A stretch of 59,377 bases of DNA from a virus. Its lineage: Duplodnaviria; Caudoviricetes. The notes below the pieces were generated by a model, which was not told the DNA's origin, did no database searches, and was given only the letters and a program-made list of their open reading frames with translations. Positions within the stretch are counted from its first letter, which is position 1; the number at the start of each line of letters is the position of its first letter. Location: IMG/VR virus record IMGVR_UViG_3300005805_000096, positions 1-59,377 of that record; one strand, given 5' to 3'. Made by a program: the position numbers and the translations under genes. This document shows, one piece after another, positions 1 through 59,377 of this stretch.

Positions 1-840
1 TGGTCCTTGAGGACCTTGTTCACCCTGAGGGCCTTGTTCGCCCTGAGGTCCACTTACACCCTGAGGTCCTTGTGGTCCTTGTGGGCCGCTTACTGTACTT
101 GCAGCCCCTTGTGGACCCTGTTGACCCTGTGGTCCTTGCGGTCCTTGTGGCCCACTTACTGTACTAGCTGCACCTTGTGGTCCCTGTTGACCTTGTGGTC
201 CTTGAGGTCCTTGTGGCCCACTTACTGTACTAGCTGCACCCTGTGGTCCCTGTTGACCCTGTGGTCCTTGAGGCCCTTTGACTTGACCAACATTAACGAA
301 ACCATAGGCTGGACCTGTACCTGTATAAACATACAAACTTCCAGTATCATCAACTATCCAACCTTCACCAATTACTGGACTAGGAATAAATTGAAGATCG
401 CTTTCAGTTGCTACACTACCGGCAATAGTAACGCTAGATCCAGCTGGACCTGTTGGACCTTGGGGTCCAGTTGCGCCGTCTGTGCCTGCAGGACCAGATG
501 GACCACGAACTGTACCCACATCTTCAAATCCATTATAGCTGCCTGGTGCTGTAGAGTCAGTAAATACCCAAAGATTACCATCATCACTGGTAATAAAACC
601 TTGGCCAATTGATACATTTACATTTGATAGGCTAGTGTAGGTTGGTACGCTACCTTGAATTTGCACTGAAGAGCCAGGTTGTCCTTGAGGACCTTGTGGT
701 CCTTGGGCGCCCAGCGCACCGCTGTCAATTATATTACCAACATACGCAAAGTTATTGTTAACTTTGATAAAACTGTCGCGTAAGGAATCGCCAGTATTAT
801 CATTTGGCTCTTCGCCTACATTAATAATTTCTATAGTCAT
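1..840 (-). CDS. Collagen-repeat virion/tail-fibre protein with gp9/gp10-like N-terminus (3' end runs off window)
   Basis: Not in the ORF track because it has no stop in the window. ATG at 840 reads [31 protein letters not shown] (T4 gp9/gp10-type N-terminal motif) and continues into GPQGPQG repeats. TAAATA motif upstream at 863-868. Confidence 0.85.
89..286. repeat. Coding tandem repeat, 66-nt unit, about 3 copies ([22 protein letters not shown])
   Basis: cttactgtac recurs at 89, 155 and 221. Confidence 0.85.
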
Positions 841-902
841 TTTGCATAAAATCCATTTATGTTATTTATTATTTTTTATAGATTGGAGTTTATGCGCAGA
901 AT

Positions 903-1469
903 TTATTTACCTGAGTAAATCCTCACATTAACCTTATCCCAATTGATTATTCGCCATATGTTATTGAGATATTTTGCTTTGTCTGACCCGTAATCCTTAG
1001 CCCAAGCATGTTCCCACCAATCTATTAATAACGCAATATCTGATCTTTTTTGATGGTTTTTAATGGTTTTAATGTCGCCGCTACGGCTCATATATACCCA
1101 GCCAGAACCTTGTATTTTCATTGCTTCTTCTTTAACTTTTTCCTTAAAATTCTTAAAATTCTTGTACTTTCTGTCAATTAAACTGAGGCTAGCGCCGTGT
1201 GGTACATTATTGTTACGAGGGTTGCGTAACTGCGGAAAAAAGATATTGTGCAGGAATGCTCCTGCTTCATTAAAAGTGGGGTCACCCTCACCTTTATTGT
1301 AGCGGTCAACATAGCCTTTGGCTAATTGCCCATAATGATAGTCCAGTGTGGCTTTACTCATCACTGGACTGAGCCCGTTACGGCTATAAGGTAGGACCTC
1401 TAAAACCAGCTTGTTTTTGCTGGCTGCTTCTACTAAATTAATTAATTTACGTACATGTTCAACGCTCAT
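903..1469 (-). CDS. sod: Fe/Mn superoxide dismutase
   Basis: LPYS..L.P.MS..TL.YHY, LHNIFF, QGSGW and DWWEHAW..DY (canonical DxWEHAY), INW..V; metal ligands His/His/Asp/His present. Confidence 0.9.
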   Translation of the reverse strand: MSVEHVRKLINLVEAASKNKLVLEVLPYSRNGLSPVMSKATLDYHYGQLAKGYVDRYNKGEGDPTFNEAGAFLHNIFFPQLRNPRNNNVPHGASLSLIDRKYKNFKNFKEKVKEEAMKIQGSGWVYMSRSGDIKTIKNHQKRSDIALLIDWWEHAWAKDYGSDKAKYLNNIWRIINWDKVNVRIYSGK

Positions 1470-1474
1470 GTACG

Positions 1475-1480
1475 TATTTA
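1475..1480 (-). promoter_or_regulatory. T4-like late promoter core (TAAATA), 5 nt before the sod ATG
   Basis: Minus strand reads TAAATA CGTAC ATG; overlaps a 10-bp inverted repeat. Confidence 0.6.
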
Positions 1481-1485
1481 GTCAA

Positions 1486-1704
1486 TCAGTTTCGGTAAGT
1501 GATTCTGCCCTTGCTGAGATCGTAGGCGCTGACTTCCATAGTGACTACATCACCAGGAATAATTTTGATATCATGCTGACGTAATTTTCCACCCACATAG
1601 GCTATTAGGGTGTGATCCGTATTTTCTAACTTAACTTTAAAACGAGCGTTACCCAAAGCTTCTGTAACAGTCCCCGTCATCTTCATTGCTTCTTCTTTGG
1701 CCAC
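1486..1704 (-). CDS. infA: Translation initiation factor IF-1
   Basis: 72 aa: MAKEEA...G.V.E.L.NA.F.V.LEN...GK.R...[21 protein letters not shown] start with AGGAG SD; TAAATA at 1729-1734. Confidence 0.95.
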
Positions 1705-1731
1705 TGTTTCTCCTATTTTTAAGTAAACTAT

Positions 1732-1962
1732 TTACCTAAATTTAAACTCTACTGCGCTTAGTTTTACTAAAAAGAACTCTTCCATATTCACCGGTGTTGT
1801 TTGGCTATCGCTGAGCCTGTTTTTCGCCCAAACAATTTCGTGTTCTTTTTCGTGCCATACTCTATGTGCCCTTTGCCAAAGATCACGTTGTCCTCGGGAC
1901 CAATCTTTGCCATGATAAAAGTACTTTGTTCCCTCAGGATATTTTATTTCAAAATAAAACAT
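1732..1962 (-). CDS. Hypothetical protein
   Basis: 76-aa ORF; its start overlaps the upstream stop (TGATG). Confidence 0.7.
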   Translation of the reverse strand: MFYFEIKYPEGTKYFYHGKDWSRGQRDLWQRAHRVWHEKEHEIVWAKNRLSDSQTTPVNMEEFFLVKLSAVEFKFR

Positions 1963-2351
1963 CAGCGGCGCATTTTAGCAATGTCTTTGGCTTCTTCTGA
2001 ACTGAATATAGGTACAGCATTACTTTTATGCAGCGTACCTATGCCCAAAATGTTGCCTCCCGAATAAACCTTATCAGCTGGTCGAGCACAAGCATCACCG
2101 CTAAACGCAAGACTGGGAATTCGTGGCTGGTCTGCACCACGATAGTTACGATAATCTGGAATACGTGCAGAACTATACTCTGGCTTCTTACTACGTTTAG
2201 GAGTGGGTTTTACACCGTGCTCCTGCAACAAAGCTTGCCAACTTTCATCGAGATCACGTGCCTTACGTGCACCATCGGCAGTGCGATATTTGCGTTTTGA
2301 CTTGCGTTTACCGGTAGTGCTGAGGTATGGCGGAACCAAATGCATACTCAT
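1962..2351 (-). CDS. Basic hypothetical protein of a type common in T4-like phages
   Basis: C-terminal GIGTLHKSNAVPIFS.EEAKDIAKMRR motif; consensus promoter and AGGA SD upstream. Confidence 0.8.
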   Translation of the reverse strand: MSMHLVPPYLSTTGKRKSKRKYRTADGARKARDLDESWQALLQEHGVKPTPKRSKKPEYSSARIPDYRNYRGADQPRIPSLAFSGDACARPADKVYSGGNILGIGTLHKSNAVPIFSSEEAKDIAKMRR

Positions 2352-2381
2352 AGTTAATCCTATGCGATATTGTAAATCAAT

Positions 2382-2410
2382 ATTATACAGAATTTGATAT
2401 TATTTGTCAA
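2382..2410 (-). promoter_or_regulatory. Sigma70-type early promoter
   Basis: Perfect TTGACA (2410-2405), 17-nt spacer, TATAAT (2387-2382). Confidence 0.85.
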
Positions 2411-2720
2411 CTTCTATCATTTTGGTTGGTTTCCACAACGGAGCAAATAGTGCTGTACCGTTTGGCAAAACAAAGATATTGTTTGGAAATCTTGTCTTAA
2501 CATCCGCTATGATTTCATTATCTGTTGCACCTTGGGCGATAAATCTATCAGTCTCACTTTCAAACCAATATGTAATACCATTATGAACTTCTACACTTAC
2601 TGGCAATAGCTTTTCCTTAATGGTAGACTCTATTTGTTGTTGAATTTTTTGGTGTTCACTGTATTGCTGCCAAAAGATCCAAATTAATGCAAAAAACGCT
2701 AGGATAAGTATTTCAATCAT
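2400..2720 (-). CDS. Hypothetical protein with N-terminal membrane anchor
   Basis: MIEILILAFFALIWIFW hydrophobic helix followed by a soluble domain. Confidence 0.75.
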   Translation of the reverse strand: MIEILILAFFALIWIFWQQYSEHQKIQQQIESTIKEKLLPVSVEVHNGITYWFESETDRFIAQGATDNEIIADVKTRFPNNIFVLPNGTALFAPLWKPTKMIEVDK

Positions 2721-2724
2721 ATTA

Positions 2725-3555
2725 TTAGGTCCAAAGACTCCTACGAACTTTAATCAAACGAATCAGCATTTCATCTTCTTCTTTTTCGTAAGCAGCTTCA
2801 ATCTTACGCAAAAGTTTTAGAGCTTTTTGTTCTTCCTTTTTCAATTCAGGATCTTTGGTATCAGACAAAAATCCCACGCCAGACTCGCGCTTTTTCTCGC
2901 ATGCCGCAGTCCATCCACTGGCATCCATAGCATCTGGACGATTTGAATATACTTCTTTCCACCAAGTATAAAGTTCAAAGATTTCTTTGGCTGCTAAAGC
3001 TTGATGTGTAGGTTCACCATAGCCTTTGTCACCAGGTGACATTCCCCAGCTTTCATCAGCTTTGAGACTCATAGCCCATTTTAGATATTCAATTCCAGCT
3101 TCTGGACAACGCCAAGTACGCCAACGAAACCAACCTATACCCCACCATGGAGTTTTGTACTTTTTACGAGCTTCCTTATCCCACATTACATGGTGCCAGG
3201 CCTGTTCAATTTCCACAAAATCCACAAGTTCATTAAAAAGACAGGGAAGAAAACGATATCCCACATCACACCATTGACCACGAGTAATATCCCTTGTGTG
3301 GGCAGTAAGAGCATGTGTGCGAGTGACCCAACGATTGTTAATATAATATTTGACCGCATATAATTTGTCTGGAATATAATTAATTATGTTCTGAATTTTG
3401 TCCAACCCCTCTTCAGCCAACCAATAACGCAGCGGATGAGCAGCTTTGGATGTTTTGTTCCAATCCTCCCATTCGTCACCCGTACCTGCTACTAGCTTAT
3501 TGGTACCTCTGAGCCAATCAGCAAATTTACTGCATGACCAATAATTTGATCTCAT
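2725..3555 (-). CDS. Trp-rich hypothetical phage protein
   Basis: 276-aa ORF; TAATG coupling to the upstream gene. Confidence 0.8.
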   Translation of the reverse strand: MRSNYWSCSKFADWLRGTNKLVAGTGDEWEDWNKTSKAAHPLRYWLAEEGLDKIQNIINYIPDKLYAVKYYINNRWVTRTHALTAHTRDITRGQWCDVGYRFLPCLFNELVDFVEIEQAWHHVMWDKEARKKYKTPWWGIGWFRWRTWRCPEAGIEYLKWAMSLKADESWGMSPGDKGYGEPTHQALAAKEIFELYTWWKEVYSNRPDAMDASGWTAACEKKRESGVGFLSDTKDPELKKEEQKALKLLRKIEAAYEKEEDEMLIRLIKVRRSLWT

Positions 3556-4229
3556 TAATCTTCCTTAATTCCAAATAGTTGAAGTAGATTTACAAATATA
3601 TTAACAAAATTTAGATATAATGTCAAGGCTCCCATAATTTCTGGTACGCCGTTGTTTTCCACTGAGACTTCCTGTCTAATACGCTGTGTATCATAAGCTG
3701 TGAGACCAGCAAATACCAAAATTGCAATTGCACTAATCACTGTTGCTGCTAAACTATTACCAATAAAGACATTTACAATACTGGCAATTACAATAGCAAT
3801 CAATCCTACAAATAAAAATTGACCAAAACTTTGCAAATCACGTTTGGTTAGATATCCGTATAGGCTCATAACTCCAAATAGAATTACCGCACCCATAAAT
3901 GCTGATACTATACTGCCTAAGGTAAAGACTGCAAATATTGCACCCATACTCAATCCCATTATGGCAGCAAAGGCATGCAGCAACATCATAGCCATACCTT
4001 TATCCTGCGCACTGGCCATAGCCAGTGGAATTATGAATATAAAGGCCAGTGGAGCAAATATAGTGATCCACTTCATAATTCCAGTAAAGAAAAATGTGAG
4101 TAATACTGGGCTGTTACTAACCACTCCCGCTACAACCAAACTTGTTAATACGGCCAACATCATTTGAAAGTAGACGCGGTTCATTGCATCAATTACACCA
4201 TCTGCGCTTCTATATACTGTTGTATTCAT
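3555..4229 (-). CDS. Bax inhibitor-1 / YccA family membrane protein
   Basis: About 7 hydrophobic helices; YGY.TKRDL, GL.AYDTQ.I and GAL.LYL.F.N.F..LL motifs. Likely start is the ATG at 4229. Confidence 0.9.
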   Translation of the reverse strand: MNTTVYRSADGVIDAMNRVYFQMMLAVLTSLVVAGVVSNSPVLLTFFFTGIMKWITIFAPLAFIFIIPLAMASAQDKGMAMMLLHAFAAIMGLSMGAIFAVFTLGSIVSAFMGAVILFGVMSLYGYLTKRDLQSFGQFLFVGLIAIVIASIVNVFIGNSLAATVISAIAILVFAGLTAYDTQRIRQEVSVENNGVPEIMGALTLYLNFVNIFVNLLQLFGIKED

Positions 4230-4240
4230 AGTTTTCTTCT

Positions 4241-4780
4241 TTATAACCAGTTGGGTTTTAAAACCCATCCTAAATTTTGAATATCATTACAAACTTCGTT
4301 AGTTACTTCACCTTCACCCACAGACACCCTTTGGTATGCATCCTTGATTAGTTCTTCATCGGAACCTTTAATTCCGCTGCAATACCAATCTATATAATCA
4401 CCCTCTCCGCGCATATCTGCAATGATGCCGCCAGCACTGCGCCAACTGCAACTCCAAGTATTTTTCTTTAAAATCTCAAAACCGTCAGCTACAATAAATT
4501 CATTATTACATAATGCTGCATATAAATTTTGAGCATAAATTTGACTAGCCCTAACTTTGGCAACCAATTCTTCTGAGGTAATTAAATCCCATTCTAAATT
4601 ATTATGTTGCCATTGCGGATCTTTTAAATTTTCCTGCCTTTGAACTATTATTTTTTGATAGAACTCAAGTTGAGCTGCGACCTCACTGTCGTTTTCAGGA
4701 GTTTTACCCTCTTCTGCTCTGCGTTTCAAATAACTGTCTTTTTGAAACGTAAAACGTTCTAAACTGGTAGATGGTTTCAT
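4241..4780 (-). CDS. Conserved hypothetical phage protein
   Basis: YAQNLYAALCNN.F and WSCSWRSAGGIIADM...GDYIDWYCSG motifs. Likely start ATG 4780. Confidence 0.8.
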   Translation of the reverse strand: MKPSTSLERFTFQKDSYLKRRAEEGKTPENDSEVAAQLEFYQKIIVQRQENLKDPQWQHNNLEWDLITSEELVAKVRASQIYAQNLYAALCNNEFIVADGFEILKKNTWSCSWRSAGGIIADMRGEGDYIDWYCSGIKGSDEELIKDAYQRVSVGEGEVTNEVCNDIQNLGWVLKPNWL

Positions 4781-4788
4781 AATATTAT

Positions 4789-5025
4789 TTACATTTCTCG
4801 TTGATGCCAAGTTAAAACAAAAGTCGTAACAGCTTGGTCAGAGTTTAAGGTCCATTCATTCCATGCGGTTCTCCTGCCAAATTTATTGGTATGAACCCAA
4901 TTTGTAATCATTTCTATATCTTCTTCTGGCATCTGCATGAGATCTAACCAAGAATTTGCATAGCTATTACGATCAATGTCAACTATTAAACAGCGTTTAG
5001 ATTTATGGATGACTTGATATTTCAT
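4789..5025 (-). CDS. Small LRW-array protein (…TFVLTW)
   Basis: ATGA overlap with the upstream gene; C-terminal motif variant. Confidence 0.75.
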   Translation of the reverse strand: MKYQVIHKSKRCLIVDIDRNSYANSWLDLMQMPEEDIEMITNWVHTNKFGRRTAWNEWTLNSDQAVTTFVLTWHQREM

Positions 5026-5264
5026 AGGTATTTTAACCTAAATACCGTTTCCAATTCATCGTCGTAGAAATCCAGCATACATTTTGTTACCCAACCACTG
5101 CCATAATCGCCATCATCTACATAGGTTTGATGATGCCGCAGGGTAAACCCTAAGGTTCTTTTTAACTTCCAGGATATTAATAAAATATTTGGGCCATATT
5201 CCTCCTGTATTTTTGATTTGATATTTTGCCATTCTTCTTGACTTAGTTCTATGGTATTGGCCAT
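5022..5264 (-). CDS. Small LRW-array protein (…VFRLKYL)
   Basis: Tightly packed ORF with the array motif. Confidence 0.75.
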   Translation of the reverse strand: MANTIELSQEEWQNIKSKIQEEYGPNILLISWKLKRTLGFTLRHHQTYVDDGDYGSGWVTKCMLDFYDDELETVFRLKYL

Positions 5265-5265
5265 A

Positions 5266-5469
5266 TTATTTCATCCATTTCAAAATAAACATGCTGGCAT
5301 CTTCTGGGTATTCAAAGTAAAATTTATTACGTATAAAATTCCAACTTGGAATATAAAATCTTCCTACGCCATCATATCGCTGTAACCAAGTATAGACTTC
5401 GTAGGAATGACCTTCAAGGGTAACACAATGCCAATGTGGAGTTACGGATTTATTATAATATCGTTTCAT
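5266..5469 (-). CDS. Small LRW-array protein (…DASMFILKW)
   Basis: ATGA overlap; F.yPEDA..F.LKW motif. Confidence 0.8.
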   Translation of the reverse strand: MKRYYNKSVTPHWHCVTLEGHSYEVYTWLQRYDGVGRFYIPSWNFIRNKFYFEYPEDASMFILKWMK

Positions 5470-5789
5470 GAAAACTTTAAGATCATTAGTGTATAGAGTT
5501 CATCGCTAATATCATAAATATCACCAAAGATGTTTACTTCACTTGTGTGGCTCCATTGATGACTATCTTGTGTGCGCACCCATTTGCTGACATTAGATCC
5601 GCACCGCACAGTGTACCAAGGTTTGCCATCAACCTGTCCTTGATCTATCATTTTAAAATTATCGCGGGTTTGTTCCAACCAGGATTCTAATGCACTACTT
5701 TTACCTGAACCGCGAGGTGCCCACATAGTTACAAGTTGGTCTTTCTTAACGCCGTGTAAAATATCCTGCCAAGATTTCATATTTGACAT
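5466..5789 (-). CDS. Small LRW-array protein (…LMILKFS) with N-terminal P-loop-like APRGSGKS
   Basis: TAA-ATG abutting junction; C-terminal motif variant. Confidence 0.75.
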   Translation of the reverse strand: MSNMKSWQDILHGVKKDQLVTMWAPRGSGKSSALESWLEQTRDNFKMIDQGQVDGKPWYTVRCGSNVSKWVRTQDSHQWSHTSEVNIFGDIYDISDELYTLMILKFS

Positions 5790-6050
5790 TTATATTTCTG
5801 TTCTATACATGGTATTGACTAAATGTAAATCATCACCATATTTTAATCTTAAAACCGTTTCTTTTTCCATGCTGTTGCAATAAATTCTTGCTATGATATC
5901 TTTTGGAATCATCACTTTGTTTGTAGCAAAAGATGTAGTAACATCTATGGTTTCGTAATCAACTTCTACCTGGTAACCACAGTTTTGTAACCACTCTACG
6001 TCTTCAAATGTTAGCTTTTTAGATAAGATAAACACAGATTCAAAGCTCAT
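5790..6050 (-). CDS. Small LRW-array protein (…ETVLRLKYG…)
   Basis: ATG 6050 in an ATGA overlap, preceded by GAGGTGG SD. Confidence 0.75.
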   Translation of the reverse strand: MSFESVFILSKKLTFEDVEWLQNCGYQVEVDYETIDVTTSFATNKVMIPKDIIARIYCNSMEKETVLRLKYGDDLHLVNTMYRTEI

Positions 6051-6325
6051 GACCACCTCAATAAAAGCATGGTGACATCCATTTGATTAGAGAAATAATA
6101 ACGGTTTAATCCAGGATAATAGTCAATCTTATTCTCCTCCAACCAAAGTTCAATTTTTTTCAAACGCTCAATACGCTCTGAGAATTTGCCACCCTGCACA
6201 CTGACCCAATATGGATAATTTTGAAGGATTTTTTTAGAATTATCAAGTTCTCCCGATAAAAACTCTAAGTTAGGTGGCTGTGGTGGCGGCCTATTTAAGG
6301 TCCAGTTAGAAATCTTGTTTTTCAT
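6047..6325 (-). CDS. Small LRW-array protein (…MLLLRWS)
   Basis: ATG 6325 in an ATGA overlap, preceded by GAGGTGG. Confidence 0.8.
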   Translation of the reverse strand: MKNKISNWTLNRPPPQPPNLEFLSGELDNSKKILQNYPYWVSVQGGKFSERIERLKKIELWLEENKIDYYPGLNRYYFSNQMDVTMLLLRWS

Positions 6326-6540
6326 GCCCACCTCAATAAAAATATCGTAAGTTGCTGTTGATCTTTGAAATACCAAGTGGTACTCTTATCGTCACTGGTG
6401 GCTGCTGCTATATCAATACCTAGCTTGTACCAGGTCTCTATATGCGGCCCAATATTTTCTTCACACCAATCTTCAGCATCCCACCATGCAATTTCACCCA
6501 CTGTAACTTGATGCTTTAGATGTGAAATATCTGTACTCAC
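6322..6540 (-). CDS. Small LRW-array protein (…IFLLRWA)
   Basis: GTG 6540 in a GTGA overlap, preceded by GAGGTGG. Confidence 0.8.
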   Translation of the reverse strand: MSTDISHLKHQVTVGEIAWWDAEDWCEENIGPHIETWYKLGIDIAAATSDDKSTTWYFKDQQQLTIFLLRWA

Positions 6541-6767
6541 GACCACCTCAGTAGAAACAAGGCAGCATGTTCTTGTTTGGCAAAGAATAACTCTCCCCAA
6601 TCTACACTGCCCCGATAATCACAGGGTTTATAGGTATTAGTTACCCAAGTTTTCATTTCAGTAAATTTAGGATCATAAGGGATATAAAAGGTACATGCAT
6701 ATGAATATTCCTGTTCATAACTTCGTGAGTCCTTACCTGTTTTTCTATCGTAATAATGTATGAACAT
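6537..6767 (-). CDS. Small LRW-array protein (…LFLLRWS)
   Basis: ATG 6767 in a TAATG overlap, preceded by GAGATGG. Confidence 0.8.
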   Translation of the reverse strand: MFIHYYDRKTGKDSRSYEQEYSYACTFYIPYDPKFTEMKTWVTNTYKPCDYRGSVDWGELFFAKQEHAALFLLRWS

Positions 6768-6991
6768 TATGACCATCTCAATACAAACAATACAGCATCT
6801 TCTTCACTGAGATAGAATACTCCCGTTAAATCGCTGGTATGCACTTCCACATCGAGATCAAAACTAGATTTCATAAGATGTTTGAACTTATTTGATGTCA
6901 AACGTTGCCCTAGATCAGGATACAGGTGTCGTCTAGCTTTAACCAATTCTGTCATAAATCTTGGATAATTCACTATATGTATAGCAATCAA
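6767..6991 (-). CDS. Small LRW-array protein (…DAVLFVLRWS)
   Basis: TTG 6991 in a TTGA overlap, preceded by GAGGTGG. Confidence 0.75.
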   Translation of the reverse strand: MIAIHIVNYPRFMTELVKARRHLYPDLGQRLTSNKFKHLMKSSFDLDVEVHTSDLTGVFYLSEEDAVLFVLRWS

Positions 6992-7257
6992 GACCACCTC
7001 AGGATCATCAATACTGCATCTTCACGGTGCCGAAACAAAAAGGTCATGCTATCGGCACTGGGGTTTGTAACATAACGATCACCAGGCAAGCCAAATTGTT
7101 CTAGAGCCCAGGCACAAGCTTCATTCCAGGAAGTTTTCCAGGATATCCTTACCTCTATCCAATCTACTCGATATTTTTCCATAATATCCCATTCCATAGC
7201 ATCTATTTCTCTTTGATGTTGTATGGTCTCATTCAATGCTTGGGTTTTTATAAACAT
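6988..7257 (-). CDS. Small LRW-array protein (…DAVLMILRWS)
   Basis: AGGAG SD; WC/A.E.FG…F.F…DA…LRW pattern. Confidence 0.8.
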   Translation of the reverse strand: MFIKTQALNETIQHQREIDAMEWDIMEKYRVDWIEVRISWKTSWNEACAWALEQFGLPGDRYVTNPSADSMTFLFRHREDAVLMILRWS

Positions 7258-7272
7258 CTTTATCTCCTGGGT

Positions 7273-7467
7273 TTATAACCATCTCAACAGGAATAAGGAT
7301 CTTGCTTCCGGAGTTTTACAAAATATCATTCCGTCACTATGAACAGTGTAAAGATCAGATTGTTGTTGTGCCCAATCTAGAATATGATGTAATTCAAAAT
7401 TTAATATCCTAAACCAACCCATGTCGTAGGTCGCTTCAAGGAATTTAGGGTGAACAATTATGTCCAT
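7273..7467 (-). CDS. Small LRW-array protein (…SLFLLRWL)
   Basis: Likely ATG 7467, lying inside the KW codons of the upstream gene. Confidence 0.75.
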   Translation of the reverse strand: MDIIVHPKFLEATYDMGWFRILNFELHHILDWAQQQSDLYTVHSDGMIFCKTPEARSLFLLRWL

Positions 7468-7670
7468 TTCAACACCCAAAGTAGATAATATTCTTCATCT
7501 TTGAATACTAATATATCATTGTTCGATAAACTGGCCTTAAACTGATGCAGAGATCGTTGTATGATTCTATCAGGTACAGCATCATTAGATCCATTTTGTA
7601 GATGTGTGATCATATTCTGCCATGGTTTTGGACAGTTATCAAATTGCTGAGGTAGTTTTATCATCACCAT
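7458..7670 (-). CDS. First small LRW-array protein (…LWVLKWT)
   Basis: ATG 7670 lies directly below a sigma70-like promoter; F..EE…W.LKW motif. Confidence 0.75.
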   Translation of the reverse strand: MVMIKLPQQFDNCPKPWQNMITHLQNGSNDAVPDRIIQRSLHQFKASLSNNDILVFKDEEYYLLWVLKWT

Positions 7671-7675
7671 TCTAT

Positions 7676-7705
7676 ATTGTAGCGGTAAACGGGATTTTTT
7701 GTCAA
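7676..7705 (-). promoter_or_regulatory. Sigma70-type early promoter for the small-ORF array
   Basis: TTGACA (7705-7700), 18-nt spacer, TACAAT (7681-7676). Confidence 0.7.
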
Positions 7706-7790
7706 CGTTGAAATCAAATTGAACAGAAAATTTGGTAAACCAACTGCTCAAAACTCTTAAATATGATATTATGGCACACAAGGGAACATC

Positions 7791-9458
7791 ATGGAAACTA
7801 GATATAAAGAATTGGAAACTTTAATTGGCAAATTTACTAGAACAATACCAGACACAAAAGAATATAACACAAGACTAGCAGAAGAATTAGAACTAATAGC
7901 AAAACTGGGATTTAGCAAACACTTTCTCAGAGTTAGAGAAATATTAGATCTCACCAAAGATATTCCACACATCACACGCGGCTCCGCTGGCAGCAGTTTA
8001 ATCTGTTATCTAATGGGTATATCAGATATTGACCCAGTACAAGAACGCATACCACTATCACGATTTATGAACCCAAAACGCGATGACTTGCCAGACATTG
8101 ATTTGGATTTCCCCCATTGGCAACAAGAAACTGTGATGAAAAGAATCTTTAATCGCTGGCGTGGTCAAAGTGCTAGAGTCAGTAACTATGTTACTTACAA
8201 GGAAAAATCAGCTCTGCGTGAAGCAGCTAAACGTTATGGCGCTAAAGGCACATTAAAAAGAAACTTTAAATTGGAGGATGTGTTAGAAAAAGATTTTGTT
8301 GATGATGCTAAACGTCTGGCTAATAAACTATTAGGCAAAAAACGCTGTATATCTAAACACTGTGGTGGCATTCTAATTTTTGATAGAGCTGTACCCAAAA
8401 GTCTTATCAATGCAGAAAATCAAATTCTATTAGACAAATATGAAATTGAAGATTTAGAACATTTTAAAATTGATATTCTTGCAAACAGAGGGCTAAGTCA
8501 ACTTTGGGAGATCAGCGATAAATCTCTCAGCGATTATCCTGAACATGATGCTAAAACCAGTGCCTTACTCAGCAGAGGTGATATATTAGGTGTAACACAG
8601 GGCGAAAGCCCAGCAATGAAAAGACTGTTTAGAGCTATTAAGCTACAATGTAAAAGTGACTGCACTCTAGCCACAGCACTGGTTCGTCCTGTGGCCACAC
8701 AGGGAAGACGTAGAGCCAGCTTTTTTCAAGATTGGAGTAAGGATGGACTACAGGACACTATAGTGTTTGAAGATGATGCTATTGAACTAATTAGCACTAT
8801 ACTGAACTGTGATCAATATGAAGCTGATATGTGGCGTCGTGCATTTGCTAAAAAGAACGAAGAAAAAATGTATGAGTTTTTGCAGCTGGTGGGTAATCAC
8901 CCCCGTAAGGATGATGTTATGCTGGCATTAAAAGAACTTAGTCACTTTGGTCTTTGTCGCGCACATGCTATAAACTTAGGAAGATTGATTTGGGCTCTAG
9001 CTTATCAAAAAGCACATAACCCAAAAGCATTTTGGCAAGCAGCTCTCAAACACTGTCAAGGCTCCTATGCACATTGGGTATATTGGCAGGAAGCTAAATT
9101 GGCTGGCGCCGTGCCTGCTGTGACTGAAGGCAGAGAATTAGAAGACCTAATGAAATTTGGCAAATGGCAATCACAACGCTTTGTACCAATCTGTAATGAA
9201 ATCCGTAAACCTGGTCAAGTTGAATTTTGTGGGTTGGTAGCAAACTATCGCGTATTTAAAAGTAAACCCAAAGAATATATTACCTTTGTTACGTTAGGCA
9301 CTGGTAATGGTAGATATTTGGATGTGGTGATACCGCATGCTATAAGTTTTCATGATCATCCCATAATCTGGGGAACGGGCAAATTAGGCTATAAAAACAA
9401 CAGCGAATATGTTACAGTGTTTAAACATAAGAAATTTAAATTACAGGATTTAGTATGA
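7791..9458 (+). CDS. dnaE: Minimal C-family DNA polymerase (DnaE/Pol III alpha-like, no PHP domain)
   Basis: RGSAGSSLICYLMGI.DIDP, RFMNP.R..LPDIDLDF, SKH.GG, FKIDIL, EAD..RRAF.KK, C.AHA motifs; C-terminal OB-fold-like segment. Confidence 0.9.
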   Translation: METRYKELETLIGKFTRTIPDTKEYNTRLAEELELIAKLGFSKHFLRVREILDLTKDIPHITRGSAGSSLICYLMGISDIDPVQERIPLSRFMNPKRDDLPDIDLDFPHWQQETVMKRIFNRWRGQSARVSNYVTYKEKSALREAAKRYGAKGTLKRNFKLEDVLEKDFVDDAKRLANKLLGKKRCISKHCGGILIFDRAVPKSLINAENQILLDKYEIEDLEHFKIDILANRGLSQLWEISDKSLSDYPEHDAKTSALLSRGDILGVTQGESPAMKRLFRAIKLQCKSDCTLATALVRPVATQGRRRASFFQDWSKDGLQDTIVFEDDAIELISTILNCDQYEADMWRRAFAKKNEEKMYEFLQLVGNHPRKDDVMLALKELSHFGLCRAHAINLGRLIWALAYQKAHNPKAFWQAALKHCQGSYAHWVYWQEAKLAGAVPAVTEGRELEDLMKFGKWQSQRFVPICNEIRKPGQVEFCGLVANYRVFKSKPKEYITFVTLGTGNGRYLDVVIPHAISFHDHPIIWGTGKLGYKNNSEYVTVFKHKKFKLQDLV

Positions 9459-9739
9459 TTTGCAGATCAAGGTTGGAAATTTATGCTAGCAGTGATGTTA
9501 AACAACGTGCTGTGATCGCAGGAGAGAAATCAGCATTGACTGCGTTGGCAGAAGCTATTCTAAAAGCTGCTAACGGTGCGGCAGGATTTCACAGTGTGAA
9601 TTTGTTTAAGGGCAATGGACACGATTATGAAATTCTAATTACAAAAAATGTGGAGGAAGAGGAATGGCAAAGTATGCCAGAGTCTGCTGACCATATAAAT
9701 TTTGTTAAAGATTTAGATGCTGTGAAATCTGCTGTATAA
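9455..9739 (+). CDS. Hypothetical protein
   Basis: 94 aa; ATGA coupling to dnaE. Confidence 0.7.
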   Translation: MICRSRLEIYASSDVKQRAVIAGEKSALTALAEAILKAANGAAGFHSVNLFKGNGHDYEILITKNVEEEEWQSMPESADHINFVKDLDAVKSAV

Positions 9740-9740
9740 C

Positions 9741-9800
9741 TTATAGATTTTTTGTTTTACAATTATCACCGTGCCAGCGAGCGTAATTAAATTTAGTCAT
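9741..9800 (-). pseudogene. Remnant C-terminus of a homing-endonuclease-type protein
   Basis: Reads MTKFNYARWHGDNCKTKNL*, matching the …RFHGKKCKENR tail of the ORF at 14390-15064. Confidence 0.5.
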
Positions 9801-11286
9801 TGGTAGTATAGATCCATTTCGTTTGCCCACAGTCCCAAATTCTATACATACTTCGATCCCGCATGATTTGATGTTCCGTTTTACTGTTATTTTCTGTTGT
9901 GGCAATTTTCTTTTTAGTAAATTTAGATCTATGATATCGTTTGGTAAAATCTGTATAATGATACCCTGGACCTCTAATGTCTCCATCTTGAACAAATTGT
10001 AACTTTTTATACAAGTTACCGTTACCCCATCTCATATCACAATAAGATATCACTGACTTTGGAGTAAACTCTTTGCAGAAAGCAGCGAATAGTTTACTAG
10101 CACCCCCAACCACCGTAGCAGAACTACAGTATCTTATTAATTCATACTCTATCTTCTTATCATATCTAGGAACACCAAAGGTCATAACCGCTACTAATGT
10201 ATTTTCAAAGAAACAACCATATGCAATTTTTGCTATGGCATGACCTTGTATGTGATGCTGTGCGATGAACTCTTTGGCTTCATTTATTGTTATTTTTTTA
10301 ATTTGACATTTTCTTGCATAAATTTTTTGATCTGCCCCTAAAATATTTCTCAATCTGCTTTTTACAATTTCTTTAGACTGTAACCACTCGTCCTCAAATA
10401 TAGTTATAAGCCTGTATCCCTTTTCGTTACATAGCCTCAATTTTTTCAAGTGATAATTTTTATCTAACTTGTAGGCCTCAGAATGCCAATAAAGCCCGCA
10501 GTATTCTATTGCGACTTTGTGTTCTGCAATTACAATATCTAATTCGTACGGGTTAATTATGCTTTTATCTGACTGTTTCGCGCTATTACCTACCAAAGAT
10601 TGAACATAATCAAATACCTCTGTTTCTTGTTTGCTGGTATAAGATGGAACATATGGATTACAGATTTTACATTTAGGTACATGACCGTTATCGATATAAT
10701 CATTGAAAATTGTTCCACATGTTAAGCAATTGAATTTATAATATACTTGGTTGCTGACTCCTTTGTACTCAGTTTCATTTGTTACGAATACTATATTAGC
10801 TGTGTTCTTATATTTTTCATTGAGTCTTTGAAAGCTAGTTAACTTTGGTTTTTTGATCTTCCTTGGCAACAAAGAATAATATTCAGCATGCTTTAGTTTG
10901 GCTTTTGCGGTTTGTGCATTGTTGGTTACTCCGTACTTCTTTATAGTGGTTGTTTTTCGTTTTTCATTTATTTGACTACGCTTTAAATCAGAGTAATTAC
11001 TTTTGGTTATAGAAACCTTTTCTTTCACTGAAGCAGCGGCACAAATACAATTGCTAGCATGACCACAAAATCTATATCCTTCATTAATTGAATTAAATTT
11101 TTTAATTTTACCATGTGTGCAAATATTGTTCTGTTTGCTTAATGCACTATAAATTAATTCTGAAATATTATTTGAGCTAACGCAACTATTATTCATTACC
11201 CATTGCATTAATTCGCTATTATTTTTTACCAATTTAGCGAAGTGCTTTGGTTTATCTTTTATAAGCTGTAAAATTTTTTCTTTCAT
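9793..11286 (-). CDS. Hef-like PD-(D/E)XK homing endonuclease with Zn-ribbon and C-terminal GNAT-like domain
   Basis: KYGV.N repeat; CxxC…CxxC; S..E.EV…ELDI…AIEY.G.YWH…K…GYRLITIFEDEW; C-terminal ARKC…HHIQG…EL.RYC…GGASKL…SY.D.RW domain. Confidence 0.75.
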   Translation of the reverse strand: MKEKILQLIKDKPKHFAKLVKNNSELMQWVMNNSCVSSNNISELIYSALSKQNNICTHGKIKKFNSINEGYRFCGHASNCICAAASVKEKVSITKSNYSDLKRSQINEKRKTTTIKKYGVTNNAQTAKAKLKHAEYYSLLPRKIKKPKLTSFQRLNEKYKNTANIVFVTNETEYKGVSNQVYYKFNCLTCGTIFNDYIDNGHVPKCKICNPYVPSYTSKQETEVFDYVQSLVGNSAKQSDKSIINPYELDIVIAEHKVAIEYCGLYWHSEAYKLDKNYHLKKLRLCNEKGYRLITIFEDEWLQSKEIVKSRLRNILGADQKIYARKCQIKKITINEAKEFIAQHHIQGHAIAKIAYGCFFENTLVAVMTFGVPRYDKKIEYELIRYCSSATVVGGASKLFAAFCKEFTPKSVISYCDMRWGNGNLYKKLQFVQDGDIRGPGYHYTDFTKRYHRSKFTKKKIATTENNSKTEHQIMRDRSMYRIWDCGQTKWIYTTND

Positions 11287-11316
11287 CTTGACCCCACAAC
11301 ATTTAAAGTTACTAAT

Positions 11317-11344
11317 AGTATATATTAAAATGGATAGAAGTCAA
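11317..11344 (-). promoter_or_regulatory. Sigma70-type promoter for the endonuclease gene
   Basis: TTGACT, 16-nt spacer, TATACT, immediately after the terminator U-tract. Confidence 0.55.
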
Positions 11345-11345
11345 C

Positions 11346-11368
11346 AAAAAACCCACCGAAGTGGGTTT
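11346..11368 (-). terminator. Rho-independent terminator after the major capsid gene (UUCG loop)
   Basis: AAACCCAC-TTCG-GTGGGTTT followed by T's. Confidence 0.9.
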
Positions 11369-11400
11369 CTTGTTTATTACTATTACTGCTGTCAGTAATT

Positions 11401-12585
11401 TTATTGAAATGATAGATTCGAAACACTGATCTCGCTGACATAGTCGCCCGCATTGCCAAGGCTGGATGCGGTGTTAGTGAGCTCCACATATCCGTACCTT
11501 GTCATAAAGCCAACGACTGGTTCGAAGGTGCTTGGATCCAGCACAACACCGCTGCTCATCAATGGGATGTATGGGCAGTAGAATGCTGCTGCATCTGCTT
11601 CGCTGCTACCTTTGTAACCAACTAGAACTGCTTGGCTATCGTTAGCATAGCTGTCTACGTAAATACGCATTGCACCGTTCAGTGTACCAACGAACTTAGT
11701 GTTTGTTGGTGCTTCAAAAGTGCCTTCAGTTGTACGAGCAAAAGCTGAAGTTGTTGCGCTTTGTAGTACAGTCAAGCTAGCTGGGCTAACAACGGCCCAG
11801 TTACCTGCGCCACGACGTGTACGCTGAGCAATCAAGTTTGCAGCACGATTGATAAGAACAGCAAGAGCAGCGTGTTCATCACCAACGAATGTTGCAGTAC
11901 CTGAAACAGCGGCCTGATCGTAAGCAAAGTCTGTAGCTGCAAGACTACGCAGGGAGCCTAGGATTTCCTGATCAATTTCAACAGTAATTTCCTGTGCTAG
12001 TGCTGCCATAATTTCAGCTTCAATGTCAAGACCGTGCATGCTCTGTGCATCTTGAGCAGCTTCAAAAGTCCAACGTGCGCTTAATTTACGAGTCTTAGCT
12101 TCAACGACCTGCTTTAGAATTTGCACGTTGATCTTACGACCTGGTACACCTTCTAGTGCGCTAGTTGAAGTAGCACGACCAGTTGTCAAGCTACCAGAGT
12201 AAGCAGTAGCGATTTTAAATGGGCTTAGGGCCTCGTCGCCTGCTGTAGTGCTGGTATTAAATGGAGCTGGTGCAGTTGCGTTAGTTGTTTCTGCATAACG
12301 AACTCGCAGTGTGTGGATCTGAGCCACTGGACCAGTCATTGGTTGCACGCCAACAATTTCGTTAGCAATAACGGTTGGCATAACACGACGGATCACTGGA
12401 AGGATCACGCGGTTTAGTGTTGCAACGTTGCCAGCGCTGGTTGATCCTGCAGTTGCATTTTCAGCCAAGTGCTTGCGGGTGTTCTCTAGGATCACACCCA
12501 TTGTGGTTCTACGTGAACCGTTAAGACCTTCTAGCAGGGCATCTTTTGTTTCGCCCCAACGGCCTTCTAATAGTGCTTGTGTCAT
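11401..12585 (-). CDS. gp23: Major capsid protein (T4 gp23-like)
   Basis: RRVMP..IA.EIVGVQPMTGP, EAKTRKL.A.WT.E.AQD…HGLD.EAE, FYCPYIPL, F.P..GF.TRYG. Confidence 0.97.
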   Translation of the reverse strand: MTQALLEGRWGETKDALLEGLNGSRRTTMGVILENTRKHLAENATAGSTSAGNVATLNRVILPVIRRVMPTVIANEIVGVQPMTGPVAQIHTLRVRYAETTNATAPAPFNTSTTAGDEALSPFKIATAYSGSLTTGRATSTSALEGVPGRKINVQILKQVVEAKTRKLSARWTFEAAQDAQSMHGLDIEAEIMAALAQEITVEIDQEILGSLRSLAATDFAYDQAAVSGTATFVGDEHAALAVLINRAANLIAQRTRRGAGNWAVVSPASLTVLQSATTSAFARTTEGTFEAPTNTKFVGTLNGAMRIYVDSYANDSQAVLVGYKGSSEADAAAFYCPYIPLMSSGVVLDPSTFEPVVGFMTRYGYVELTNTASSLGNAGDYVSEISVSNLSFQ

Positions 12586-12607
12586 TTACTTTCTCTCCTA
12601 TTTAGGG

Positions 12608-13708
12608 TTATTTTAGCCCTGCTAAACGTTTAATCTCAATCACGTTAGTGTGATCGGTTTCAACGCTGACCTTAGCAGATTTATCACCAGTTACTTCTTT
12701 ACGTGATTCAGACAGCACCTGCTTTTCGGCTTTTGGTGCGGCAGAATTATTAAGAACTGCTGGTAGATACTTTTCGAATGCAGACTTCAACTTTGGAGTC
12801 TGAACATTCTCAAGAAGACTCATCATTACAGACTGTTTCTCCTTGTTTAGAGGCTTCATCAACTCGTCAAGAGTTTGTTTGCGCTCCTGTGATTCTTTGA
12901 TCATGCGAATCTCACGGTCTTTTGACTCTACCAAAGTAGCTTTCTCTGCTTCAGCCTTTTTGGCTTCTGCGATTAGCTGATCCTTAGCTTCGATTTCCTT
13001 GCGCATTTTTGCAAGTTCGCTGTTCTCATTTAAGTGAGTAATAGCAAATTCACTGGCAAAGGTTTCAAAAATACGACGACCAAAATTGTTTTCGCGAGCA
13101 ATTTTGATATCTTCTTTTAATTGAGTCAATTCAGCTGCTAGATTCTTGCCCACAGATTCTTTAACAAGATTTGCGCTTTGAGCTACGAACTGCTTTTGTA
13201 GCTCTGTCAATTTAGCTTTCGCTTCACTGACCAAACGGACCTTAGTCTCAACCACATCCTGTTTGTCCTTAGCAAACTCTTGAATTTCCTCAGCCAATGC
13301 TCTAATCACAAACTGTTCCAAACGCTGTGTTGCACCTTTGGAAAGTTTACGATCTTCGCGCAGCTCTTTGATTTCTTCAGCTAGTTTTGACACTAGGAAG
13401 CTATCAAATTTGCCGGCTGCTTCCTGCATGTGTTTGTTAAAACGCACACGATCTGCTGCCAGCTGCTGTTTTTCTTCGACGAATTCACGTAGTTCACTTT
13501 GCAGACTCTCTGTGACCATTTTGTCTAGAGCCTCAACCATAACACCTTTATCGTGTTCGTAGCGACCTGCAAATTCTTCGCGCATTTCTGTGCGAATTTG
13601 CTCACGAGCTTCATTTAACTTAGATTCCCAAGCCTCATTGATTGCAGTCTTGGTTTCTTCATTAATGATGCCGCTGTCCACTAGTGGTTTTAGTGCATCT
13701 AATGTCAT
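12608..13708 (-). CDS. gp22: Prohead core scaffold protein (gp22-like)
   Basis: Coiled-coil, Glu/Lys-rich, located between protease and capsid genes; GRRIFETFASEF motif. Confidence 0.85.
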   Translation of the reverse strand: MTLDALKPLVDSGIINEETKTAINEAWESKLNEAREQIRTEMREEFAGRYEHDKGVMVEALDKMVTESLQSELREFVEEKQQLAADRVRFNKHMQEAAGKFDSFLVSKLAEEIKELREDRKLSKGATQRLEQFVIRALAEEIQEFAKDKQDVVETKVRLVSEAKAKLTELQKQFVAQSANLVKESVGKNLAAELTQLKEDIKIARENNFGRRIFETFASEFAITHLNENSELAKMRKEIEAKDQLIAEAKKAEAEKATLVESKDREIRMIKESQERKQTLDELMKPLNKEKQSVMMSLLENVQTPKLKSAFEKYLPAVLNNSAAPKAEKQVLSESRKEVTGDKSAKVSVETDHTNVIEIKRLAGLK

Positions 13709-13755
13709 TTGACATCTCCTTTAATGGTCTTACTTGAAAACATATTTCTCATTGA

Positions 13756-14400
13756 TTAAACTTTCAAATCTTTGATGAGGCGTTTTACTTCCTCAGCCAA
13801 GTACTTTTGTACACGTTGATCCGTTAATGAATCACGTGACATTTCCAACACTCTATGACCACCACGCATATTCATTAAACCTTCATATACTGCTTTAGGA
13901 TATGCGTTTGGTGCTGAAGGCTGTGCAACAATGTCAACTGTGACAATTTCAAAATCACTGACGTGTCCAGATCCTTCATTAACATTGCCACTACCTCTGC
14001 TGCTAACTCCTAACTTAACTCCGCTTTTTAACATCACGTCCACTAATTGGCCCATTGGTGTTGGAAGTATCTTGAGCTTTCCAATTCCATTAGGTCCGTC
14101 CATATGAATGTCAGTAATCATGTGGCATACACGGTCCAAGTTAATTTTCAAATCATCAGGATGGTCTAACTCACCCAGGATGCTATACCCATCTCTCAAT
14201 TGATTGTTCATATTATCAACGGCGCGTTTAATTTCATCAACCGGATAAACTCTCTGATTAGCATTTTTTACTCCACCTTGAATAAAGATCCCTTTCATAT
14301 ACAAGGTTTTACCTTTACCATCTGATGAGTCCTCGGACAAAATTTCCATTTTAGCCGCATCATATGACAAATGTTCAGTAAGAGTAGTTTTAAAGACCAT
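13756..14400 (-). CDS. gp21: Prohead protease (gp21-like)
   Basis: GIFIQG..KN.NQRVYP, GELDHP, LGVSSRGSG, DIVA.PSAP.AY. Likely start ATG 14400. Confidence 0.95.
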   Translation of the reverse strand: MVFKTTLTEHLSYDAAKMEILSEDSSDGKGKTLYMKGIFIQGGVKNANQRVYPVDEIKRAVDNMNNQLRDGYSILGELDHPDDLKINLDRVCHMITDIHMDGPNGIGKLKILPTPMGQLVDVMLKSGVKLGVSSRGSGNVNEGSGHVSDFEIVTVDIVAQPSAPNAYPKAVYEGLMNMRGGHRVLEMSRDSLTDQRVQKYLAEEVKRLIKDLKV

Positions 14401-15064
14401 CTCTATTTTCCTTACATTTTTTACCATGGAACCTTCCAAACTGCGCAGGTTTGAACGACCTTAAACAATGCGGACACTGCGTTTTGGGTAATTGTAAAAG
14501 AGACACTGATATCTTGCTTTTAACTCCCTCGTCTCTTGATCTACCTGTCAGGGTCATTGATATCTTTTTCTTAACTTCCAGTGGGACAGTTCTCCCTATA
14601 AGTTTTTTTGATATTAAATTTTTACTATATTCACTATGCTGCTTACCGTAAAAACTATTTCCTGAACCAGAAAACGCTTTAGATTTTTTAACTCTAGTAG
14701 CTAGACTCTGTTTTTTACCTAAGAGCTTTCGTGATATCTTTGCTTTGGTTTCTTTAGAGCGTAGCGACCCAAAATTAACACTCCTGCCATCGTTGTTGTG
14801 TCTGTTTAAGCTTCGGGCATCATTCTTAGCGTCAAATAACCGCAATATCTCTGTTTCAAGATCATACATGTCCTTTGGGCTACCAGTTGCGATTATATCT
14901 CTTTTCCATTCATTAATACTTTCCATTATTAATGGTTTGACATATTTGCTGGAGCAGATATATCCGTCACCTGGGTGACATCCTTTAGCTGTACGAGAAC
15001 CCACATACCACCTAAGTGATGGTATGTGAGTCCATTTATATACGTAAGCTATTGTATCCGACAC
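14390..15064 (-). mobile_element. Free-standing GIY-YIG (Seg-like) homing endonuclease with NUMOD3-like repeats
   Basis: AYVY…YVGSR…Y.CSS catalytic domain; repeats such as S.ETK.KIS..L.G and GNSFYGK.HSE; terminal CPHC…RFHG..C. Confidence 0.85.
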
Positions 15065-15076
15065 TCAGTTTGTCCC

Positions 15077-16108
15077 TTATTTGGCCAATGGGCTTTTCTT
15101 GTTAGTGTTTGATACTTCTGCAGTCTTAGCAGCTGGAGCCTTGCTCTTGTAGCTGCTTTTGCCTGCATTAGCACCTGGAACGTTTTGGAACTTTCCAGCA
15201 CCTGGAAGATTGCCTTCGCCTTTGGTGTACTCATTGTGTGGCTTTGGAGTTGGCTTTCCATCTGGATCTTCACCCTTATCACCTTGGTTTAGATTCTTAG
15301 CAGTACCACCCATATCGTTCTTGCCAGCGACAATGCTTTGTTTATCCACTGCTACTGTGCCACCTTCGCCAACTTCATGACCTTCACCTTTAGCTGGTTC
15401 CTGTGAATAAATGTCGCCTAACTTCTCAACATATTCACGAATCCATTCAGACTCAGTCATTTTCTTTTTGTCTTTTTTGGCGTCTTTTTTGGCGTCCTTC
15501 TTGTCCTTCAGCATTTCTTCCTTTTTATCTTTCTTAGCTTCCATGGTAGGCATCATTCCCATTTCTGCCATTTCATCGCCCTCATCAGCACCCATGTCGT
15601 CACCTGGCATTGCCATGTCATCGCCCATATCTGCGTGCTCTGGCTCATTCATTTCATCAGCCATTAGTTCATCAAATTTGGATTGAAGATCAGCTAATGC
15701 TGTTTCAATGTTCATGATGTCACCTTTGGTAGCTGGTTCTTCATCGCCGCCCATTTCATCATCAACTTCAACTTCAGCATCCATATCAACTTCGCCAGCT
15801 TCATCTTCAGCGTCCATATCTTCTTCTGAGTCATCAGCTTCATCCATGTCCTCAGCATCTTCTTCAGCTGCTTCGTCCATATCTTCTTCTTCTGAATGGT
15901 ATGCTTCTTCCATTCCTTCTTCGTCAGTGCTGATTTCGTCAACTAGTTCTTCAACTTCGTTGCCACCAACTTCTGCTAGATCTTCCTCGTCGATTAATGA
16001 TTCGTAGATCTCACGGGATTTTTCCACAACAATGCTGTGAAACAATTCACGTGCTTTATCCTCTTGATCATTAATAATGTATTCTATTAATTGCTCGTAT
16101 TTTGACAT
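15077..16108 (-). CDS. Acidic prohead core protein (gp67/68-like position)
   Basis: Very D/E-rich low-complexity protein between portal and protease genes. Confidence 0.75.
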   Translation of the reverse strand: MSKYEQLIEYIINDQEDKARELFHSIVVEKSREIYESLIDEEDLAEVGGNEVEELVDEISTDEEGMEEAYHSEEEDMDEAAEEDAEDMDEADDSEEDMDAEDEAGEVDMDAEVEVDDEMGGDEEPATKGDIMNIETALADLQSKFDELMADEMNEPEHADMGDDMAMPGDDMGADEGDEMAEMGMMPTMEAKKDKKEEMLKDKKDAKKDAKKDKKKMTESEWIREYVEKLGDIYSQEPAKGEGHEVGEGGTVAVDKQSIVAGKNDMGGTAKNLNQGDKGEDPDGKPTPKPHNEYTKGEGNLPGAGKFQNVPGANAGKSSYKSKAPAAKTAEVSNTNKKSPLAK

Positions 16109-16136
16109 TTTTGTATCCTTTTAAAAAAATGTACAG

Positions 16137-16172
16137 TGAATCTTTCTGTAGTAGTATTTACAGGAAGATTCA
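16137..16172. promoter_or_regulatory. 14-bp inverted repeat enclosing a TAAATA late-promoter motif (minus strand, 16160-16155)
   Basis: tgaatctttctgta / tacaggaagattca with one mismatch. Confidence 0.55.
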
Positions 16173-16227
16173 AAAAATGGTGTTATTAAGGGGGTTTTTT
16201 GACGAATTCAGTCAAAAAACTATGGGA

Positions 16228-16452
16228 TCAAAGTCCGCCAGCTGGCTGTGCGGGGATTTTGTATTGGTCAGAAAGAGTCTCTAACTTCTTTTCATTTTCT
16301 AATTTACGCACATCATTCATCATGCGTAAACGGTTTAATCTATCAAAATTCAGCCGTGTTTTACGTGTGTCATCCAAACGTAAAACTGTGTTATCTTCTT
16401 TTTCACTACGATAACCGTGGGGTGTTGGGCTGTATAATTCTAATAAATTCAT
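16228..16452 (-). CDS. Small head-module protein
   Basis: DTRKTRL…LNRLR.M.D.R motif; TAAATA 5 nt upstream of the ATG. Confidence 0.8.
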   Translation of the reverse strand: MNLLELYSPTPHGYRSEKEDNTVLRLDDTRKTRLNFDRLNRLRMMNDVRKLENEKKLETLSDQYKIPAQPAGGL

Positions 16453-16472
16453 AGCTTTATTTAATCAATTTT

Positions 16473-18176
16473 TTATAAAACTGGTGCTGCTCCTGCTTCT
16501 GTACCACCTGGAGTCGCTGGGGCTGCGCCTACCTCTGCTCCAGGTGCTGGACCTTCAACTGATTCTGGTGGTACAGCAGCTTCTAAGTCACTGGCTAACC
16601 CACCTGGACTTATACCAACACTACGCAGACTTGCATCTTGCGCTGGCGCTTTTTCTGTATCACCCTGTTCTTCAGCCCACATACGCTCATTATCTGCCAT
16701 TTCTTCTTCAGTTAGACCCAAGTAACGTGTTAACAAGAATCGCTTGCTGAGATATGGGAATTGTTCTAATGACGTAAAGCTTCCAATACGTGCTGTATCT
16801 AATTCAGCTTGTCTATAGCTGGCAAAGTTTTGTGGTTCATTGAACTGTAATTCAAACAAACTGCCGTCAATATTAATACCGCGCCAACGTAGGAAAAGTT
16901 TAAATTCATGATCTAATTTTTCACACACCATACGCTGTAAACGCATACAGTATTGATTAAACCGCCATTCTTGAATTAATGCTGTACCAACTCGTCCATC
17001 AGCAAAACTGTTTGGATTGCTAGTACCATCATCCATACCAGTTGGCAAATAGCTAGCTGGAATACGTAATCCTCTAAACAATTTATTTGTGAAGAAATGT
17101 AAGTCTGTGATCTCACCTAGATTCTGCCCACCCGGTAATGGTTCAACACTGGATCCTCTTCCATCAGCAGTGACTGGGAAGAAAAAGTCTTCGTTTGTAC
17201 TTAATGGATTATAGGTAGCATCCATCATATTCTGACCACCACCAGTTTGAGTTGGTATTCTACGTTGATGTACCTCGTTCTTAACTCGTTCAACAAAAGC
17301 CATAGCCATATGACTAGGCATGTTACCTACGTCAATTTTAAATACTCTACGTTCTGGTGCACGTTGCACACGATAAATGATAATAGCATCTTCCAACAAT
17401 TCTTTTTGTTTGAAAACTTTAAACACATTCTCTAATACTGAATTACCAAACGGCCAACTAAAGTCTAATCCCTCAGTGAGACTTAGATGTACAATGTGTT
17501 CTGCATTAATTGCTGTTTCATTCTGTGCTTGACTAAAACGTGAACCACCACTGTAAGGTGTTTTTGGTTGAATATAAGCACCGTTGGATCCACCAACCTG
17601 TGGATGATTAACACTGATATCGTTGGTGTTTATCTGTGTAGCCGTTAAGTCCATAAAATTTGGCGCAAGATCTTTAACTAGATATTGTTCAGGTTTCTTA
17701 CCTTCAGCCTCATTTACAATAACTTTAGTAATCTTGCTCATCTCAACCCAAAACAATTTAAATGTTTCTGGGTCACGGATAAAAATTTGATCTCCGTATT
17801 TAATGGTATTACGGAAAATCTTAAATGTACGTTTGTTTAATTCATTAAGGTTTACCCATTGATTTAATTGCTCACGTATAATATTAATTTCGTTGTCAGT
17901 GGGTTTTTCACGCCAATAAAAGCTAAAACTAGTGCCATTTTCTTCATTGCGTTGAGTGCTAAATTCAGCAAGAATATCTAGAGCAGCATTAACTTCGCTG
18001 TCCATATCCATTTGTTCATATTGATTATATCGTTCTATGCGATTTGGATGACCAATGTAAACTTCTGGTAAATTGCTTTGATAATTTTTGTAACCAAATT
18101 GTGGAGCATTGCTGCCATTAATTGGGCTCACTGCTCCAGTTACGTTAGCTGTTCTAAAATATTTTTTCCAACTCAT
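16473..18176 (-). CDS. gp20: Portal vertex protein (gp20-like)
   Basis: LLEDAIIIYRVQRAPERRVFKIDVGNMP, EDFFFP…GRGS.VE.LPGG.NLGEI.DL; TAAATA at 18201-18196. Confidence 0.97.
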   Translation of the reverse strand: MSWKKYFRTANVTGAVSPINGSNAPQFGYKNYQSNLPEVYIGHPNRIERYNQYEQMDMDSEVNAALDILAEFSTQRNEENGTSFSFYWREKPTDNEINIIREQLNQWVNLNELNKRTFKIFRNTIKYGDQIFIRDPETFKLFWVEMSKITKVIVNEAEGKKPEQYLVKDLAPNFMDLTATQINTNDISVNHPQVGGSNGAYIQPKTPYSGGSRFSQAQNETAINAEHIVHLSLTEGLDFSWPFGNSVLENVFKVFKQKELLEDAIIIYRVQRAPERRVFKIDVGNMPSHMAMAFVERVKNEVHQRRIPTQTGGGQNMMDATYNPLSTNEDFFFPVTADGRGSSVEPLPGGQNLGEITDLHFFTNKLFRGLRIPASYLPTGMDDGTSNPNSFADGRVGTALIQEWRFNQYCMRLQRMVCEKLDHEFKLFLRWRGINIDGSLFELQFNEPQNFASYRQAELDTARIGSFTSLEQFPYLSKRFLLTRYLGLTEEEMADNERMWAEEQGDTEKAPAQDASLRSVGISPGGLASDLEAAVPPESVEGPAPGAEVGAAPATPGGTEAGAAPVL

Positions 18177-18206
18177 AGGTGATCTCTCAGTAAGATATTT
18201 ATCATT

Positions 18207-20261
18207 TTACATGGTTGCCGTCAATATCTTTTCTTGTACATATTTTGTATCTCTTAGTTCATCCAACATTTCACTGGAAATAGTAACCTGCTGCTGTAAA
18301 ACGCTGACCAACGGTGATAAGTCTAAATTAGTTGGTATAGATCTACCATCAGGCAGTGGAACCACAGCTTCTGGTCCTGCTTCGCCAGCAATAGATGGTG
18401 AATTAACTATGCCACCCAATGCTTGTAGTGGTAATTGTCTAGGTGTAAATCCAGGCACTTGTAATCTTCCCTCAGGGGCAGGTGTAATAGGTGGTGCTTT
18501 AGGAACACCATACCCCAAAGCTTTTAAAGCGTCATCAATTTTCTTTACCATTCCATCAGTAGTTGAGATTGCTGCGTTTGCAAAATATGCAATTGGATTA
18601 TAAAGATGTTGCTGTAATGCAGCCTGCATACCTTCAAAGGCCGTACTAGCTTTCACTACGCTATTAGTTAACTTATCAGTGGTATTTTTTTGCTCTTCTG
18701 CTGTTTGGCTAGCATCTAAAAATCCTTTTGCGGTAGCACTAAATGCTGCCCTCTGAGCCATAGCTAACGATTCAGATTCTTCAACATATTTATTGATCAG
18801 TAATCCTGGTTGACCAAATAGTTGAGATAAGCTTTGTAGTCTTTGAGCTAATGCAGGATTTGATATAGCCTTTTGAAAATTTTCTCTAGCCTGTTTTGAC
18901 GTTATTCTATCATCTTTAACATCAGCTATATATTGTTGCATAGCTTGCATCAGTTCAGGCACTTGTTCATATGCTGTGGCAATTTGTGTATTAGTTATCC
19001 GACCAGCCACAAGAATCTGTTGAAGTGCTAATGTTCCGCTTTTCCCTAATTTTGCACCAACCAATGAAGCAGCATCACCAAATTTGGTAGCGGCAGTAGC
19101 TCCTAATTCATTCAATTTACCTTGGACAGCAAATTGAGCAGAAGCGTCACGAGCTCGTTCTTGAAGTTTTTTAGCATCTTCCCCGGTTAAACTAGATATT
19201 ACTCGTAAATTGGTTAGATATGCTTCAGTTTCATCGCTTAATTGTATAGCAGTTTTACTTTCTAGTTTTCCTACTCTAGACAATATTGCAAGATACTCTG
19301 CTGTGCCTTGTATTTGGTCTTCAGTAGAAATTCCTAATCGCTTTAGACTTTCTCTAACGTTAATACTCATTTTGCCAAATGTCTCACTAACCTTTAGAGC
19401 ACCAGCGCCAGCATTGCCACCAATCATGACCAAATCAGCTGCTGATCCTTTTAATGCGTCAAAAAATACTTTATAGTCAACACCTGCTTTGGTAATTTCT
19501 TGTGATAATGCACCCATACCGTTGCCAAAAATTATTCCAACCCTACTGATTTCATTAAATGTTGTTATTGTTTTTAATATTTCAGTAGTTAATACTTCAA
19601 CACCAAATTGTGCAAGTTCTTTTGCTTTTTCAGAGGCGTATTCTGCTGCACCACCTAATCCGTATAGGATACCTCCTGTAACGGCAGTAGCGGCACCGGC
19701 CGCGCCGGCGGCTGATGACATCATCAGTAAAGAACCCATGCTTTGAAGACCTTTACTAAAAGTCTGCGCTGACTGGTGGGTTTTTTCTAATCCGGTTGTT
19801 AATAATTTTGAAGTCATTGAAAATGCATTACCATTATTTTGAAGTTCTGATACCACTGTCTTAGTAGCACTGATAACGAGATCCACCGCACCTTTAAACA
19901 TTCCTTCAAAAGCATTTAATGATCCAGTTATGGCCATATCTTTTAAGGCTTGACTCTTAATGCTGGCTAAACGTTGTTTGGTTTCTTCATCAATTACTTG
20001 ACCAGATCGTCTCATTTGACGTTCATATTCATATGCAGTCTTTAGAGAATCTTTCGCAGTAACAGTGCCATCTTTGATAGCTTCATCTAGTTCTTCAATA
20101 CCTTTACTGGCACGTTGATATTTTCTAGTTAACACCTCTAGAGACTTTGCCTCTTTGTCTAAAGCATCACCAAAAGCACCAGTACTCTTGTTTGTCTTTT
20201 CCATAGTACTTTGTAAAGCTTCAAGCAGTTTGACTAGTGCTTCTTTAATTTCTTCATTCAT
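18207..20261 (-). CDS. Tape-measure-like protein
   Basis: Ala/Gly-rich helical protein; C-terminal ALGGIV…AGEAGPEAVVPL motif; adjacent to gp26/gp51. Confidence 0.7.
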   Translation of the reverse strand: MNEEIKEALVKLLEALQSTMEKTNKSTGAFGDALDKEAKSLEVLTRKYQRASKGIEELDEAIKDGTVTAKDSLKTAYEYERQMRRSGQVIDEETKQRLASIKSQALKDMAITGSLNAFEGMFKGAVDLVISATKTVVSELQNNGNAFSMTSKLLTTGLEKTHQSAQTFSKGLQSMGSLLMMSSAAGAAGAATAVTGGILYGLGGAAEYASEKAKELAQFGVEVLTTEILKTITTFNEISRVGIIFGNGMGALSQEITKAGVDYKVFFDALKGSAADLVMIGGNAGAGALKVSETFGKMSINVRESLKRLGISTEDQIQGTAEYLAILSRVGKLESKTAIQLSDETEAYLTNLRVISSLTGEDAKKLQERARDASAQFAVQGKLNELGATAATKFGDAASLVGAKLGKSGTLALQQILVAGRITNTQIATAYEQVPELMQAMQQYIADVKDDRITSKQARENFQKAISNPALAQRLQSLSQLFGQPGLLINKYVEESESLAMAQRAAFSATAKGFLDASQTAEEQKNTTDKLTNSVVKASTAFEGMQAALQQHLYNPIAYFANAAISTTDGMVKKIDDALKALGYGVPKAPPITPAPEGRLQVPGFTPRQLPLQALGGIVNSPSIAGEAGPEAVVPLPDGRSIPTNLDLSPLVSVLQQQVTISSEMLDELRDTKYVQEKILTATM

Positions 20262-20273
20262 TTTTTGAACCCA

Positions 20274-20300
20274 TAAATAATGTTATATCAATTATTTATA
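20274..20300. promoter_or_regulatory. Overlapping face-to-face late promoter motifs
   Basis: TAAATA on + at 20274-20279 and TATAAATA on - at 20300-20293, serving divergent genes. Confidence 0.55.
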
Positions 20301-20312
20301 AGGATTCAATGC

Positions 20313-21161
20313 ATGGAAACCAAGTCCAATAACCCTCTGCACAAATATTTTAGACAACCCGTGATCTACTTGAAATTGCCCAGCGAAGGACAATTTTACC
20401 CAGCAGAAAGTTTGGAAATGCCAATTTCTAAAGAATTACCGGTTTATCCGTTGACTTCTAGAGACGAAATTACTTTACGTACACCTGATGCTTTGATTAA
20501 CGGTAGCAGTGTGGTAGAAATCATCCAAAGCTGCATCCCAAATATCAAAAATGCTTGGCAGGTGCTCAATGTTGATTTAGATGCTATTTTTATAGCCATT
20601 AGAATTGCTAGCTATGGACACAATATGGAATTGTCTGTAACTTGTCCAGACTGCAAAGAAGCTCAAAATTATCAAATTGATCTTAGAAACTCTCTAGCAA
20701 AAATACAAAGTCCTAATTACACCGCCTTACACAATGTGGGTCCACTTAAGGTAAAGATGAAACCACAGAGCTATCAGACTATAAACAAAATCAACAACCT
20801 AAGGTTTGAGGAAGTAAAAATATCAGAACAGTTGAATAAATCAAACTACAATGAATTAGATCAGTTAAACTTTATAAAAGAGCAAATGAGAAAGGTTAAT
20901 GATTTGAATTTAGAAGGTTTGGCTGATGGTACAGAATATATTCAAACTCCAGACAATGAAATCGTAAACAACAAAGATTTTATTTTGGATTTTTACAAAA
21001 ATGCTGATGCAGCTACAATCTCAGGCATTGAAAATCTATATCAAGCAATAAGCAAGGATGGGGGTAGTAAAGTAGAAACCTTTACCTGCGGTAAATGCCA
21101 AAAAGAATTCCAAAGTGGAATAGAGTTTGATTACTCCAATTTTTTCGTCAAAGGCTCTTGA
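20313..21161 (+). CDS. gp26: Baseplate hub subunit (gp26-like)
   Basis: LPS.G..Y, T..DEI…PDAL.NG, D.DAI.IAIRIASYG, two CxxC pairs, terminal NFF. Start ATG 20313 after AGGA. Confidence 0.85.
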   Translation: METKSNNPLHKYFRQPVIYLKLPSEGQFYPAESLEMPISKELPVYPLTSRDEITLRTPDALINGSSVVEIIQSCIPNIKNAWQVLNVDLDAIFIAIRIASYGHNMELSVTCPDCKEAQNYQIDLRNSLAKIQSPNYTALHNVGPLKVKMKPQSYQTINKINNLRFEEVKISEQLNKSNYNELDQLNFIKEQMRKVNDLNLEGLADGTEYIQTPDNEIVNNKDFILDFYKNADAATISGIENLYQAISKDGGSKVETFTCGKCQKEFQSGIEFDYSNFFVKGS

Positions 21162-21379
21162 CTTTAACTGACGAAGAATCCATTACGGACTTCCTAGATA
21201 AATTAGATAAAGAGTCAAGAGCCATCAAAAAAGAAACATTAGAACTTTGTTGGTATATGCGTGGTGGAATCACTTATGACGAAGCTATGCATCTCAGTCT
21301 CACTGAGAGAAATATTATAATGGACATTGTGGAAGATCATTTGGAAGTTACAAAGAAAACACAAATGCCATTCTTTTAA
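21158..21379 (+). CDS. gp51: Baseplate hub assembly protein (gp51-like)
   Basis: CWYMRGGITY.EA..LS..ER.II motif; follows gp26. Confidence 0.8.
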   Translation: MTLTDEESITDFLDKLDKESRAIKKETLELCWYMRGGITYDEAMHLSLTERNIIMDIVEDHLEVTKKTQMPFF

Positions 21380-21431
21380 GACTTGCTACGCAAGTCTATC
21401 ACTTTCGCTATCGCTCAGTGATATTTTTTTT
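21379..21431 (+). terminator. Double hairpin plus T-run after gp51 (probable terminator)
   Basis: AGACTTGC-TAC-GCAAGTCT, then ATCACT…AGTGAT, then a run of T's at about 21424-21431. Confidence 0.55.
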
Positions 21432-21444
21432 CTATTATTGTAGT

Positions 21445-21800
21445 TGAAATAGTTCATCCAGATTAATCAGTCACAATTCGCCCGCTAGGGGCGAAAAAAT
21501 GATATGCTTCATCCGAGTAGCACAGTCACTGGTATAAAGAGATTGTTATTATAATAACACGGAGGCGGTTGATCGGTACCCCCTACTCTAGCATCGCTTA
21601 TTGTCAACGGGCGCTTTATTATACGTACCAGCAGCATAATAAAACGTTGGGATGTATCTGTTTCACAGAGCCCAAATCATTCAGACCTTGAGTATAGTTC
21701 CTAATTCTGCAACACCCGAGCTCTTCTGACGGCAATGGCAATTAAATCCAGCAGTCTCAACGGGGGTCTAGCTGCCTAGACCAAACAAGGTTGCTATGTA
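21445..21800 (-). ncRNA. Putative large structured non-coding RNA (unassigned family)
   Basis: ORF-free, relatively GC-rich interval with at least 6 hairpins, long-range helices and a possible pseudoknot; G-U pairs favour the minus strand. Confidence 0.6.
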
Positions 21801-21804
21801 ATGC

Positions 21805-22314
21805 TTATTCTAAACTAAAAAAGAAACTATTATCTAAATCTAAAATGTTTGATAGCTTGTAAACGAAATATTCTTTATATTGTAAACAGGGTGTTATTGA
21901 GCCATGAAGGAGTTGATCGGTTATTACTATTTCTTCTACATTGTTGTATTTGATTATTAATGCCATAAGTTTGTTTGAGTTTTGTGCATCCTGTTGTGCC
22001 TGTTTTATCCAATGGTCCCAATCAGTGATAGAGTTATTTATGATGTTTTGAAATTTTGGTGCTGTCTTATAATGCTTACATTCAATACTGAATTTAAAAT
22101 TGCGAGGGCAGATAAGATCGCCAAAAATGGCATAATCCATACTATGTGTTTCTGTTCTAGCTGTGTTTGTACCACCAAAGTAACTTCCACTGTCAGGATT
22201 TCTGCGAAAAGCTTGAGTTATGCCCAGATGCTCTGCAAAACGCTGACTTAGAAGATTAGCAATTTTTCTTTCGAAAGTGCTACCTTTGTTTTTGCCGTTT
22301 ACGCCCTTTGCCAT
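21805..22314 (-). CDS. Holliday junction resolvase-like PD-(D/E)XK nuclease
   Basis: KG..FER.IA..L…R.P.SG…GDL…IECK.Y motif set. Confidence 0.8.
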   Translation of the reverse strand: MAKGVNGKNKGSTFERKIANLLSQRFAEHLGITQAFRRNPDSGSYFGGTNTARTETHSMDYAIFGDLICPRNFKFSIECKHYKTAPKFQNIINNSITDWDHWIKQAQQDAQNSNKLMALIIKYNNVEEIVITDQLLHGSITPCLQYKEYFVYKLSNILDLDNSFFFSLE

Positions 22315-22500
22315 TTATTTTGCTGACATTTCATTCTTTTTAGTTTGAATTTCCTGTCGGCGTTGCTTGGTTAACTTACCCAAATCACCCAAAGCTTTTC
22401 TAGCTCTAGCGGCAGCGGCTTTTACACCCTTGCCCTCAAATGCTTCGTGCTCTTTGATATAAGCTTCCATTAATGCTACCATTTGTTGATGTGTATCCAT
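22315..22500 (-). CDS. Small basic protein, histone H1-like Hc1 family
   Basis: FE.KG.KAAA.RARKAL..L.KL.K..R.EIQ; GGAG SD before ATG 22500. Confidence 0.7.
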   Translation of the reverse strand: MDTHQQMVALMEAYIKEHEAFEGKGVKAAAARARKALGDLGKLTKQRRQEIQTKKNEMSAK

Positions 22501-22533
22501 GTTACTACTCCTTTGCAAGTAATTAGTCCTCGT

Positions 22534-23586
22534 TTAGCTACCCAAAATTTTCTGTTGATTTACAAAATAATCATGGTTTTCAATTAAACTTACTAAACTG
22601 ATAGTTGGTTTGTAATCTGTCATCTTAGCTTTGGGAGAAATCGTATCCCAATAACTATGTGCTTCTAAGAGATAATCGCTGGCTAACCCATAATAACCTA
22701 CATCACAAGGCTGTAACTTAAAATAATCACACCAATGAGTTTGTCGCTGCTTGATAATGTCAATTATAGTTTGCTGCGGAATATCTAAAAATCTATTTAA
22801 AACTGCAAAATTAAGTCTATTCTGATACTCTCTTTTTAATTTTATGGTCTGAAAATCATTTAAGGGTAGCCTACTATATCTAATCCCAGCAGGAACTCCT
22901 TGCAATGGAAAAATTTTACTGCACCCAAAACTGATATTTTCTATAGCTGGGCTAGAAAAATCATATACTACCTTGCTGGTCACTACACTGAAGCAAGCAT
23001 CTATTAACACAGGAATTTGCAAATCTTCACATTGATTCAACAAATTCTGCATGTTTGGATGTATGGCGCCATACCCACTGAAAGGTGCACTGATTAATAA
23101 TGCATCACCTTTGGCCAAAGGAACATCCTCAACATAACTCCAATTGAAATTATTGGCTTCTAATTGCTGCACATTATAAATCCACTCACCCTTGCATATT
23201 TTTATATGTTTGTTCCTATGACGAAGGTAAAATAAATCAAAAGCCTGTGTATTGCCATCTATAGCATCAACATAGTCAAACTGACCTAATCCTAGATAAA
23301 GGTTGGCGGTATTGTGTAACCAATTTTTAAATTTATCAACAGTGTTATCTACAATCTGTGTATCTCTAGACACCCATAAATCCAAAGGTTGAGATAACTG
23401 TGTTAAGCTGGGAGGCAATAACAAGGGTCTAGTACCAATATAAACATATTTCTTTCGTTGATATAGATCCTCAATCTTGTTGCTGGTTGCTAGGTTACAA
23501 GTAAATTCACCATTGTAGATTTTACGTTGCTGTTCACCTATAGCAATAAGCCAAGCAAAAGTATCTAATAGATCAAATCTTGTCAT
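22534..23586 (-). CDS. PLP-dependent (fold type I) aminotransferase-like enzyme
   Basis: G.TQAFD, S.PFS..G, VLIDACF, SFGCSK.F…GIRY (putative PLP lysine). Confidence 0.65.
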   Translation of the reverse strand: MTRFDLLDTFAWLIAIGEQQRKIYNGEFTCNLATSNKIEDLYQRKKYVYIGTRPLLLPPSLTQLSQPLDLWVSRDTQIVDNTVDKFKNWLHNTANLYLGLGQFDYVDAIDGNTQAFDLFYLRHRNKHIKICKGEWIYNVQQLEANNFNWSYVEDVPLAKGDALLISAPFSGYGAIHPNMQNLLNQCEDLQIPVLIDACFSVVTSKVVYDFSSPAIENISFGCSKIFPLQGVPAGIRYSRLPLNDFQTIKLKREYQNRLNFAVLNRFLDIPQQTIIDIIKQRQTHWCDYFKLQPCDVGYYGLASDYLLEAHSYWDTISPKAKMTDYKPTISLVSLIENHDYFVNQQKILGS

Positions 23587-24464
23587 AGAATTATAGTTTT
23601 TTGAAATTGATTGCCAAAACTATCATTTCCGTCTTTAACGCCGCAGGTATTTTTACAAATCCTGTTTGGAGTATTAGTCCAACTTTGTATCAATTCATTA
23701 AATCTGTTTGATAAATCATAGTCTGATTGTTGAAATCCTTGCCAACAACAAGGGTGCCACTTGCCCATAGCATCAACATAAATGCTTTGTTCAGCTAAGG
23801 CTCTACATTTAATATCGGTGCTTTCTATCACAGGATCTTTATAGTTTTTTGGTGGTTTTAAAAAAGGTATAGGTGTAGATTTGTGACGTCTGCTGACTTT
23901 AACTTGAAATCTATTAAATTTCATTTTATTTGCTAACTTTAATGCCTGCTCAACTTGATGTTCGTTGTGTTCAAATACCAACATATCCCAATGCGCTTGC
24001 CCACCCGCAGAAATAAACGCTTCTGCGTTTTCCATAATCCTATACCATTGAGTATTAATTCTATAAATGTGATTGGTATCCTCCAGCCCATCAATGCTAA
24101 AAGTGACCCAATCTCTAGGTCCATTTAGCACAGATGCTAGTTCACCCCACCATTTTGGTGACCTTATACTGCCATTGGTATTCATACCTAAGGTGATATT
24201 TGGATTCACTGATTTAAAATATTGAAAGATTTGTAAGGTATCTCTAGCAGCAGCTGGATCACCATAATTACCGCACATAAACATCTTAGTCAATTGACCG
24301 ATAAATTGCTGCGAGAACAAACTCTTACATTTACCTAAGGATAACTCAGCATAGGTGAACTTTTTAAAAGTTCTAGGACATTGTGGACAGGCTGCATTAC
24401 AAACCGTAGTTGGTTCTAGATGCAAGATTTTAATATTCTGAAGATCAAAAGTATTAGCTGACAT
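23583..24464 (-). CDS. Radical SAM protein with C-terminal SPASM/twitch-like Cys cluster
   Basis: CNAACPQC; GNYGDP, TNGS, FSIDGL; C…PCCW…C..TC. Confidence 0.9.
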   Translation of the reverse strand: MSANTFDLQNIKILHLEPTTVCNAACPQCPRTFKKFTYAELSLGKCKSLFSQQFIGQLTKMFMCGNYGDPAAARDTLQIFQYFKSVNPNITLGMNTNGSIRSPKWWGELASVLNGPRDWVTFSIDGLEDTNHIYRINTQWYRIMENAEAFISAGGQAHWDMLVFEHNEHQVEQALKLANKMKFNRFQVKVSRRHKSTPIPFLKPPKNYKDPVIESTDIKCRALAEQSIYVDAMGKWHPCCWQGFQQSDYDLSNRFNELIQSWTNTPNRICKNTCGVKDGNDSFGNQFQKTIIL

Positions 24465-26226
24465 TTACATCGGTACCGTATTCCGTAAAGCCGTTGGACT
24501 TAACCACGCTTAATACGTTATTAACCCTACCCGCTAGTTCGTCTTTGTGACTGACTAGCCAAACACTTCTACTACCTTCTCTGCTCATCTTCTTGAGAAT
24601 AGCTAGAGCATTTTCAACACCACTACTATCCATACCACTATCCACTAGCTCATCAATGAACAATAGATTAATTGGATGATATAAACTTTCCCAAACATCT
24701 CTAAATGCCCAGCTTAGACTCAATATCAATCTATTGCGCTCACCACGCGACAGATTATCAAAATCTAATCCTCTACCCAATTCTTCAATGCTTACAGTTA
24801 AATCGTTGAGGAATTTTACAGTATGTGGCAATCCAATCTTATCCAAATAATAGCTAAGCCTTGCGTTGAGATAGGATAGATTCTGATCAATAATCTTTTT
24901 ACGTATAAATGAATCCTTGTTAGTTAACAGTTTTAACAAGAATTCTTGATGTTCTTTGATTTTTGTTAGCTCATTGATAAGATCATAACTAATCTCTTCC
25001 AAAGCTCTATCCTGCATTTCTTTGATCTGTTCTGCATAAGGATCCACTTCGCTTTGTTTAGCAGTGAGTTGGGTTAAAACATTGGCCATACTACTGCGAT
25101 GTTCAAAGGCATCACTTTCTTGATCGTAAAATATTTTAGGCTTATCACCCAACACACCCAGTAAAGTTTTATCTGATTGCAGTTTTGTCAATAAATCAGT
25201 AAAAGAGCTAATTTCTAATTCTGCTTGACTTAATTCTTTTTTCTTTGTTTTTAAAACTTCTTTGTGTTTCTTATCGTGTAGATCCTGACCACAGGTATGA
25301 CATTTGTGATTTTCAATACTTGTGATTTCTAATTTTAGTTTATCTACGGTTTTTTCTGCTTTGGTAATATCTAGTTTAGCTCGTTTTATATGTGAATCAA
25401 TATCTGATATATCAGCGGCTAATTTGTTATATGCAGCTAATTTTTTATGAGCCTCTAATTCAGCTTCAATATCAATCTTAGCTAGTTCATCATAGGCTGC
25501 TTGGAGACTGTTGATATCACCATCTTTTTTGTTTTGCCAAAGAGTCTGCCTGCGAATCAAAGATTCTATCTGTTCCTTAATGCGCAGATTAGCGTCGCCC
25601 ACAGCTTTGATACGCATTTCTTCTTGGCTAATAGTATCTTTTGTGACTTTTGCTTGTTCCTTTAATTGCTCAGCTTTTTCACTCAATACGGTGATACCTA
25701 ACAATTGTTCAATAATTGTTCGTTGATCGTTAGCACGTAAGCTAAGGAATGGTTCAGTATATGTGTTTAGGGCAACGATATGTTTGAACATATCGTGACT
25801 CATATTCAGCAGTTTTTCAATCTCATGCTGTGTTTCTCTGCTGTCACCTTGACTATTATCGTCCTTGCTCTCTTGTTCTTGATCACCAATAAAAAATTTA
25901 AGTACATTGGGACGACGGCCACGTTCAATTCTATAATGTTGACTATTGTGTTCAAAGTCTATAGTAACCAACATATTTCTACTGTTGGTTCTATTAATCA
26001 AATTATCTTTTTTAATATTAGTAAGAGCTTGTCCAAACAGCCCATAACTTACCGCATTTAGAATAGCGGTTTTACCAACACCGTTCCTTGCTCCAGCATC
26101 GTCACCACCCAAGTCAAGATTTTCTCCCAATACTAGAGTTAGATCTCTGCGGTCAAAGTTAATGCCTTGTGTATTATTGCCTATGCTTAAAAAGTTTTTT
26201 GCCGTTACGGTTTTTATCTTTAACAT
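24454..26226 (-). CDS. gp46: Recombination exonuclease ATPase subunit (gp46/SbcC/Rad50)
   Basis: NGVGKT Walker A, CHTCGQ zinc hook, LSRGE signature, LFIDE Walker B, SH. Confidence 0.95.
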   Translation of the reverse strand: MLKIKTVTAKNFLSIGNNTQGINFDRRDLTLVLGENLDLGGDDAGARNGVGKTAILNAVSYGLFGQALTNIKKDNLINRTNSRNMLVTIDFEHNSQHYRIERGRRPNVLKFFIGDQEQESKDDNSQGDSRETQHEIEKLLNMSHDMFKHIVALNTYTEPFLSLRANDQRTIIEQLLGITVLSEKAEQLKEQAKVTKDTISQEEMRIKAVGDANLRIKEQIESLIRRQTLWQNKKDGDINSLQAAYDELAKIDIEAELEAHKKLAAYNKLAADISDIDSHIKRAKLDITKAEKTVDKLKLEITSIENHKCHTCGQDLHDKKHKEVLKTKKKELSQAELEISSFTDLLTKLQSDKTLLGVLGDKPKIFYDQESDAFEHRSSMANVLTQLTAKQSEVDPYAEQIKEMQDRALEEISYDLINELTKIKEHQEFLLKLLTNKDSFIRKKIIDQNLSYLNARLSYYLDKIGLPHTVKFLNDLTVSIEELGRGLDFDNLSRGERNRLILSLSWAFRDVWESLYHPINLLFIDELVDSGMDSSGVENALAILKKMSREGSRSVWLVSHKDELAGRVNNVLSVVKSNGFTEYGTDVNVS

Positions 26227-26256
26227 TGTTACCTATTAATTGTATTCTATATACTA

Positions 26257-27273
26257 CTATAGATGCCTATAAATGTCTAACAGTAGATTATTATCATAAT
26301 GTTCACTGGTAATCGCTGTGAGTTGGTTGGTTACTATTTGATCTACACTTTCAAACGCCACATTGCCCTGCATTTGAAACTGTTCTAAATCAGTATTTTT
26401 CTGTGGAATCAATGTGATCTCACGCAGTTTATATTGGCTAATATAAGTTTCTTTGATAAAGTTTGCTTCTTCATAGCTAATATCAATATCTAAATTAACT
26501 CTGACATGCATACCCTCCTGCAACATTGCATCAGAATTGTTTAGCACTGACCCCAAACCATAAACTCTATATCTTGGTTGATTAGGCCAACTGTAAAACA
26601 CAGGATCTTTGCCCCATTCTAAAACCATCATGCCTCTTTCATCATCAGCGGCATCGGCATAGTTATGTGGAAAGCAGTTACCTATATAGGTAATATTTTT
26701 GTATTCTTGTCGTTTATGGAAATGTCCAGTAAACACATGATCAAAATTTGAAAAATGTTCACGCTTCACTTCACCCACATCAGGCATCTGTACCATAGCA
26801 TTCATATAAAAATGTGGCAGTTCAAAATGGCCAAACATATATTTGCCTTTTAGCTTTTGAACTTTTTTATGATCATTACCAACTAACCACGGAGCAATAA
26901 CTACATCGCCCTCGCTAAACCAATCATTGCATATGGTTACGTTGTTAAGATGTTTTGCCCATGCAACACTTTGAATATCGCGTTTGTCTCTATAATAAAG
27001 ATCGTGGTTACCAGGAATAAAAAGCACTCTATCAAAATTTGCGTTGAGATGTTCTAAAGCCCGTAGACTATAGTCCAACGTTACTATATTGATGCTGGCT
27101 CGATTGTTATGCCAGTCACCCAAAAACAATGCGGTATCGCAGTTTTCTTCCTTAGCTTTAGCGGTGAACCAATGTATGAAGTTCAAACAATCGTCGTTGT
27201 GAATTTGACTATTGCTTTTCAATCCAAAATGTATGTCTGTACAGACTGCTGCTTTTTTAAATAAGTTGGTCAT
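26257..27273 (-). CDS. gp47: Recombination nuclease subunit (gp47/SbcD/Mre11)
   Basis: DIHFG, GDWH, GNHD, GHFE and GHFH metallophosphoesterase motifs. Confidence 0.95.
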   Translation of the reverse strand: MTNLFKKAAVCTDIHFGLKSNSQIHNDDCLNFIHWFTAKAKEENCDTALFLGDWHNNRASINIVTLDYSLRALEHLNANFDRVLFIPGNHDLYYRDKRDIQSVAWAKHLNNVTICNDWFSEGDVVIAPWLVGNDHKKVQKLKGKYMFGHFELPHFYMNAMVQMPDVGEVKREHFSNFDHVFTGHFHKRQEYKNITYIGNCFPHNYADAADDERGMMVLEWGKDPVFYSWPNQPRYRVYGLGSVLNNSDAMLQEGMHVRVNLDIDISYEEANFIKETYISQYKLREITLIPQKNTDLEQFQMQGNVAFESVDQIVTNQLTAITSEHYDNNLLLDIYRHL

Positions 27274-27280
27274 TGATTCT

Positions 27281-27308
27281 ATTATAGCGCCTTTGTGTAG
27301 AAATACAA
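27281..27308 (-). promoter_or_regulatory. Sigma70-like promoter 7 nt above the gp47 ATG
   Basis: TTGTAT, 16-nt spacer, TATAAT, AGAATCA, ATG; no SD. Confidence 0.55.
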
Positions 27309-27325
27309 GGTTTTGTTATTCGTTC

Positions 27326-28204
27326 TTATTCATCATGAAAATTGTGATCGCCTCCACCACGCAGACCTTGTCTAGTATAGCTTGGGGTAAGGTTGTTTAG
27401 TTCCAATATATCATCACGTAGATTTTGATTACGTTTTTCAATATTTAATACTCTAGTAAATGAGTTTGTAATAGCAGCGGTATAATATGCAAAGGGATTT
27501 TGACTCTTGCTTTCGTCAAACTGTAATCCAATCTGACTTAACTGTAATAATGCTTGGCTACGCATTTCATCGTTATAAGTATAGCCACGCCAATTACTAC
27601 GAGTAGCATAGCGCTCACACAATTTCATAAACATCAATGCTAGTTTTGGGGTCATAGTGCCGTGTTCTCTGCTAAACTTTCCAGTTTTAACCCCACCAAT
27701 CCAATGGCTTTTACCTATACATATTAGTTCATCTTTATCATCAAACTTATAATGTTGGAATGGAGGAAAGTTTACCTTGACATACTTGTTGTGTTTTGGG
27801 TCATCTTCATCGTACTCTGTATGCAGTGAATCTTCTTCTTCAAACAGTTCTTTAGCAGCAGCCTTAGCCTTTTTAGTTTTCACGTCATCCAACGGGATGT
27901 GTTCCCAAGTCATAACTCTAAATACAAGGTCTGTAACCGGTATTTTTGTGTGTTTGATCTCAAAGGACTCTAATTTCAATTTTTGAGTTCCGGCTTTGGC
28001 TTGGGCTTGTTCGTAAGCTATTCTGCTTAATCTTTCTGCTCTTGCTTTTTTGGCGGCAGATATATTTTTCTTATTGATCTTGCTTAGATCAGCTACGATC
28101 AAGTCGTAGTCTGCGAATTCTGGTTTTTTAAAACTGCAATAACTGCTTTTGCTTTTGTGGATCTCCTTAAGGATATCTCGGTTGTTTAGGTAATTGTGTT
28201 TAAT
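27326..28204 (-). CDS. gp55: Late transcription sigma factor (gp55-like), probable AUU start
   Basis: NW.GYTY.DEM…F…KS.NPFAY.T….NSF motif. The frame is open upstream of the track start through NYLNNRDIL.EI; GGGAG SD lies 7 nt before ATT at 28204. Confidence 0.85.
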   Translation of the reverse strand: MKHNYLNNRDILKEIHKSKSSYCSFKKPEFADYDLIVADLSKINKKNISAAKKARAERLSRIAYEQAQAKAGTQKLKLESFEIKHTKIPVTDLVFRVMTWEHIPLDDVKTKKAKAAAKELFEEEDSLHTEYDEDDPKHNKYVKVNFPPFQHYKFDDKDELICIGKSHWIGGVKTGKFSREHGTMTPKLALMFMKLCERYATRSNWRGYTYNDEMRSQALLQLSQIGLQFDESKSQNPFAYYTAAITNSFTRVLNIEKRNQNLRDDILELNNLTPSYTRQGLRGGGDHNFHDE

Positions 28205-28231
28205 TTTAAATCTCCCTATAAAGGTAAGTGA

Positions 28232-28261
28232 ATACTAACAGATTTCAATGGACTAAGTCAA
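28232..28261 (-). promoter_or_regulatory. Sigma70-type promoter for gp55
   Basis: TTGACT, 18-nt spacer, extended -10 TGtTAGTAT. Confidence 0.6.
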
Positions 28262-28318
28262 GTGTTAAATTATATGATACTTTTTTAAAACCCATAAATA
28301 TTTACACAGGAAATAACT

Positions 28319-29209
28319 ATGTCAATTAATACCAGTCCTTCATTTAACAGTGATAATTACTCCAGCATAAATCCAAGCGCAACCACCGCCGGCATTCTGC
28401 AACCACAAGCCGCCAATAATGCTGATCCTGCTAGTTCAAGACTAAGTGCTAGCGGGTTAGTTGCGGGTGCGGTAAGCCAGTTTCAAAAGTTTGGTGGCAG
28501 AGTATTTAACTTTAATTTCACCAATCAAAACGGTGCAGCCATAGATTCAGCTGATGATTGGCGGGTACGGATCAGTATGCAGCCTGCTACTGCCGCATAT
28601 TTCTATAATGCCAGTAATATGGTAACAAAACCGTTGGTAGAAACCAAAGGTGTAATATTTCCATATACGCCGCAAGTACAGGTTATTCATTCAGCAAAAT
28701 ATGGAAGTCAGCCCTTAACACATAGTAACTACCCTGCATATTTCTATGATTACAGTGAGGTACAAGCAATCACTATATCTGGGGAGTTCACTGTACAAAA
28801 TGCTAAAGAAGGTCAATATTTGATGGCAGCTATACATTTTTTCCGTAGCTGTACTAAAATGTTTTATGGCAATGAAGCATTAGCTGGTACACCACCACCA
28901 ATGGTATTTTTAGATGGCTATGGTAGTAGTTACTTTCCGCATGTGCCTTGTGTGTTACAACAGTTTACACATACTATGGGTGCTGATGTTGATTATATTG
29001 AAGTGCCTATAGGTGTTGATGTAACACAGGGCCCAGTGAATACTAATCTAGTAGGGATAAAAACTAGATTGCCAACCACCAGTAATATTTCAATTCAACT
29101 ACAACCTGTTTACAGTAGAACAAACATTGCTGATAACTTTACGTTGACTGATTATGCACAAGGGTTCCTAACACAGAATTTCACAGCCCCATCTGGAGGG
29201 TTCTTATAA
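28319..29209 (+). CDS. Baseplate/tail-tube initiator-like protein (gp48/gp54-like)
   Basis: GVIFPYTP, F.RS.TKMFYG…G.PPP…L.GYG…VP.V; precedes a gp53-like gene; TAAATA at 28295-28300. Confidence 0.65.
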   Translation: MSINTSPSFNSDNYSSINPSATTAGILQPQAANNADPASSRLSASGLVAGAVSQFQKFGGRVFNFNFTNQNGAAIDSADDWRVRISMQPATAAYFYNASNMVTKPLVETKGVIFPYTPQVQVIHSAKYGSQPLTHSNYPAYFYDYSEVQAITISGEFTVQNAKEGQYLMAAIHFFRSCTKMFYGNEALAGTPPPMVFLDGYGSSYFPHVPCVLQQFTHTMGADVDYIEVPIGVDVTQGPVNTNLVGIKTRLPTTSNISIQLQPVYSRTNIADNFTLTDYAQGFLTQNFTAPSGGFL

Positions 29210-29511
29210 TGTCAAAAGTTCAATATGAACCTACCAGCCCATATTATAAAACAGGGTTGTATGGTAATTTTTTAGATATTGCGACCTTGCCAGTTTTACC
29301 TAAGAAACCAGATGATATCTTATTTGTTGTTAACAAGATATATCAGTTTAGGCCTGATTTGCTTAGTAATGACCTTTATGGTGATTCTGGGTATTGGTGG
29401 GTGTTTGCCGTTAGGAATCCCAATGTGATACAAGACCCAGTATTTGACATGAAATTAGGGGTTCAAATTTATTTGCCTAAAAAAGACACCTTAACTAACT
29501 TAAACTTTTAA
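29209..29511 (+). CDS. gp53: Baseplate wedge protein (gp53/LysM-like)
   Basis: RPDLLS.DLYG…WWVF..RN…DP.FD…G..IYLP. Confidence 0.8.
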   Translation: MSKVQYEPTSPYYKTGLYGNFLDIATLPVLPKKPDDILFVVNKIYQFRPDLLSNDLYGDSGYWWVFAVRNPNVIQDPVFDMKLGVQIYLPKKDTLTNLNF

Positions 29512-29523
29512 AGTAGGATTAGA

Positions 29524-32500
29524 ATGGCCGCATATCAATTTTCAGATCTTACACCAGAACAGTTAGCTTATTTGAGGGCAAGTATCAACCAAATTAAACC
29601 AGCTAGTGGTGGTCCGCCCTTGCGTGATAGAGTATTCACATCAGCTGAATCTTTCAATAGTCTGCCAGAAAATAAAAGACGGCAATTGTTTCAAGATCTA
29701 CAGCGTCCAGATACCCAGCGAGCGGTTGCAGAATTCGCTAATAAAAATTATGCCAGTAAACCACCAAGTGAATTACCTGCCAGCACTCAACCTGCAGGAA
29801 CAGTAACCCCCGCAGAACAGCAAACTGCCAAACAAGATGAGCGTGGAGAGGGCGGTGACGGTACTACTAATACGCCAAGTACCAATCCAGTTATAACAAT
29901 GACCCCCGGGGAGTATCAAAAATATGAGGCAGAAAATGATTTAGAAACATTAAGGCAACAACAAGAAGAAAGATTAAAGTCAATATACGGCGATGAATTT
30001 TTAGCTCAAGAACGTGATCGCCAGTCTAATCCTGATATGGCGAGGTTAGACGTAATTGGTGGCGATAGGATTGAATTAAAAGGTGCATCAACAACCACTA
30101 ATTTTGAAAATAGAAAACAATATGTAACCAATAATCCTCTGCATGATTATGATGATTATACCTATAATATTAGTTTACATACTATTGATATTCAAAACTT
30201 TAATGCTATAATTGAAAATCCTGAAATTGAATATAGACCAGCATCTAACATAGGTGGTAATTTAAAGGGTACAGTTTTGATCGCCGGTGGCGGCAGGAGA
30301 GGTAGTAATTTTCAAAGAAATGATTTTTGGAACGAAGATTTCTTTTTTGATAACCTACGTATAACCACAGGTATAAACACCACCGCACTTAACCCATATT
30401 CAAATGTGATTAATTTAAGTTTTAGTGTTATAGAGCCAAACAGTTTTACGTTAATTGATAGATTAATTGCAGCAGTGGATCAAGTGGGTGGTCAAAATTA
30501 TCTTCTTCACCCTTATATATTACAGATAGATTTTTATGGTTATAAAGATGGCATAGTAAGTTCTGGACCAATAAAGTCGTTGAGTAAAATATTACCTATT
30601 AAAATATTACGGATCAACAGTAAAAATACACAAAAAGGTGTTGATTATACTTTTGATGCAGTCGCTTTTAACCACCAAGCATTTAATGAGGTTAACGTAT
30701 TAAGTCCAGCCAATTTTACGGTAAGAGCAAAAACTGTACAGGATTTATTTGGTAGAGGATTTAATAACTCTATCAAGTTAGTTGACCCAATAAGAGAAGA
30801 TGCTCAACAAGATCAAAGAGAACGCAATAGAAGTCAAACCCAGGCTACTAGTAGTATAAACAATAACCGTGTATGGGTAAACGGGTATGATCTTAATGAT
30901 AATAAAAACGTAACATCCCTAAGCGATATACCGCAGCCAACCTATGCAGTATCCAGTTTTTGTGATGGTTACAACAGTTTTTACAATAACCTCATAAACA
31001 ATAAATGTTTTAACTATACGAATGTCGCAGTTACTCAAATTGCAGTTGAATTTCACGAAAGTATTGGCAAGGAAAATTTAATTCCTAGTGCAGGACCACA
31101 AACGGTTAATCAAGCTGCCCCCGCAGGAAATGTCGCCAATGCAAAAACAGCAGCGCAGCAAGCAGGTGGTGCTGCAAAAAATGAAATTAATTTTGATGGG
31201 TCTATCGTTGCTATACCCGCTAATACTAGAATAGATAAATTGATTGAATGGGCATTTAGAAACAGTGAATATTATAGAAAATATAACGACAAATATAATT
31301 CAGAGGCACAAGGCAAAACTAGTACAGATCAACTACAATCCCCTTTAAAATTGTATAAGGTTGTACCAAAGATAAAAATTCTTGGCTATGATAATAAAAG
31401 TCAGCGTTATGCGTTAAAAATAACGTATTTTGTAAAACCCTATATTATGTCTGGCAATTCAGCACAAGCACCGTTGGGTAGACAACCAGGTTGGGTTAAA
31501 GAATATAATTGGATCTTTACTGGTGGGCAGGATGTCAACACTGGCCAAAATCTAAGCAATAAAGATGTAATTAATTTAGACATTGAGTTGAATGCGTTAT
31601 ATTTCCAAGCTGTCACTGTTTTTAAAGCTTCTAACAATATGACAGAAACAGCTAAAAATATATGTGAACCAATAATGCCATTTATTGATGACGGTGCCCC
31701 AGCTAAGCCGTTGCCACCATCAGTACAAGGTGAAAATCAACCCATACCATGGAGTAAAATAACTCCAATATCACAAAAATTTGTAACTGGCGATATAAGA
31801 AAAATTAACCGGAACGGATATGGTTCAGCATCGGCAGTTGGGGCGTCTGATACTATTGGTGCGCTGACTAACAGCGCAGAAATGTTAGCAGTAAATCTAA
31901 AAATATTGGGTGATCCAGAATTTATTAAACAGGACGATATTTTTTATGGTCAAAATGCAGCTATCCAAACCACACAGTTTACCCCCAATGGTAGTTTGTG
32001 GATGGATAACAGTGAACTTTATATTTGGTTAAACTTTGAAAGTCCAATAGACTATGACGAGTCAACCGGGTTGGCCATACCACAACGGGGATATTTTAAC
32101 AGCTTTAGTGGCGTATATAAATTATTACTAGTTGAAAATATATTTTCAAAAGGTAAATTTACACAAGAACTTCGATTGACAAGATTAGCAATCGATGACC
32201 AAGCAAGAATGCTAAAATTAAGGTCTATACAAAGAGCTGACACCTATGTTGATAGAGGGTTAGGACAGATAACTCCACTTGCACCTGTTAGGTTCAGCGG
32301 TAGTGTGGCGAATCTAGCACAGGTAGGTCAACAAGGTTTAACTAACGTAACTGCGGCGTTACAGCAGGCCGCAGCATTACCTGGCAGTGTAGCTAATAGA
32401 CTAGCGTCAGCAGCGATTGGCACTGCAACCAACGCTATCACAGGTGCGATAACAAAGTCAGTTACTGACCCATTGATCAAAGCTGGAAAAGAAGCGTTAG

Positions 32501-32772
32501 ACAGCGTTTTAGGCTCTGGAACATTGGTAGATGCGTTTGACCCAACATCAATTTTACAAGGGGATGTCTTAACTCAAGTTACAGCGGAACTCAACCCTAC
32601 TGAATGGCTAAATCAAGATCTATTAACAGAAATTGGTTTTGATAGCTTAGATGTTGGTAGTGAGTTGGCCACTGAACTAGCTAGCGACGTGACTGAATTC
32701 GCAGGTGATGCTCTTGAGGGGTTAGCTGATGTAGGCGAAGAAATATTTGATTTTGTGAGCAGTTTCTTTTAA
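29524..32772 (+). CDS. Baseplate hub protein (gp27-like, large)
   Basis: L.I.GDP.FI and FSGVYK…VE..FS.G.FTQ.L…R motifs; located between gp53 and gp5. Confidence 0.6.
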   Translation: MAAYQFSDLTPEQLAYLRASINQIKPASGGPPLRDRVFTSAESFNSLPENKRRQLFQDLQRPDTQRAVAEFANKNYASKPPSELPASTQPAGTVTPAEQQTAKQDERGEGGDGTTNTPSTNPVITMTPGEYQKYEAENDLETLRQQQEERLKSIYGDEFLAQERDRQSNPDMARLDVIGGDRIELKGASTTTNFENRKQYVTNNPLHDYDDYTYNISLHTIDIQNFNAIIENPEIEYRPASNIGGNLKGTVLIAGGGRRGSNFQRNDFWNEDFFFDNLRITTGINTTALNPYSNVINLSFSVIEPNSFTLIDRLIAAVDQVGGQNYLLHPYILQIDFYGYKDGIVSSGPIKSLSKILPIKILRINSKNTQKGVDYTFDAVAFNHQAFNEVNVLSPANFTVRAKTVQDLFGRGFNNSIKLVDPIREDAQQDQRERNRSQTQATSSINNNRVWVNGYDLNDNKNVTSLSDIPQPTYAVSSFCDGYNSFYNNLINNKCFNYTNVAVTQIAVEFHESIGKENLIPSAGPQTVNQAAPAGNVANAKTAAQQAGGAAKNEINFDGSIVAIPANTRIDKLIEWAFRNSEYYRKYNDKYNSEAQGKTSTDQLQSPLKLYKVVPKIKILGYDNKSQRYALKITYFVKPYIMSGNSAQAPLGRQPGWVKEYNWIFTGGQDVNTGQNLSNKDVINLDIELNALYFQAVTVFKASNNMTETAKNICEPIMPFIDDGAPAKPLPPSVQGENQPIPWSKITPISQKFVTGDIRKINRNGYGSASAVGASDTIGALTNSAEMLAVNLKILGDPEFIKQDDIFYGQNAAIQTTQFTPNGSLWMDNSELYIWLNFESPIDYDESTGLAIPQRGYFNSFSGVYKLLLVENIFSKGKFTQELRLTRLAIDDQARMLKLRSIQRADTYVDRGLGQITPLAPVRFSGSVANLAQVGQQGLTNVTAALQQAAALPGSVANRLASAAIGTATNAITGAITKSVTDPLIKAGKEALDSVLGSGTLVDAFDPTSILQGDVLTQVTAELNPTEWLNQDLLTEIGFDSLDVGSELATELASDVTEFAGDALEGLADVGEEIFDFVSSFF

Positions 32773-32785
32773 CGGATTAATCTAA

Positions 32786-34900
32786 ATGACAATTCAAAGA
32801 TCATACATGGGTTCTAAATTACCCAAATCAATTGATGAAACAAGGGCAGAGTTTCCTCTTAATACTGGTATCTATAAAGGCGTGGTCAAAGCATTAGATA
32901 CTAGTTCTCGTAACGGAAGAATTTTTGTCTATATCCCATCATTTGGTGGTGATGATCCTGACATTGATTTATACTGGACACCAGTAACCTATGCTAGCCC
33001 ATTTGGCGGTGCAACCTTAGGTCAAAACCCAGGCGCTCCCCCAAATCAAAAAAATTCATTTACAAGTACAAAACAAAGTTATGGTTGGTTTACTAGCCCA
33101 CCAGACATTGGTAGTATAGTTTTATGTTGTTTTCCTGATGGTGTTCGATTGGAAGGATTTTGGTTTGCAAGTGTAGATCCCAATCTCAGTAGATATATGA
33201 CACCTGCAATAGGGGCAGTTCCTGTAGATAAAATTGACGCTGAAAGTGTACCCCCAAACATACAACCATTGCTAAGACCAGGCGCAAATTATCCTGTGAG
33301 CGAGTTTAATGAAAATGTTAAAAGAGTTTTTAACAGTGATTGGCCCAACAATCTTAAACCACTGCATATTCCGCAAACACTAAATTTATTGCGTCAAGGC
33401 CTTGATGAAGATAAGGACAGAGGTGCTATATCAAGCAGTATGCAGCGCGACCCTGTTAGTGCAGTTTATGGATTTAGCACCCCAGGCAGACCTTATCAAA
33501 GTCAGGATCCAGCTAATGACAAAAACCTAGCAGAAAAGTTACGTACCGGAGATTTTGATCCTAAACAATGGGAAGTTACTACTAGAGTTGGTGGTCATTC
33601 ATTAGTAATGGATGATGGAAATATTTTTAATGATAACAATTTAGTAAGATTAAAAACCAGTGCTGGCCATCAAATTTTGATGAATGACAGCAAAGGTTTT
33701 ATGTATATTAGTACAGCATCGGGCAATAATTGGATAGAATTAACAGCAAGAGGTGATCTTCTAATTTACAACCGCGGCGATATGGTAGTTCGTTCACAAG
33801 GGGATATCAGTCTACATAGTAATAAAAATATTAATTTTTATGCTAATAATAGAATTAATATGTCTTCTGGCAATACAATTGCTATTGAATCTAATAGAAT
33901 CACCGCAAAAGCAACCACACAATTAAATCTATTTGGTAAAGATGCACAAATAAGTGGTTCTAGTTCGTTGAACGTTATTAGCCGAGGTAGGATGGCGATA
34001 AAAGCTACTGCGAAAATGAGTATTGATGCAAGGTTAATTGATATGAATGGCAGCGGATCTAGCTCTGCTCCCTTGCCTACCCCAAGTAGTTTGAAAAAAT
34101 TTACCTCAAGAGATACATCTTTTACTGGTGGCAAATGGGAAGCAAATAAAACACTAGAAAGTATTATTGCTAACGTTCCTTCTCATGAACCTTATGCTAG
34201 AAGAACTATTAGTACAACATCGATATCATCAACGGCAACCCCATCAGTAACAACTACCTCTCCATCTCTAGTAGGTAAAATTGATCCATTTATAACTGAA
34301 GGACAGGCAAATGCTGCGGCTTTTATAAGTCAAGGAAAATTACAACCGCCTAATCCAATTGGGCCATTGAGTTCTGACGAGGTAGCGGCTCTTTTTGCAC
34401 AGATTGGTTTTGCAGAAAGTGTCGGCAGTGGCGGATACGCCGCAGTTTCTAAAAGTGGGTTAGCCTTAGGCAAATATCAATTTACTCCTATAGGATTAAA
34501 AGATGTTAGTTACTTAAAGGATGGAACCCCATTAACAGCAGAGGCATTGAATAATCCTAATAATTGGCGAACCGATGCAATTGGAAGCAAGCAAGCCTTT
34601 TTAACTAATCAAGAAGCACAGGAAACGGCTATGGCTACGTTAACCGCTAAGAACTACCAACGCCTAGTTAATGCTAAGGTTATTACAAGTTCTACCCCTA
34701 AAGAAGAAATTGCAGGATACTTAGCAGCCGCCCATTTGTTGGGCAACGGTGATACAATAAATTGGGCCTTTGGCAGACCAGCGTCATCTTCTAGAGGATT
34801 CTATGATGGAAACGGTACCTATATAGGTAAATGGTTTAATTTAGGCAAATACAGTCAAGAACAAGTAGGACAAGTAACAAAGGCTAGGGGGATAACCTAA
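32786..34900 (+). CDS. gp5: Baseplate central spike (gp5/VgrG-like) with C-terminal lysozyme-like domain
   Basis: OB-fold GRI.VYIP…PPDIGS.V; GHSLVMDD/GHQILMND beta-helix repeats; C-terminal AES…Y…LGKYQF…AAHLLG. Confidence 0.8.
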   Translation: MTIQRSYMGSKLPKSIDETRAEFPLNTGIYKGVVKALDTSSRNGRIFVYIPSFGGDDPDIDLYWTPVTYASPFGGATLGQNPGAPPNQKNSFTSTKQSYGWFTSPPDIGSIVLCCFPDGVRLEGFWFASVDPNLSRYMTPAIGAVPVDKIDAESVPPNIQPLLRPGANYPVSEFNENVKRVFNSDWPNNLKPLHIPQTLNLLRQGLDEDKDRGAISSSMQRDPVSAVYGFSTPGRPYQSQDPANDKNLAEKLRTGDFDPKQWEVTTRVGGHSLVMDDGNIFNDNNLVRLKTSAGHQILMNDSKGFMYISTASGNNWIELTARGDLLIYNRGDMVVRSQGDISLHSNKNINFYANNRINMSSGNTIAIESNRITAKATTQLNLFGKDAQISGSSSLNVISRGRMAIKATAKMSIDARLIDMNGSGSSSAPLPTPSSLKKFTSRDTSFTGGKWEANKTLESIIANVPSHEPYARRTISTTSISSTATPSVTTTSPSLVGKIDPFITEGQANAAAFISQGKLQPPNPIGPLSSDEVAALFAQIGFAESVGSGGYAAVSKSGLALGKYQFTPIGLKDVSYLKDGTPLTAEALNNPNNWRTDAIGSKQAFLTNQEAQETAMATLTAKNYQRLVNAKVITSSTPKEEIAGYLAAAHLLGNGDTINWAFGRPASSSRGFYDGNGTYIGKWFNLGKYSQEQVGQVTKARGIT

Positions 34901-34920
34901 CATGTTAGGTAAATATAATT

Positions 34921-35298
34921 ATGGCACTTTATAACGGCTTTAGCACATTTAATAGATCCAAACATTTTAGGATCACTGATTTTGAACTGGTTAAGCAGGA
35001 CCTGATCAACCATTTTAATATCCGCAAGGGTGAAAAACTAATGAACCCAGATTTTGGCACTATAATTTGGGATATGATATTTGAACCATTGGATGAAAAT
35101 ACTAAAAGCACAGTGATGCAGGATGTTAATAGAATTATTGCCAACGATCCTAGGGTAGCAGCGCAAAACGTGGTAGTTACACAGTATGAGCACGGTTTAC
35201 AGATAGAAATTGCTTTGTTATATGTAAGCACAGATCAACGCAGCCTTTTAACAGTACAGTTTGATCAAAAAAGCAAACAAGTAACACAAGTTCTTTAA
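34921..35298 (+). CDS. gp25: Baseplate wedge subunit (gp25-like)
   Basis: RKGEKLMNPDFGT.IW..IFEP…DPRV; TAAATA 5 nt upstream. Confidence 0.9.
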   Translation: MALYNGFSTFNRSKHFRITDFELVKQDLINHFNIRKGEKLMNPDFGTIIWDMIFEPLDENTKSTVMQDVNRIIANDPRVAAQNVVVTQYEHGLQIEIALLYVSTDQRSLLTVQFDQKSKQVTQVL

Positions 35299-35342
35299 CT
35301 GCCCATATTTTAATTTTAATAAATATCTAAAATGAGGATTGT

Positions 35343-38300
35343 ATGGCTAATACTACAAGACAGAATAACCTTCTTGTAAATCAAGACTGGACAAAGATAT
35401 ACGAAAGCTTCCGTAATGCGGACTTTCAAAGCTATGATTTTCAAACATTACGTAAGTCAATGATTGATTATTTGCGAGTATATTATCCTGAAGATTTCAA
35501 TGATTTTATAGAAAGCAGTGAATATATTGCCCTAATCGATATGATTGCCTTCTTAGGGCAAAGTCTAGCTTTTAGAACTGATCTCAATGCTAGAGAAAAT
35601 TTTATAGACACTGCTGAAAGGCGAGATAGTGTTTTAAAATTAGCTAGATTAGTAAGCTATGTCCCTAAACGTAATCAAACAGCATACGGCTATATGAAGT
35701 TTGATAGCATTCAAACTACTGAAACCCTGTTCGATAGTAACGGAACTGATTTAACTAATTTAATTGTCAAATGGAATGATAGTGCAAATATAAACTGGTA
35801 TGAACAGTTTGTAACTATTATAAACGCAGCCTTGCCCAGCAATCAAACTGTGGGCAGACCCGCAAATAGCAAATTGATTGCCGGCATAATAAATGATGAA
35901 TATAACCTCAATGTAACCCCAGGAACTTTACCAGTATTTGCATATCAAACACAGGTTGAAAATGCAGCATTAAATTTTGAAGTTATTAGCGTTACTAGCC
36001 AAGGTGAAGAATACATTTATGAAGTACCACCTCAACCAGGTAGACCATTGAATGTAATTTATAAAAATGATAACTTAGGTAACGCAAGTAATAACACTGG
36101 ATTTTTCTTTTATTTTAAACAGGGTGAATTACAGAATTATGACTTCACATTGAGTGAAAGTATTCCTAACAACGTTGTTTCAGTTAATATAAACAACATT
36201 AATAATACGGATGTGTGGCTATATCAATTAGCCAATACTGGAACAGTATTCCAGCAATGGCAACAAGTTCCTGCGGTTAACGGTGTAAACATTATATACA
36301 ACAACAATGCACCAAAAAATAGTTACCAAGTAACTTCAAGAAATAACGATCAGATTAATCTAGTGTTTGGCGACGGAACTTTTAGTGCGATTCCTCAGGG
36401 TAGTTTTAGAGTTTATGTAAGATCCAGTACTGGATTGACTTATAAAATAACTCCTGATGAAATGCAGAATATTAATTTGTCAATTCCTTATATTAGTAAG
36501 GCTGGTAGATTAGAAACTCTAACAATTGTATCTAGTTTAAAATATACAGTAACGAACGCTATTGCTCGAGAAAGTCTCAATGAGATACGTAGCAAAGCTC
36601 CACAGCTTTATTACACACAAAATCGCATGGTTACTGGTGAAGATTATAACACCTTTCCCTATGCAAATTATAGCAATATCAGTAAGGTAAAAAGCGTTAA
36701 TAGAACCAGCAGCGGAGTTAGTAGATTCTTAGATGTAGTAGATACCACAGGTAGATATAGTAACACTAATATCTTTGCCACTGATGGAATTTTATTTGAA
36801 GAAGATGACGTTACTAACTTTAATTTTACCTGGAGTACTAGGGCGGATATTAATCGCATCATTCAGAATGAAATTTTACCTGCAATACGCAGTGAATTGC
36901 TATTGCATTTTTATTATGCTTATTTTAATAGGTTTTCTTTAAACAATTTGTATTGGTATAGAAGCAGTGTTGGAAGTAATAGCAGCACTGGTTATTTCGT
37001 AAACAGCTCTGGACAAATACAACAAATTGGCACTGGAGTAACAGGTAATACAGCCTACATTACTAACAATAGTATAGTAGTCTTTAGTCCAGGAGCAGGA
37101 AATTATTTTAACAGCAAGAACGAAATAACTCCTCTGCCATCAGGAGGAATATTACCACCCAATGGCCAATTGTTATTATATGTAACAGTTTCTAATGTAA
37201 TTGGTAACGCCACACAGGGTACATTAAGTGATGGGACGGGTCCTGTTATTTTAACAGATAATGTTCCACCAGATGCACAGGCAATCACAGTTATTCCAGC
37301 ATTTAGTAACAGCTTTACTACCGCATTTACTGCGGATGTAATTAATTTAATCTCAAGTTATACAGAGTTTGGAATCCGTTATGATCAAAGCTCACGTAGT
37401 TGGAAAATAGTCACAGCACAAAACTTAGATTTATCTAGCCCATTCAGTCAACAGTATGAAGGCAACAATTCTGGCGCTGGATTAGATGCTAGTTGGTTGT
37501 TAAGTTTTACGGTAAACGGCACTATCTATACTGTAAACATAAGAGGATTAAGTTATATTTTTGAAAGTGTCAAAGAAACAAAGTTCTTCTTTGATAATAG
37601 AACAAAGATATTTGATCCGGTGACTGGACTCACCGTAAATGACTTTGTTAACGTTTTAGCAGTCAACGGTAACCCAGATACTAATGCACCTCTAAGTCAA
37701 AATGTTTTATGGTTTATCTATAATCAAATAGCTGAATCTGACGGTTATGTTGATAACAGTAAGGTGCTGGTTACTTATGCTGACAGTAATGATGACGGTG
37801 TACCAGACAATCCAGACATATTTACTACGGTGGTTGAGCCAAATACTAATCCAAATAACAAATTAGTATTTTTTGTTAAGACCTACGGTTACGGTGGATT
37901 TGTAACTTATACCAGCGTTGATAATGCATTAGTAAACACAAATTTTGCCACCTATGCAGAAATACTGCCTAATATCAACAATTATGTCATAGGACAAATA
38001 TTTTATACCACTGTGGAAGAAACCTTTTACGTTCTTACATTGACAAATTCTACTAGAACTTTGGTAGAATCACAGGATTATATAGCAAGAACTGGTCGCC
38101 AAAGTCTTTACTTCCAATACAGACATAATGCTCCAGGAAATAGCAGGTTGGATCCAAGCCCAAGTAATTTAATTGATATGTTTATCTTAACTAAAGATTT
38201 TGAATCACAATATAGAACTTGGGCATTAGACACTACAGGTACCGTAGATGAACCACCAACACCAAGCAGTGAAACTTTGCGAACTGAATTTGTAAACTTA

Positions 38301-38747
38301 GATGATTATAAGAGTGTAAGTGATAGCATAGTTTACAACAATGCGAAATTTAAACCTTTGTTTGGTAACAAGGCTAAACCTGAACTTCAAGCTACCTTCA
38401 AAGTTATTAAAAATTCAAACATTAATTTAACGGATAGTGAAATTCGCAGTCAAGTATTGGCTTATATTAATATCTTCTTCAGCACACAGAATTGGGATTT
38501 TGGAGAGACTTTTTACTTTACTGAACTAGCTAGCTATATTCAGACCAGTATGGCCCCTACAGTAAGCAGTATAATTATTGTGCCAAATGATGTAAATCAA
38601 CCTTATGGTTCATTACAACAAATATCAGCTGAAGTGGATGAAATTTTAATTAGCTGTGCCACAGTACAAAACATTGAAGTAATTAGTGCTATTACTGCTG
38701 CACAATTAGGACTACAAAATCAAGCGGTAAATAATATTATAAACTAA
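35343..38747 (+). CDS. gp6: Baseplate wedge subunit (gp6-like)
   Basis: DF..LR…DF.ESS…ENF.DTA.RR.SV..LA…Y.P; FGDG; ES..EIR..AP…QNRMVT..DY. Confidence 0.9.
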   Translation: MANTTRQNNLLVNQDWTKIYESFRNADFQSYDFQTLRKSMIDYLRVYYPEDFNDFIESSEYIALIDMIAFLGQSLAFRTDLNARENFIDTAERRDSVLKLARLVSYVPKRNQTAYGYMKFDSIQTTETLFDSNGTDLTNLIVKWNDSANINWYEQFVTIINAALPSNQTVGRPANSKLIAGIINDEYNLNVTPGTLPVFAYQTQVENAALNFEVISVTSQGEEYIYEVPPQPGRPLNVIYKNDNLGNASNNTGFFFYFKQGELQNYDFTLSESIPNNVVSVNINNINNTDVWLYQLANTGTVFQQWQQVPAVNGVNIIYNNNAPKNSYQVTSRNNDQINLVFGDGTFSAIPQGSFRVYVRSSTGLTYKITPDEMQNINLSIPYISKAGRLETLTIVSSLKYTVTNAIARESLNEIRSKAPQLYYTQNRMVTGEDYNTFPYANYSNISKVKSVNRTSSGVSRFLDVVDTTGRYSNTNIFATDGILFEEDDVTNFNFTWSTRADINRIIQNEILPAIRSELLLHFYYAYFNRFSLNNLYWYRSSVGSNSSTGYFVNSSGQIQQIGTGVTGNTAYITNNSIVVFSPGAGNYFNSKNEITPLPSGGILPPNGQLLLYVTVSNVIGNATQGTLSDGTGPVILTDNVPPDAQAITVIPAFSNSFTTAFTADVINLISSYTEFGIRYDQSSRSWKIVTAQNLDLSSPFSQQYEGNNSGAGLDASWLLSFTVNGTIYTVNIRGLSYIFESVKETKFFFDNRTKIFDPVTGLTVNDFVNVLAVNGNPDTNAPLSQNVLWFIYNQIAESDGYVDNSKVLVTYADSNDDGVPDNPDIFTTVVEPNTNPNNKLVFFVKTYGYGGFVTYTSVDNALVNTNFATYAEILPNINNYVIGQIFYTTVEETFYVLTLTNSTRTLVESQDYIARTGRQSLYFQYRHNAPGNSRLDPSPSNLIDMFILTKDFESQYRTWALDTTGTVDEPPTPSSETLRTEFVNLDDYKSVSDSIVYNNAKFKPLFGNKAKPELQATFKVIKNSNINLTDSEIRSQVLAYINIFFSTQNWDFGETFYFTELASYIQTSMAPTVSSIIIVPNDVNQPYGSLQQISAEVDEILISCATVQNIEVISAITAAQLGLQNQAVNNIIN

Positions 38748-38757
38748 AGAAAAAGAA

Positions 38758-41700
38758 ATGCCTGTAACCAAAACTTTAAATTTTTTACCAACGGTATTCC
38801 AAAGCGAAACCAATCAAAAATTCTTAAATGCCACAATGGACCAATTGGTCACAGAACCAAATCTTGTGACTATCAATGGTTATGTTGGGCGCAAATTTGC
38901 ACCAGGTGAAGTAGATGTAACAGAATATGTACGTGAACCATCTACTGCTAGAGCAGACTATCAACTTGAACCTTCTGTCATTGTTAAAGAAACATTGTCT
39001 GGCAATGTTGATTTCCATGTAGCATATCCTGAGGTGTTACAAAAAATAGCATTTTACGGTGGTAAAACTGATAATCAAAGCAGGCTTTGGAGTCAAGAAT
39101 ATTACAGCTATAATCCTTTAATAAACTTTGATGCTTTCATTAACTTTAATCAATATTATTGGCTACCTGATGGACCCTCTGCTGTTAATGTGTTTGCGGG
39201 CGGAACTGAATTAGAAAAAACTTATTACATTTATCCAGACTCCGCAGCTGGAGTCTATAATATTAGTGGGTTTGGCACGGTAAGCAACCCTGATTTGGTA
39301 TTAGCTAGGGGTGGAAATTATCAGTTCAAAGTAAAACAACCAGGGAAACCTTTCTGGATTCAGACTGATCCGGGTGTAAACGGTACTCAAATAGCTAACA
39401 GTAATCTAACTAGTAGACAAATCTTTGGGGTCACAGGCAACGGAACAGATGACGGCACAGTTTATTTCAATGTACCTGATGTAACGGCTCAGGATGTGTT
39501 TGTAACCATGCCTACGGTACAAAATGTTGATTTTGCTACCAATCTTAAATTTAATCAATTACAAGGACAATTAGTTAGTACCATTAATGCTGCATATGGT
39601 GGTATCGATGGTCAACAAACAAACTGGGGCGGCAAATTCCTTATTTTTACCACACTGTGGGCAGACGATGCAGATTGGACAGTTGGGGCAACCACTGTAC
39701 CTTTTTATGAACGCACTGGCATATTTGAAATAAATTTAAGCCCTAGTGGTAGCGATTATGTAGTAGATCTTGACTACGTTGCAGATATACCATTGAATAA
39801 TAAAGTAGCTATACTAAGCGGTATACAAAACGGTAATACAGAATGGTTTAAAAACCCAACTTATGTGCTTGAATTAGTACCAATAGTAACAGCAAATTTA
39901 GATACATTGTATTATCAAGATGGTAGTGACCCAACTCAAGTTGGCGTAATTAAAATAGTTGATCCAAACACTGCATCAATCAATATTGATACGGATATTT
40001 TAGGTAAGAAAAACTATATTAGTCCAAATGGAGTAACATTTACCAATGGACTTAAGATACGTTTTGATATAAATGTTACACCAGAGAGTTATCAAGAAAA
40101 AGAATATTACGTAGACGGTGTTGGCATTGCAATTACTCTCACTCCTGTAACCAATTTGGTTGTAAATTTTGCGTTAGGTGCATCAAATTATGATCCTACT
40201 ACAGCTTTCACTGGCTTGGCTACGGCTACCTACGATAGGACTTTGGAGACTTTATCGATTAGCACCGGTGATGTACCTGCAAATGCAAATATTAGTTACG
40301 GAACTTTCCCAAATTCTATAAACTCAAATTATATTATAACCCAAGATATTAATCTATCATTACCCTACAAGGGCGGATTAAATGATCCTGGTGAACATGT
40401 TAGTACACAACTACGAGATGACGTAATAGGTATGACAGCCGTAGGTATTCCTATTTTTGGTACTTATGGTGGGGAATATGTGCCAGGAGGTAGTGGCACA
40501 CAGTGGCATTTAAACACGACTACTGTTAAAATTAATGGACAGGACGTATATAACGGGTTTGTTGATGATGAAGGTATATACCAATACACCGATAGTTCTT
40601 TTATTACAGCCAATGCATGGGGTAATGTTAGCGGGTTTACAGTAACAGACAACGGTTATTTAGATGTTAATGGGCATAGCAAAATCGTAGGTTTCGCATC
40701 AGACGGATACCCTATTTACGGTCCATTTGGTTATAGTAATGCACTAAGTTCTTCATCTAGTATTATCAGAATGGTCAGCGGATATACTGCAAATGTCAGC
40801 AACCCAGATCGTCCGCAATCACAAACAGTAAATGTGGCATTGCCGGCTAGCTCAAACATTATTACCGTAAACACAAGTTTTGATATTAATCCTGGCATGA
40901 GAATTACCACAAACGACGCTGGAATATTAAGCGGCACCGTTTGGGTCATACGTAGCGGACAGCAAACTATTGTAGGACTAAATGGACATAATCTTACAGT
41001 TAATCAAATTCAATTGAGTAGCAATGTAACAGTGTCTGAGGGTAATAGTTTAACCTTTGCTTATTTGCCTGGTGCATTTATTGAAGATTATACCTTTAGC
41101 AGCAATGTAGGCACATTAGACGAATATAATGGTAGATTTTGTGTTACACCAGAATATCCTAATGGGACCTATGCATATTTTGCTACACAGGATAACACTA
41201 ATACTCCAACATATCCTTATTTTATCGGTAGTGCTTTTTTTGGTAGCTTAGAAAATGATACTAATTCAAACTTATCAGAACCAGAATATATAACGATCAA
41301 TAGAAGTAGTAGAGACTTAAACCCGTGGAGTAGACGTAATAGATGGTTTCATAAAGATGTAATAACAGCCACAGCAATTTATAATAACACTATACCGTTA
41401 TTGGACCAAAATTATAAAGCAAAGCGACCTATAATAGAATTTGATCCTAATATACAATTATTTGACTTTGGAATAAACGGCCTACAACCAATTGATCTAT
41501 TAGATAAAACAACCACCAATCCATTCTTAACCTTTGAAGGGGCAACCAGTGCAGAAATTGATGGAATTGAACTAGTTAATAATATGCGTGTGATTTTCAC
41601 CGCAGACGAAGATCCATTAACTAGAAATAAAATTTGGGTTGTAAACTTTGTTGAATTAACCCCCGGGGCGGAACTTACTATACATTTAGAACTGGCTTCG

Positions 41701-44700
41701 GATGGTAATGTACAAGCCAACGATACGGTCAGTGTATTCAGTGGAGAGACTGAAGCTGGCAATAGTTATTATTACAACGGCAGTGTATGGGATCAAGGAC
41801 AGCGTAAGATTCAGACCAACCAACCACCATTATTTGATATTGTAGATAAAATTGGAATAAGTTTTAGTGATAGAAGCAAATATCCACCATCTGTATTAGG
41901 TTTGACCTTTAACGGTAATAAGATTTTTAGTTATACTGAAGGAAGTGGTGTCAACGATCCAGTGTTAGGCTTTCCATTAGCCTATAAAAACCTTAATAAT
42001 ATTGGTGATATTGAATTTACGAATAATTATGATACTGAATTGTTTAGATATACCGTTGACCAAATAAACTATGTTGATAAAGTTAATACTGGCGATTTAA
42101 TAAAAAATAATGATGATGGATCTAAAACTAGGTTAAATGTTTGGACCACTGTGGTTCAACCTAGTAGACAATATCAGGTTATTCCTTATGTGTTTGATGG
42201 TATAACCAATAGTTTCCTGATAGATGTAATGCCAGATCAACCAACTAGTTTACCTACTCTACAGGTTTACGTTAATTTTAAATTATTAAAACCAACGCAA
42301 TATCAAATTTTTAATTTACCGCAAAACAAAAAATCAATAACAATCAGACCTTCATTAATTGAACAAGGTGATAAGATTGACATTTTAGTTATAAGCAAAC
42401 AAGTAAGTCAATTAGGATACTATGAAATCCCGGTAAATCTAAATTACAATGCACAGAACTTTGTTCTAAATAAACCTACCTTAGGTGATATAAGAAATCA
42501 TATAGGTGAGTTAACAGAAAATAGTTTACAATTTAAAGGGCAATATCCTGGTAATAGTAATCTGCGCGACATTTATGTAGCAGCGCAGGGCGGCACAATT
42601 TTACAGCAAAGTGCTCCTACTACCTTATCTAGCATGTTCCTTTGTGATGAACAAATGAATGTAGTAAATGCTATATTAAATGCACAACAAGAATATACAA
42701 GATTCAAAAATAAATTTTTGAATATAGCAAGTACAGATGCTAACGTAAATGTAAGTGATCCTATTTCCGCCGTTGATTACATTATACAACAGATTAATCA
42801 AATAAAGAATAAGACTTTTCCGTGGTATTATAGTGATATGATACCATATGGTGATAATAAACAAATCATAACTTATAACATCTTTGACCCATTAGAACGT
42901 AGGTATGAAATAACCAATTTATTTGATATGCAGACATTGAGCAATCGCGCAGTGCTGGTATATCTAAATAATCAACAGTTAGTTTGGAGTAAAGATTACG
43001 TATTCAATCCTACTTTACCGGCCGTAGAACTTCTAGATAGAGTAGTTTTAGAAGTTGATGATACTCTAACCATAGTGGAATATGCAGATACTGACGGTAA
43101 TTGGATACCAGAAACGCCAACGAAATTGGGGCTTTACCCTAAATTTGTTCCTATAATTTATACTGATGACACTTATAGAACACCAGTACAGATGATTAAA
43201 GGCCATGATGGAAGTTTAATGCCTGCCTTTAATGATTTTAGAGATGCAATTTTATTAGAATTAGAAAGAAGAATTTATAACAATATAAAAGTTGAATATA
43301 ATGAAAAATTATTCAGCATATATGATAGTAAACCAGGTAAATTTAGAAATATTGGATATACTCAAGCTGAGTGGTCTAGATTACTAGCTAGGGTTTATTT
43401 GCCATGGACTGGATTTAATAATTTAGATTATGTGACAAATTCAACCTTTGTAACCGATAATCCTTGGACATACAACTATGCAGCCAGTTTAGATGTTGTT
43501 GATAGTGAGAATTTACCTGGAAGTTGGCGTGCTTGTTTTGATTATTTTTATGATTGTCAAACACCACACTTGCGCCCATGGGAAATGTTAGGCTTCAGCG
43601 AAGAACCTGATTGGTGGCAAGACACTTACGGTCCAGCACCTTATACGTCAGGTAATACCATATTATGGACAGATTTAGAAAACGGTTATATTGCTGCTGG
43701 ACCAAGACAGGGTATTGATCCTACTTTTACTAGACCAGGTCTCAGTCAATTTATTCCAGTTAACGTTAACGGTGAACCAATGCCGCCAATTGGATTGTTA
43801 ACTAACAAATATAACCAATCTACATTCAATAAAAATTGGCAAGTTGGTCAATGGAGTCCAGTTGAAACTGCTTGGAGAAACACCAGCGAATACCCGTTTG
43901 CATTTCAATTATTAGCAGCAGTTACTCAACCAGCAAAATATTTTGCTGTTGGTGCCACAATTAACAAATATAAGTTCAATGAAGATTTACAGCAGTTCTT
44001 AATACAAGATACTAATTATAGATTAACTCAACAAGATATTGAAGTTAATGGTTATGTAACTCTTGACAATACTATTCAACGTAGTGCCAGCTATATTAAC
44101 TGGATTGGTGATTATCTAACCACTTTAGGAATTCTTAATAAAGGAAACCTATTACGATATATTAGAGATTACAGTGTTCAACTAAGTTATAGAATGGCAG
44201 GGTTTAGTGGAAAAAATTATTTAAAAATCTTAGCAGAACAAAATAGTCCCAATAGTATTAATCAATCTGTGATTATTCCTGACAGTGATTTTGCTGTTGA
44301 GTTAAACAAGTCTACTCCACTTAACAATGTTAGGTATAGTGCAGTTATAATTGAAAAGTTAGCTGAAGGTTGGTCTGTTAGTGGATATGATTTTAATAAC
44401 CCTTATTTCACAGTAATCATTCCTACAGCTAAAGGTTCAAACAGAACAGTTTCATCTTTGAATCTCAGTGTCGATTGGTTTACTGAATTTACAAACCTCA
44501 AAGTTAATGTTCCTTATCAAACAGTGTTTGACAATAATCAACAAATAGCCACATTCTTGTGCGGTTACCAAAGGTTTTTACAATCACAAGGTTTTAGGTT
44601 TGACTATTATGACCCTGATCTAGCCCAGATAAGAAATTGGGATTTAAGCGCCAAAGAATTCTTATTTTGGGTTGAACAAGGTTGGCCTGCAGGTAGTGTT

Positions 44701-47700
44701 TTAATACTAAGCCCTATAGCTGACAACCTAAAGTTTCAATTTAATGCGGCGGTGGTAGATGGTATTGAAAATACCTTTTATGGCACCAAAGTAATGACAC
44801 AGAATTATGTAGTTTTAGACAGTGATGCATATACTGTAAACAGAGATAATAATGTTTTTAAATTAAGTTTAGATAATAAAACAGGAGACCTAATAGGTTT
44901 TGTTAGTTTAAATCTTGTTCAGTACGAACATGTAATTATCTTTAATAATATCACTCAGTTTAATGATATAATATATGACCCGGCCAGTGGTCAACGCCAA
45001 TATAAGATGAAAGTTGTTGGTAAAAAAACAGGAGATTGGACGGGTCAATTGGCCGCGCCAGGCTTTGTATATAATAGTCCTGGTGTTATTTCTTGGAGGC
45101 CAGATACAGATTACCTAAAAGGTGATCTAATAGAATATAAAGGATTTTATTATGCTGCCAGCAAAGACTTACCTGGCACTCCTGAATTTATATTTGCCAA
45201 TTGGATTCCAGTAGATAAGGATAAAATTCAAACGGGTTTACTGCCAAACTTTGCAACAAACGCAGGGTTATCCGTAGATTTCTATGACGTTGACGGGGTA
45301 AATTTAGACAGTAAGTTTGACCTTTATAGCTTAGGATTGATAGGTTATAGAAATCGTAGTTATTTAAATGATTTAGGCGTTGATGATACAACACAGGTTA
45401 AATTTTATCAGGGGTTCATCAAACAAAAAGGCACACTCAATGCTATTAATGCTTTAGCAAATGTTAGTTTTAATAATGAAAATACTAGCGTAAACATAAA
45501 TGAGGAATGGGCATTTAGAGTAGGAGCCTACGGTAGTTTAGCTACGAATCAATACGTTGAGTTGGTGCTGGATGAAAGCTATACCCTAAATAACCCAACT
45601 AGCTTATTAGTTAATAGTAATAATGTTGTTACATACACCTCTCTATATAATGATGGTCAAGGTCTATACAAAACTTCTGAGATGCCATTTAGTTCTCCAT
45701 TTTTGTTAAACAGAACAAATAACAGCATTAGAACAGATGATATACAAACAGCGGGCTATGCTAGTTTAGAGGATGTTGATTTTACAATCTTTGACATTAA
45801 AGATTTGAATTCTCTTAATGGTAACCTTAATAATATCGGAGTTGGATCAACCATATGGGCAGCAAAATCCTATGCTAACGAATGGGAGATTTATAGGGTA
45901 AATGAAACTTATGCAGAAGTTCAACGTATTGACAATAGTCTAAATGGATTCTACCTTATAACTACTAATGTGGCACACAATTTTGCAACGAGTGACATTG
46001 TACTATTAAAAAATTGCGGAGTATTTTCAGGATTTTATCAAGTTGAGATTGTCCCTACACTTAATACTTTTATTATCAATTTTGGAGTAGCTATTCCTGA
46101 TTTTAATAGTTTAGTTACAATTTCTAGTCCTGCATATAAATTAACAAGTCAGAGGTTTACCTATGGCAGTGAAATAAAGTCATCAACTCCAATTGAAGGA
46201 TACAGAGCTAATAGTAAAGTTTGGGTAGATAACGCAACAATCAATAACACTTGGGCAGTATATAATAAATCTAATCCGTGGTTAGCAAATACATCACTTA
46301 GTCAAAGCGAGACCTATGCTAACTTAAATTATGGTTCAGCAACACATATTACACAAAACAATGAATTTATTGTAGTTGGCGCAAGTGGGTTTAATAACGG
46401 AGTTGGTAGGTGCTATACTTTTGCCACAGATGATGCTGGTAATTACGCTGAAAAACCATACATAGATCCATATTCAATTGACTCTAAAGAATTTGGTATC
46501 ACCGTAGACGGCACAAATGATGTTGTAGTTATTGGCGCACCAGGCAGCAGAAACGATACTGGATACGTGTTTTATTACAGCAGAAACTTTTTAGGACAGA
46601 TAAATCTACAACAGGTTATTGGTACAAATGTCTCTGGTGCACGATTTGGTCAAAGTGTTAGCGTTAGTGACGATGGTGAATGGCTATACGTTGGTGCACC
46701 AAACGAAGATGCTGTATATGTTTATAGTTATAATACCAACATACCACTGCAAAGTGATACAGTAGTTGGTAATGGTGTTGCTACAGTTTTCACATTGTCT
46801 TATACACCAGTAGATCAAAATACTTTAGTTGCTACCTTAATTGATACACCTATTATTAATTATGTACCCGGGGTTGATTTTACAGTCACTGGAGCAACAA
46901 TTACGTTCACGTCACCACCAACTGCTAATGTAGCTGTGGTGCAACGTGCTGGATTCCAGTTTGTTGATAAGATATTAGGCACAGCAGGATCTAAATTTGG
47001 TTATAGTGTTGCCACTAGTACTGGTGGGGCCCAGGTTGTTGTTGGTGCTCCAGATCTAAACGTTAACGGTGATATACAAGCTGGTGGTATATCTGTTTAT
47101 GATAGAAGTATTGAAAAATTCATAGCCAACGGAAGTCAAAGCCAGTTTGGTGGGCAGAGACCAGTTCAATCATACAGTAAAGTTTATATCGATGCAAATT
47201 TACAGGCTACACCAACTAACTATACCGTCAGCGGCAATAATGTAAACTTTACGACAAATGTATCAGCTGGCAGCATAGTAACTATTGAAACGGATGAATT
47301 TTACAAAATTCAAGATCTATACCCTGCAGACAATCAATCAGAAGCAAAATTTGGCTACAGCGTTGACTTATGCAGCTTTAATTGCAGCATCTATGCAGGT
47401 GCACCATTTGAATCTACTGATGTACGAGCAAGTATCGGTAGTGTGTATAGATTCTTAAATCAAGGTAGGGTATATGGTACAATAACCGGCACGGTACAAA
47501 ACCCAGTAGTTACTGCCAATAACAGTATTAGATTGAATGATTTTGAAGTAGTGTTTAGTGGAGGAAACTTAACCTCCATAGTGAATTCAATTAATAATGC
47601 AGATATTCCCGGGGTCACAGCAACCAATGTTGGCGGATATCTAACCATTAACTCTGATAGTGTGTTGGTAGCAGATAAATTAAGGGTATTGCCTGGCGTA

Positions 47701-50700
47701 GGAAACACCCTTGATCAATTAGGGTTGACTGTATTTGAATATGTTGAAGAAATTACAAATCCAACAGCAAACCCTTATGATAACTTTGGTAAAATAGTAA
47801 AAATCAACGACTCAAGTGATGTACTAGCTGTAGGTAGTGATAATGGTATCACAGTAAGTGACTGTACATTTGATAATAATACAACAACCTTTGACGCCAT
47901 AAGCACAAGTTTTAGTGATGCAATTACCAGCGGTGCTGTGTGGGTGTTTAGTTATATACAGGATGCAAGAAACAATATAGATAACCCTGGTAATTTTAAT
48001 TTTGTTCAGCAGATAAGTCCGCAAGGTAATGCATTGGTATCAGGAGCTAACTTTGGCTCTGGATTAGATTTTAAGAACTATAGAATGGTAATTGGTAGCA
48101 CAGACTATACCGGAACACTATTGAATCAAGGTCAGGCTTACTTATATACAAATCCTCAACAATTGACTGGTTGGGATGTCATAAGAGAAGAAAGTCCAAA
48201 AGTTGATATAAGCTGTATTCTAAAAAGCTATGTTTACAGTGTTAATAACCAAACTATCATTAATAATTTAGATTATATTGATCCTGCTAAAGGTAAAATT
48301 TTAGGTAATGCTGAACAAGATATTACCTACAAAACTGATTACGACCCTGCAATTTATAATGTAACCAATTTGGATAATGTCAGTGAAGATACAATTTTCC
48401 ATTGGAATAACAATCAAGTTGGTCAGGTCTGGTGGGATCTTAGTGCAGTTAGATATTTGGATTATGAACAAGGTTCAATTAAATATCGTGCAAATAATTG
48501 GGGAAGAGAATTTCCAGGAAGTAGTATAGATGTTTATGAATGGGTTGAAAGCATTTATCCACCAAGTCAATACGTAGCTAATGGTGGTAATGGAATACCT
48601 AAGTATTTAGAAGGACAAAATGCTTATGTAGCTCTAAGTTATGTTGATCCTGCTACAAATCAACCCACAGTAAAGTATTATTTCTGGGTTAAAGATAAAA
48701 CAGTAGTTACAATAAATCAATTTGGAAGAACTATTCCTACCACCAGCATAGCTGATTTAATACGTAATCCAAAAGGAAGTGGAATTAGGTATTTTGCTGC
48801 TATCCGCGACGATGCTGTGGCAGTCTATAATATGGTTGGACTACCTGTTGGTAAGGATACAATATTCCATTTAGATTATGCTACCTTATTAAACAGTAAT
48901 ATTATTCACAGTGAATATGCGTTGGTCAGTGAAAAAGCGCAACGGTCTGAAGTTATTCCAACTAATATATACAATAAATTAGTGGATAGTGCATGCGGTG
49001 CAGATATATTTGGAAACAATGTTCCAGATCCTTTCCTAACACCACAAACACGTTATGGTATCGATTTTAGGCCGAGACAAACCATATTTGTTAACAGATT
49101 TGAAGCCATTAAAGAAATGGTTAGTTTTGTTAACAGAGTATTTTCTAAGAACCTAATAAGTCAAAATTATGATTTAAGTACATTAAACAGCGTTGAACCG
49201 ATACCACCAGTAGAGTTAGGTTTGTATGATATCACAGTACCTACATATGAAACATTGGGCTATATTGATATTACCATACAACCAATTGGCTATAGTGTAT
49301 TGGTTGAAAGCGATGCAACGGTAAGCGGGTTGTGGACCATCTATATAAAACAGGCTAATAACACTTGGTTATTGACAAGGGTACAAGCTTGGTATACCCC
49401 TGAATACTGGGAGTTTGTTGATTGGTATGCTGACGGGTTTGATTCTGGAGTTAAACCAACTTATACAGTTAATACACCAGCAGACTTATCAACCCTACAA
49501 TTGCAACCTAGAGATATTGTTAAAATATTGAATAATGGTAGAGGCAAGTGGGTTGTTGTACAGGTATTTAGAACAGAGGTTGTAACTATAGCAGTTGAAT
49601 CAGGCACCATCGCCCTTAAAGATAATCTATATGATTTAGAAAAATATGGTATGGGTTTTGGTAATGGAAACTTTGATATACAAAGATTTGATCAAAACCC
49701 AAGTATAGAATTAAGGTTTATATTTAATGCTCTTAAGAATGACATCTTCATTAATCAGCTAGGTCAAGAATTTATAAACCTATTCTTTGTGTTTATTAAT
49801 TATGTATTGAATGAACAAAAGTATATTGATTGGGCATTTAAAACTAGCTTTATAACTGTATTACATAAAATACGCGGGTTAACACAACCACCACTATTTA
49901 GAACTGAGAATCAAGATTACTATAAGCAGTATATTGAAGAAGTCAAACCATACCACACTACTATCAGAGAATATATTATTGATTATCAAGGTGCTGATAA
50001 TCTAAACGGGTATGTAACTGACTTTGATGTACCTGCATACTATGATTCAGTGTTAAATCAGTGGCGTAGCCCAAGCGGTGAATTTTTCCAAGACGGGGTT
50101 GCCTTACAAGAACCTAAATATAGAGATTGGTTGTTGAATTACAGTTATAGCATTGGCTCTTTAGAAATTGCCGATGCAGGTAGTGGATATACCTTACCGC
50201 CAGTTATTACAATCACTGGTAGTACCATTGGTAACGATGCAGTAGCCAAAGCTATTGTAAGCAATGGTGTTATTTCTAGAATAGAAGTTTTGTACGGAGG
50301 ATCTAATTATATAACGCAGCCAATCGTAACTATAACAGGCGGCAATGGCTCTGGAGCACGAGCTTATGCAATACTTAAAAATGAAACTACTCGTAAACTT
50401 AAGACTACATTAGTTTATGATAGAATAACTTATGGTACAGATGTTATTAATTGGGAACCAAATACCAGTTATGTAGCTGGACAGATTATTGCCTATAACG
50501 GGGTTGCATATACAGTAAACAGTAATTTTACCAGTGATGATACATTCAACGGAAATAATCTAACAATATATCAAGCCAGCGGATTCCGCACTGCTAATGA
50601 TAGAATTCAAAGTTACTATCAACCAGAAGTTGGATTACCGGGTAAGGATTTTGCACAACTTCAAAGCGGAATTGAATATCCTGGTGTTGGAGTTCAAGGC

Positions 50701-51903
50701 ATACTTTATACCGATGTAGGCGGCTTTGATGCTTATCCATTTGATTCTGATCCATTTGACTTATTCATATTAGATGAAGATGGCAATAACATATATGAAG
50801 AAAGTATTTTGGACAGTAAAATATCAAGTCTTTATACAGATACCAGTTTAGGGGTAGATCCTGAGGATATTGACATCGATGGTGGGGCTTATGTTGATCA
50901 ATATAGCAGCCATGCTCCGGAAGAGTTAATACCTGGTCGCACTTATGATACTTTAGATTTAACTGTGAAAACTTTTGCAACATTATGCAACACCACAGCA
51001 TATAGTGATTGGGTATCAAACACAGCATTCTATGTTGAAACTATTGATGTGTTGGATGGTGGCAGCGGTTATAGCAGTTCTAACGTTGTGGTAACGGTAG
51101 TAGGGAATGCAGTATCAACCGCCACAGCTAACGCAGTATTAGACAGTAATGGCACCATTACAAGCATTACTGTAATTTCCTCTGGTTTAGGTTATACAGA
51201 AATACCTAATATTGTTATTACTGGTGGAAACCTAGTAGCTGCCAATGCTGTAGCAAGATTAAGTCAAAATACCTATAGTACTTTTGATTACAGAATATTC
51301 AAAGATATGAATGATAATTGGCAATATGCTGCGATAACTGCCACAGCAAATAGCACTCTAGTAAATGCTATGACAATAACTAGTAACACTATTTCATTAG
51401 TAGATAGCAGCGGATTTTACATTCCAGATGTAGATCAAGCAATTCCTGGAGTAGTATTCATAAACGGTGAACGCATTACTTATTGGGAAAATGATACCGC
51501 AACCAACACATTAAAGCAGATTCGTAGAGGAACAGCAGGTACCGGTGCTGTAGCTCATGCAGTAAACAGTGAAGTAGTGAACGGCAGTATAAATTCAACC
51601 GTTCCACGTAGTCAGTATTGGATTTGGGAACCATCAGCAAATACTTCATTGATAACCACTAGCGGAAATGTGGCAGTTTGGTACGCTAATACTTCATATT
51701 TCCGCAGCGAAATATGGTATAATCAAGGTCTGTCAGTGTATAGTTTAAGCGAAGAATACCCTGAAGCTTTGCCATTGGATGAAATACCTTATCTAATGAC
51801 TGAAAGTAATTCCAGTATAGTAACCAATCAAGAATTTAGTACTGCTACGGACGGTAACGGGCTGTATGCAAGTGATAAAGTGCAAGCCGTTTTTATTAAA
51901 TAA
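38758..51903 (+). CDS. Giant baseplate wedge/adhesin protein (gp7-like) with YHYH-like domain and FG-GAP-like repeats
   Basis: Uninterrupted 4381-aa ORF after gp6. DGYPIYGP…LDEYNGRFCVTPEYP.GTYAYF; FG…GAP repeats; VKPYHT; GSGY..P repeats. Confidence 0.8.
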   Translation: MPVTKTLNFLPTVFQSETNQKFLNATMDQLVTEPNLVTINGYVGRKFAPGEVDVTEYVREPSTARADYQLEPSVIVKETLSGNVDFHVAYPEVLQKIAFYGGKTDNQSRLWSQEYYSYNPLINFDAFINFNQYYWLPDGPSAVNVFAGGTELEKTYYIYPDSAAGVYNISGFGTVSNPDLVLARGGNYQFKVKQPGKPFWIQTDPGVNGTQIANSNLTSRQIFGVTGNGTDDGTVYFNVPDVTAQDVFVTMPTVQNVDFATNLKFNQLQGQLVSTINAAYGGIDGQQTNWGGKFLIFTTLWADDADWTVGATTVPFYERTGIFEINLSPSGSDYVVDLDYVADIPLNNKVAILSGIQNGNTEWFKNPTYVLELVPIVTANLDTLYYQDGSDPTQVGVIKIVDPNTASINIDTDILGKKNYISPNGVTFTNGLKIRFDINVTPESYQEKEYYVDGVGIAITLTPVTNLVVNFALGASNYDPTTAFTGLATATYDRTLETLSISTGDVPANANISYGTFPNSINSNYIITQDINLSLPYKGGLNDPGEHVSTQLRDDVIGMTAVGIPIFGTYGGEYVPGGSGTQWHLNTTTVKINGQDVYNGFVDDEGIYQYTDSSFITANAWGNVSGFTVTDNGYLDVNGHSKIVGFASDGYPIYGPFGYSNALSSSSSIIRMVSGYTANVSNPDRPQSQTVNVALPASSNIITVNTSFDINPGMRITTNDAGILSGTVWVIRSGQQTIVGLNGHNLTVNQIQLSSNVTVSEGNSLTFAYLPGAFIEDYTFSSNVGTLDEYNGRFCVTPEYPNGTYAYFATQDNTNTPTYPYFIGSAFFGSLENDTNSNLSEPEYITINRSSRDLNPWSRRNRWFHKDVITATAIYNNTIPLLDQNYKAKRPIIEFDPNIQLFDFGINGLQPIDLLDKTTTNPFLTFEGATSAEIDGIELVNNMRVIFTADEDPLTRNKIWVVNFVELTPGAELTIHLELASDGNVQANDTVSVFSGETEAGNSYYYNGSVWDQGQRKIQTNQPPLFDIVDKIGISFSDRSKYPPSVLGLTFNGNKIFSYTEGSGVNDPVLGFPLAYKNLNNIGDIEFTNNYDTELFRYTVDQINYVDKVNTGDLIKNNDDGSKTRLNVWTTVVQPSRQYQVIPYVFDGITNSFLIDVMPDQPTSLPTLQVYVNFKLLKPTQYQIFNLPQNKKSITIRPSLIEQGDKIDILVISKQVSQLGYYEIPVNLNYNAQNFVLNKPTLGDIRNHIGELTENSLQFKGQYPGNSNLRDIYVAAQGGTILQQSAPTTLSSMFLCDEQMNVVNAILNAQQEYTRFKNKFLNIASTDANVNVSDPISAVDYIIQQINQIKNKTFPWYYSDMIPYGDNKQIITYNIFDPLERRYEITNLFDMQTLSNRAVLVYLNNQQLVWSKDYVFNPTLPAVELLDRVVLEVDDTLTIVEYADTDGNWIPETPTKLGLYPKFVPIIYTDDTYRTPVQMIKGHDGSLMPAFNDFRDAILLELERRIYNNIKVEYNEKLFSIYDSKPGKFRNIGYTQAEWSRLLARVYLPWTGFNNLDYVTNSTFVTDNPWTYNYAASLDVVDSENLPGSWRACFDYFYDCQTPHLRPWEMLGFSEEPDWWQDTYGPAPYTSGNTILWTDLENGYIAAGPRQGIDPTFTRPGLSQFIPVNVNGEPMPPIGLLTNKYNQSTFNKNWQVGQWSPVETAWRNTSEYPFAFQLLAAVTQPAKYFAVGATINKYKFNEDLQQFLIQDTNYRLTQQDIEVNGYVTLDNTIQRSASYINWIGDYLTTLGILNKGNLLRYIRDYSVQLSYRMAGFSGKNYLKILAEQNSPNSINQSVIIPDSDFAVELNKSTPLNNVRYSAVIIEKLAEGWSVSGYDFNNPYFTVIIPTAKGSNRTVSSLNLSVDWFTEFTNLKVNVPYQTVFDNNQQIATFLCGYQRFLQSQGFRFDYYDPDLAQIRNWDLSAKEFLFWVEQGWPAGSVLILSPIADNLKFQFNAAVVDGIENTFYGTKVMTQNYVVLDSDAYTVNRDNNVFKLSLDNKTGDLIGFVSLNLVQYEHVIIFNNITQFNDIIYDPASGQRQYKMKVVGKKTGDWTGQLAAPGFVYNSPGVISWRPDTDYLKGDLIEYKGFYYAASKDLPGTPEFIFANWIPVDKDKIQTGLLPNFATNAGLSVDFYDVDGVNLDSKFDLYSLGLIGYRNRSYLNDLGVDDTTQVKFYQGFIKQKGTLNAINALANVSFNNENTSVNINEEWAFRVGAYGSLATNQYVELVLDESYTLNNPTSLLVNSNNVVTYTSLYNDGQGLYKTSEMPFSSPFLLNRTNNSIRTDDIQTAGYASLEDVDFTIFDIKDLNSLNGNLNNIGVGSTIWAAKSYANEWEIYRVNETYAEVQRIDNSLNGFYLITTNVAHNFATSDIVLLKNCGVFSGFYQVEIVPTLNTFIINFGVAIPDFNSLVTISSPAYKLTSQRFTYGSEIKSSTPIEGYRANSKVWVDNATINNTWAVYNKSNPWLANTSLSQSETYANLNYGSATHITQNNEFIVVGASGFNNGVGRCYTFATDDAGNYAEKPYIDPYSIDSKEFGITVDGTNDVVVIGAPGSRNDTGYVFYYSRNFLGQINLQQVIGTNVSGARFGQSVSVSDDGEWLYVGAPNEDAVYVYSYNTNIPLQSDTVVGNGVATVFTLSYTPVDQNTLVATLIDTPIINYVPGVDFTVTGATITFTSPPTANVAVVQRAGFQFVDKILGTAGSKFGYSVATSTGGAQVVVGAPDLNVNGDIQAGGISVYDRSIEKFIANGSQSQFGGQRPVQSYSKVYIDANLQATPTNYTVSGNNVNFTTNVSAGSIVTIETDEFYKIQDLYPADNQSEAKFGYSVDLCSFNCSIYAGAPFESTDVRASIGSVYRFLNQGRVYGTITGTVQNPVVTANNSIRLNDFEVVFSGGNLTSIVNSINNADIPGVTATNVGGYLTINSDSVLVADKLRVLPGVGNTLDQLGLTVFEYVEEITNPTANPYDNFGKIVKINDSSDVLAVGSDNGITVSDCTFDNNTTTFDAISTSFSDAITSGAVWVFSYIQDARNNIDNPGNFNFVQQISPQGNALVSGANFGSGLDFKNYRMVIGSTDYTGTLLNQGQAYLYTNPQQLTGWDVIREESPKVDISCILKSYVYSVNNQTIINNLDYIDPAKGKILGNAEQDITYKTDYDPAIYNVTNLDNVSEDTIFHWNNNQVGQVWWDLSAVRYLDYEQGSIKYRANNWGREFPGSSIDVYEWVESIYPPSQYVANGGNGIPKYLEGQNAYVALSYVDPATNQPTVKYYFWVKDKTVVTINQFGRTIPTTSIADLIRNPKGSGIRYFAAIRDDAVAVYNMVGLPVGKDTIFHLDYATLLNSNIIHSEYALVSEKAQRSEVIPTNIYNKLVDSACGADIFGNNVPDPFLTPQTRYGIDFRPRQTIFVNRFEAIKEMVSFVNRVFSKNLISQNYDLSTLNSVEPIPPVELGLYDITVPTYETLGYIDITIQPIGYSVLVESDATVSGLWTIYIKQANNTWLLTRVQAWYTPEYWEFVDWYADGFDSGVKPTYTVNTPADLSTLQLQPRDIVKILNNGRGKWVVVQVFRTEVVTIAVESGTIALKDNLYDLEKYGMGFGNGNFDIQRFDQNPSIELRFIFNALKNDIFINQLGQEFINLFFVFINYVLNEQKYIDWAFKTSFITVLHKIRGLTQPPLFRTENQDYYKQYIEEVKPYHTTIREYIIDYQGADNLNGYVTDFDVPAYYDSVLNQWRSPSGEFFQDGVALQEPKYRDWLLNYSYSIGSLEIADAGSGYTLPPVITITGSTIGNDAVAKAIVSNGVISRIEVLYGGSNYITQPIVTITGGNGSGARAYAILKNETTRKLKTTLVYDRITYGTDVINWEPNTSYVAGQIIAYNGVAYTVNSNFTSDDTFNGNNLTIYQASGFRTANDRIQSYYQPEVGLPGKDFAQLQSGIEYPGVGVQGILYTDVGGFDAYPFDSDPFDLFILDEDGNNIYEESILDSKISSLYTDTSLGVDPEDIDIDGGAYVDQYSSHAPEELIPGRTYDTLDLTVKTFATLCNTTAYSDWVSNTAFYVETIDVLDGGSGYSSSNVVVTVVGNAVSTATANAVLDSNGTITSITVISSGLGYTEIPNIVITGGNLVAANAVARLSQNTYSTFDYRIFKDMNDNWQYAAITATANSTLVNAMTITSNTISLVDSSGFYIPDVDQAIPGVVFINGERITYWENDTATNTLKQIRRGTAGTGAVAHAVNSEVVNGSINSTVPRSQYWIWEPSANTSLITTSGNVAVWYANTSYFRSEIWYNQGLSVYSLSEEYPEALPLDEIPYLMTESNSSIVTNQEFSTATDGNGLYASDKVQAVFIK

Positions 51904-51926
51904 ATAAATGATAATAAGGTAAGATT

Positions 51927-52712
51927 ATGAGTTTGACCACAGTAAAAATAAGTGAATTACCACAAATAAGTTCAGCAAACTTAATTGCGTCAAATAACCC
52001 CACTTTGCCGTTGATATCAAATGTCTCAGGCAATTTGCTCACGTATCAAACTACCTTATCTAACATCAAAGATTTTATTGAAGACGGCAACCTTACAATA
52101 ACAGGCAATGTTTCTGCAGATGGTTATACTTATTCAAACGGAATTTCTATAATTGGAAGTGGACCACAAGGTCCACAAGGGCCACAAGGCACAGCAGGAA
52201 TCAGTGGATCACAAGGGCCACAAGGGCCTCAGGGCGTAAGCGGGCCAGCTGGTTCAGCTAGTACCGTAAGTGGACCACAAGGACCACAAGGGCCGCAAGG
52301 TGTAAGTGGGCCACAAGGTCCTGGAACTGGTAGCCAAGGACCACAAGGGCCACAAGGGGTAAGTGGGCCACAAGGGGTAAGTGGGCCACAAGGCCCATCA
52401 GGTCCTCAAGGGGTAAGTGGGCTGCAAGGTCCGCAAGGGTCAACAACCACAAATGACGTATTAACTGCATTGTCAGGATTAACTTATGATGCAGTTGGTA
52501 GTTTTATATGGGCCGGCTCACCAAACAATATAGCTGGTATTTCTCCCGGTAGTACTTATAGCGGTGCTATATTACAGGCATCAGGCATAAGGGTTGATAA
52601 AGGGCAACATCAGTTATCATTTTCCGGCGTCTTTTTGTCAGGTACCTATAGAGCATTGGGCTATACAAGTGGTGGTGATCAAGCAGCCACTTTATTCATA
52701 AGGATTGCATGA
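51927..52712 (+). CDS. Collagen-repeat tail fibre protein
   Basis: VKISELP N-terminus, GPQ repeats, fibre-tip-like C-terminus ending LFIRIA. Confidence 0.8.
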
Positions 52713-52948
52713 TGTATACCGTAGAGAATGTAATTGAACCTAAGTACGTAAATCAAGATGGTAGTGCAATAGACTGTAAAGTAAAATTTTTTGAATTAGC
52801 TGACTACATGCCTTTCTGTGCTACAAGTTATGATATAGTACCGTATGGGCTACAAATTCATAGTGATTGTGTAGCTGGCAAATACGGTCCAGTAGAACCA
52901 TATCATCCGCCAGGTATTCCAGTAGTAGAGGCAGGAACCAATGACTAG
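52709..52948 (+). CDS. Tail fibre assembly-like protein
   Basis: P.Y…IDC.V.F…PF.A…D…G..I…G.YG.V..Y pattern; coupled to the fibre gene. Confidence 0.65.
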
Positions 52949-53333
52949 TCCTAATTCAAAGATTAGTTTAGTCAGCAACGTTTGGATCAAACAGATGGTG
53001 TTTGAAAACGTTAACGACATAAACCAAGGCCATGCACATAGTTTTGATCACCAAACTTTATTAGCGTACGGCAAAGTGTTAGTAACAGTAAATGGTAAAA
53101 CCAAAGAATTCTCAGCCCCAACAATAATTTACATTAGAGCCGGACAAGTTCATGAGATTAAAGCATTGGAGGCAGGTACTATATGCTATTGTATTCATCC
53201 TATTAGGGACGGTGAACGAGTGGAGGATATAATTGATCCTGCAGATATTCCAGAAGGTATTAGTTTACAGCAAGGCTTAATTACTTCGGTGAAGGCTACT
53301 GAATATTTTAAACAACCTCATGAGTTATTCTAA
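52941..53333 (+). CDS. Cupin-domain protein
   Basis: GH.H.FDH.TLL..G.V…F.AP.II.I.AG..H.I.ALE…YCIH. Confidence 0.85.
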   Translation: MTSPNSKISLVSNVWIKQMVFENVNDINQGHAHSFDHQTLLAYGKVLVTVNGKTKEFSAPTIIYIRAGQVHEIKALEAGTICYCIHPIRDGERVEDIIDPADIPEGISLQQGLITSVKATEYFKQPHELF

Positions 53334-53343
53334 TGGAGAAATT

Positions 53344-53493
53344 ATGATAAATAAAGATAACTCTGCAGAACAGGTTGAGAATATAAAGGAACCAGTGCAG
53401 AAACCTAATGAAAGCACTGGAATTTACGTAAGAGGATTTGTACGTATAACTGATCCAGAATCTGGCAAAGTTATAATAGAAACTAACAATTAA
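53344..53493 (+). CDS. Small virion-module protein (49 aa, below ORF-track cutoff)
   Basis: GGAGA SD; MINKDNSAEQVENIKEPVQKPNESTGIYVRGFVRITDPESGKVIIETNN*. Confidence 0.7.
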   Translation: MINKDNSAEQVENIKEPVQKPNESTGIYVRGFVRITDPESGKVIIETNN

Positions 53494-53503
53494 CGGAATA
53501 GAT

Positions 53504-54097
53504 ATGTTTGAAAAAAATAACACAATGGTACAGGGCCATATTTTAATAAAGGATTATCTAACAGGAGAAATTTTGATAGATAAGCCAAATGCTATTCATT
53601 ATGAAAATATGAGTGAAGCATTGGCGCTTAGTATTGCTAATAAAGGTACCGGTTATATTGAAAGTATGGCTTTTGGTAATGGCGCTACCAGCGTTGATAG
53701 CACTGGCGTTATTACATATCTCCCACCAAATACATATGGGCAAAATGCTACTCTATACAATCAAACCTACAGCAAAATAGTGGATAATACTAGCGCACTT
53801 AATACAGATCCAGCAAGGAACTATATTGAGGTTCGTCATACCCCAGGCTTAATTTATACCGATGTTTTTGTTAGCTGTTTGTTAGATTATGCAGAACCCA
53901 CAGGACAACAGGCTTTTGATAACTCTGCTACCATGCAAGGAACTTATGTTTTTGATGAATTAGGGTTGATCAGCGAAAGTGGAAGACTGCTAACCCACGT
54001 AATTTTTCACCCTGTACAGAAAGCTTTGAACAGGTTGATTCAAGTTGATTATACCGTAAGAATTCAAACTTTGACTAATTTGAGTTCTAACCTATAA
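53504..54097 (+). CDS. Virion structural protein (baseplate/fibre-associated)
   Basis: GHILI.D..TGE…NAIHYEN, MAFGNG, FDELGL…LLTHVIFHPVQK.LNR…YT.RI. Confidence 0.75.
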   Translation: MFEKNNTMVQGHILIKDYLTGEILIDKPNAIHYENMSEALALSIANKGTGYIESMAFGNGATSVDSTGVITYLPPNTYGQNATLYNQTYSKIVDNTSALNTDPARNYIEVRHTPGLIYTDVFVSCLLDYAEPTGQQAFDNSATMQGTYVFDELGLISESGRLLTHVIFHPVQKALNRLIQVDYTVRIQTLTNLSSNL

Positions 54098-54144
54098 TCA
54101 GCAGGATTAATACTGGAATAAATATTAAAAACGGATAAAGAACT

Positions 54145-55431
54145 ATGCCATATACTATTAACTTAACCAACGGTAATTTGCTAACAACCATAGCAGATGG
54201 AACCATTAACACTACATCAACCAGCCTTACTTTAATAGGTAAGAACTATAGTGGTTACGGACAATTTTTCAATGATGATATAGTACACATCTTAGAAAAC
54301 AGTGCCAACGACACCGCTCCAGATAATCCTTTAGTTGGGCAATTATGGTATGACACTTTAGGAAATTTAAAGGTTTATACAGGTAGTGCATGGAATACTA
54401 TATCTAGTATTTTTGCTACTAACTCCACTCCCTCTGGTGCAGTTACCAGTAACTTATGGTGGGATACAGAGGATCTTCAACTTCGTGTCTATGATGGTGC
54501 AACCTGGGTTTTAGTTGGACCAGCATTCACGAGTAGTCAAGGAACTAGTGGAACAGAAATTGAAACTGTGTTAGATACTAGCAGTAATGCACATGTATTG
54601 GTAAGTTTGTATAGCGGTAACGTAAGGGTAGCTACAGTTAGCAGCGATGAAGAATATGTGCCACTAACGCCAATACCAGGTTTTTCAACTATCAAAACTG
54701 GGATACAGTTAAGCACTGATACTGGCGATATAACAGATGCGAAATTCCATGGTAATGCAACATTATTAGATGGGTTTACAGCTAACGACTTTGTTAAAAC
54801 TTCAGGGTCAGGTAGTGTTGCGTTAACTGGTAACATTACTTTATCCAACGTGTTTATTATTGATACTATAGGTAATGATGGAAGATTAACTACCACTACT
54901 AATGGCGCAAATCTAATTATGCGCTCTAACGTATCTGGTACTATTAGCAATACTATGGTAATTTACGGTAGTAATGGATCTATTACAAGTTCTGGCAATA
55001 TTACAGCTAATTTCTTTGTTGGTACAGCAATTCAATCTAGATATGCTGACCTTGCTGAAAGATTTGAAGCTGATAAAAGCTATGCGCCCGGCACTGTGTT
55101 ATGTTTGGGTGGCTCAGCTGAAGTAACTTTGGAAGAAGAAGAACTAAGTGACAATGTGTTTGGTGTGGTTAGTTCTGGAGCAGGTTTCTTAATGAACACA
55201 AATGCAGGGGAGGATGTCACTCACCCTGCTATTGCAGTAAACGGTAGAGTGCCCGTAAAAGTTATTGGTAAGGTTAAGAAAGGTGATCGTTTAGTCAGCG
55301 CAGGTGGCGGATTAGCTAGAACAGGCAAAAAGAACGAACTTACAGCATTCAACGTCATAGGTAGAGCTATTGAAAATAAAGATGATGATGGTGAAGGTAT
55401 GGTAATGGCCATAGTAAAACTTAACAGTTAA
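54145..55431 (+). CDS. Tail fibre/baseplate protein with C-terminal chaperone-like domain
   Basis: L.L.GKNY.GYG, P..GQLWYD repeats, C-terminal YADLAE…PGTV…GRVPVKV.G…KGDRLV; TAAATA at 54119-54124. Confidence 0.75.
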   Translation: MPYTINLTNGNLLTTIADGTINTTSTSLTLIGKNYSGYGQFFNDDIVHILENSANDTAPDNPLVGQLWYDTLGNLKVYTGSAWNTISSIFATNSTPSGAVTSNLWWDTEDLQLRVYDGATWVLVGPAFTSSQGTSGTEIETVLDTSSNAHVLVSLYSGNVRVATVSSDEEYVPLTPIPGFSTIKTGIQLSTDTGDITDAKFHGNATLLDGFTANDFVKTSGSGSVALTGNITLSNVFIIDTIGNDGRLTTTTNGANLIMRSNVSGTISNTMVIYGSNGSITSSGNITANFFVGTAIQSRYADLAERFEADKSYAPGTVLCLGGSAEVTLEEEELSDNVFGVVSSGAGFLMNTNAGEDVTHPAIAVNGRVPVKVIGKVKKGDRLVSAGGGLARTGKKNELTAFNVIGRAIENKDDDGEGMVMAIVKLNS

Positions 55432-55444
55432 TTGGAATTAGTCT

Positions 55445-57016
55445 ATGACCTATGCAGTTGGCGGAAATATTGAAGCAAGTGATTACAATACTTTTTTAGG
55501 TGGCAACACAAGTAATGTAAGCGGATCAGTGAATTCTATTTGGTCTACTGGCTATGGAAACGCTGGATATGGACAAACATCAAATCTTGCCAATGTTACA
55601 ATAAATGACACCGTTACTGCACAACAATGGAATAGCCTTACATACGTCATTAACAAAATAACAAATCATCAAGGCAACGCAAATAGCAACGTTAGTTTAG
55701 TTTCAGTAGGAAGCAACATAGCTTATCAAGCAAATTTACCAGCAACTTTAGCTAACATTTATAATAATAGATTAGTAGCTTATGAAACTGGAAATATAAC
55801 TAACTACCTACAACAGGTTACACTAAGAGCAAACGGTAACCAGAGTTATACCGGTAATATTTCTTTTAATATTGCGTTTGAGGACGCAGATAAAGCTAGA
55901 TATTTCTTTAATGCTGGCGGAAATATTGACTTGTCATATTATGCATTTGATGGTATATATTCTACCCCACGAGAATCTAGTATTGAAACTTTGGTAAGTA
56001 CTAATTTTGCAACAAAAATTATGTTAGCAAATGAATTTACGCCTAGATTAGGATCAGGTGGAACAGTGTTAACAGATGTAACTACTGGAACTGCTGGATA
56101 TTATGGTATAACTAGTACACCAGTTGAAAAGTTTAGAGTTGGTAGTGCTAGTTATTATAGTGGAGACACCTTCTTATTACAATATTCCAACAGTGGTAGT
56201 AACGGAGTGAATGGTGGAAATGGAAATGAAATAGATATTAATGCGGTTGTTGTATGTAGTAATGTTGGAGCCACAGGTATTTATGATTTATTAGATGCTA
56301 ACCTAACATTAAAACTTACGGTAAATGAACCTGAAATTGAACATTTAACTAAATCATGGGGCAATATTACAGTAATTTCAACATCATCTCCAGTACCTTC
56401 AGCAATACCTGCACCATCTGGAAACGCTATATATACAACCAGTGGAATATACAATTTTACAGTACCTCCAGGTGTAACATCAATAAATTGTTTGGTAGTG
56501 GGCGGTGGTGGCGGAGCATCAGGTGCTAACTATTATCCACATTTTAATTTCTGGTCTGGATTGCCTGGCGGCAGCGGTGGATATGTTTCACAAACGCTTG
56601 CTACTACTCCAGGAGAAACATTGACTATTAATGTTGGAGCTGCAGGTGCACCTGGTGATTATTTCCATATTGGCTATGGCACCTTTATATGCGGCAGTAG
56701 TTCTTGGTCAGCTGGTAACGGGGGGAACACTAGTGTAGCTGGAAGCTCAGGTAGCATCATAGCTACAGGCGGCTACGGCGGTAATCAGTACAGCGTCTAT
56801 GTTGGATATGTAGGTGGCACCAACCCAGGTGCAAACGGAGGTTTGGGAGGCTCACCAAACGGCGTAAATGGTTCAATAATTGGGTATAACTTCGTAGTCA
56901 ATGGAATAGGTTTCTATCCAGGTGGCAGTAACGGTACAGGTTACGGATCTGGAGGAAGTTACAACGGTGGGTGTCCTACTGCTGCACAATCTGGTGCAGT
57001 AGTTCTACAATGGTGA
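55445..57016 (+). CDS. Virion/fibre protein with C-terminal glycine-rich domain
   Basis: MTYA.G..I…DYN, ARYFFNAGG; FTVPPGVTSI…VVGGGGG glycine-rich domain. Confidence 0.75.
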   Translation: MTYAVGGNIEASDYNTFLGGNTSNVSGSVNSIWSTGYGNAGYGQTSNLANVTINDTVTAQQWNSLTYVINKITNHQGNANSNVSLVSVGSNIAYQANLPATLANIYNNRLVAYETGNITNYLQQVTLRANGNQSYTGNISFNIAFEDADKARYFFNAGGNIDLSYYAFDGIYSTPRESSIETLVSTNFATKIMLANEFTPRLGSGGTVLTDVTTGTAGYYGITSTPVEKFRVGSASYYSGDTFLLQYSNSGSNGVNGGNGNEIDINAVVVCSNVGATGIYDLLDANLTLKLTVNEPEIEHLTKSWGNITVISTSSPVPSAIPAPSGNAIYTTSGIYNFTVPPGVTSINCLVVGGGGGASGANYYPHFNFWSGLPGGSGGYVSQTLATTPGETLTINVGAAGAPGDYFHIGYGTFICGSSSWSAGNGGNTSVAGSSGSIIATGGYGGNQYSVYVGYVGGTNPGANGGLGGSPNGVNGSIIGYNFVVNGIGFYPGGSNGTGYGSGGSYNGGCPTAAQSGAVVLQW

Positions 57017-57021
57017 TATAA

Positions 57022-57402
57022 ATGCTACAAGGTCAATTAATTGGTACAAAATGTACAGAATGTAGGGCAAGCAACATTAATTTTTTAGAAACTTATAAAA
57101 TTTTTGACGATTCCAATGAAATAGTTTCTATGATATATTTGAGAGTATTTAAAGAATCTAACTCAAATTTCTACTCCTGTTCAGTAACCGCGGTAGATAA
57201 TACATACCTGTATGATGAAAATTTAAAAGATCTGCCACCAGCTGAATTCTTTGTTAAGGAAAAAGATCATCCAGGTAAAACTGTGTTTCAACACAACAAC
57301 TTTCAAACCATGCAAGAAGCTGATCAAGAGTCACTTAATTTGTTAGGTTCTGCTATTAATTGGCTGACTAGTAGGTTAGGCAAGCCAATTGAATTAATAT
57401 AA
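57022..57402 (+). CDS. Hypothetical protein
   Basis: 126-aa ORF with N-terminal CxxC. Confidence 0.65.
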   Translation: MLQGQLIGTKCTECRASNINFLETYKIFDDSNEIVSMIYLRVFKESNSNFYSCSVTAVDNTYLYDENLKDLPPAEFFVKEKDHPGKTVFQHNNFQTMQEADQESLNLLGSAINWLTSRLGKPIELI

Positions 57403-57412
57403 GAGGTCATAA

Positions 57413-58363
57413 ATGACCTATGCTACTGGCCAAAAAATACAATCAACAGATTACAATTCTTTTGTAGGCGCAACTACAAGTAATTCAAGTGGCGTTATTA
57501 ATTCAATTTGGTCTGTGGGCAACGGAAACTCTGGATATGGGCAATCATCCAATTTAGCTAACGTTAGTGTAGGTACAAAGGTTACAGCAAATCAATGGAA
57601 TAGTTTGCTTTTTGTAGTTAATAAAATATCTGACCATCAAACTAATGCTAATAGCAATGTAACTCTTCTACAGCCAAACCTCAAAATTAGCTTTAGATCA
57701 AATCTAGTTGGAACATTATCAAATTTATATAATAATAGACTAACTGCATTTAACACTGGATCCTTTGCAAATTATGATCAAACAGTGAGTATGCTGGGAA
57801 TTGAGAATCAAGCAGTTACTGCCAATATAGCTTATTCTGTACAATTTGCAAATGTTGATGCAGCAAGATATTTTTTCAATGCGGGTGGATATTTGAATTT
57901 AGAATACCTTTCCTTTACTAATAGTTTAGGGAATCCACGGGGAGATAGTATAGGTACCCTTGTTCAGACTAATTTTGTTAGCAAGAACATGAGATCAAAC
58001 TCTTTTGGGGCTAGAACAGGATCTGGTGGTACTTTAGTAACCGATGTTACAACCGGCACTGCTGGATATTATGGTATAAACACTACCCCTACTACTAAAA
58101 TTAGAATTGATAGTGCAGGGTACTTCAGCAGTGACTATTTTTTAGTTGATTATTCTAATAGCGGTGGTGCTGGGTTAAATAATGGTAATGGTAATATTGT
58201 TAATTTAAACGTCGTTTTTTATTCAGGCACTATTGGTTCAACCGAACCTACAGATGATATTAATATTACAGTAGGTATGCGATTAGTAGTAGTTGAACCA
58301 GAAACGGATAATTTGTCTAATTCTTGGGGAACCGTCACAGTTATCAAATCATCATCACCATAA
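57413..58363 (+). CDS. Virion protein, paralog of the N-terminal part of 55445-57016
   Basis: Shares MTYA.G, GYGQ.SNLANV, ARYFFNAGG and TDVTTGTAGYYGI. Confidence 0.8.
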   Translation: MTYATGQKIQSTDYNSFVGATTSNSSGVINSIWSVGNGNSGYGQSSNLANVSVGTKVTANQWNSLLFVVNKISDHQTNANSNVTLLQPNLKISFRSNLVGTLSNLYNNRLTAFNTGSFANYDQTVSMLGIENQAVTANIAYSVQFANVDAARYFFNAGGYLNLEYLSFTNSLGNPRGDSIGTLVQTNFVSKNMRSNSFGARTGSGGTLVTDVTTGTAGYYGINTTPTTKIRIDSAGYFSSDYFLVDYSNSGGAGLNNGNGNIVNLNVVFYSGTIGSTEPTDDINITVGMRLVVVEPETDNLSNSWGTVTVIKSSSP

Positions 58364-58401
58364 TATTTTGTGCATCTACTCAAACTGTAGATAAGTAAAG
58401 T

Positions 58402-58716
58402 ATGGATGATGTTAATAATATTGTTGAACAGGTTAAGCTAGCCACAAACATACAATTAAATAAAAAAATACTACGTGAGAAGATTCTTGCGGATCTTCAT
58501 ATGACACATAATGGGGGATTGTTCAAACTTGATCCTTCTTTACTTGCTTTTGTAAGCACATGGCCAAATGATGAATTATTTTTGGAGGATGTTTATCAAA
58601 ACCCTATCAAAATAAATCGCAATGAATTTGTGGTGGCTGCACAGCAACATTATCAAAAAGTAATGAATCGTTGGCACGATGAATACCAATCTATTAAAAC
58701 CATTAGAAAAATCTAG
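58402..58716 (+). CDS. Hypothetical protein
   Basis: 104 aa; GG.F…LL.FV, D…NPI; TAAGTA 4 nt upstream of the ATG. Confidence 0.75.
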   Translation: MDDVNNIVEQVKLATNIQLNKKILREKILADLHMTHNGGLFKLDPSLLAFVSTWPNDELFLEDVYQNPIKINRNEFVVAAQQHYQKVMNRWHDEYQSIKTIRKI

Positions 58717-59377
58717 AGGTATAATCTTCTTTGCATTTAATAGCAAAACAGTAGATTATGTAAAAATTGCTGATCAATCAGCAAAATTGGCTAGCAAATT
58801 TCTAAAACTGCCTATAACTTTGGTTACAGATATAAATTCTGACCCAAAATTTCAGTATCACAAAATCCTTAGAGTTGATTGTAAAAATAGCAACATTCGC
58901 GTTCATAAGGATAATTCTGTTGTAGAGTGGAAGAACTTTGACAGATTCAAAGCATTTGATCTATCACCTTACGATGAAACATTGCTTATGGATGTAGATT
59001 ATCTAGTTTTAGAAAGTGATTTACTTAAAGTTTTTGAAACTGAGTTTGATTATAAAATTCATTATAACGCCCATACCCCAACAGCCCCAAATAAAGATTT
59101 AACAGGACCTAATGGTTTGCCAATTGTATGGGCTACTATCATATTTTTTCGTAAAACAGCTAAAAGCAAAGCATTATTTGATTTAGTTGGAAGAATTCAA
59201 AATAATTACAGCTATTATAGACTGCTTTACAAAATTTCTCAGGCTAGCTATAGAAATGATCATGCATTCGCTATCGCAAACATTGTTTTAAATGGCTATC
59301 TAATAGATGAAAAAAATAATATACCTTGGTCATTATTTTTTATTGATAATAATATTAGATCTTTAAATTTAATAGGT
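58679..59377 (+). CDS. GT-A fold glycosyltransferase-like protein (3' truncated by window edge)
   Basis: ATG 58679 opens SRGIIFFAFNSKTVDYVKIA…LPITLVTD…AFDLSPYDETLLMDVDYL (DxD)…WAT..FF.K…RNDHAF; open to the end of the window. Confidence 0.75.
   Translation, partial: MNTNLLKPLEKSRGIIFFAFNSKTVDYVKIADQSAKLASKFLKLPITLVTDINSDPKFQYHKILRVDCKNSNIRVHKDNSVVEWKNFDRFKAFDLSPYDETLLMDVDYLVLESDLLKVFETEFDYKIHYNAHTPTAPNKDLTGPNGLPIVWATIIFFRKTAKSKALFDLVGRIQNNYSYYRLLYKISQASYRNDHAFAIANIVLNGYLIDEKNNIPWSLFFIDNNIRSLNLIG

What the first reader, a model, noticed from the sequence alone, without database searches (positions are those of the whole stretch)
21445..21800. Candidate novel large structured RNA between gp51 and the resolvase gene
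Seen: a 425-nt gap in an otherwise wall-to-wall coding genome. Minus-strand elements: GGTCTAG-GCAG-CTAGACC (21782-21765); long-range ACCTTG (21791-21786)/CAAGGT (21690-21685); TTGGG-C-TCTG-TGAAA-CAGA-TACAT-CCCAA; an 11-bp stem (21646-21636/21622-21612) whose loop CTGGTA (21631-21626) is complementary to TACCAG (21534-21529), a potential pseudoknot; GAGTAG (21588-21583)/CTACTC (21520-21515) enclosing GGGGG/CCTCC and a perfect 16-bp palindrome (21544-21559); and TTCGCCC/GGGCGAA (21477-21495). Two stems need G-U pairs that work only on the minus strand. CCCGTTGA occurs twice (21764-21757, 21611-21604). Inference: a multi-domain ncRNA co-transcribed after the Hc1-like and resolvase genes. It is not recognisable to me as tRNA, tmRNA or RNase P, and could be a ribozyme, scaffold or nuclease-associated RNA.
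Basis: partly seen in the sequence, partly recalled or inferred. Interest (0 to 1): 0.85.

Follow-up and report, generated by a model that had tools for sequence, protein, structure and literature searches.

The report
New large structured RNA of jumbo phages
The only sizeable non-coding gap in this phage fragment encodes a roughly 420-base, intricately folded RNA that is shared by well over a hundred uncultured giant phages, matches no catalogued RNA family, and has no known function.

Summary
Window 21380-21804 is the largest ORF-free gap (425 nt, GC 0.43 against 0.37).

Two covariance models hit 99 of 100 and 100 of 100 sources, once each. Of the modelled pairs, 28 of 31 and 19 of 35 show compensatory changes, and 0 of 500 shuffles reach any measure.

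G-U cells outnumber A-C cells 970 to 13, which fixes the strand.

Rfam 15 gives nothing. It is not a tRNA or tmRNA. It is not an intron, because the flanking genes converge.

New here:
- a 3' hairpin module with a conserved inner loop;
- two identical exposed 7-8-nt elements that change in parallel across at least 14 variants, with no complementary partner found;
- a SegE-type homing endonuclease gene just upstream in most relatives;
- a probable remote homologue in Pseudomonas phage PA5oct.

Function is unknown. My best guess is a trans-acting RNA or RNP that presents two copies of one recognition element.

The parts
21380..21804 (-). Whole RNA gene as inferred (about 420 nt), filling the gap between the stop of the 169-aa nuclease gene and the stop of the convergent 73-aa gene
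   Evidence: Conservation with relatives starts near 21804. Model R1 hits 21647-21797 and R2 hits 21451-21647, both on the minus strand. The 3' hairpins at 21380-21422 are conserved in 93 of 96 distinct downstream sequences. RNA ends are not mapped.
21647..21797 (-). 5' domain with six helical elements. Pa 21792-21790/21711-21713; P1 hairpin 21782-21776/21771-21765; Pb 21764-21761/21715-21718; Pc 21756-21750/21728-21734; Pd 21700-21696/21684-21688; Pe 21674-21666/21648-21654
   Evidence: R1 match of 81.5 bits, E 6.9e-19. On 98 distinct rows, 93.4% of cells are paired and 28 of 31 pairs have compensatory changes. Coordinates.
21612..21646 (-). Pf, a long hairpin whose loop (21631-21626, CUGGUA) forms the pseudoknot
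   Evidence: Helices 1-2 (99.0% and 98.2% paired; 10 of 11 pairs with double changes). Loop partners.
21529..21534 (-). 3' strand of the pseudoknot (UACCAG)
   Evidence: Across 35 loop types the downstream segment carries the complement, for example CUUGCG/CGCAAG, CUGAU/AUCAG and GUGAUU/AAUCAC.
21538..21589 (-). Three-way junction. Pg 21589-21586/21538-21541; invariant hairpin Ph 21583-21573/21561-21568 (GGGGGUACCGAUCAACCGCCUCC); variable hairpin Pi 21559-21544
   Evidence: helices 3-6. Pg pair 70:209 reads UA 58, AU 33, GC 5. All three Pi pairs covary. Ph never varies, and it was the search key.
21508..21514 (-). r1, first copy of the repeated element (GGAUGAA), preceded by ACUC, in the loop of a small variable hairpin (UGCU...AGCA)
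21476..21496 (-). Pj hairpin (UUCGCCC-CUAGC-GGGCGAA)
   Evidence: Helix 7 (96.4% paired; 5 of 9 pairs with double changes).
21453..21459 (-). r2, second copy of the repeated element (GGAUGAA), preceded by AUCU, in the linker before the 3' hairpins
21398..21422 (-). T1 hairpin: 6-bp stem around the conserved inner loop UGAGCGAUAGCGAAA
   Evidence: Motif present in 93 of 96 distinct downstream sequences; 89 of 96 have a flanking stem of 6 bp or more; 38 different stem sequences. It occurs only once in the window.
21380..21396 (-). T2 hairpin (GACUUGC-GUA-GCAAGUC), the likely 3' end. With T1 read on the plus strand it also looks like a terminator for the convergent genes
   Evidence: The consensus terminator scan did not call it.
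21805..22314 (-). Upstream neighbour: 169-aa PD-(D/E)XK nuclease (PF24608; PHROG 244 'RusA-like resolvase'). Context, not part of the RNA
21158..21379 (+). Convergent neighbour: conserved 73-aa protein following the gp51-type baseplate hub gene (20280-21161). Context

Best explanation
Shown: window 21380-21804 carries, on the minus strand, a single-copy gene for a highly structured non-coding RNA of about 420 nt. It belongs to a family shared by many uncultured jumbo phages with T4-type recombination and baseplate genes.

The architecture, from 5' to 3':
- a 5' multi-helix domain;
- a 3' domain built on a three-way junction with an invariant hairpin and a loop-to-strand pseudoknot;
- a small hairpin;
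- a linker;
- a two-hairpin 3' module.

Inferred: it is a stable RNA that works in trans, alone or as an RNP, rather than a cis-regulatory leader, an intron or a mere terminator. It displays the same 7-8-nt element twice: r1 in a hairpin loop and r2 in a single-stranded linker about 55 nt downstream. The two copies are kept identical while the element itself differs between lineages. I therefore propose that both copies are read by one lineage-specific partner. The simplest partner is a nucleic acid that base-pairs with them, and the conserved core would serve as scaffold or catalytic body. The partner and the biological role are unknown.
For: Family and structure:
- there is one copy per genome in four records, including complete genomes of 346,856 and 337,119 bp with terminal repeats;
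- R1 hits 99 of 100 sources and R2 hits 100 of 100, once each;
- covariation gives 93.4% and 98.4% of cells paired, 28 of 31 and 19 of 35 pairs with double changes, 0 of 500 shuffles as high, and slid controls at 34-52% paired;
- the pseudoknot covaries;
- there are 970 G-U cells against 13 A-C cells.

Autonomy: the neighbours vary while the RNA and its 3' hairpins stay.

Not coding: only ORFs of 42 aa or fewer lie inside the gap.

Repeated element:
- alignment columns 359/421 read GG 28, AA 27, AG 1 of 56 rows, and columns 363/425 read GG 30, AA 26;
- of 84 distinct r1/r2 contexts, 75 parsed as 7 of 7 identical;
- 7 were parsing errors that are identical by eye;
- 2 share 6 of 7;
- at least 14 variants occur, among them GGAUGAA, AGAUAAU, AGACGAA, AGAUCAA, GUCGAAA, AUGGGAA and ACAGAAU;
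- near-identical RNAs such as L072 and L122 differ at both copies together;
- no third column of the RNA tracks these positions.
Against: - No transcript evidence exists: no RNA run is listed for this sequence, so ends, abundance and even expression are unproven.
- No partner for the repeated element was found. I looked within 1.5 kb (58 reverse-complement hits in 1.19 Mb, about what chance gives). I looked in a complete genome (22 and 39 hits, against a median of 26 for same-composition 7-mers). I looked at homologous sites of two complete genomes (0 sites with the matching change). I looked in the phage tRNAs and tmRNA (nothing consistent).
- Identity of two repeats 55 nt apart could in part reflect linkage, with haplotype blocks moved by recombination. 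That is plausible next to a homing endonuclease gene.
- The family was collected with a motif from one hairpin, so its diversity is biased and that hairpin's invariance is partly by construction.
- The alignments behind the counts were fitted to the models' structures.
Confidence: 0.5

Rival explanations
1. Self-processing ribozyme. The conserved, pseudoknotted core is catalytic. r1 and r2 mark two equivalent reaction sites, so that the roughly 55-nt segment between them (with hairpin Pj) is cut out, exchanged or circularised.
For: Size, pseudoknot and invariant nucleotides are typical of large ribozymes. Two identical sites flank a discrete structured segment. A homing endonuclease gene sits next to it in most relatives, as with mobile introns.
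Against: No match to any ribozyme family in Rfam 15. No internal guide covaries with r1/r2. There are no flanking exons, because the downstream genes converge. No variant lacking the r1-r2 segment was seen among 100 aligned members.
Confidence: 0.12
2. RNA-only homo-oligomeric scaffold of the kind recently solved for GOLLD, ROOL, OLE and raiA. The invariant loops and the GA-rich 3' hairpin would make contacts between molecules.
For: It is a large ornate phage-borne RNA with many conserved unpaired nucleotides and no protein partner evident in the neighbourhood. From the abstracts in the search listing, GOLLD and ROOL form RNA-only complexes.
Against: No sequence or structure match to those families. 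There is no self-complementary or mutually complementary pair of conserved loops: r1 and r2 are identical, not complementary. None of 39 loci scanned has a neighbouring tRNA gene; from memory, GOLLD and ROOL often do.
Confidence: 0.1
3. A cis-acting element rather than a trans-acting RNA gene. It could be an elaborate 3' UTR, stabiliser or bidirectional terminator-insulator between two convergent operons. It could be an origin or primer transcript of the adjacent replication-recombination module. Or it could be conserved chiefly as the DNA target of the neighbouring homing endonuclease.
For: It always lies at the end of a same-strand gene block (gp47-gp46-radical SAM, with or without the endonuclease) and usually faces a convergent gene: 93 of 122 rows. 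T1/T2 read as a terminator on the opposite strand. In some relatives no room is left for a promoter between the endonuclease stop codon and the first helix.
Against: A terminator or DNA target does not need about 66 covarying RNA base pairs, a pseudoknot and a strand-specific G-U pattern. The RNA keeps its form with different upstream and downstream genes.
Confidence: 0.13
4. A very divergent member of a known RNA class (group I intron, RNase P RNA, tmRNA, or a retron/DRT-type template RNA) that the Rfam models fail to recognise.
For: Phage versions of universal RNAs can be aberrant. Identical short sequences at both ends of a segment recall, from memory, the template ends of rolling-circle reverse transcription.
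Against: - cmscan at E up to 10 on the window region and on 11 homologous loci gives no overlapping hit.
- ARAGORN finds nothing here.
- A relative's complete genome has its own tmRNA and 27 tRNAs elsewhere.
- No reverse transcriptase (PF00078) is present in the two complete genomes or the window.
- The RNA is not inside a gene.
Confidence: 0.04

Closest known systems
GOLLD and ROOL RNAs (Rfam RF01998, RF03087; accession numbers recalled)
   Same: Large, ornate, multi-pseudoknotted non-coding RNAs of unknown function carried by phages and prophages and discovered by comparative genomics of metagenomes. Function is unresolved even after structures were solved (abstracts in the search listing).
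   Different: No covariance-model match. This RNA is shorter (about 420 nt), has no neighbouring tRNA genes (0 of 39 loci), occurs in T4-like jumbo phages of fresh water, and carries the repeated r1/r2 element and the T1 hairpin.
Free-standing homing endonuclease genes of T4-type phages next to conserved targets (seg and mob genes; for example, from memory, segB within the T4 tRNA cluster)
   Same: A SegE-family GIY-YIG gene (PF19835, E 1e-32) lies immediately upstream, on the same strand, in 86 of 122 rows. This fits insertion beside a highly conserved RNA gene.
   Different: This describes the neighbour, not the RNA. The window itself has no such gene: a resolvase-type PD-(D/E)XK gene occupies the position. 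Whether the endonuclease cuts within the RNA gene is untested.
Unannotated region of Pseudomonas jumbo phage PA5oct (NC_071039, about 75,985-76,800, plus strand)
   Same: - It has the same gene neighbourhood: late sigma factor, SbcD/SbcC-type gp47/gp46, 'RusA-like' resolvase, baseplate hub.
- The motif ACATAGCANCNTTGTT occurs among 175 loci only in the window's clade and in PA5oct.
- GGGTGNTGCAGAA follows 107 nt later (0 of 200 shuffles).
- There is a compensatory change: GCAGC/GCUGC against GCAAC/GUUGC.
- The minimum-energy fold gives the same order of helices.
- The best R1 hit in the whole genome falls in this region.
   Different: The similarity is statistically weak by model score (R1 E 0.5 genome-wide; R2 and nhmmer find nothing). 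The 3' core motif is absent. The region is much longer and is annotated as tiny CDSs. The four ncRNAs reported for PA5oct lie elsewhere (Table 1 in passages of PMC7318152).
Guide- or seed-bearing RNAs (small regulatory RNAs, omega/HEARO RNAs)
   Same: A conserved structured body combined with a short, lineage-variable, exposed segment.
   Different: Here the variable segment is present twice and identical. No target, no associated effector gene and no Rfam match were found. This is an analogy only.

Membership tests
Group I intron (RF00028) | Match to the family covariance model | tested here: not met
   No hit at gathering score in the window. None at E up to 10 in 21300-21900. None overlapping the RNA in 11 homologous loci.
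Group I intron (RF00028) | Interrupts a gene, with exons on both sides on the same strand | tested here: not met
   Upstream is a complete ORF with its stop codon. Downstream genes are on the opposite strand in the window and in 93 of 122 rows.
tmRNA | tRNA-like domain plus tag reading frame | tested here: not met
   ARAGORN finds 0 genes in the window and 0 in 39 homologous loci. A relative's complete genome has a separate tmRNA 84 kb away from its copy of this RNA.
Bacterial RNase P RNA | Match to the Rfam models (P4 core) | tested here: not met
   no hit.
GOLLD / ROOL / HEARO (omega RNA) / OLE / raiA | Match to the respective Rfam models | tested here: not met
   no hit to any of the 4227 families in the RNA region.
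Retron or DRT-type template RNA | Reverse transcriptase encoded by the same element or genome | tested here: not met
   PF00078 matches in 0 of 3 records, two of them complete genomes. Control genomes do match.
Plain intrinsic terminator / intergenic spacer | Only a GC-rich hairpin plus U tract, with no conserved structure beyond it | tested here: not met
   About 66 modelled pairs in 15 helices, 47 of them with compensatory changes, plus a pseudoknot.
The new family described here | 5' domain (Pa-Pe) and 3' domain (Pf, Pg-Ph-Pi junction, pseudoknot, Pj) in this order on one strand | tested here: met
   Window hits: R1 81.5 bits and R2 141.7 bits, adjacent on the minus strand.
The new family described here | Two identical 7-8-nt elements after ACUC and AUCU, and the T1/T2 3' module | tested here: met
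   GGAUGAA at 21514-21508 and at 21459-21453. T1 at 21422-21398 and T2 at 21396-21380.

The most novel reading that the evidence does not exclude
A new class of phage ribonucleoprotein or ribozyme in which a conserved catalytic or scaffold core carries two copies of a programmable 7-8-nt guide. It would recognise two identical sites, or both partners of a symmetric substrate, on DNA or RNA. This could operate with the recombination genes that always precede it (the gp46/gp47 nuclease, the resolvase) or against a host function.
Probability: 0.1. Interest if true: 0.95.

Novelty: categorically new. Interest (0 to 1): 0.8.

Why it matters
Large structured RNAs with dozens of covarying pairs are rare, and almost every earlier class turned out to have a fundamental function or an unprecedented architecture. 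This one is abundant in freshwater jumbo phages and is single-copy. It is more conserved than the neighbouring proteins: long identical stretches where the adjacent nuclease is only 63% identical. It also shows a feature I know from no described RNA: two exposed copies of a short element that evolve in lock-step. It therefore offers a defined object for structure work, a concrete hypothesis to test (one partner read twice), and a likely entry point in a cultured model phage, PA5oct, where the homologous region is currently annotated as tiny proteins.

Tried and rejected
- Single-sequence folding: z = -1.29 and -0.46, not informative.
- blastn of the window RNA and of a main-clade RNA against 50,697 phage records: no match.
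- Sequencing runs: 20 runs listed, none on record as RNA, so no RNA holder is listed.
- tRNA neighbourhood: 0 tRNA genes in 39 loci.
- Partner of r1/r2: no excess or fixed position of the reverse complement within 1.5 kb. No enrichment in a complete genome. No matching change at homologous sites of two genomes, which are only about 70% identical over 142 kb. Nothing consistent in the phage tRNAs or tmRNA.
- Reverse-transcriptase template idea: no RT found.
- T1 loop motif as a dispersed repeat: it occurs only once in the window.
- Consensus promoter and terminator scan: 2 promoter-like sites against 4.7 expected, and the 3' hairpins were not called, so it is not informative.
- A conserved AGGCA motif upstream of the RNA is absent from several members, so it is not a universal promoter.
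- nhmmer and model R2 on PA5oct and Atu_ph07: nothing.
- blastn of the PA5oct region: only isolates at 99.6% identity or more, so no covariation test was possible.
The check of the inner stem is unreliable, because loop columns of the model alignment are not in register.
- Literature: four full-text searches listed no paper describing this RNA. A 2026 preprint on prokaryotic non-coding space does not cover viral genomes (passages).
- The metagenome-contig scan and the third model were not used.

Full report
**What is in the window.** The window is a 59,377-base IMG/VR virus record rated 17% complete, so it is a fragment of a very large phage. With ORFs of 50 aa or more it is 97.3% coding. Only two gaps of 120 nt or more remain. 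Gap 21380-21804 is the larger (425 nt) and has GC 0.43, against 0.372 for the window and 0.30 for the other gap.

The gap is flanked as follows:
- On one side, on the minus strand, lies a 169-aa PD-(D/E)XK nuclease (PF24608, E 4.9e-25; PHROG 244 'RusA-like resolvase'). It is preceded by an Hc1-like protein (PF07432), a 350-aa protein, a radical-SAM protein, and Rad50/Mre11-type gp46 and gp47.
- On the other side, on the plus strand and convergent, lie a gp51-type baseplate hub protein (PF12322) and a 73-aa protein.

Only ORFs of 42 aa or fewer lie inside the gap. ARAGORN finds no tRNA or tmRNA. Rfam 15 gives no match at gathering score in the whole window. At E up to 10 in 21300-21900 it gives only a chance hit (Lnt, E = 6), inside the nuclease ORF. 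Folding the single sequence is unremarkable: z = -1.29 on the minus strand and -0.46 on the plus strand.

**Relatives.** Two viral contigs encode the nuclease at 63% identity. They carry the same non-coding sequence downstream of it, with long identical blocks and visibly compensatory differences.

- Two further patterns added 14 loci, some with changes inside that block.
- The element is present once in each of four records tested, including two complete genomes with terminal repeats (346,856 and 337,119 bp).
- Among one genome for each of 185,579 prokaryotic species it occurs only on two contigs of 148 and 183 kb, both from a single MAG. These look like binned phage DNA.
- It is absent, at blastn sensitivity, from 50,697 deposited phage genomes.
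- DNA runs holding the window's sequence are lake and freshwater metagenomes. None is an RNA run.

**Structure.** I built two covariance models from 30-sequence seeds with hand-set structures. I then searched the window plus 99 non-redundant loci (982 kb).

| Model | Domain | Sources hit | Window hit (minus strand) |
|---|---|---|---|
| R1 | 5' domain, 31 pairs | 99 of 100 (L123 missed) | 21647-21797 |
| R2 | 3' domain, 35 pairs | 100 of 100 | 21451-21647 |

Each source was hit once.

| Measure on the resulting alignments | 5' domain | 3' domain |
|---|---|---|
| Cells forming standard pairs | 93.4% | 98.4% |
| Pairs with changes on both sides | 28 of 31 | 19 of 35 |
| Shuffles reaching any of five measures | 0 of 500 | 0 of 500 |

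Sliding the partners by 1-3 columns drops pairing to 34-52%. These alignments were fitted to the models, so the counts lean towards the structure. The size of the effect and the number of pair types make that caveat minor.

Hairpin P1 has two register classes, which the model did not reconcile. This explains its 76% pairing.

The invariant hairpin Ph contributes no covariation, and it was the search key.

The loop of hairpin Pf pairs with the strand just 3' of the three-way junction. Across 35 loop types the partner carries the complement. Examples are CUGGUA/UACCAG in the window, CUUGCG/CGCAAG, CUGAU/AUCAG and GUGAUU/AAUCAC. The mean uninterrupted run is 6.3 pairs, against 4.8 for mismatched combinations.

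G-U cells number 970 against 13 A-C cells, so the fold exists only on the window's minus strand.

**The 3' module.** Downstream of the modelled part, 93 of 96 distinct sequences carry a hairpin (T1). Its stem has 38 different sequences, and 89 of 96 have a stem of 6 bp or more. Its inner loop is conserved as UGAGCGNNAGCGAAA, and the loop itself shows compensatory variants (GAGC..AGCG, GAAC..AGUG, GAGU..AACG). A second hairpin (T2) follows it. This module stays with the RNA whatever the downstream gene is. The RNA therefore probably spans the whole gap, about 21804 to 21380.

**The repeated element.** After ACUC (r1) and, about 52-60 nt further, after AUCU (r2), the same 7-8 nt occur.

- In the 56-sequence alignment the two variable purine positions agree in 55 of 56 and 56 of 56 rows. 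No other column tracks them.
- Over 84 distinct contexts, 75 parsed as 7 of 7 identical. Seven were parsing errors that are identical by eye. Two share 6 of 7.
- At least 14 variants exist. They range from GGAUGAA (window) and RGAURAU to AGACGAA, AGAUCAA, GAAUAAU, GUCGAAA, AUGGGAA and ACAGAAU.
- Near-identical RNAs differ at both copies at once.
- By inspection, r1 lies in the loop of a short hairpin whose stem sequence varies (for example UGCU/AGCA, CUAC/GUAG, AACAC/GUGUU). r2 lies in the linker before T1.

I found no complementary sequence in the RNA, in its flanks, in a complete genome, at homologous sites of a second genome, or in the phage tRNAs and tmRNA. Two identical, exposed, lineage-specific elements are most simply explained by one partner that reads both. 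This is an inference, and recombination of linked blocks may contribute.

**Context.** The RNA follows a same-strand block of gp47-gp46 and radical-SAM genes. It usually faces a convergent block, either 73-aa/gp51 hub/tape-measure-like or DUF6614 and others.

Immediately upstream, 86 of 122 rows have a SegE-family GIY-YIG homing endonuclease gene (PF19835, E 1e-32). Seven rows have the window's nuclease type, and rows L001-L003 repeat the window and two contigs that are also present as L082 and L108. A minority have other genes.

The window's nuclease family is widespread and is annotated as a resolvase in Campylobacter, Staphylococcus and other phages. Its best match is Agrobacterium phage Atu_ph07 at 58%. 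It is therefore a core gene, not an RNA-specific partner.

The endonuclease gene is best read as a selfish insertion beside a very conserved gene. That is an inference from known behaviour of T4 seg genes, which I recall rather than tested.

**What it is not.**
- Not an intron: there are no exons and the neighbours converge.
- Not tmRNA: a relative's genome has its own tmRNA plus 27 tRNAs about 84 kb away.
- Not any Rfam family: the window and 11 homologous loci, 48 kb searched at E up to 10, gave three hits, none in the RNA.
- Not a reverse-transcriptase template: PF00078 is absent from the two complete genomes and the window.

**A cultured relative.** The closest deposited phages by gp46 are the PA5oct group of Pseudomonas jumbo phages (49.8% identity). 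PA5oct has the same gene neighbourhood.

In the 2.2-kb stretch between its resolvase and baseplate-hub genes, which is annotated with 39-50-aa CDSs, the plus strand shows:
- ACATAGCAGCTTTGTT at L157 10336. This motif is found among 175 loci only here and in the window's clade.
- GGGTGCTGCAGAA 107 nt later, which 0 of 200 shuffles reproduce.
- The pair GCAGC/GCUGC where the window has GCAAC/GUUGC.
- A minimum-energy fold with the same helix order, Pa-P1-Pb-Pc.
- A Pe-like hairpin where R1 makes its best hit in the whole genome. That hit has E 0.5, which is not significant on its own.

R2 and nhmmer find nothing. I rate a remote homology of the 5' domain as likely but unproven. The four ncRNAs reported for PA5oct lie elsewhere (Table 1, seen in passages of PMC7318152).

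**Verdict.** This is a new, well-supported family of large structured phage RNAs. Its function is unknown. The lock-step repeat is the most unusual feature and the best handle for experiments.

Noticed in passing
L157 10290-11250 (NC_071039 about 75,940-76,900, plus strand): Pseudomonas phage PA5oct has a GC-richer, ORF-poor stretch annotated as several 39-50-aa hypothetical CDSs. It appears to hold a remote homologue of the 5' domain of this RNA. It ends at a strong hairpin near L157 11120-11150. It is conserved only among isolates at 99.6% identity or more.
   Followed up: partly
Loci L004-L122, immediately upstream of the RNA (for example L112 777-1205, L025 2752-3819): A SegE-family GIY-YIG homing endonuclease gene, some copies with long C-terminal extensions, ends 10-30 nt before the first helix of the RNA in most relatives. 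The window lacks it.
   Followed up: partly
G001 (record of L022) 102,805-116,353: The complete 346,856-bp relative carries 27 tRNA genes and a permuted tmRNA candidate (110,821-111,310) in one cluster. The second complete genome, G002, gave only 6 ARAGORN genes, including a permuted tmRNA.
   Followed up: no
L155 and L156 (NZ_JBBAKG010000003.1 and NZ_JBBAKG010000001.1): Two contigs of 148 and 183 kb from a MAG labelled Haliscomenobacter each carry a full copy of the RNA. They are probably jumbo-phage contigs binned with the bacterium, which might hint at a host.
   Followed up: no
window 38758-51903 (+): A single 4381-aa ORF, preceded by ORFs of 1082, 704 and 1134 aa. This is a block of giant genes that I did not examine.
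   Followed up: no
window 21398-21422 and the same place in relatives: The T1 hairpin's inner loop (UGA-GC-GNNA-GC-GAAA) looks like a tandem G-A internal loop capped by a GNRA-type tetraloop on a 2-bp helix. It does not fit the canonical kink-turn layout, and I could not place it in a known motif class.
   Followed up: partly
window 28103-28318: The only other gap of 120 nt or more without an ORF of 50 aa or more (216 nt, GC 0.30). It lies between divergent genes and is probably a promoter region.
   Followed up: no

What the first reader, a model, noticed from the sequence alone, without database searches (positions are those of the whole stretch)
28102..28237. Late sigma factor gp55 appears to initiate at a non-canonical AUU codon
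Seen: upstream of the track's TTG (28102) the frame stays open and encodes IKHNYLNNRDILKEIHKSK, resembling the NY(V/L)NN N-terminal motif of gp55 proteins. Between the in-frame TAG (28237-28235) and this motif there is no ATG, GTG or TTG. A GGGAG SD (28216-28212) lies 7 nt before ATT (28204-28202). Known: AUU starts in infC and pcnB make translation low and IF3-sensitive. Inference: the early-to-late switch may be gated by initiation-factor status.
Basis: partly seen in the sequence, partly recalled or inferred. Interest (0 to 1): 0.75.

Follow-up and report, generated by a model that had tools for sequence, protein, structure and literature searches.

The report
Phage late sigma gene starts at ATT
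The late-transcription sigma factor gene of this uncultured lake giant phage, and of many of its relatives, almost certainly begins translation at the weak codon ATT behind an unusually strong ribosome-binding site, which suggests its output is deliberately tuned.

Summary
On the minus strand the gp55-like frame is open from TAG 28237-28235. It holds no ATG, GTG or TTG before the conserved NYLNN N-terminus. GGGAG (28216-28212) lies 7 nt before ATT (28204-28202).

ATT is not an error. Contigs of 4 lake-water runs from one study show no difference there.

Among 150 unique relatives found by protein search, 26 carry ATT at the codon where the others carry ATG, GTG or TTG. An exact-context scan of IMG/VR found 56 ATT, 82 ATG, 16 GTG/TTG, 8 ATC and 0 ATA contigs.

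ATT goes with GGAG 6-8 nt upstream in 55 of 56 contigs, against 9 of 98 canonical starts. The link holds in phylogenetically independent pairs. ATT rows are not one clade (AU p 1.9e-5).

The N-terminal stretch is under purifying selection (dN/dS 0.09). It models as helix H1 of the sigma region-2 fold.

In a 338-kb relative, gp55 is the only such gene.

Initiation at AUU is well supported. Gating of the late switch by IF3 remains untested inference.

The parts
27326..28204 (-). gp55-like late-transcription sigma factor gene read from ATT: 292 codons plus stop
   Evidence: phrog_12791 'sigma factor for late transcription', E 6e-79, over residues 2-279; phrog_234, E 2.8e-22. T4 gp55 chain 7d7c_F, E 7.5e-6. 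Model against 7d7c_F: Z 8.7, residues 5-281.
28202..28204 (-). ATT, the proposed near-cognate start codon
   Evidence: It sits at the same alignment position as ATG, GTG or TTG in relatives. ATT is found in 26 of 150 unique relatives and in 56 IMG/VR contigs with the identical K-H-N-Y-L-N-N context. There is no synonymous mixing at this codon, unlike internal Ile codons.
28212..28216 (-). Shine-Dalgarno sequence GGGAG, 7 nt before the ATT, followed by the A-rich spacer ATTTAAA
   Evidence: GGAG lies 6-7 nt upstream in 26 of 26 ATT rows, against 10 of 118 canonical rows. In the pattern scan it is 55 of 56 against 9 of 98.
28235..28237 (-). In-frame TAG that closes the frame upstream; it is also the first three bases of the -10 hexamer
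28232..28261 (-). Sigma-70-type promoter: TTGACT (28261-28256), 18-nt spacer, TG-extended TAGTAT (28237-28232). It predicts a leader of roughly 20 nt.
   Evidence: Consensus scan. Relatives keep GGTTGACA ... TGTTAGTAT at the same place (listing). The transcription start is inferred, not mapped.
28100..28102 (-). TTG, the first canonical in-frame codon (the gene caller's start); rejected as the real start
   Evidence: No SD lies upstream of it. The position of the first downstream canonical codon ranges from 2 to 92 codons after the motif among the ATT rows.
26257..27273 (-). SbcD/gp47-like nuclease gene directly downstream (conserved synteny)
   Evidence: phrog_100, E 3e-59. The same neighbour is annotated in PA5oct, Atu_ph07, RaK2, BF, XaC1, Munch and vB_Ec-M-J.
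28319..29209 (+). Divergently transcribed virion structural protein gene, which bounds the 114-bp intergenic region
   Evidence: phrog_12050, E 5e-35.

Best explanation
The gene at 27326-28204 (minus strand) encodes a gp55-type late-transcription sigma factor of an uncultured freshwater jumbo phage. Near-complete relatives are about 340-355 kb.

Its mRNA is made from a near-consensus host sigma-70-type promoter (TTGACT, 18 nt, TG-n-TAGTAT). The transcript probably starts about 20 nt before the coding region (inferred).

Translation starts at AUU 28204-28202 with initiator tRNA. Initiation is directed by a strong GGAG SD at the optimal 7-nt spacing, an A-rich spacer (AAA at -3 to -1) and an AAA second codon.

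In this phage lineage two interchangeable designs of the initiation region exist. One is AUU (rarely AUC) with GGAG. The other is AUG/GUG/UUG with the weaker AAGGA. Lineages have switched between them several times, which points to selection on the amount of sigma factor made.

Shown here: the absence of any canonical start, the homology of the ATT to canonical starts, its recurrence, its co-variation with the SD, and constraint on the N-terminus.

Inferred from established knowledge of AUU starts (infC, pcnB): output per mRNA is low, and it is specifically sensitive to IF3 and to host physiology.
For: (1) There is no ATG, GTG or TTG between the in-frame TAG and the conserved N-terminus.

(2) Homology runs up to residue 2-5 in tblastn against PA5oct, Phosso, Atu_ph07, RaK2 and other phages and in phrog_12791. 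All 8 cultured relatives inspected start with ATG 4-9 codons before the N/K-Y/F-L motif.

(3) 161 sequences were examined (the window plus 160 loci). Five lacked the motif and one (L123) had no start assignable within my limits. That left 155, of which 150 were unique: ATG 102, ATT 26, GTG 20, TTG 2. The ATT occupies the same codon as the canonical starts. In L006 a TAA lies two codons before the ATT.

(4) The exact-context scan of IMG/VR (x-K-H-N-Y-L-N-N) gave ATT 56, ATG 82, GTG/TTG 16, ATC 8 and ATA 0 contigs. Forty-one of the 56 ATT contigs have no in-frame canonical codon back to the stop. In the other 15 it lies 6 or more codons upstream, before the SD.

(5) At two conserved internal Ile or Ile/Leu positions of the same 26 genes, synonymous codons are mixed (ATC 10, ATT 11, ATA 3; and ATC 8, ATT 6, ATA 12). 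Overall Ile usage is 46% ATT. The start position is ATT in 26 of 26.

(6) GGAG lies 6-7 nt upstream in 26 of 26 ATT rows, against 10 of 118 canonical rows. AAA at -3 to -1 occurs in 22 of 26 against 4 of 124. Mean SD duplex energy is -7.5 against -4.9 (ATG) and -5.6 (GTG) kcal/mol, Mann-Whitney p 1.4e-11. In 7 phylogenetically independent pairs GGAG follows ATT in 6 and goes the other way in 0, p about 0.03.

(7) The tree of 144 rows needs 15 ATT/canonical changes, at least 7 of them forced by well-supported branches. The AU test rejects a single ATT clade (p 1.9e-5).

(8) dN/dS is 0.089 over the first 27 codons among ATT rows (36 pairs with dS under 3). Y5, L6, N8, D10, L12, I15, S18, K19, C23, D34 and I36 are invariant in 73 sequences. 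The model's residues from 5 onward align to T4 gp55 from residue 10 (Z 8.7, rmsd 4.2, 115 residues aligned).

(9) Contigs of 4 runs cover 28202-28204 with 0 differences.

(10) The feature is gene-specific. It is the only such candidate among 94 open stretches of the window and 744 of a 338.5-kb, 97%-complete ATT-type relative.

(11) The leader is unstructured (z -0.64) and there is no Rfam match.
Against: There is no direct evidence of translation: no RNA run was listed and there are no proteomic or ribosome-profiling data for these uncultured phages.

The host is unknown.

The contigs are not independent samples. Many come from related lake metagenomes, and IMG/VR and JGI contigs overlap; only exact duplicates were removed.

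The 4 runs belong to one study and may include the sample the window was assembled from. They are low-depth contigs, not raw reads.

The tree is a quick LG+G4 search.

Fifteen of the 56 ATT contigs do have an in-frame TTG, GTG or ATG further upstream, so a longer product cannot be formally excluded for those.

Cultured enterobacterial relatives combine GGAG with ATG, so GGAG is not by itself a mark of ATT starts outside this clade.

The T4 structure paper states that the N-terminal region of gp55 homologs is poorly conserved and that many lack it (PMC7892883 passage). That refers to the disordered T4 terminal segment, but it warns that N-termini of this family can vary.
Confidence: 0.85

Rival explanations
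1. ATT is the true start but has no regulatory meaning. Under stabilising selection on gp55 amount, a weak codon with a strong SD and a strong codon with a weak SD are near-equivalent, and lineages drift between the two. No IF3 or physiological gating is exploited. This rivals only the gating inference, not the ATT start.
For: Switching between states is repeated (15 changes, at least 7 forced; AU test). SD strength co-varies tightly in the compensating direction. Close sisters differ only in this module, for example L011 (GGAGA with ATT) against L101 (GGAAA with GTG).
Against: ATT is strongly preferred over the synonymous near-cognates (56 ATT, 8 ATC, 0 ATA). The ATT module is stereotyped: GGAG at 7 nt, then AAA, ATT, AAA. 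It is unique to this one gene in a 338-kb genome. These points suggest a selected design rather than free drift. None of this proves gating.
Confidence: 0.45
2. Translation starts at the downstream TTG (28102-28100), as the gene caller assumed, giving a 258-residue protein without the NYLNN helix. The upstream open frame would be untranslated leader.
For: TTG is a canonical start and is the first one in the frame.
Against: No SD lies before it. The position of the first downstream canonical codon varies from 2 to 92 codons among ATT rows. The skipped residues are invariant or nearly so, under purifying selection, homologous to the start of cultured relatives' proteins, and align with the first helix of the sigma region-2 fold of T4 gp55.
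Confidence: 0.03
3. The ATT is a sequencing or assembly error of ATG, or a recent inactivating mutation in a decaying gene.
For: A single G-to-T change would produce it. Depth in the available contigs is low, 3-7x.
Against: Four separately assembled runs agree. There are 26 unique relatives at 62-78% protein identity and 56 IMG/VR contigs with ATT. All have intact frames and a matched SD, and the frames are under purifying selection.
Confidence: 0.01
4. Another upstream event supplies the N-terminus: initiation at the in-frame ATA (28219-28217), or a canonical start in another frame followed by a programmed frameshift.
For: ATA is also a near-cognate codon and is in frame.
Against: The ATA overlaps the SD, has no SD of its own, and is not conserved in relatives. 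L006 has a stop two codons before its ATT. The conserved promoter's -10 hexamer contains the in-frame stop, so the predicted transcript begins downstream of it. No ATA starts were found in the context scan.
Confidence: 0.02
5. The GGAG plus AAAAUU module is primarily a binding or cleavage site for a phage regulator, comparable to the T4 RegB nuclease that cuts at GGAG or the RegA translational repressor (T4 properties recalled, not from a call). The ATT would be incidental.
For: The module is stereotyped beyond the SD itself: AAA at -3 to -1 in 48 of 56, and an AAA second codon.
Against: No match to Pfam REGB_T4 or Translat_reg (RegA) was found in the window or in four larger relatives' records, including two that are 97-98% complete. 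These searches had no positive control, so absence is not shown. A-rich spacers and an AAA second codon are also ordinary enhancers of initiation (recalled).
Confidence: 0.05

Closest known systems
E. coli infC (IF3) and pcnB AUU start codons
   Same: A near-cognate AUU serves as the only start of a regulatory gene (infC also uses AUC in other bacteria) and is phylogenetically conserved. Per PMC5499595 (passages read), such starts are discriminated against by IF3 and are more sensitive than AUG to cold, nutrient limitation and ppGpp. In vivo, AUU gives about 1-2% of AUG (0.02-3% across constructs) in E. coli reporters (bioRxiv 10.1101/063800, passages read). The same two codons, AUU and AUC but not AUA, are found here.
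   Different: infC is autoregulated because its product is the discriminator. Here the product is a phage sigma factor, so any IF3 dependence would be a one-way input from the host. No phage IF3 homolog was found in 5 records, with a working control. Here the weak codon is paired with a strengthened SD and alternates with canonical codons among close relatives.
Streptomyces sigR GTC start codon repressed by IF3 (PMC5472188; abstract and discussion read)
   Same: A sigma factor's amount is set by a non-canonical start codon behind a very extensive RBS (AGGAGGTG). The start is conserved within a genus but not outside it, and it is mis-annotated by gene callers. All four points are paralleled here.
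   Different: The codon differs (GTC against ATT/ATC). sigR is a cellular sigma factor balanced against an anti-sigma factor. IF3 dependence was shown experimentally there and is not tested here.
Bacteriophage T4 gp55 (PDB 7d7c/7d7d; PMC7892883, passages read)
   Same: The sigma region-2 homology domain is homologous. The N-terminal K-x-N-Y-(V/L)-N-N helix motif is shared. The gene lies beside the gp47/gp46-type nuclease genes.
   Different: T4 gp55 has 185 residues, and I recall it as starting at ATG. The window's protein has 292 residues, with about 155 extra residues between helix 1 and the rest of the domain. The T4 late-promoter word TATAAATA is not enriched in the window (1 found, 9.4 expected). 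A clamp-binding C-terminal motif was not identified.
Jumbo-phage 'sigma factor for late transcription' family phrog_12791 (PA5oct, RaK2, Atu_ph07, Phosso, Serratia BF and others)
   Same: Full-length homologs at 37-43% identity over 94-95% of the protein, with the same neighbours.
   Different: All 8 cultured members inspected start with ATG. ATT and ATC starts were seen only in the uncultured clade that holds the window; its 106 tree rows are ATG 59, ATT 26, GTG 19, TTG 2.
Internal AUU start of T4 baseplate gene 26 (recalled: Nivinskas et al. 1992; not found in the paper library)
   Same: A phage gene product initiated at AUU.
   Different: As I recall it, that is an internal secondary start producing a shorter peptide, not the sole start of a master regulator. 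I could not read the paper.

Membership tests
gp55-type phage late sigma factor (phrog_12791 / phrog_234; T4 gp55) | Sequence homology to the gp55 sigma region-2 homology domain | tested here: met
   phrog_12791, E 6e-79, residues 2-279; phrog_234, E 2.8e-22, residues 180-275. T4 gp55 chain 7d7c_F, E 7.5e-6, residues 188-258 aligned to 43-115.
gp55-type phage late sigma factor (phrog_12791 / phrog_234; T4 gp55) | Fold like gp55 helices H1-H5, with the N-terminal helix included | tested here: met
   AlphaFold2 model: pLDDT 74.9, pTM 0.64. Best structural match is 7d7c_F: Foldseek E 0.058, probability 0.98; VIA-align Z 8.7, rmsd 4.2, 115 residues, model 5-281 against chain 10-153, followed by cellular sigma factors at Z 5-7.5. 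The Z is moderate for a helical protein.
gp55-type phage late sigma factor (phrog_12791 / phrog_234; T4 gp55) | Genomic position beside the gp47/gp46 (SbcD/SbcC) genes | tested here: met
   phrog_100 (SbcD) at 26257-27273 and phrog_77 (SbcC) at 24454-26226. An SbcD/gp47-type neighbour is annotated in 7 of 8 cultured relatives inspected; Phosso has a glycosyltransferase there.
gp55-type phage late sigma factor (phrog_12791 / phrog_234; T4 gp55) | Recognition of TATAAATA-type late promoters | tested here: inconclusive
   TATAAATA occurs once in the window against 9.4 +/- 3.0 expected. CCATAAATA lies upstream of two genes but is not above chance (2 against 1.47). The late promoter of this clade is unknown.
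gp55-type phage late sigma factor (phrog_12791 / phrog_234; T4 gp55) | Works with a sliding clamp (gp45) through a C-terminal clamp-binding motif, and with gp33 | tested here: inconclusive
   Pfam DNA_PPF (PF02916) found nothing in 5 records, but the control rang nowhere. gp33 was not searched. No clamp-binding motif was recognised by eye in the C-terminus.
Genes with a near-cognate AUU/AUC start subject to IF3 discrimination (infC, pcnB type) | No canonical start is available, and the near-cognate codon sits where homologs have their start | tested here: met
Genes with a near-cognate AUU/AUC start subject to IF3 discrimination (infC, pcnB type) | SD at functional spacing in front of the near-cognate codon | tested here: met
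   GGAG at 7 nt in the window; 6-7 nt in 26 of 26; 6-8 nt in 55 of 56.
Genes with a near-cognate AUU/AUC start subject to IF3 discrimination (infC, pcnB type) | Conservation of the codon itself, beyond what an ordinary Ile codon would show | tested here: met
   26 of 26 ATT at the start against mixed ATT/ATC/ATA at internal Ile positions. 56 ATT, 8 ATC, 0 ATA in the context scan.
Genes with a near-cognate AUU/AUC start subject to IF3 discrimination (infC, pcnB type) | Protein N-terminus mapped to that codon, and output rises in IF3 fidelity mutants or when the codon is changed to AUG | not testable with these tools
   This needs proteomics, ribosome profiling and reporter assays. No RNA run was listed for this sequence.

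The most novel reading that the evidence does not exclude
The AUU (or AUC) start of the late sigma factor is a selected translational sensor. Because AUU initiation is uniquely sensitive to IF3, ppGpp, nutrient state and cold, the phage would make enough gp55 to enter the late, lytic-commitment phase only when the host's translation apparatus is in a permissive state. The AUU+GGAG and AUG/GUG+AAGGA designs would then be two alternative life-history settings, 'conditional' and 'unconditional' late switching, between which freshwater jumbo phages repeatedly toggle.
Probability: 0.3. Interest if true: 0.8.

Novelty: new member of a known kind. Interest (0 to 1): 0.6.

Why it matters
If AUU is the start, three things follow.

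First, gene callers systematically truncate or misplace this master regulator in a large group of uncultured jumbo phages. The window's track starts 34 codons too late.

Second, it adds a viral case to the very short list of conserved near-cognate starts (infC, pcnB, sigR). This case comes with natural 'swap experiments': sister phages that differ only in start codon plus SD. Those pairs offer ready-made constructs for measuring how start-codon identity and SD strength trade off.

Third, it makes a concrete hypothesis testable: that the early-to-late switch of a phage can be coupled to host translation-initiation status. Cloned leaders in E. coli IF3 mutants would test it without culturing the phage.

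Tried and rejected
- RNA evidence: no RNA holder was listed for the stretch, so expression and 5' ends could not be examined.
- Known RNA elements: an Rfam scan of 27900-28500 found nothing at E up to 1. The leader fold is no better than shuffles (z -0.64).
- Phage-encoded IF3: Pfam IF3_C had no match in the window or in 4 larger relatives' records, with the control working in 10 of 14 genomes.
- RegA (PF01818), RegB (PF10715) and gp45 clamp (PF02916): no matches, but no control rang either, so these are uninformative.
- T4 late promoter TATAAATA: 1 found against 9.4 expected. CCATAAATA: 2 against 1.47 expected. Neither supports a late-promoter motif.
- Pfam: no gp55 family matched the protein; the only hit was a sub-threshold DUF6904.
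- Foldseek against the PDB gave no hit at E <= 0.001. gp55 ranked first at E 0.058.
- Other near-cognate starts: scans of the window and of the 338.5-kb relative turned up only trivial cases (1-3 codons before a canonical ATG) or implausible frames.
- Literature: searches for a prior report found none. The library lacks most subscription journals, and supplements were closed.
- Rows dropped before counts: L050, L053, L057, L070 and L116 (no motif match by my regular expression, mostly 5'-truncated); L123 (its only candidate, GTG, lies 11 codons upstream, outside my limit); duplicates L104, L023, L109, L037 and L144; and 6 incomplete genes left out of the tree.
- Script correction: my first script picked the upstream one of two tandem ATTs in L042, L096 and L143. 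This was corrected.
Full report
**Observation.** On the minus strand the frame of the gp55-like gene is open from TAG 28237-28235. It reads YSLTFIGRFK, then ATT (28204-28202), then KHNYLNNRDILKEIHKSK. No ATG, GTG or TTG occurs before TTG 28102-28100. GGGAG lies at 28216-28212, 7 nt before the ATT.

**What the gene is.**
- The 292-residue product read from the ATT matches PHROG 12791, 'sigma factor for late transcription' (E 6e-79, residues 2-279), and PHROG 234 (E 2.8e-22).
- Pfam has no family for it above threshold.
- The only solved relative is T4 gp55 (7d7c_F, E 7.5e-6). Residues 188-258 align to gp55 43-115. Residues 2-28 align weakly to gp55 7-33 (KYNYVNNKELLQAI).
- So the protein is a gp55 with about 155 extra residues between the first helix and the rest of the sigma region-2 homology domain.
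- An AlphaFold2 model from 73 homologs (pLDDT 74.9) finds gp55 as its best structural match. Foldseek gives E 0.058 and probability 0.98. VIA-align gives Z 8.7, rmsd 4.2 and 115 aligned residues, model 5-281 against chain 10-153, followed by cellular sigma factors.
- SbcD- and SbcC-like genes follow downstream, and virion and baseplate genes are transcribed divergently. Cultured jumbo-phage relatives are arranged in much the same way.
- The window is a 59-kb fragment of an IMG/VR viral record, estimated 17% complete. Near-complete relatives are 338.5 and 354 kb. The runs that hold it are labelled lake-water metagenomes.

**Is the upstream stretch coding?**
- tblastn to cultured jumbo phages aligns from residue 2-5 onward.
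- All 8 cultured relatives I inspected (PA5oct, Phosso, Atu_ph07, RaK2, Serratia BF, XaC1, Munch, vB_Ec-M-J) begin with ATG 4-9 codons before the N/K-Y/F-L motif.
- In an alignment of 73 homologs, Y5, L6, N8, D10, L12, I15, S18, K19, C23, D34 and I36 are invariant.
- Among the ATT-type genes, dN/dS over the first 27 codons is 0.089. This rests on the 36 pairs with dS under 3; most pairs are saturated.
- The first canonical codon downstream of the motif lies anywhere from 2 to 92 codons in. The window's TTG has no SD in front of it.
- The N-terminal 34 residues are therefore translated and needed, and they form the helix that corresponds to H1 of gp55.

**Relatives found by protein search.**
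- Scans of IMG/VR and of JGI metagenome contigs each returned the best 80 of about 600 relatives.
- Of 161 sequences, the window included, 5 did not match my motif expression and one (L123) had no start within my limits.
- That left 155, of which 150 were unique. Their starts were ATG 102, ATT 26, GTG 20 and TTG 2.
- The ATT sits at the very codon where sisters have ATG, GTG or TTG, usually 3 codons before N-Y.
- In L006 an in-frame TAA lies two codons before the ATT.

**Collection-wide scan.**
- I scanned IMG/VR for the exact context x-K-H-N-Y-L-N-N with different first codons.
- The counts were ATT 56 contigs, ATG 82, GTG/TTG 16, ATC 8 and ATA 0 (parsed).
- Forty-one of the 56 ATT contigs have no in-frame canonical codon back to the upstream stop. 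In the other 15 that codon lies 6 or more codons upstream, before the SD.
- Six of the 8 ATC contigs have the same architecture (GGAG at 7 nt, no canonical codon upstream) and probably start at AUC.
- If this codon were an ordinary internal isoleucine, synonymous codons should be mixed. They are mixed at two conserved internal Ile or Ile/Leu positions of the same genes (ATC 10, ATT 11, ATA 3; and ATC 8, ATT 6, ATA 12). Overall Ile usage there is 46% ATT.

**Co-variation with the ribosome-binding site.**
- All 26 ATT rows have GGAG 6-7 nt upstream (7 nt in 22). AAA occupies -3 to -1 in 22 of them, and AAA is the second codon in 19.
- Canonical rows mostly have AAGGA. GGAG occurs in 10 of 118 of them, and AAA at -3 to -1 in 4 of 124.
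- In the pattern scan GGAG lies 6-8 nt upstream in 55 of 56 ATT contigs. It lies within 16 nt in 7 of 82 ATG and 2 of 16 GTG/TTG contigs.
- SD duplex energies average -7.5 kcal/mol for ATT, against -4.9 for ATG and -5.6 for GTG (Mann-Whitney p 1.4e-11). These used an E. coli-type anti-SD sequence that I recalled.
- On the tree, 7 phylogenetically independent contrasts exist on well-supported branches. GGAG goes with ATT in 6, the other way in 0, and does not differ in 1 (sign test p about 0.03).
- Cultured enterobacterial relatives combine GGAG with ATG, so the rule holds within this uncultured clade only.

**Phylogeny.**
- The tree has 144 rows and was built with a quick IQ-TREE LG+G4 search, leaving the start region out.
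- A clade of 38 rows is almost all ATG (37 ATG, 1 GTG). The clade of 106 that holds the window has ATG 59, ATT 26, GTG 19 and TTG 2.
- ATT against canonical needs 15 changes, at least 7 of them forced by starred branches.
- Constraining the ATT rows to one clade costs 471 log-likelihood units (AU p 1.9e-5).
- The state has therefore switched repeatedly, or the 5' module has recombined. ATT also persists through deep sub-clades.

**Promoter and leader.**
- A sigma-70-type promoter, TTGACT-18-TAGTAT with an extended-10 TG, lies at 28261-28232.
- Relatives keep GGTTGACA ... TGTTAGTAT at the same place (listing).
- The in-frame TAG is the first half of the -10 hexamer. The predicted transcript therefore starts downstream of it and cannot carry an upstream start. 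This is inferred; no 5' ends are available.
- The leader has no significant structure and no Rfam match.

**Error check.** Logan contigs of four runs from one study cover 28202-28204 with no differing letter: X1 28158-28600, X2 27953-28317, X3 28188-28600 and X4 28104-28254, at depths of 4-7. These may include the source sample. The independent argument against error is the many divergent contigs that share the ATT.

**Gene specificity.**
- In the window's 94 open stretches of 80 codons or more, gp55 is the only one with an SD, a near-cognate codon and a long open frame before the first canonical codon.
- The same holds for the 744 such stretches of the 338.5-kb, 97%-complete ATT-type record G001. 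There the gp55 ATT is followed by 58 codons without a canonical start.
- A crude census of 45 likely genes in the window gives ATG 34, GTG 3 and TTG 8.

**Mechanism.**
- What is shown is the anatomy above. What follows from established knowledge concerns AUU initiation.
- AUU is read by initiator tRNA with a third-position mismatch and is rejected by IF3. infC uses AUU or AUC and is autoregulated this way. In E. coli extracts AUU mRNAs were the most sensitive to added IF3, cold, poor medium and growth phase; non-AUG starts as a group were sensitive to ppGpp (PMC5499595, passages read).
- In vivo, AUU gives about 1-2% of AUG (0.02-3% across constructs) in E. coli reporters (bioRxiv 10.1101/063800, passages read).
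- The closest functional parallel is Streptomyces sigR. There a non-canonical GTC start behind an extensive RBS keeps a sigma factor low through IF3, and gene callers mis-annotate it (PMC5472188, abstract and discussion read).
- I therefore read the window's design as a weak, fidelity-checked start codon partly offset by an optimised SD, spacer and second codon.
- Whether the phage exploits the resulting IF3 or physiological sensitivity to time late transcription, or merely reaches the same expression level by another route, cannot be decided here. No phage IF3 homolog was found.

**Novelty.**
- Seven full-text searches found no report of a non-canonical start in gp55 or in jumbo-phage sigma factors. 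The library lacks most subscription journals, and supplements were closed.
- I recall, but could not read, a 1992 report of an internal AUU start in T4 gene 26.
- The kind of feature is known (a near-cognate start on a regulator). Its presence on a phage late sigma factor, its breadth and its tight SD co-variation appear to be new.

Noticed in passing
IMG/VR loci L321-L325, L327 and L322 (positions as listed): Seven contigs carry ATC instead of ATT at the gp55 start position. Six of them (two distinct leader types) have GGAG 7 nt upstream and no in-frame canonical codon back to the stop, so AUC also seems to serve as a start. No ATA was found.
   Followed up: partly
window 27641-28117 (-), about residues 29-187 of the protein: Relative to T4 gp55 the protein carries about 155 extra residues between helix 1 and the rest of the sigma region-2 domain. 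The insert is confidently modelled in part (pLDDT 86-93 over residues 21-100) and has invariant motifs (N145 F146 P147 P148 F149 H151; S166 H167 W168). Its function is unknown.
   Followed up: no
window 1-59377: The T4 late-promoter word TATAAATA occurs once where 9.4 +/- 3.0 are expected. The late promoters read by this gp55-like factor are therefore probably different from T4's.
   Followed up: partly
window 38758-51903 (+): A single open reading frame of 4381 codons lies within the baseplate/virion gene block.
   Followed up: no
L134 and L136, about 15-30 nt upstream of the ATT (listing): A short GC hairpin sits directly before the SD and shows changes on both arms between the two contigs (CCGC-TGTAAT-GCGG against CCGCG-TTA-CGCGG). 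It may be a 5'-end stabiliser or a structural element of the leader in that sub-clade.
   Followed up: no
window 23583-24464 (-): A protein matching a radical SAM domain family (phrog_21308, E 2.7e-19) is encoded directly downstream of the SbcC-like gene.
   Followed up: no
L123, L133 and L142 (metagenome contigs): A small sub-clade has a longer N-terminal extension, with GTG 8-11 codons before the motif instead of 3-5. The start of L123 could not be assigned within my limits.
   Followed up: no
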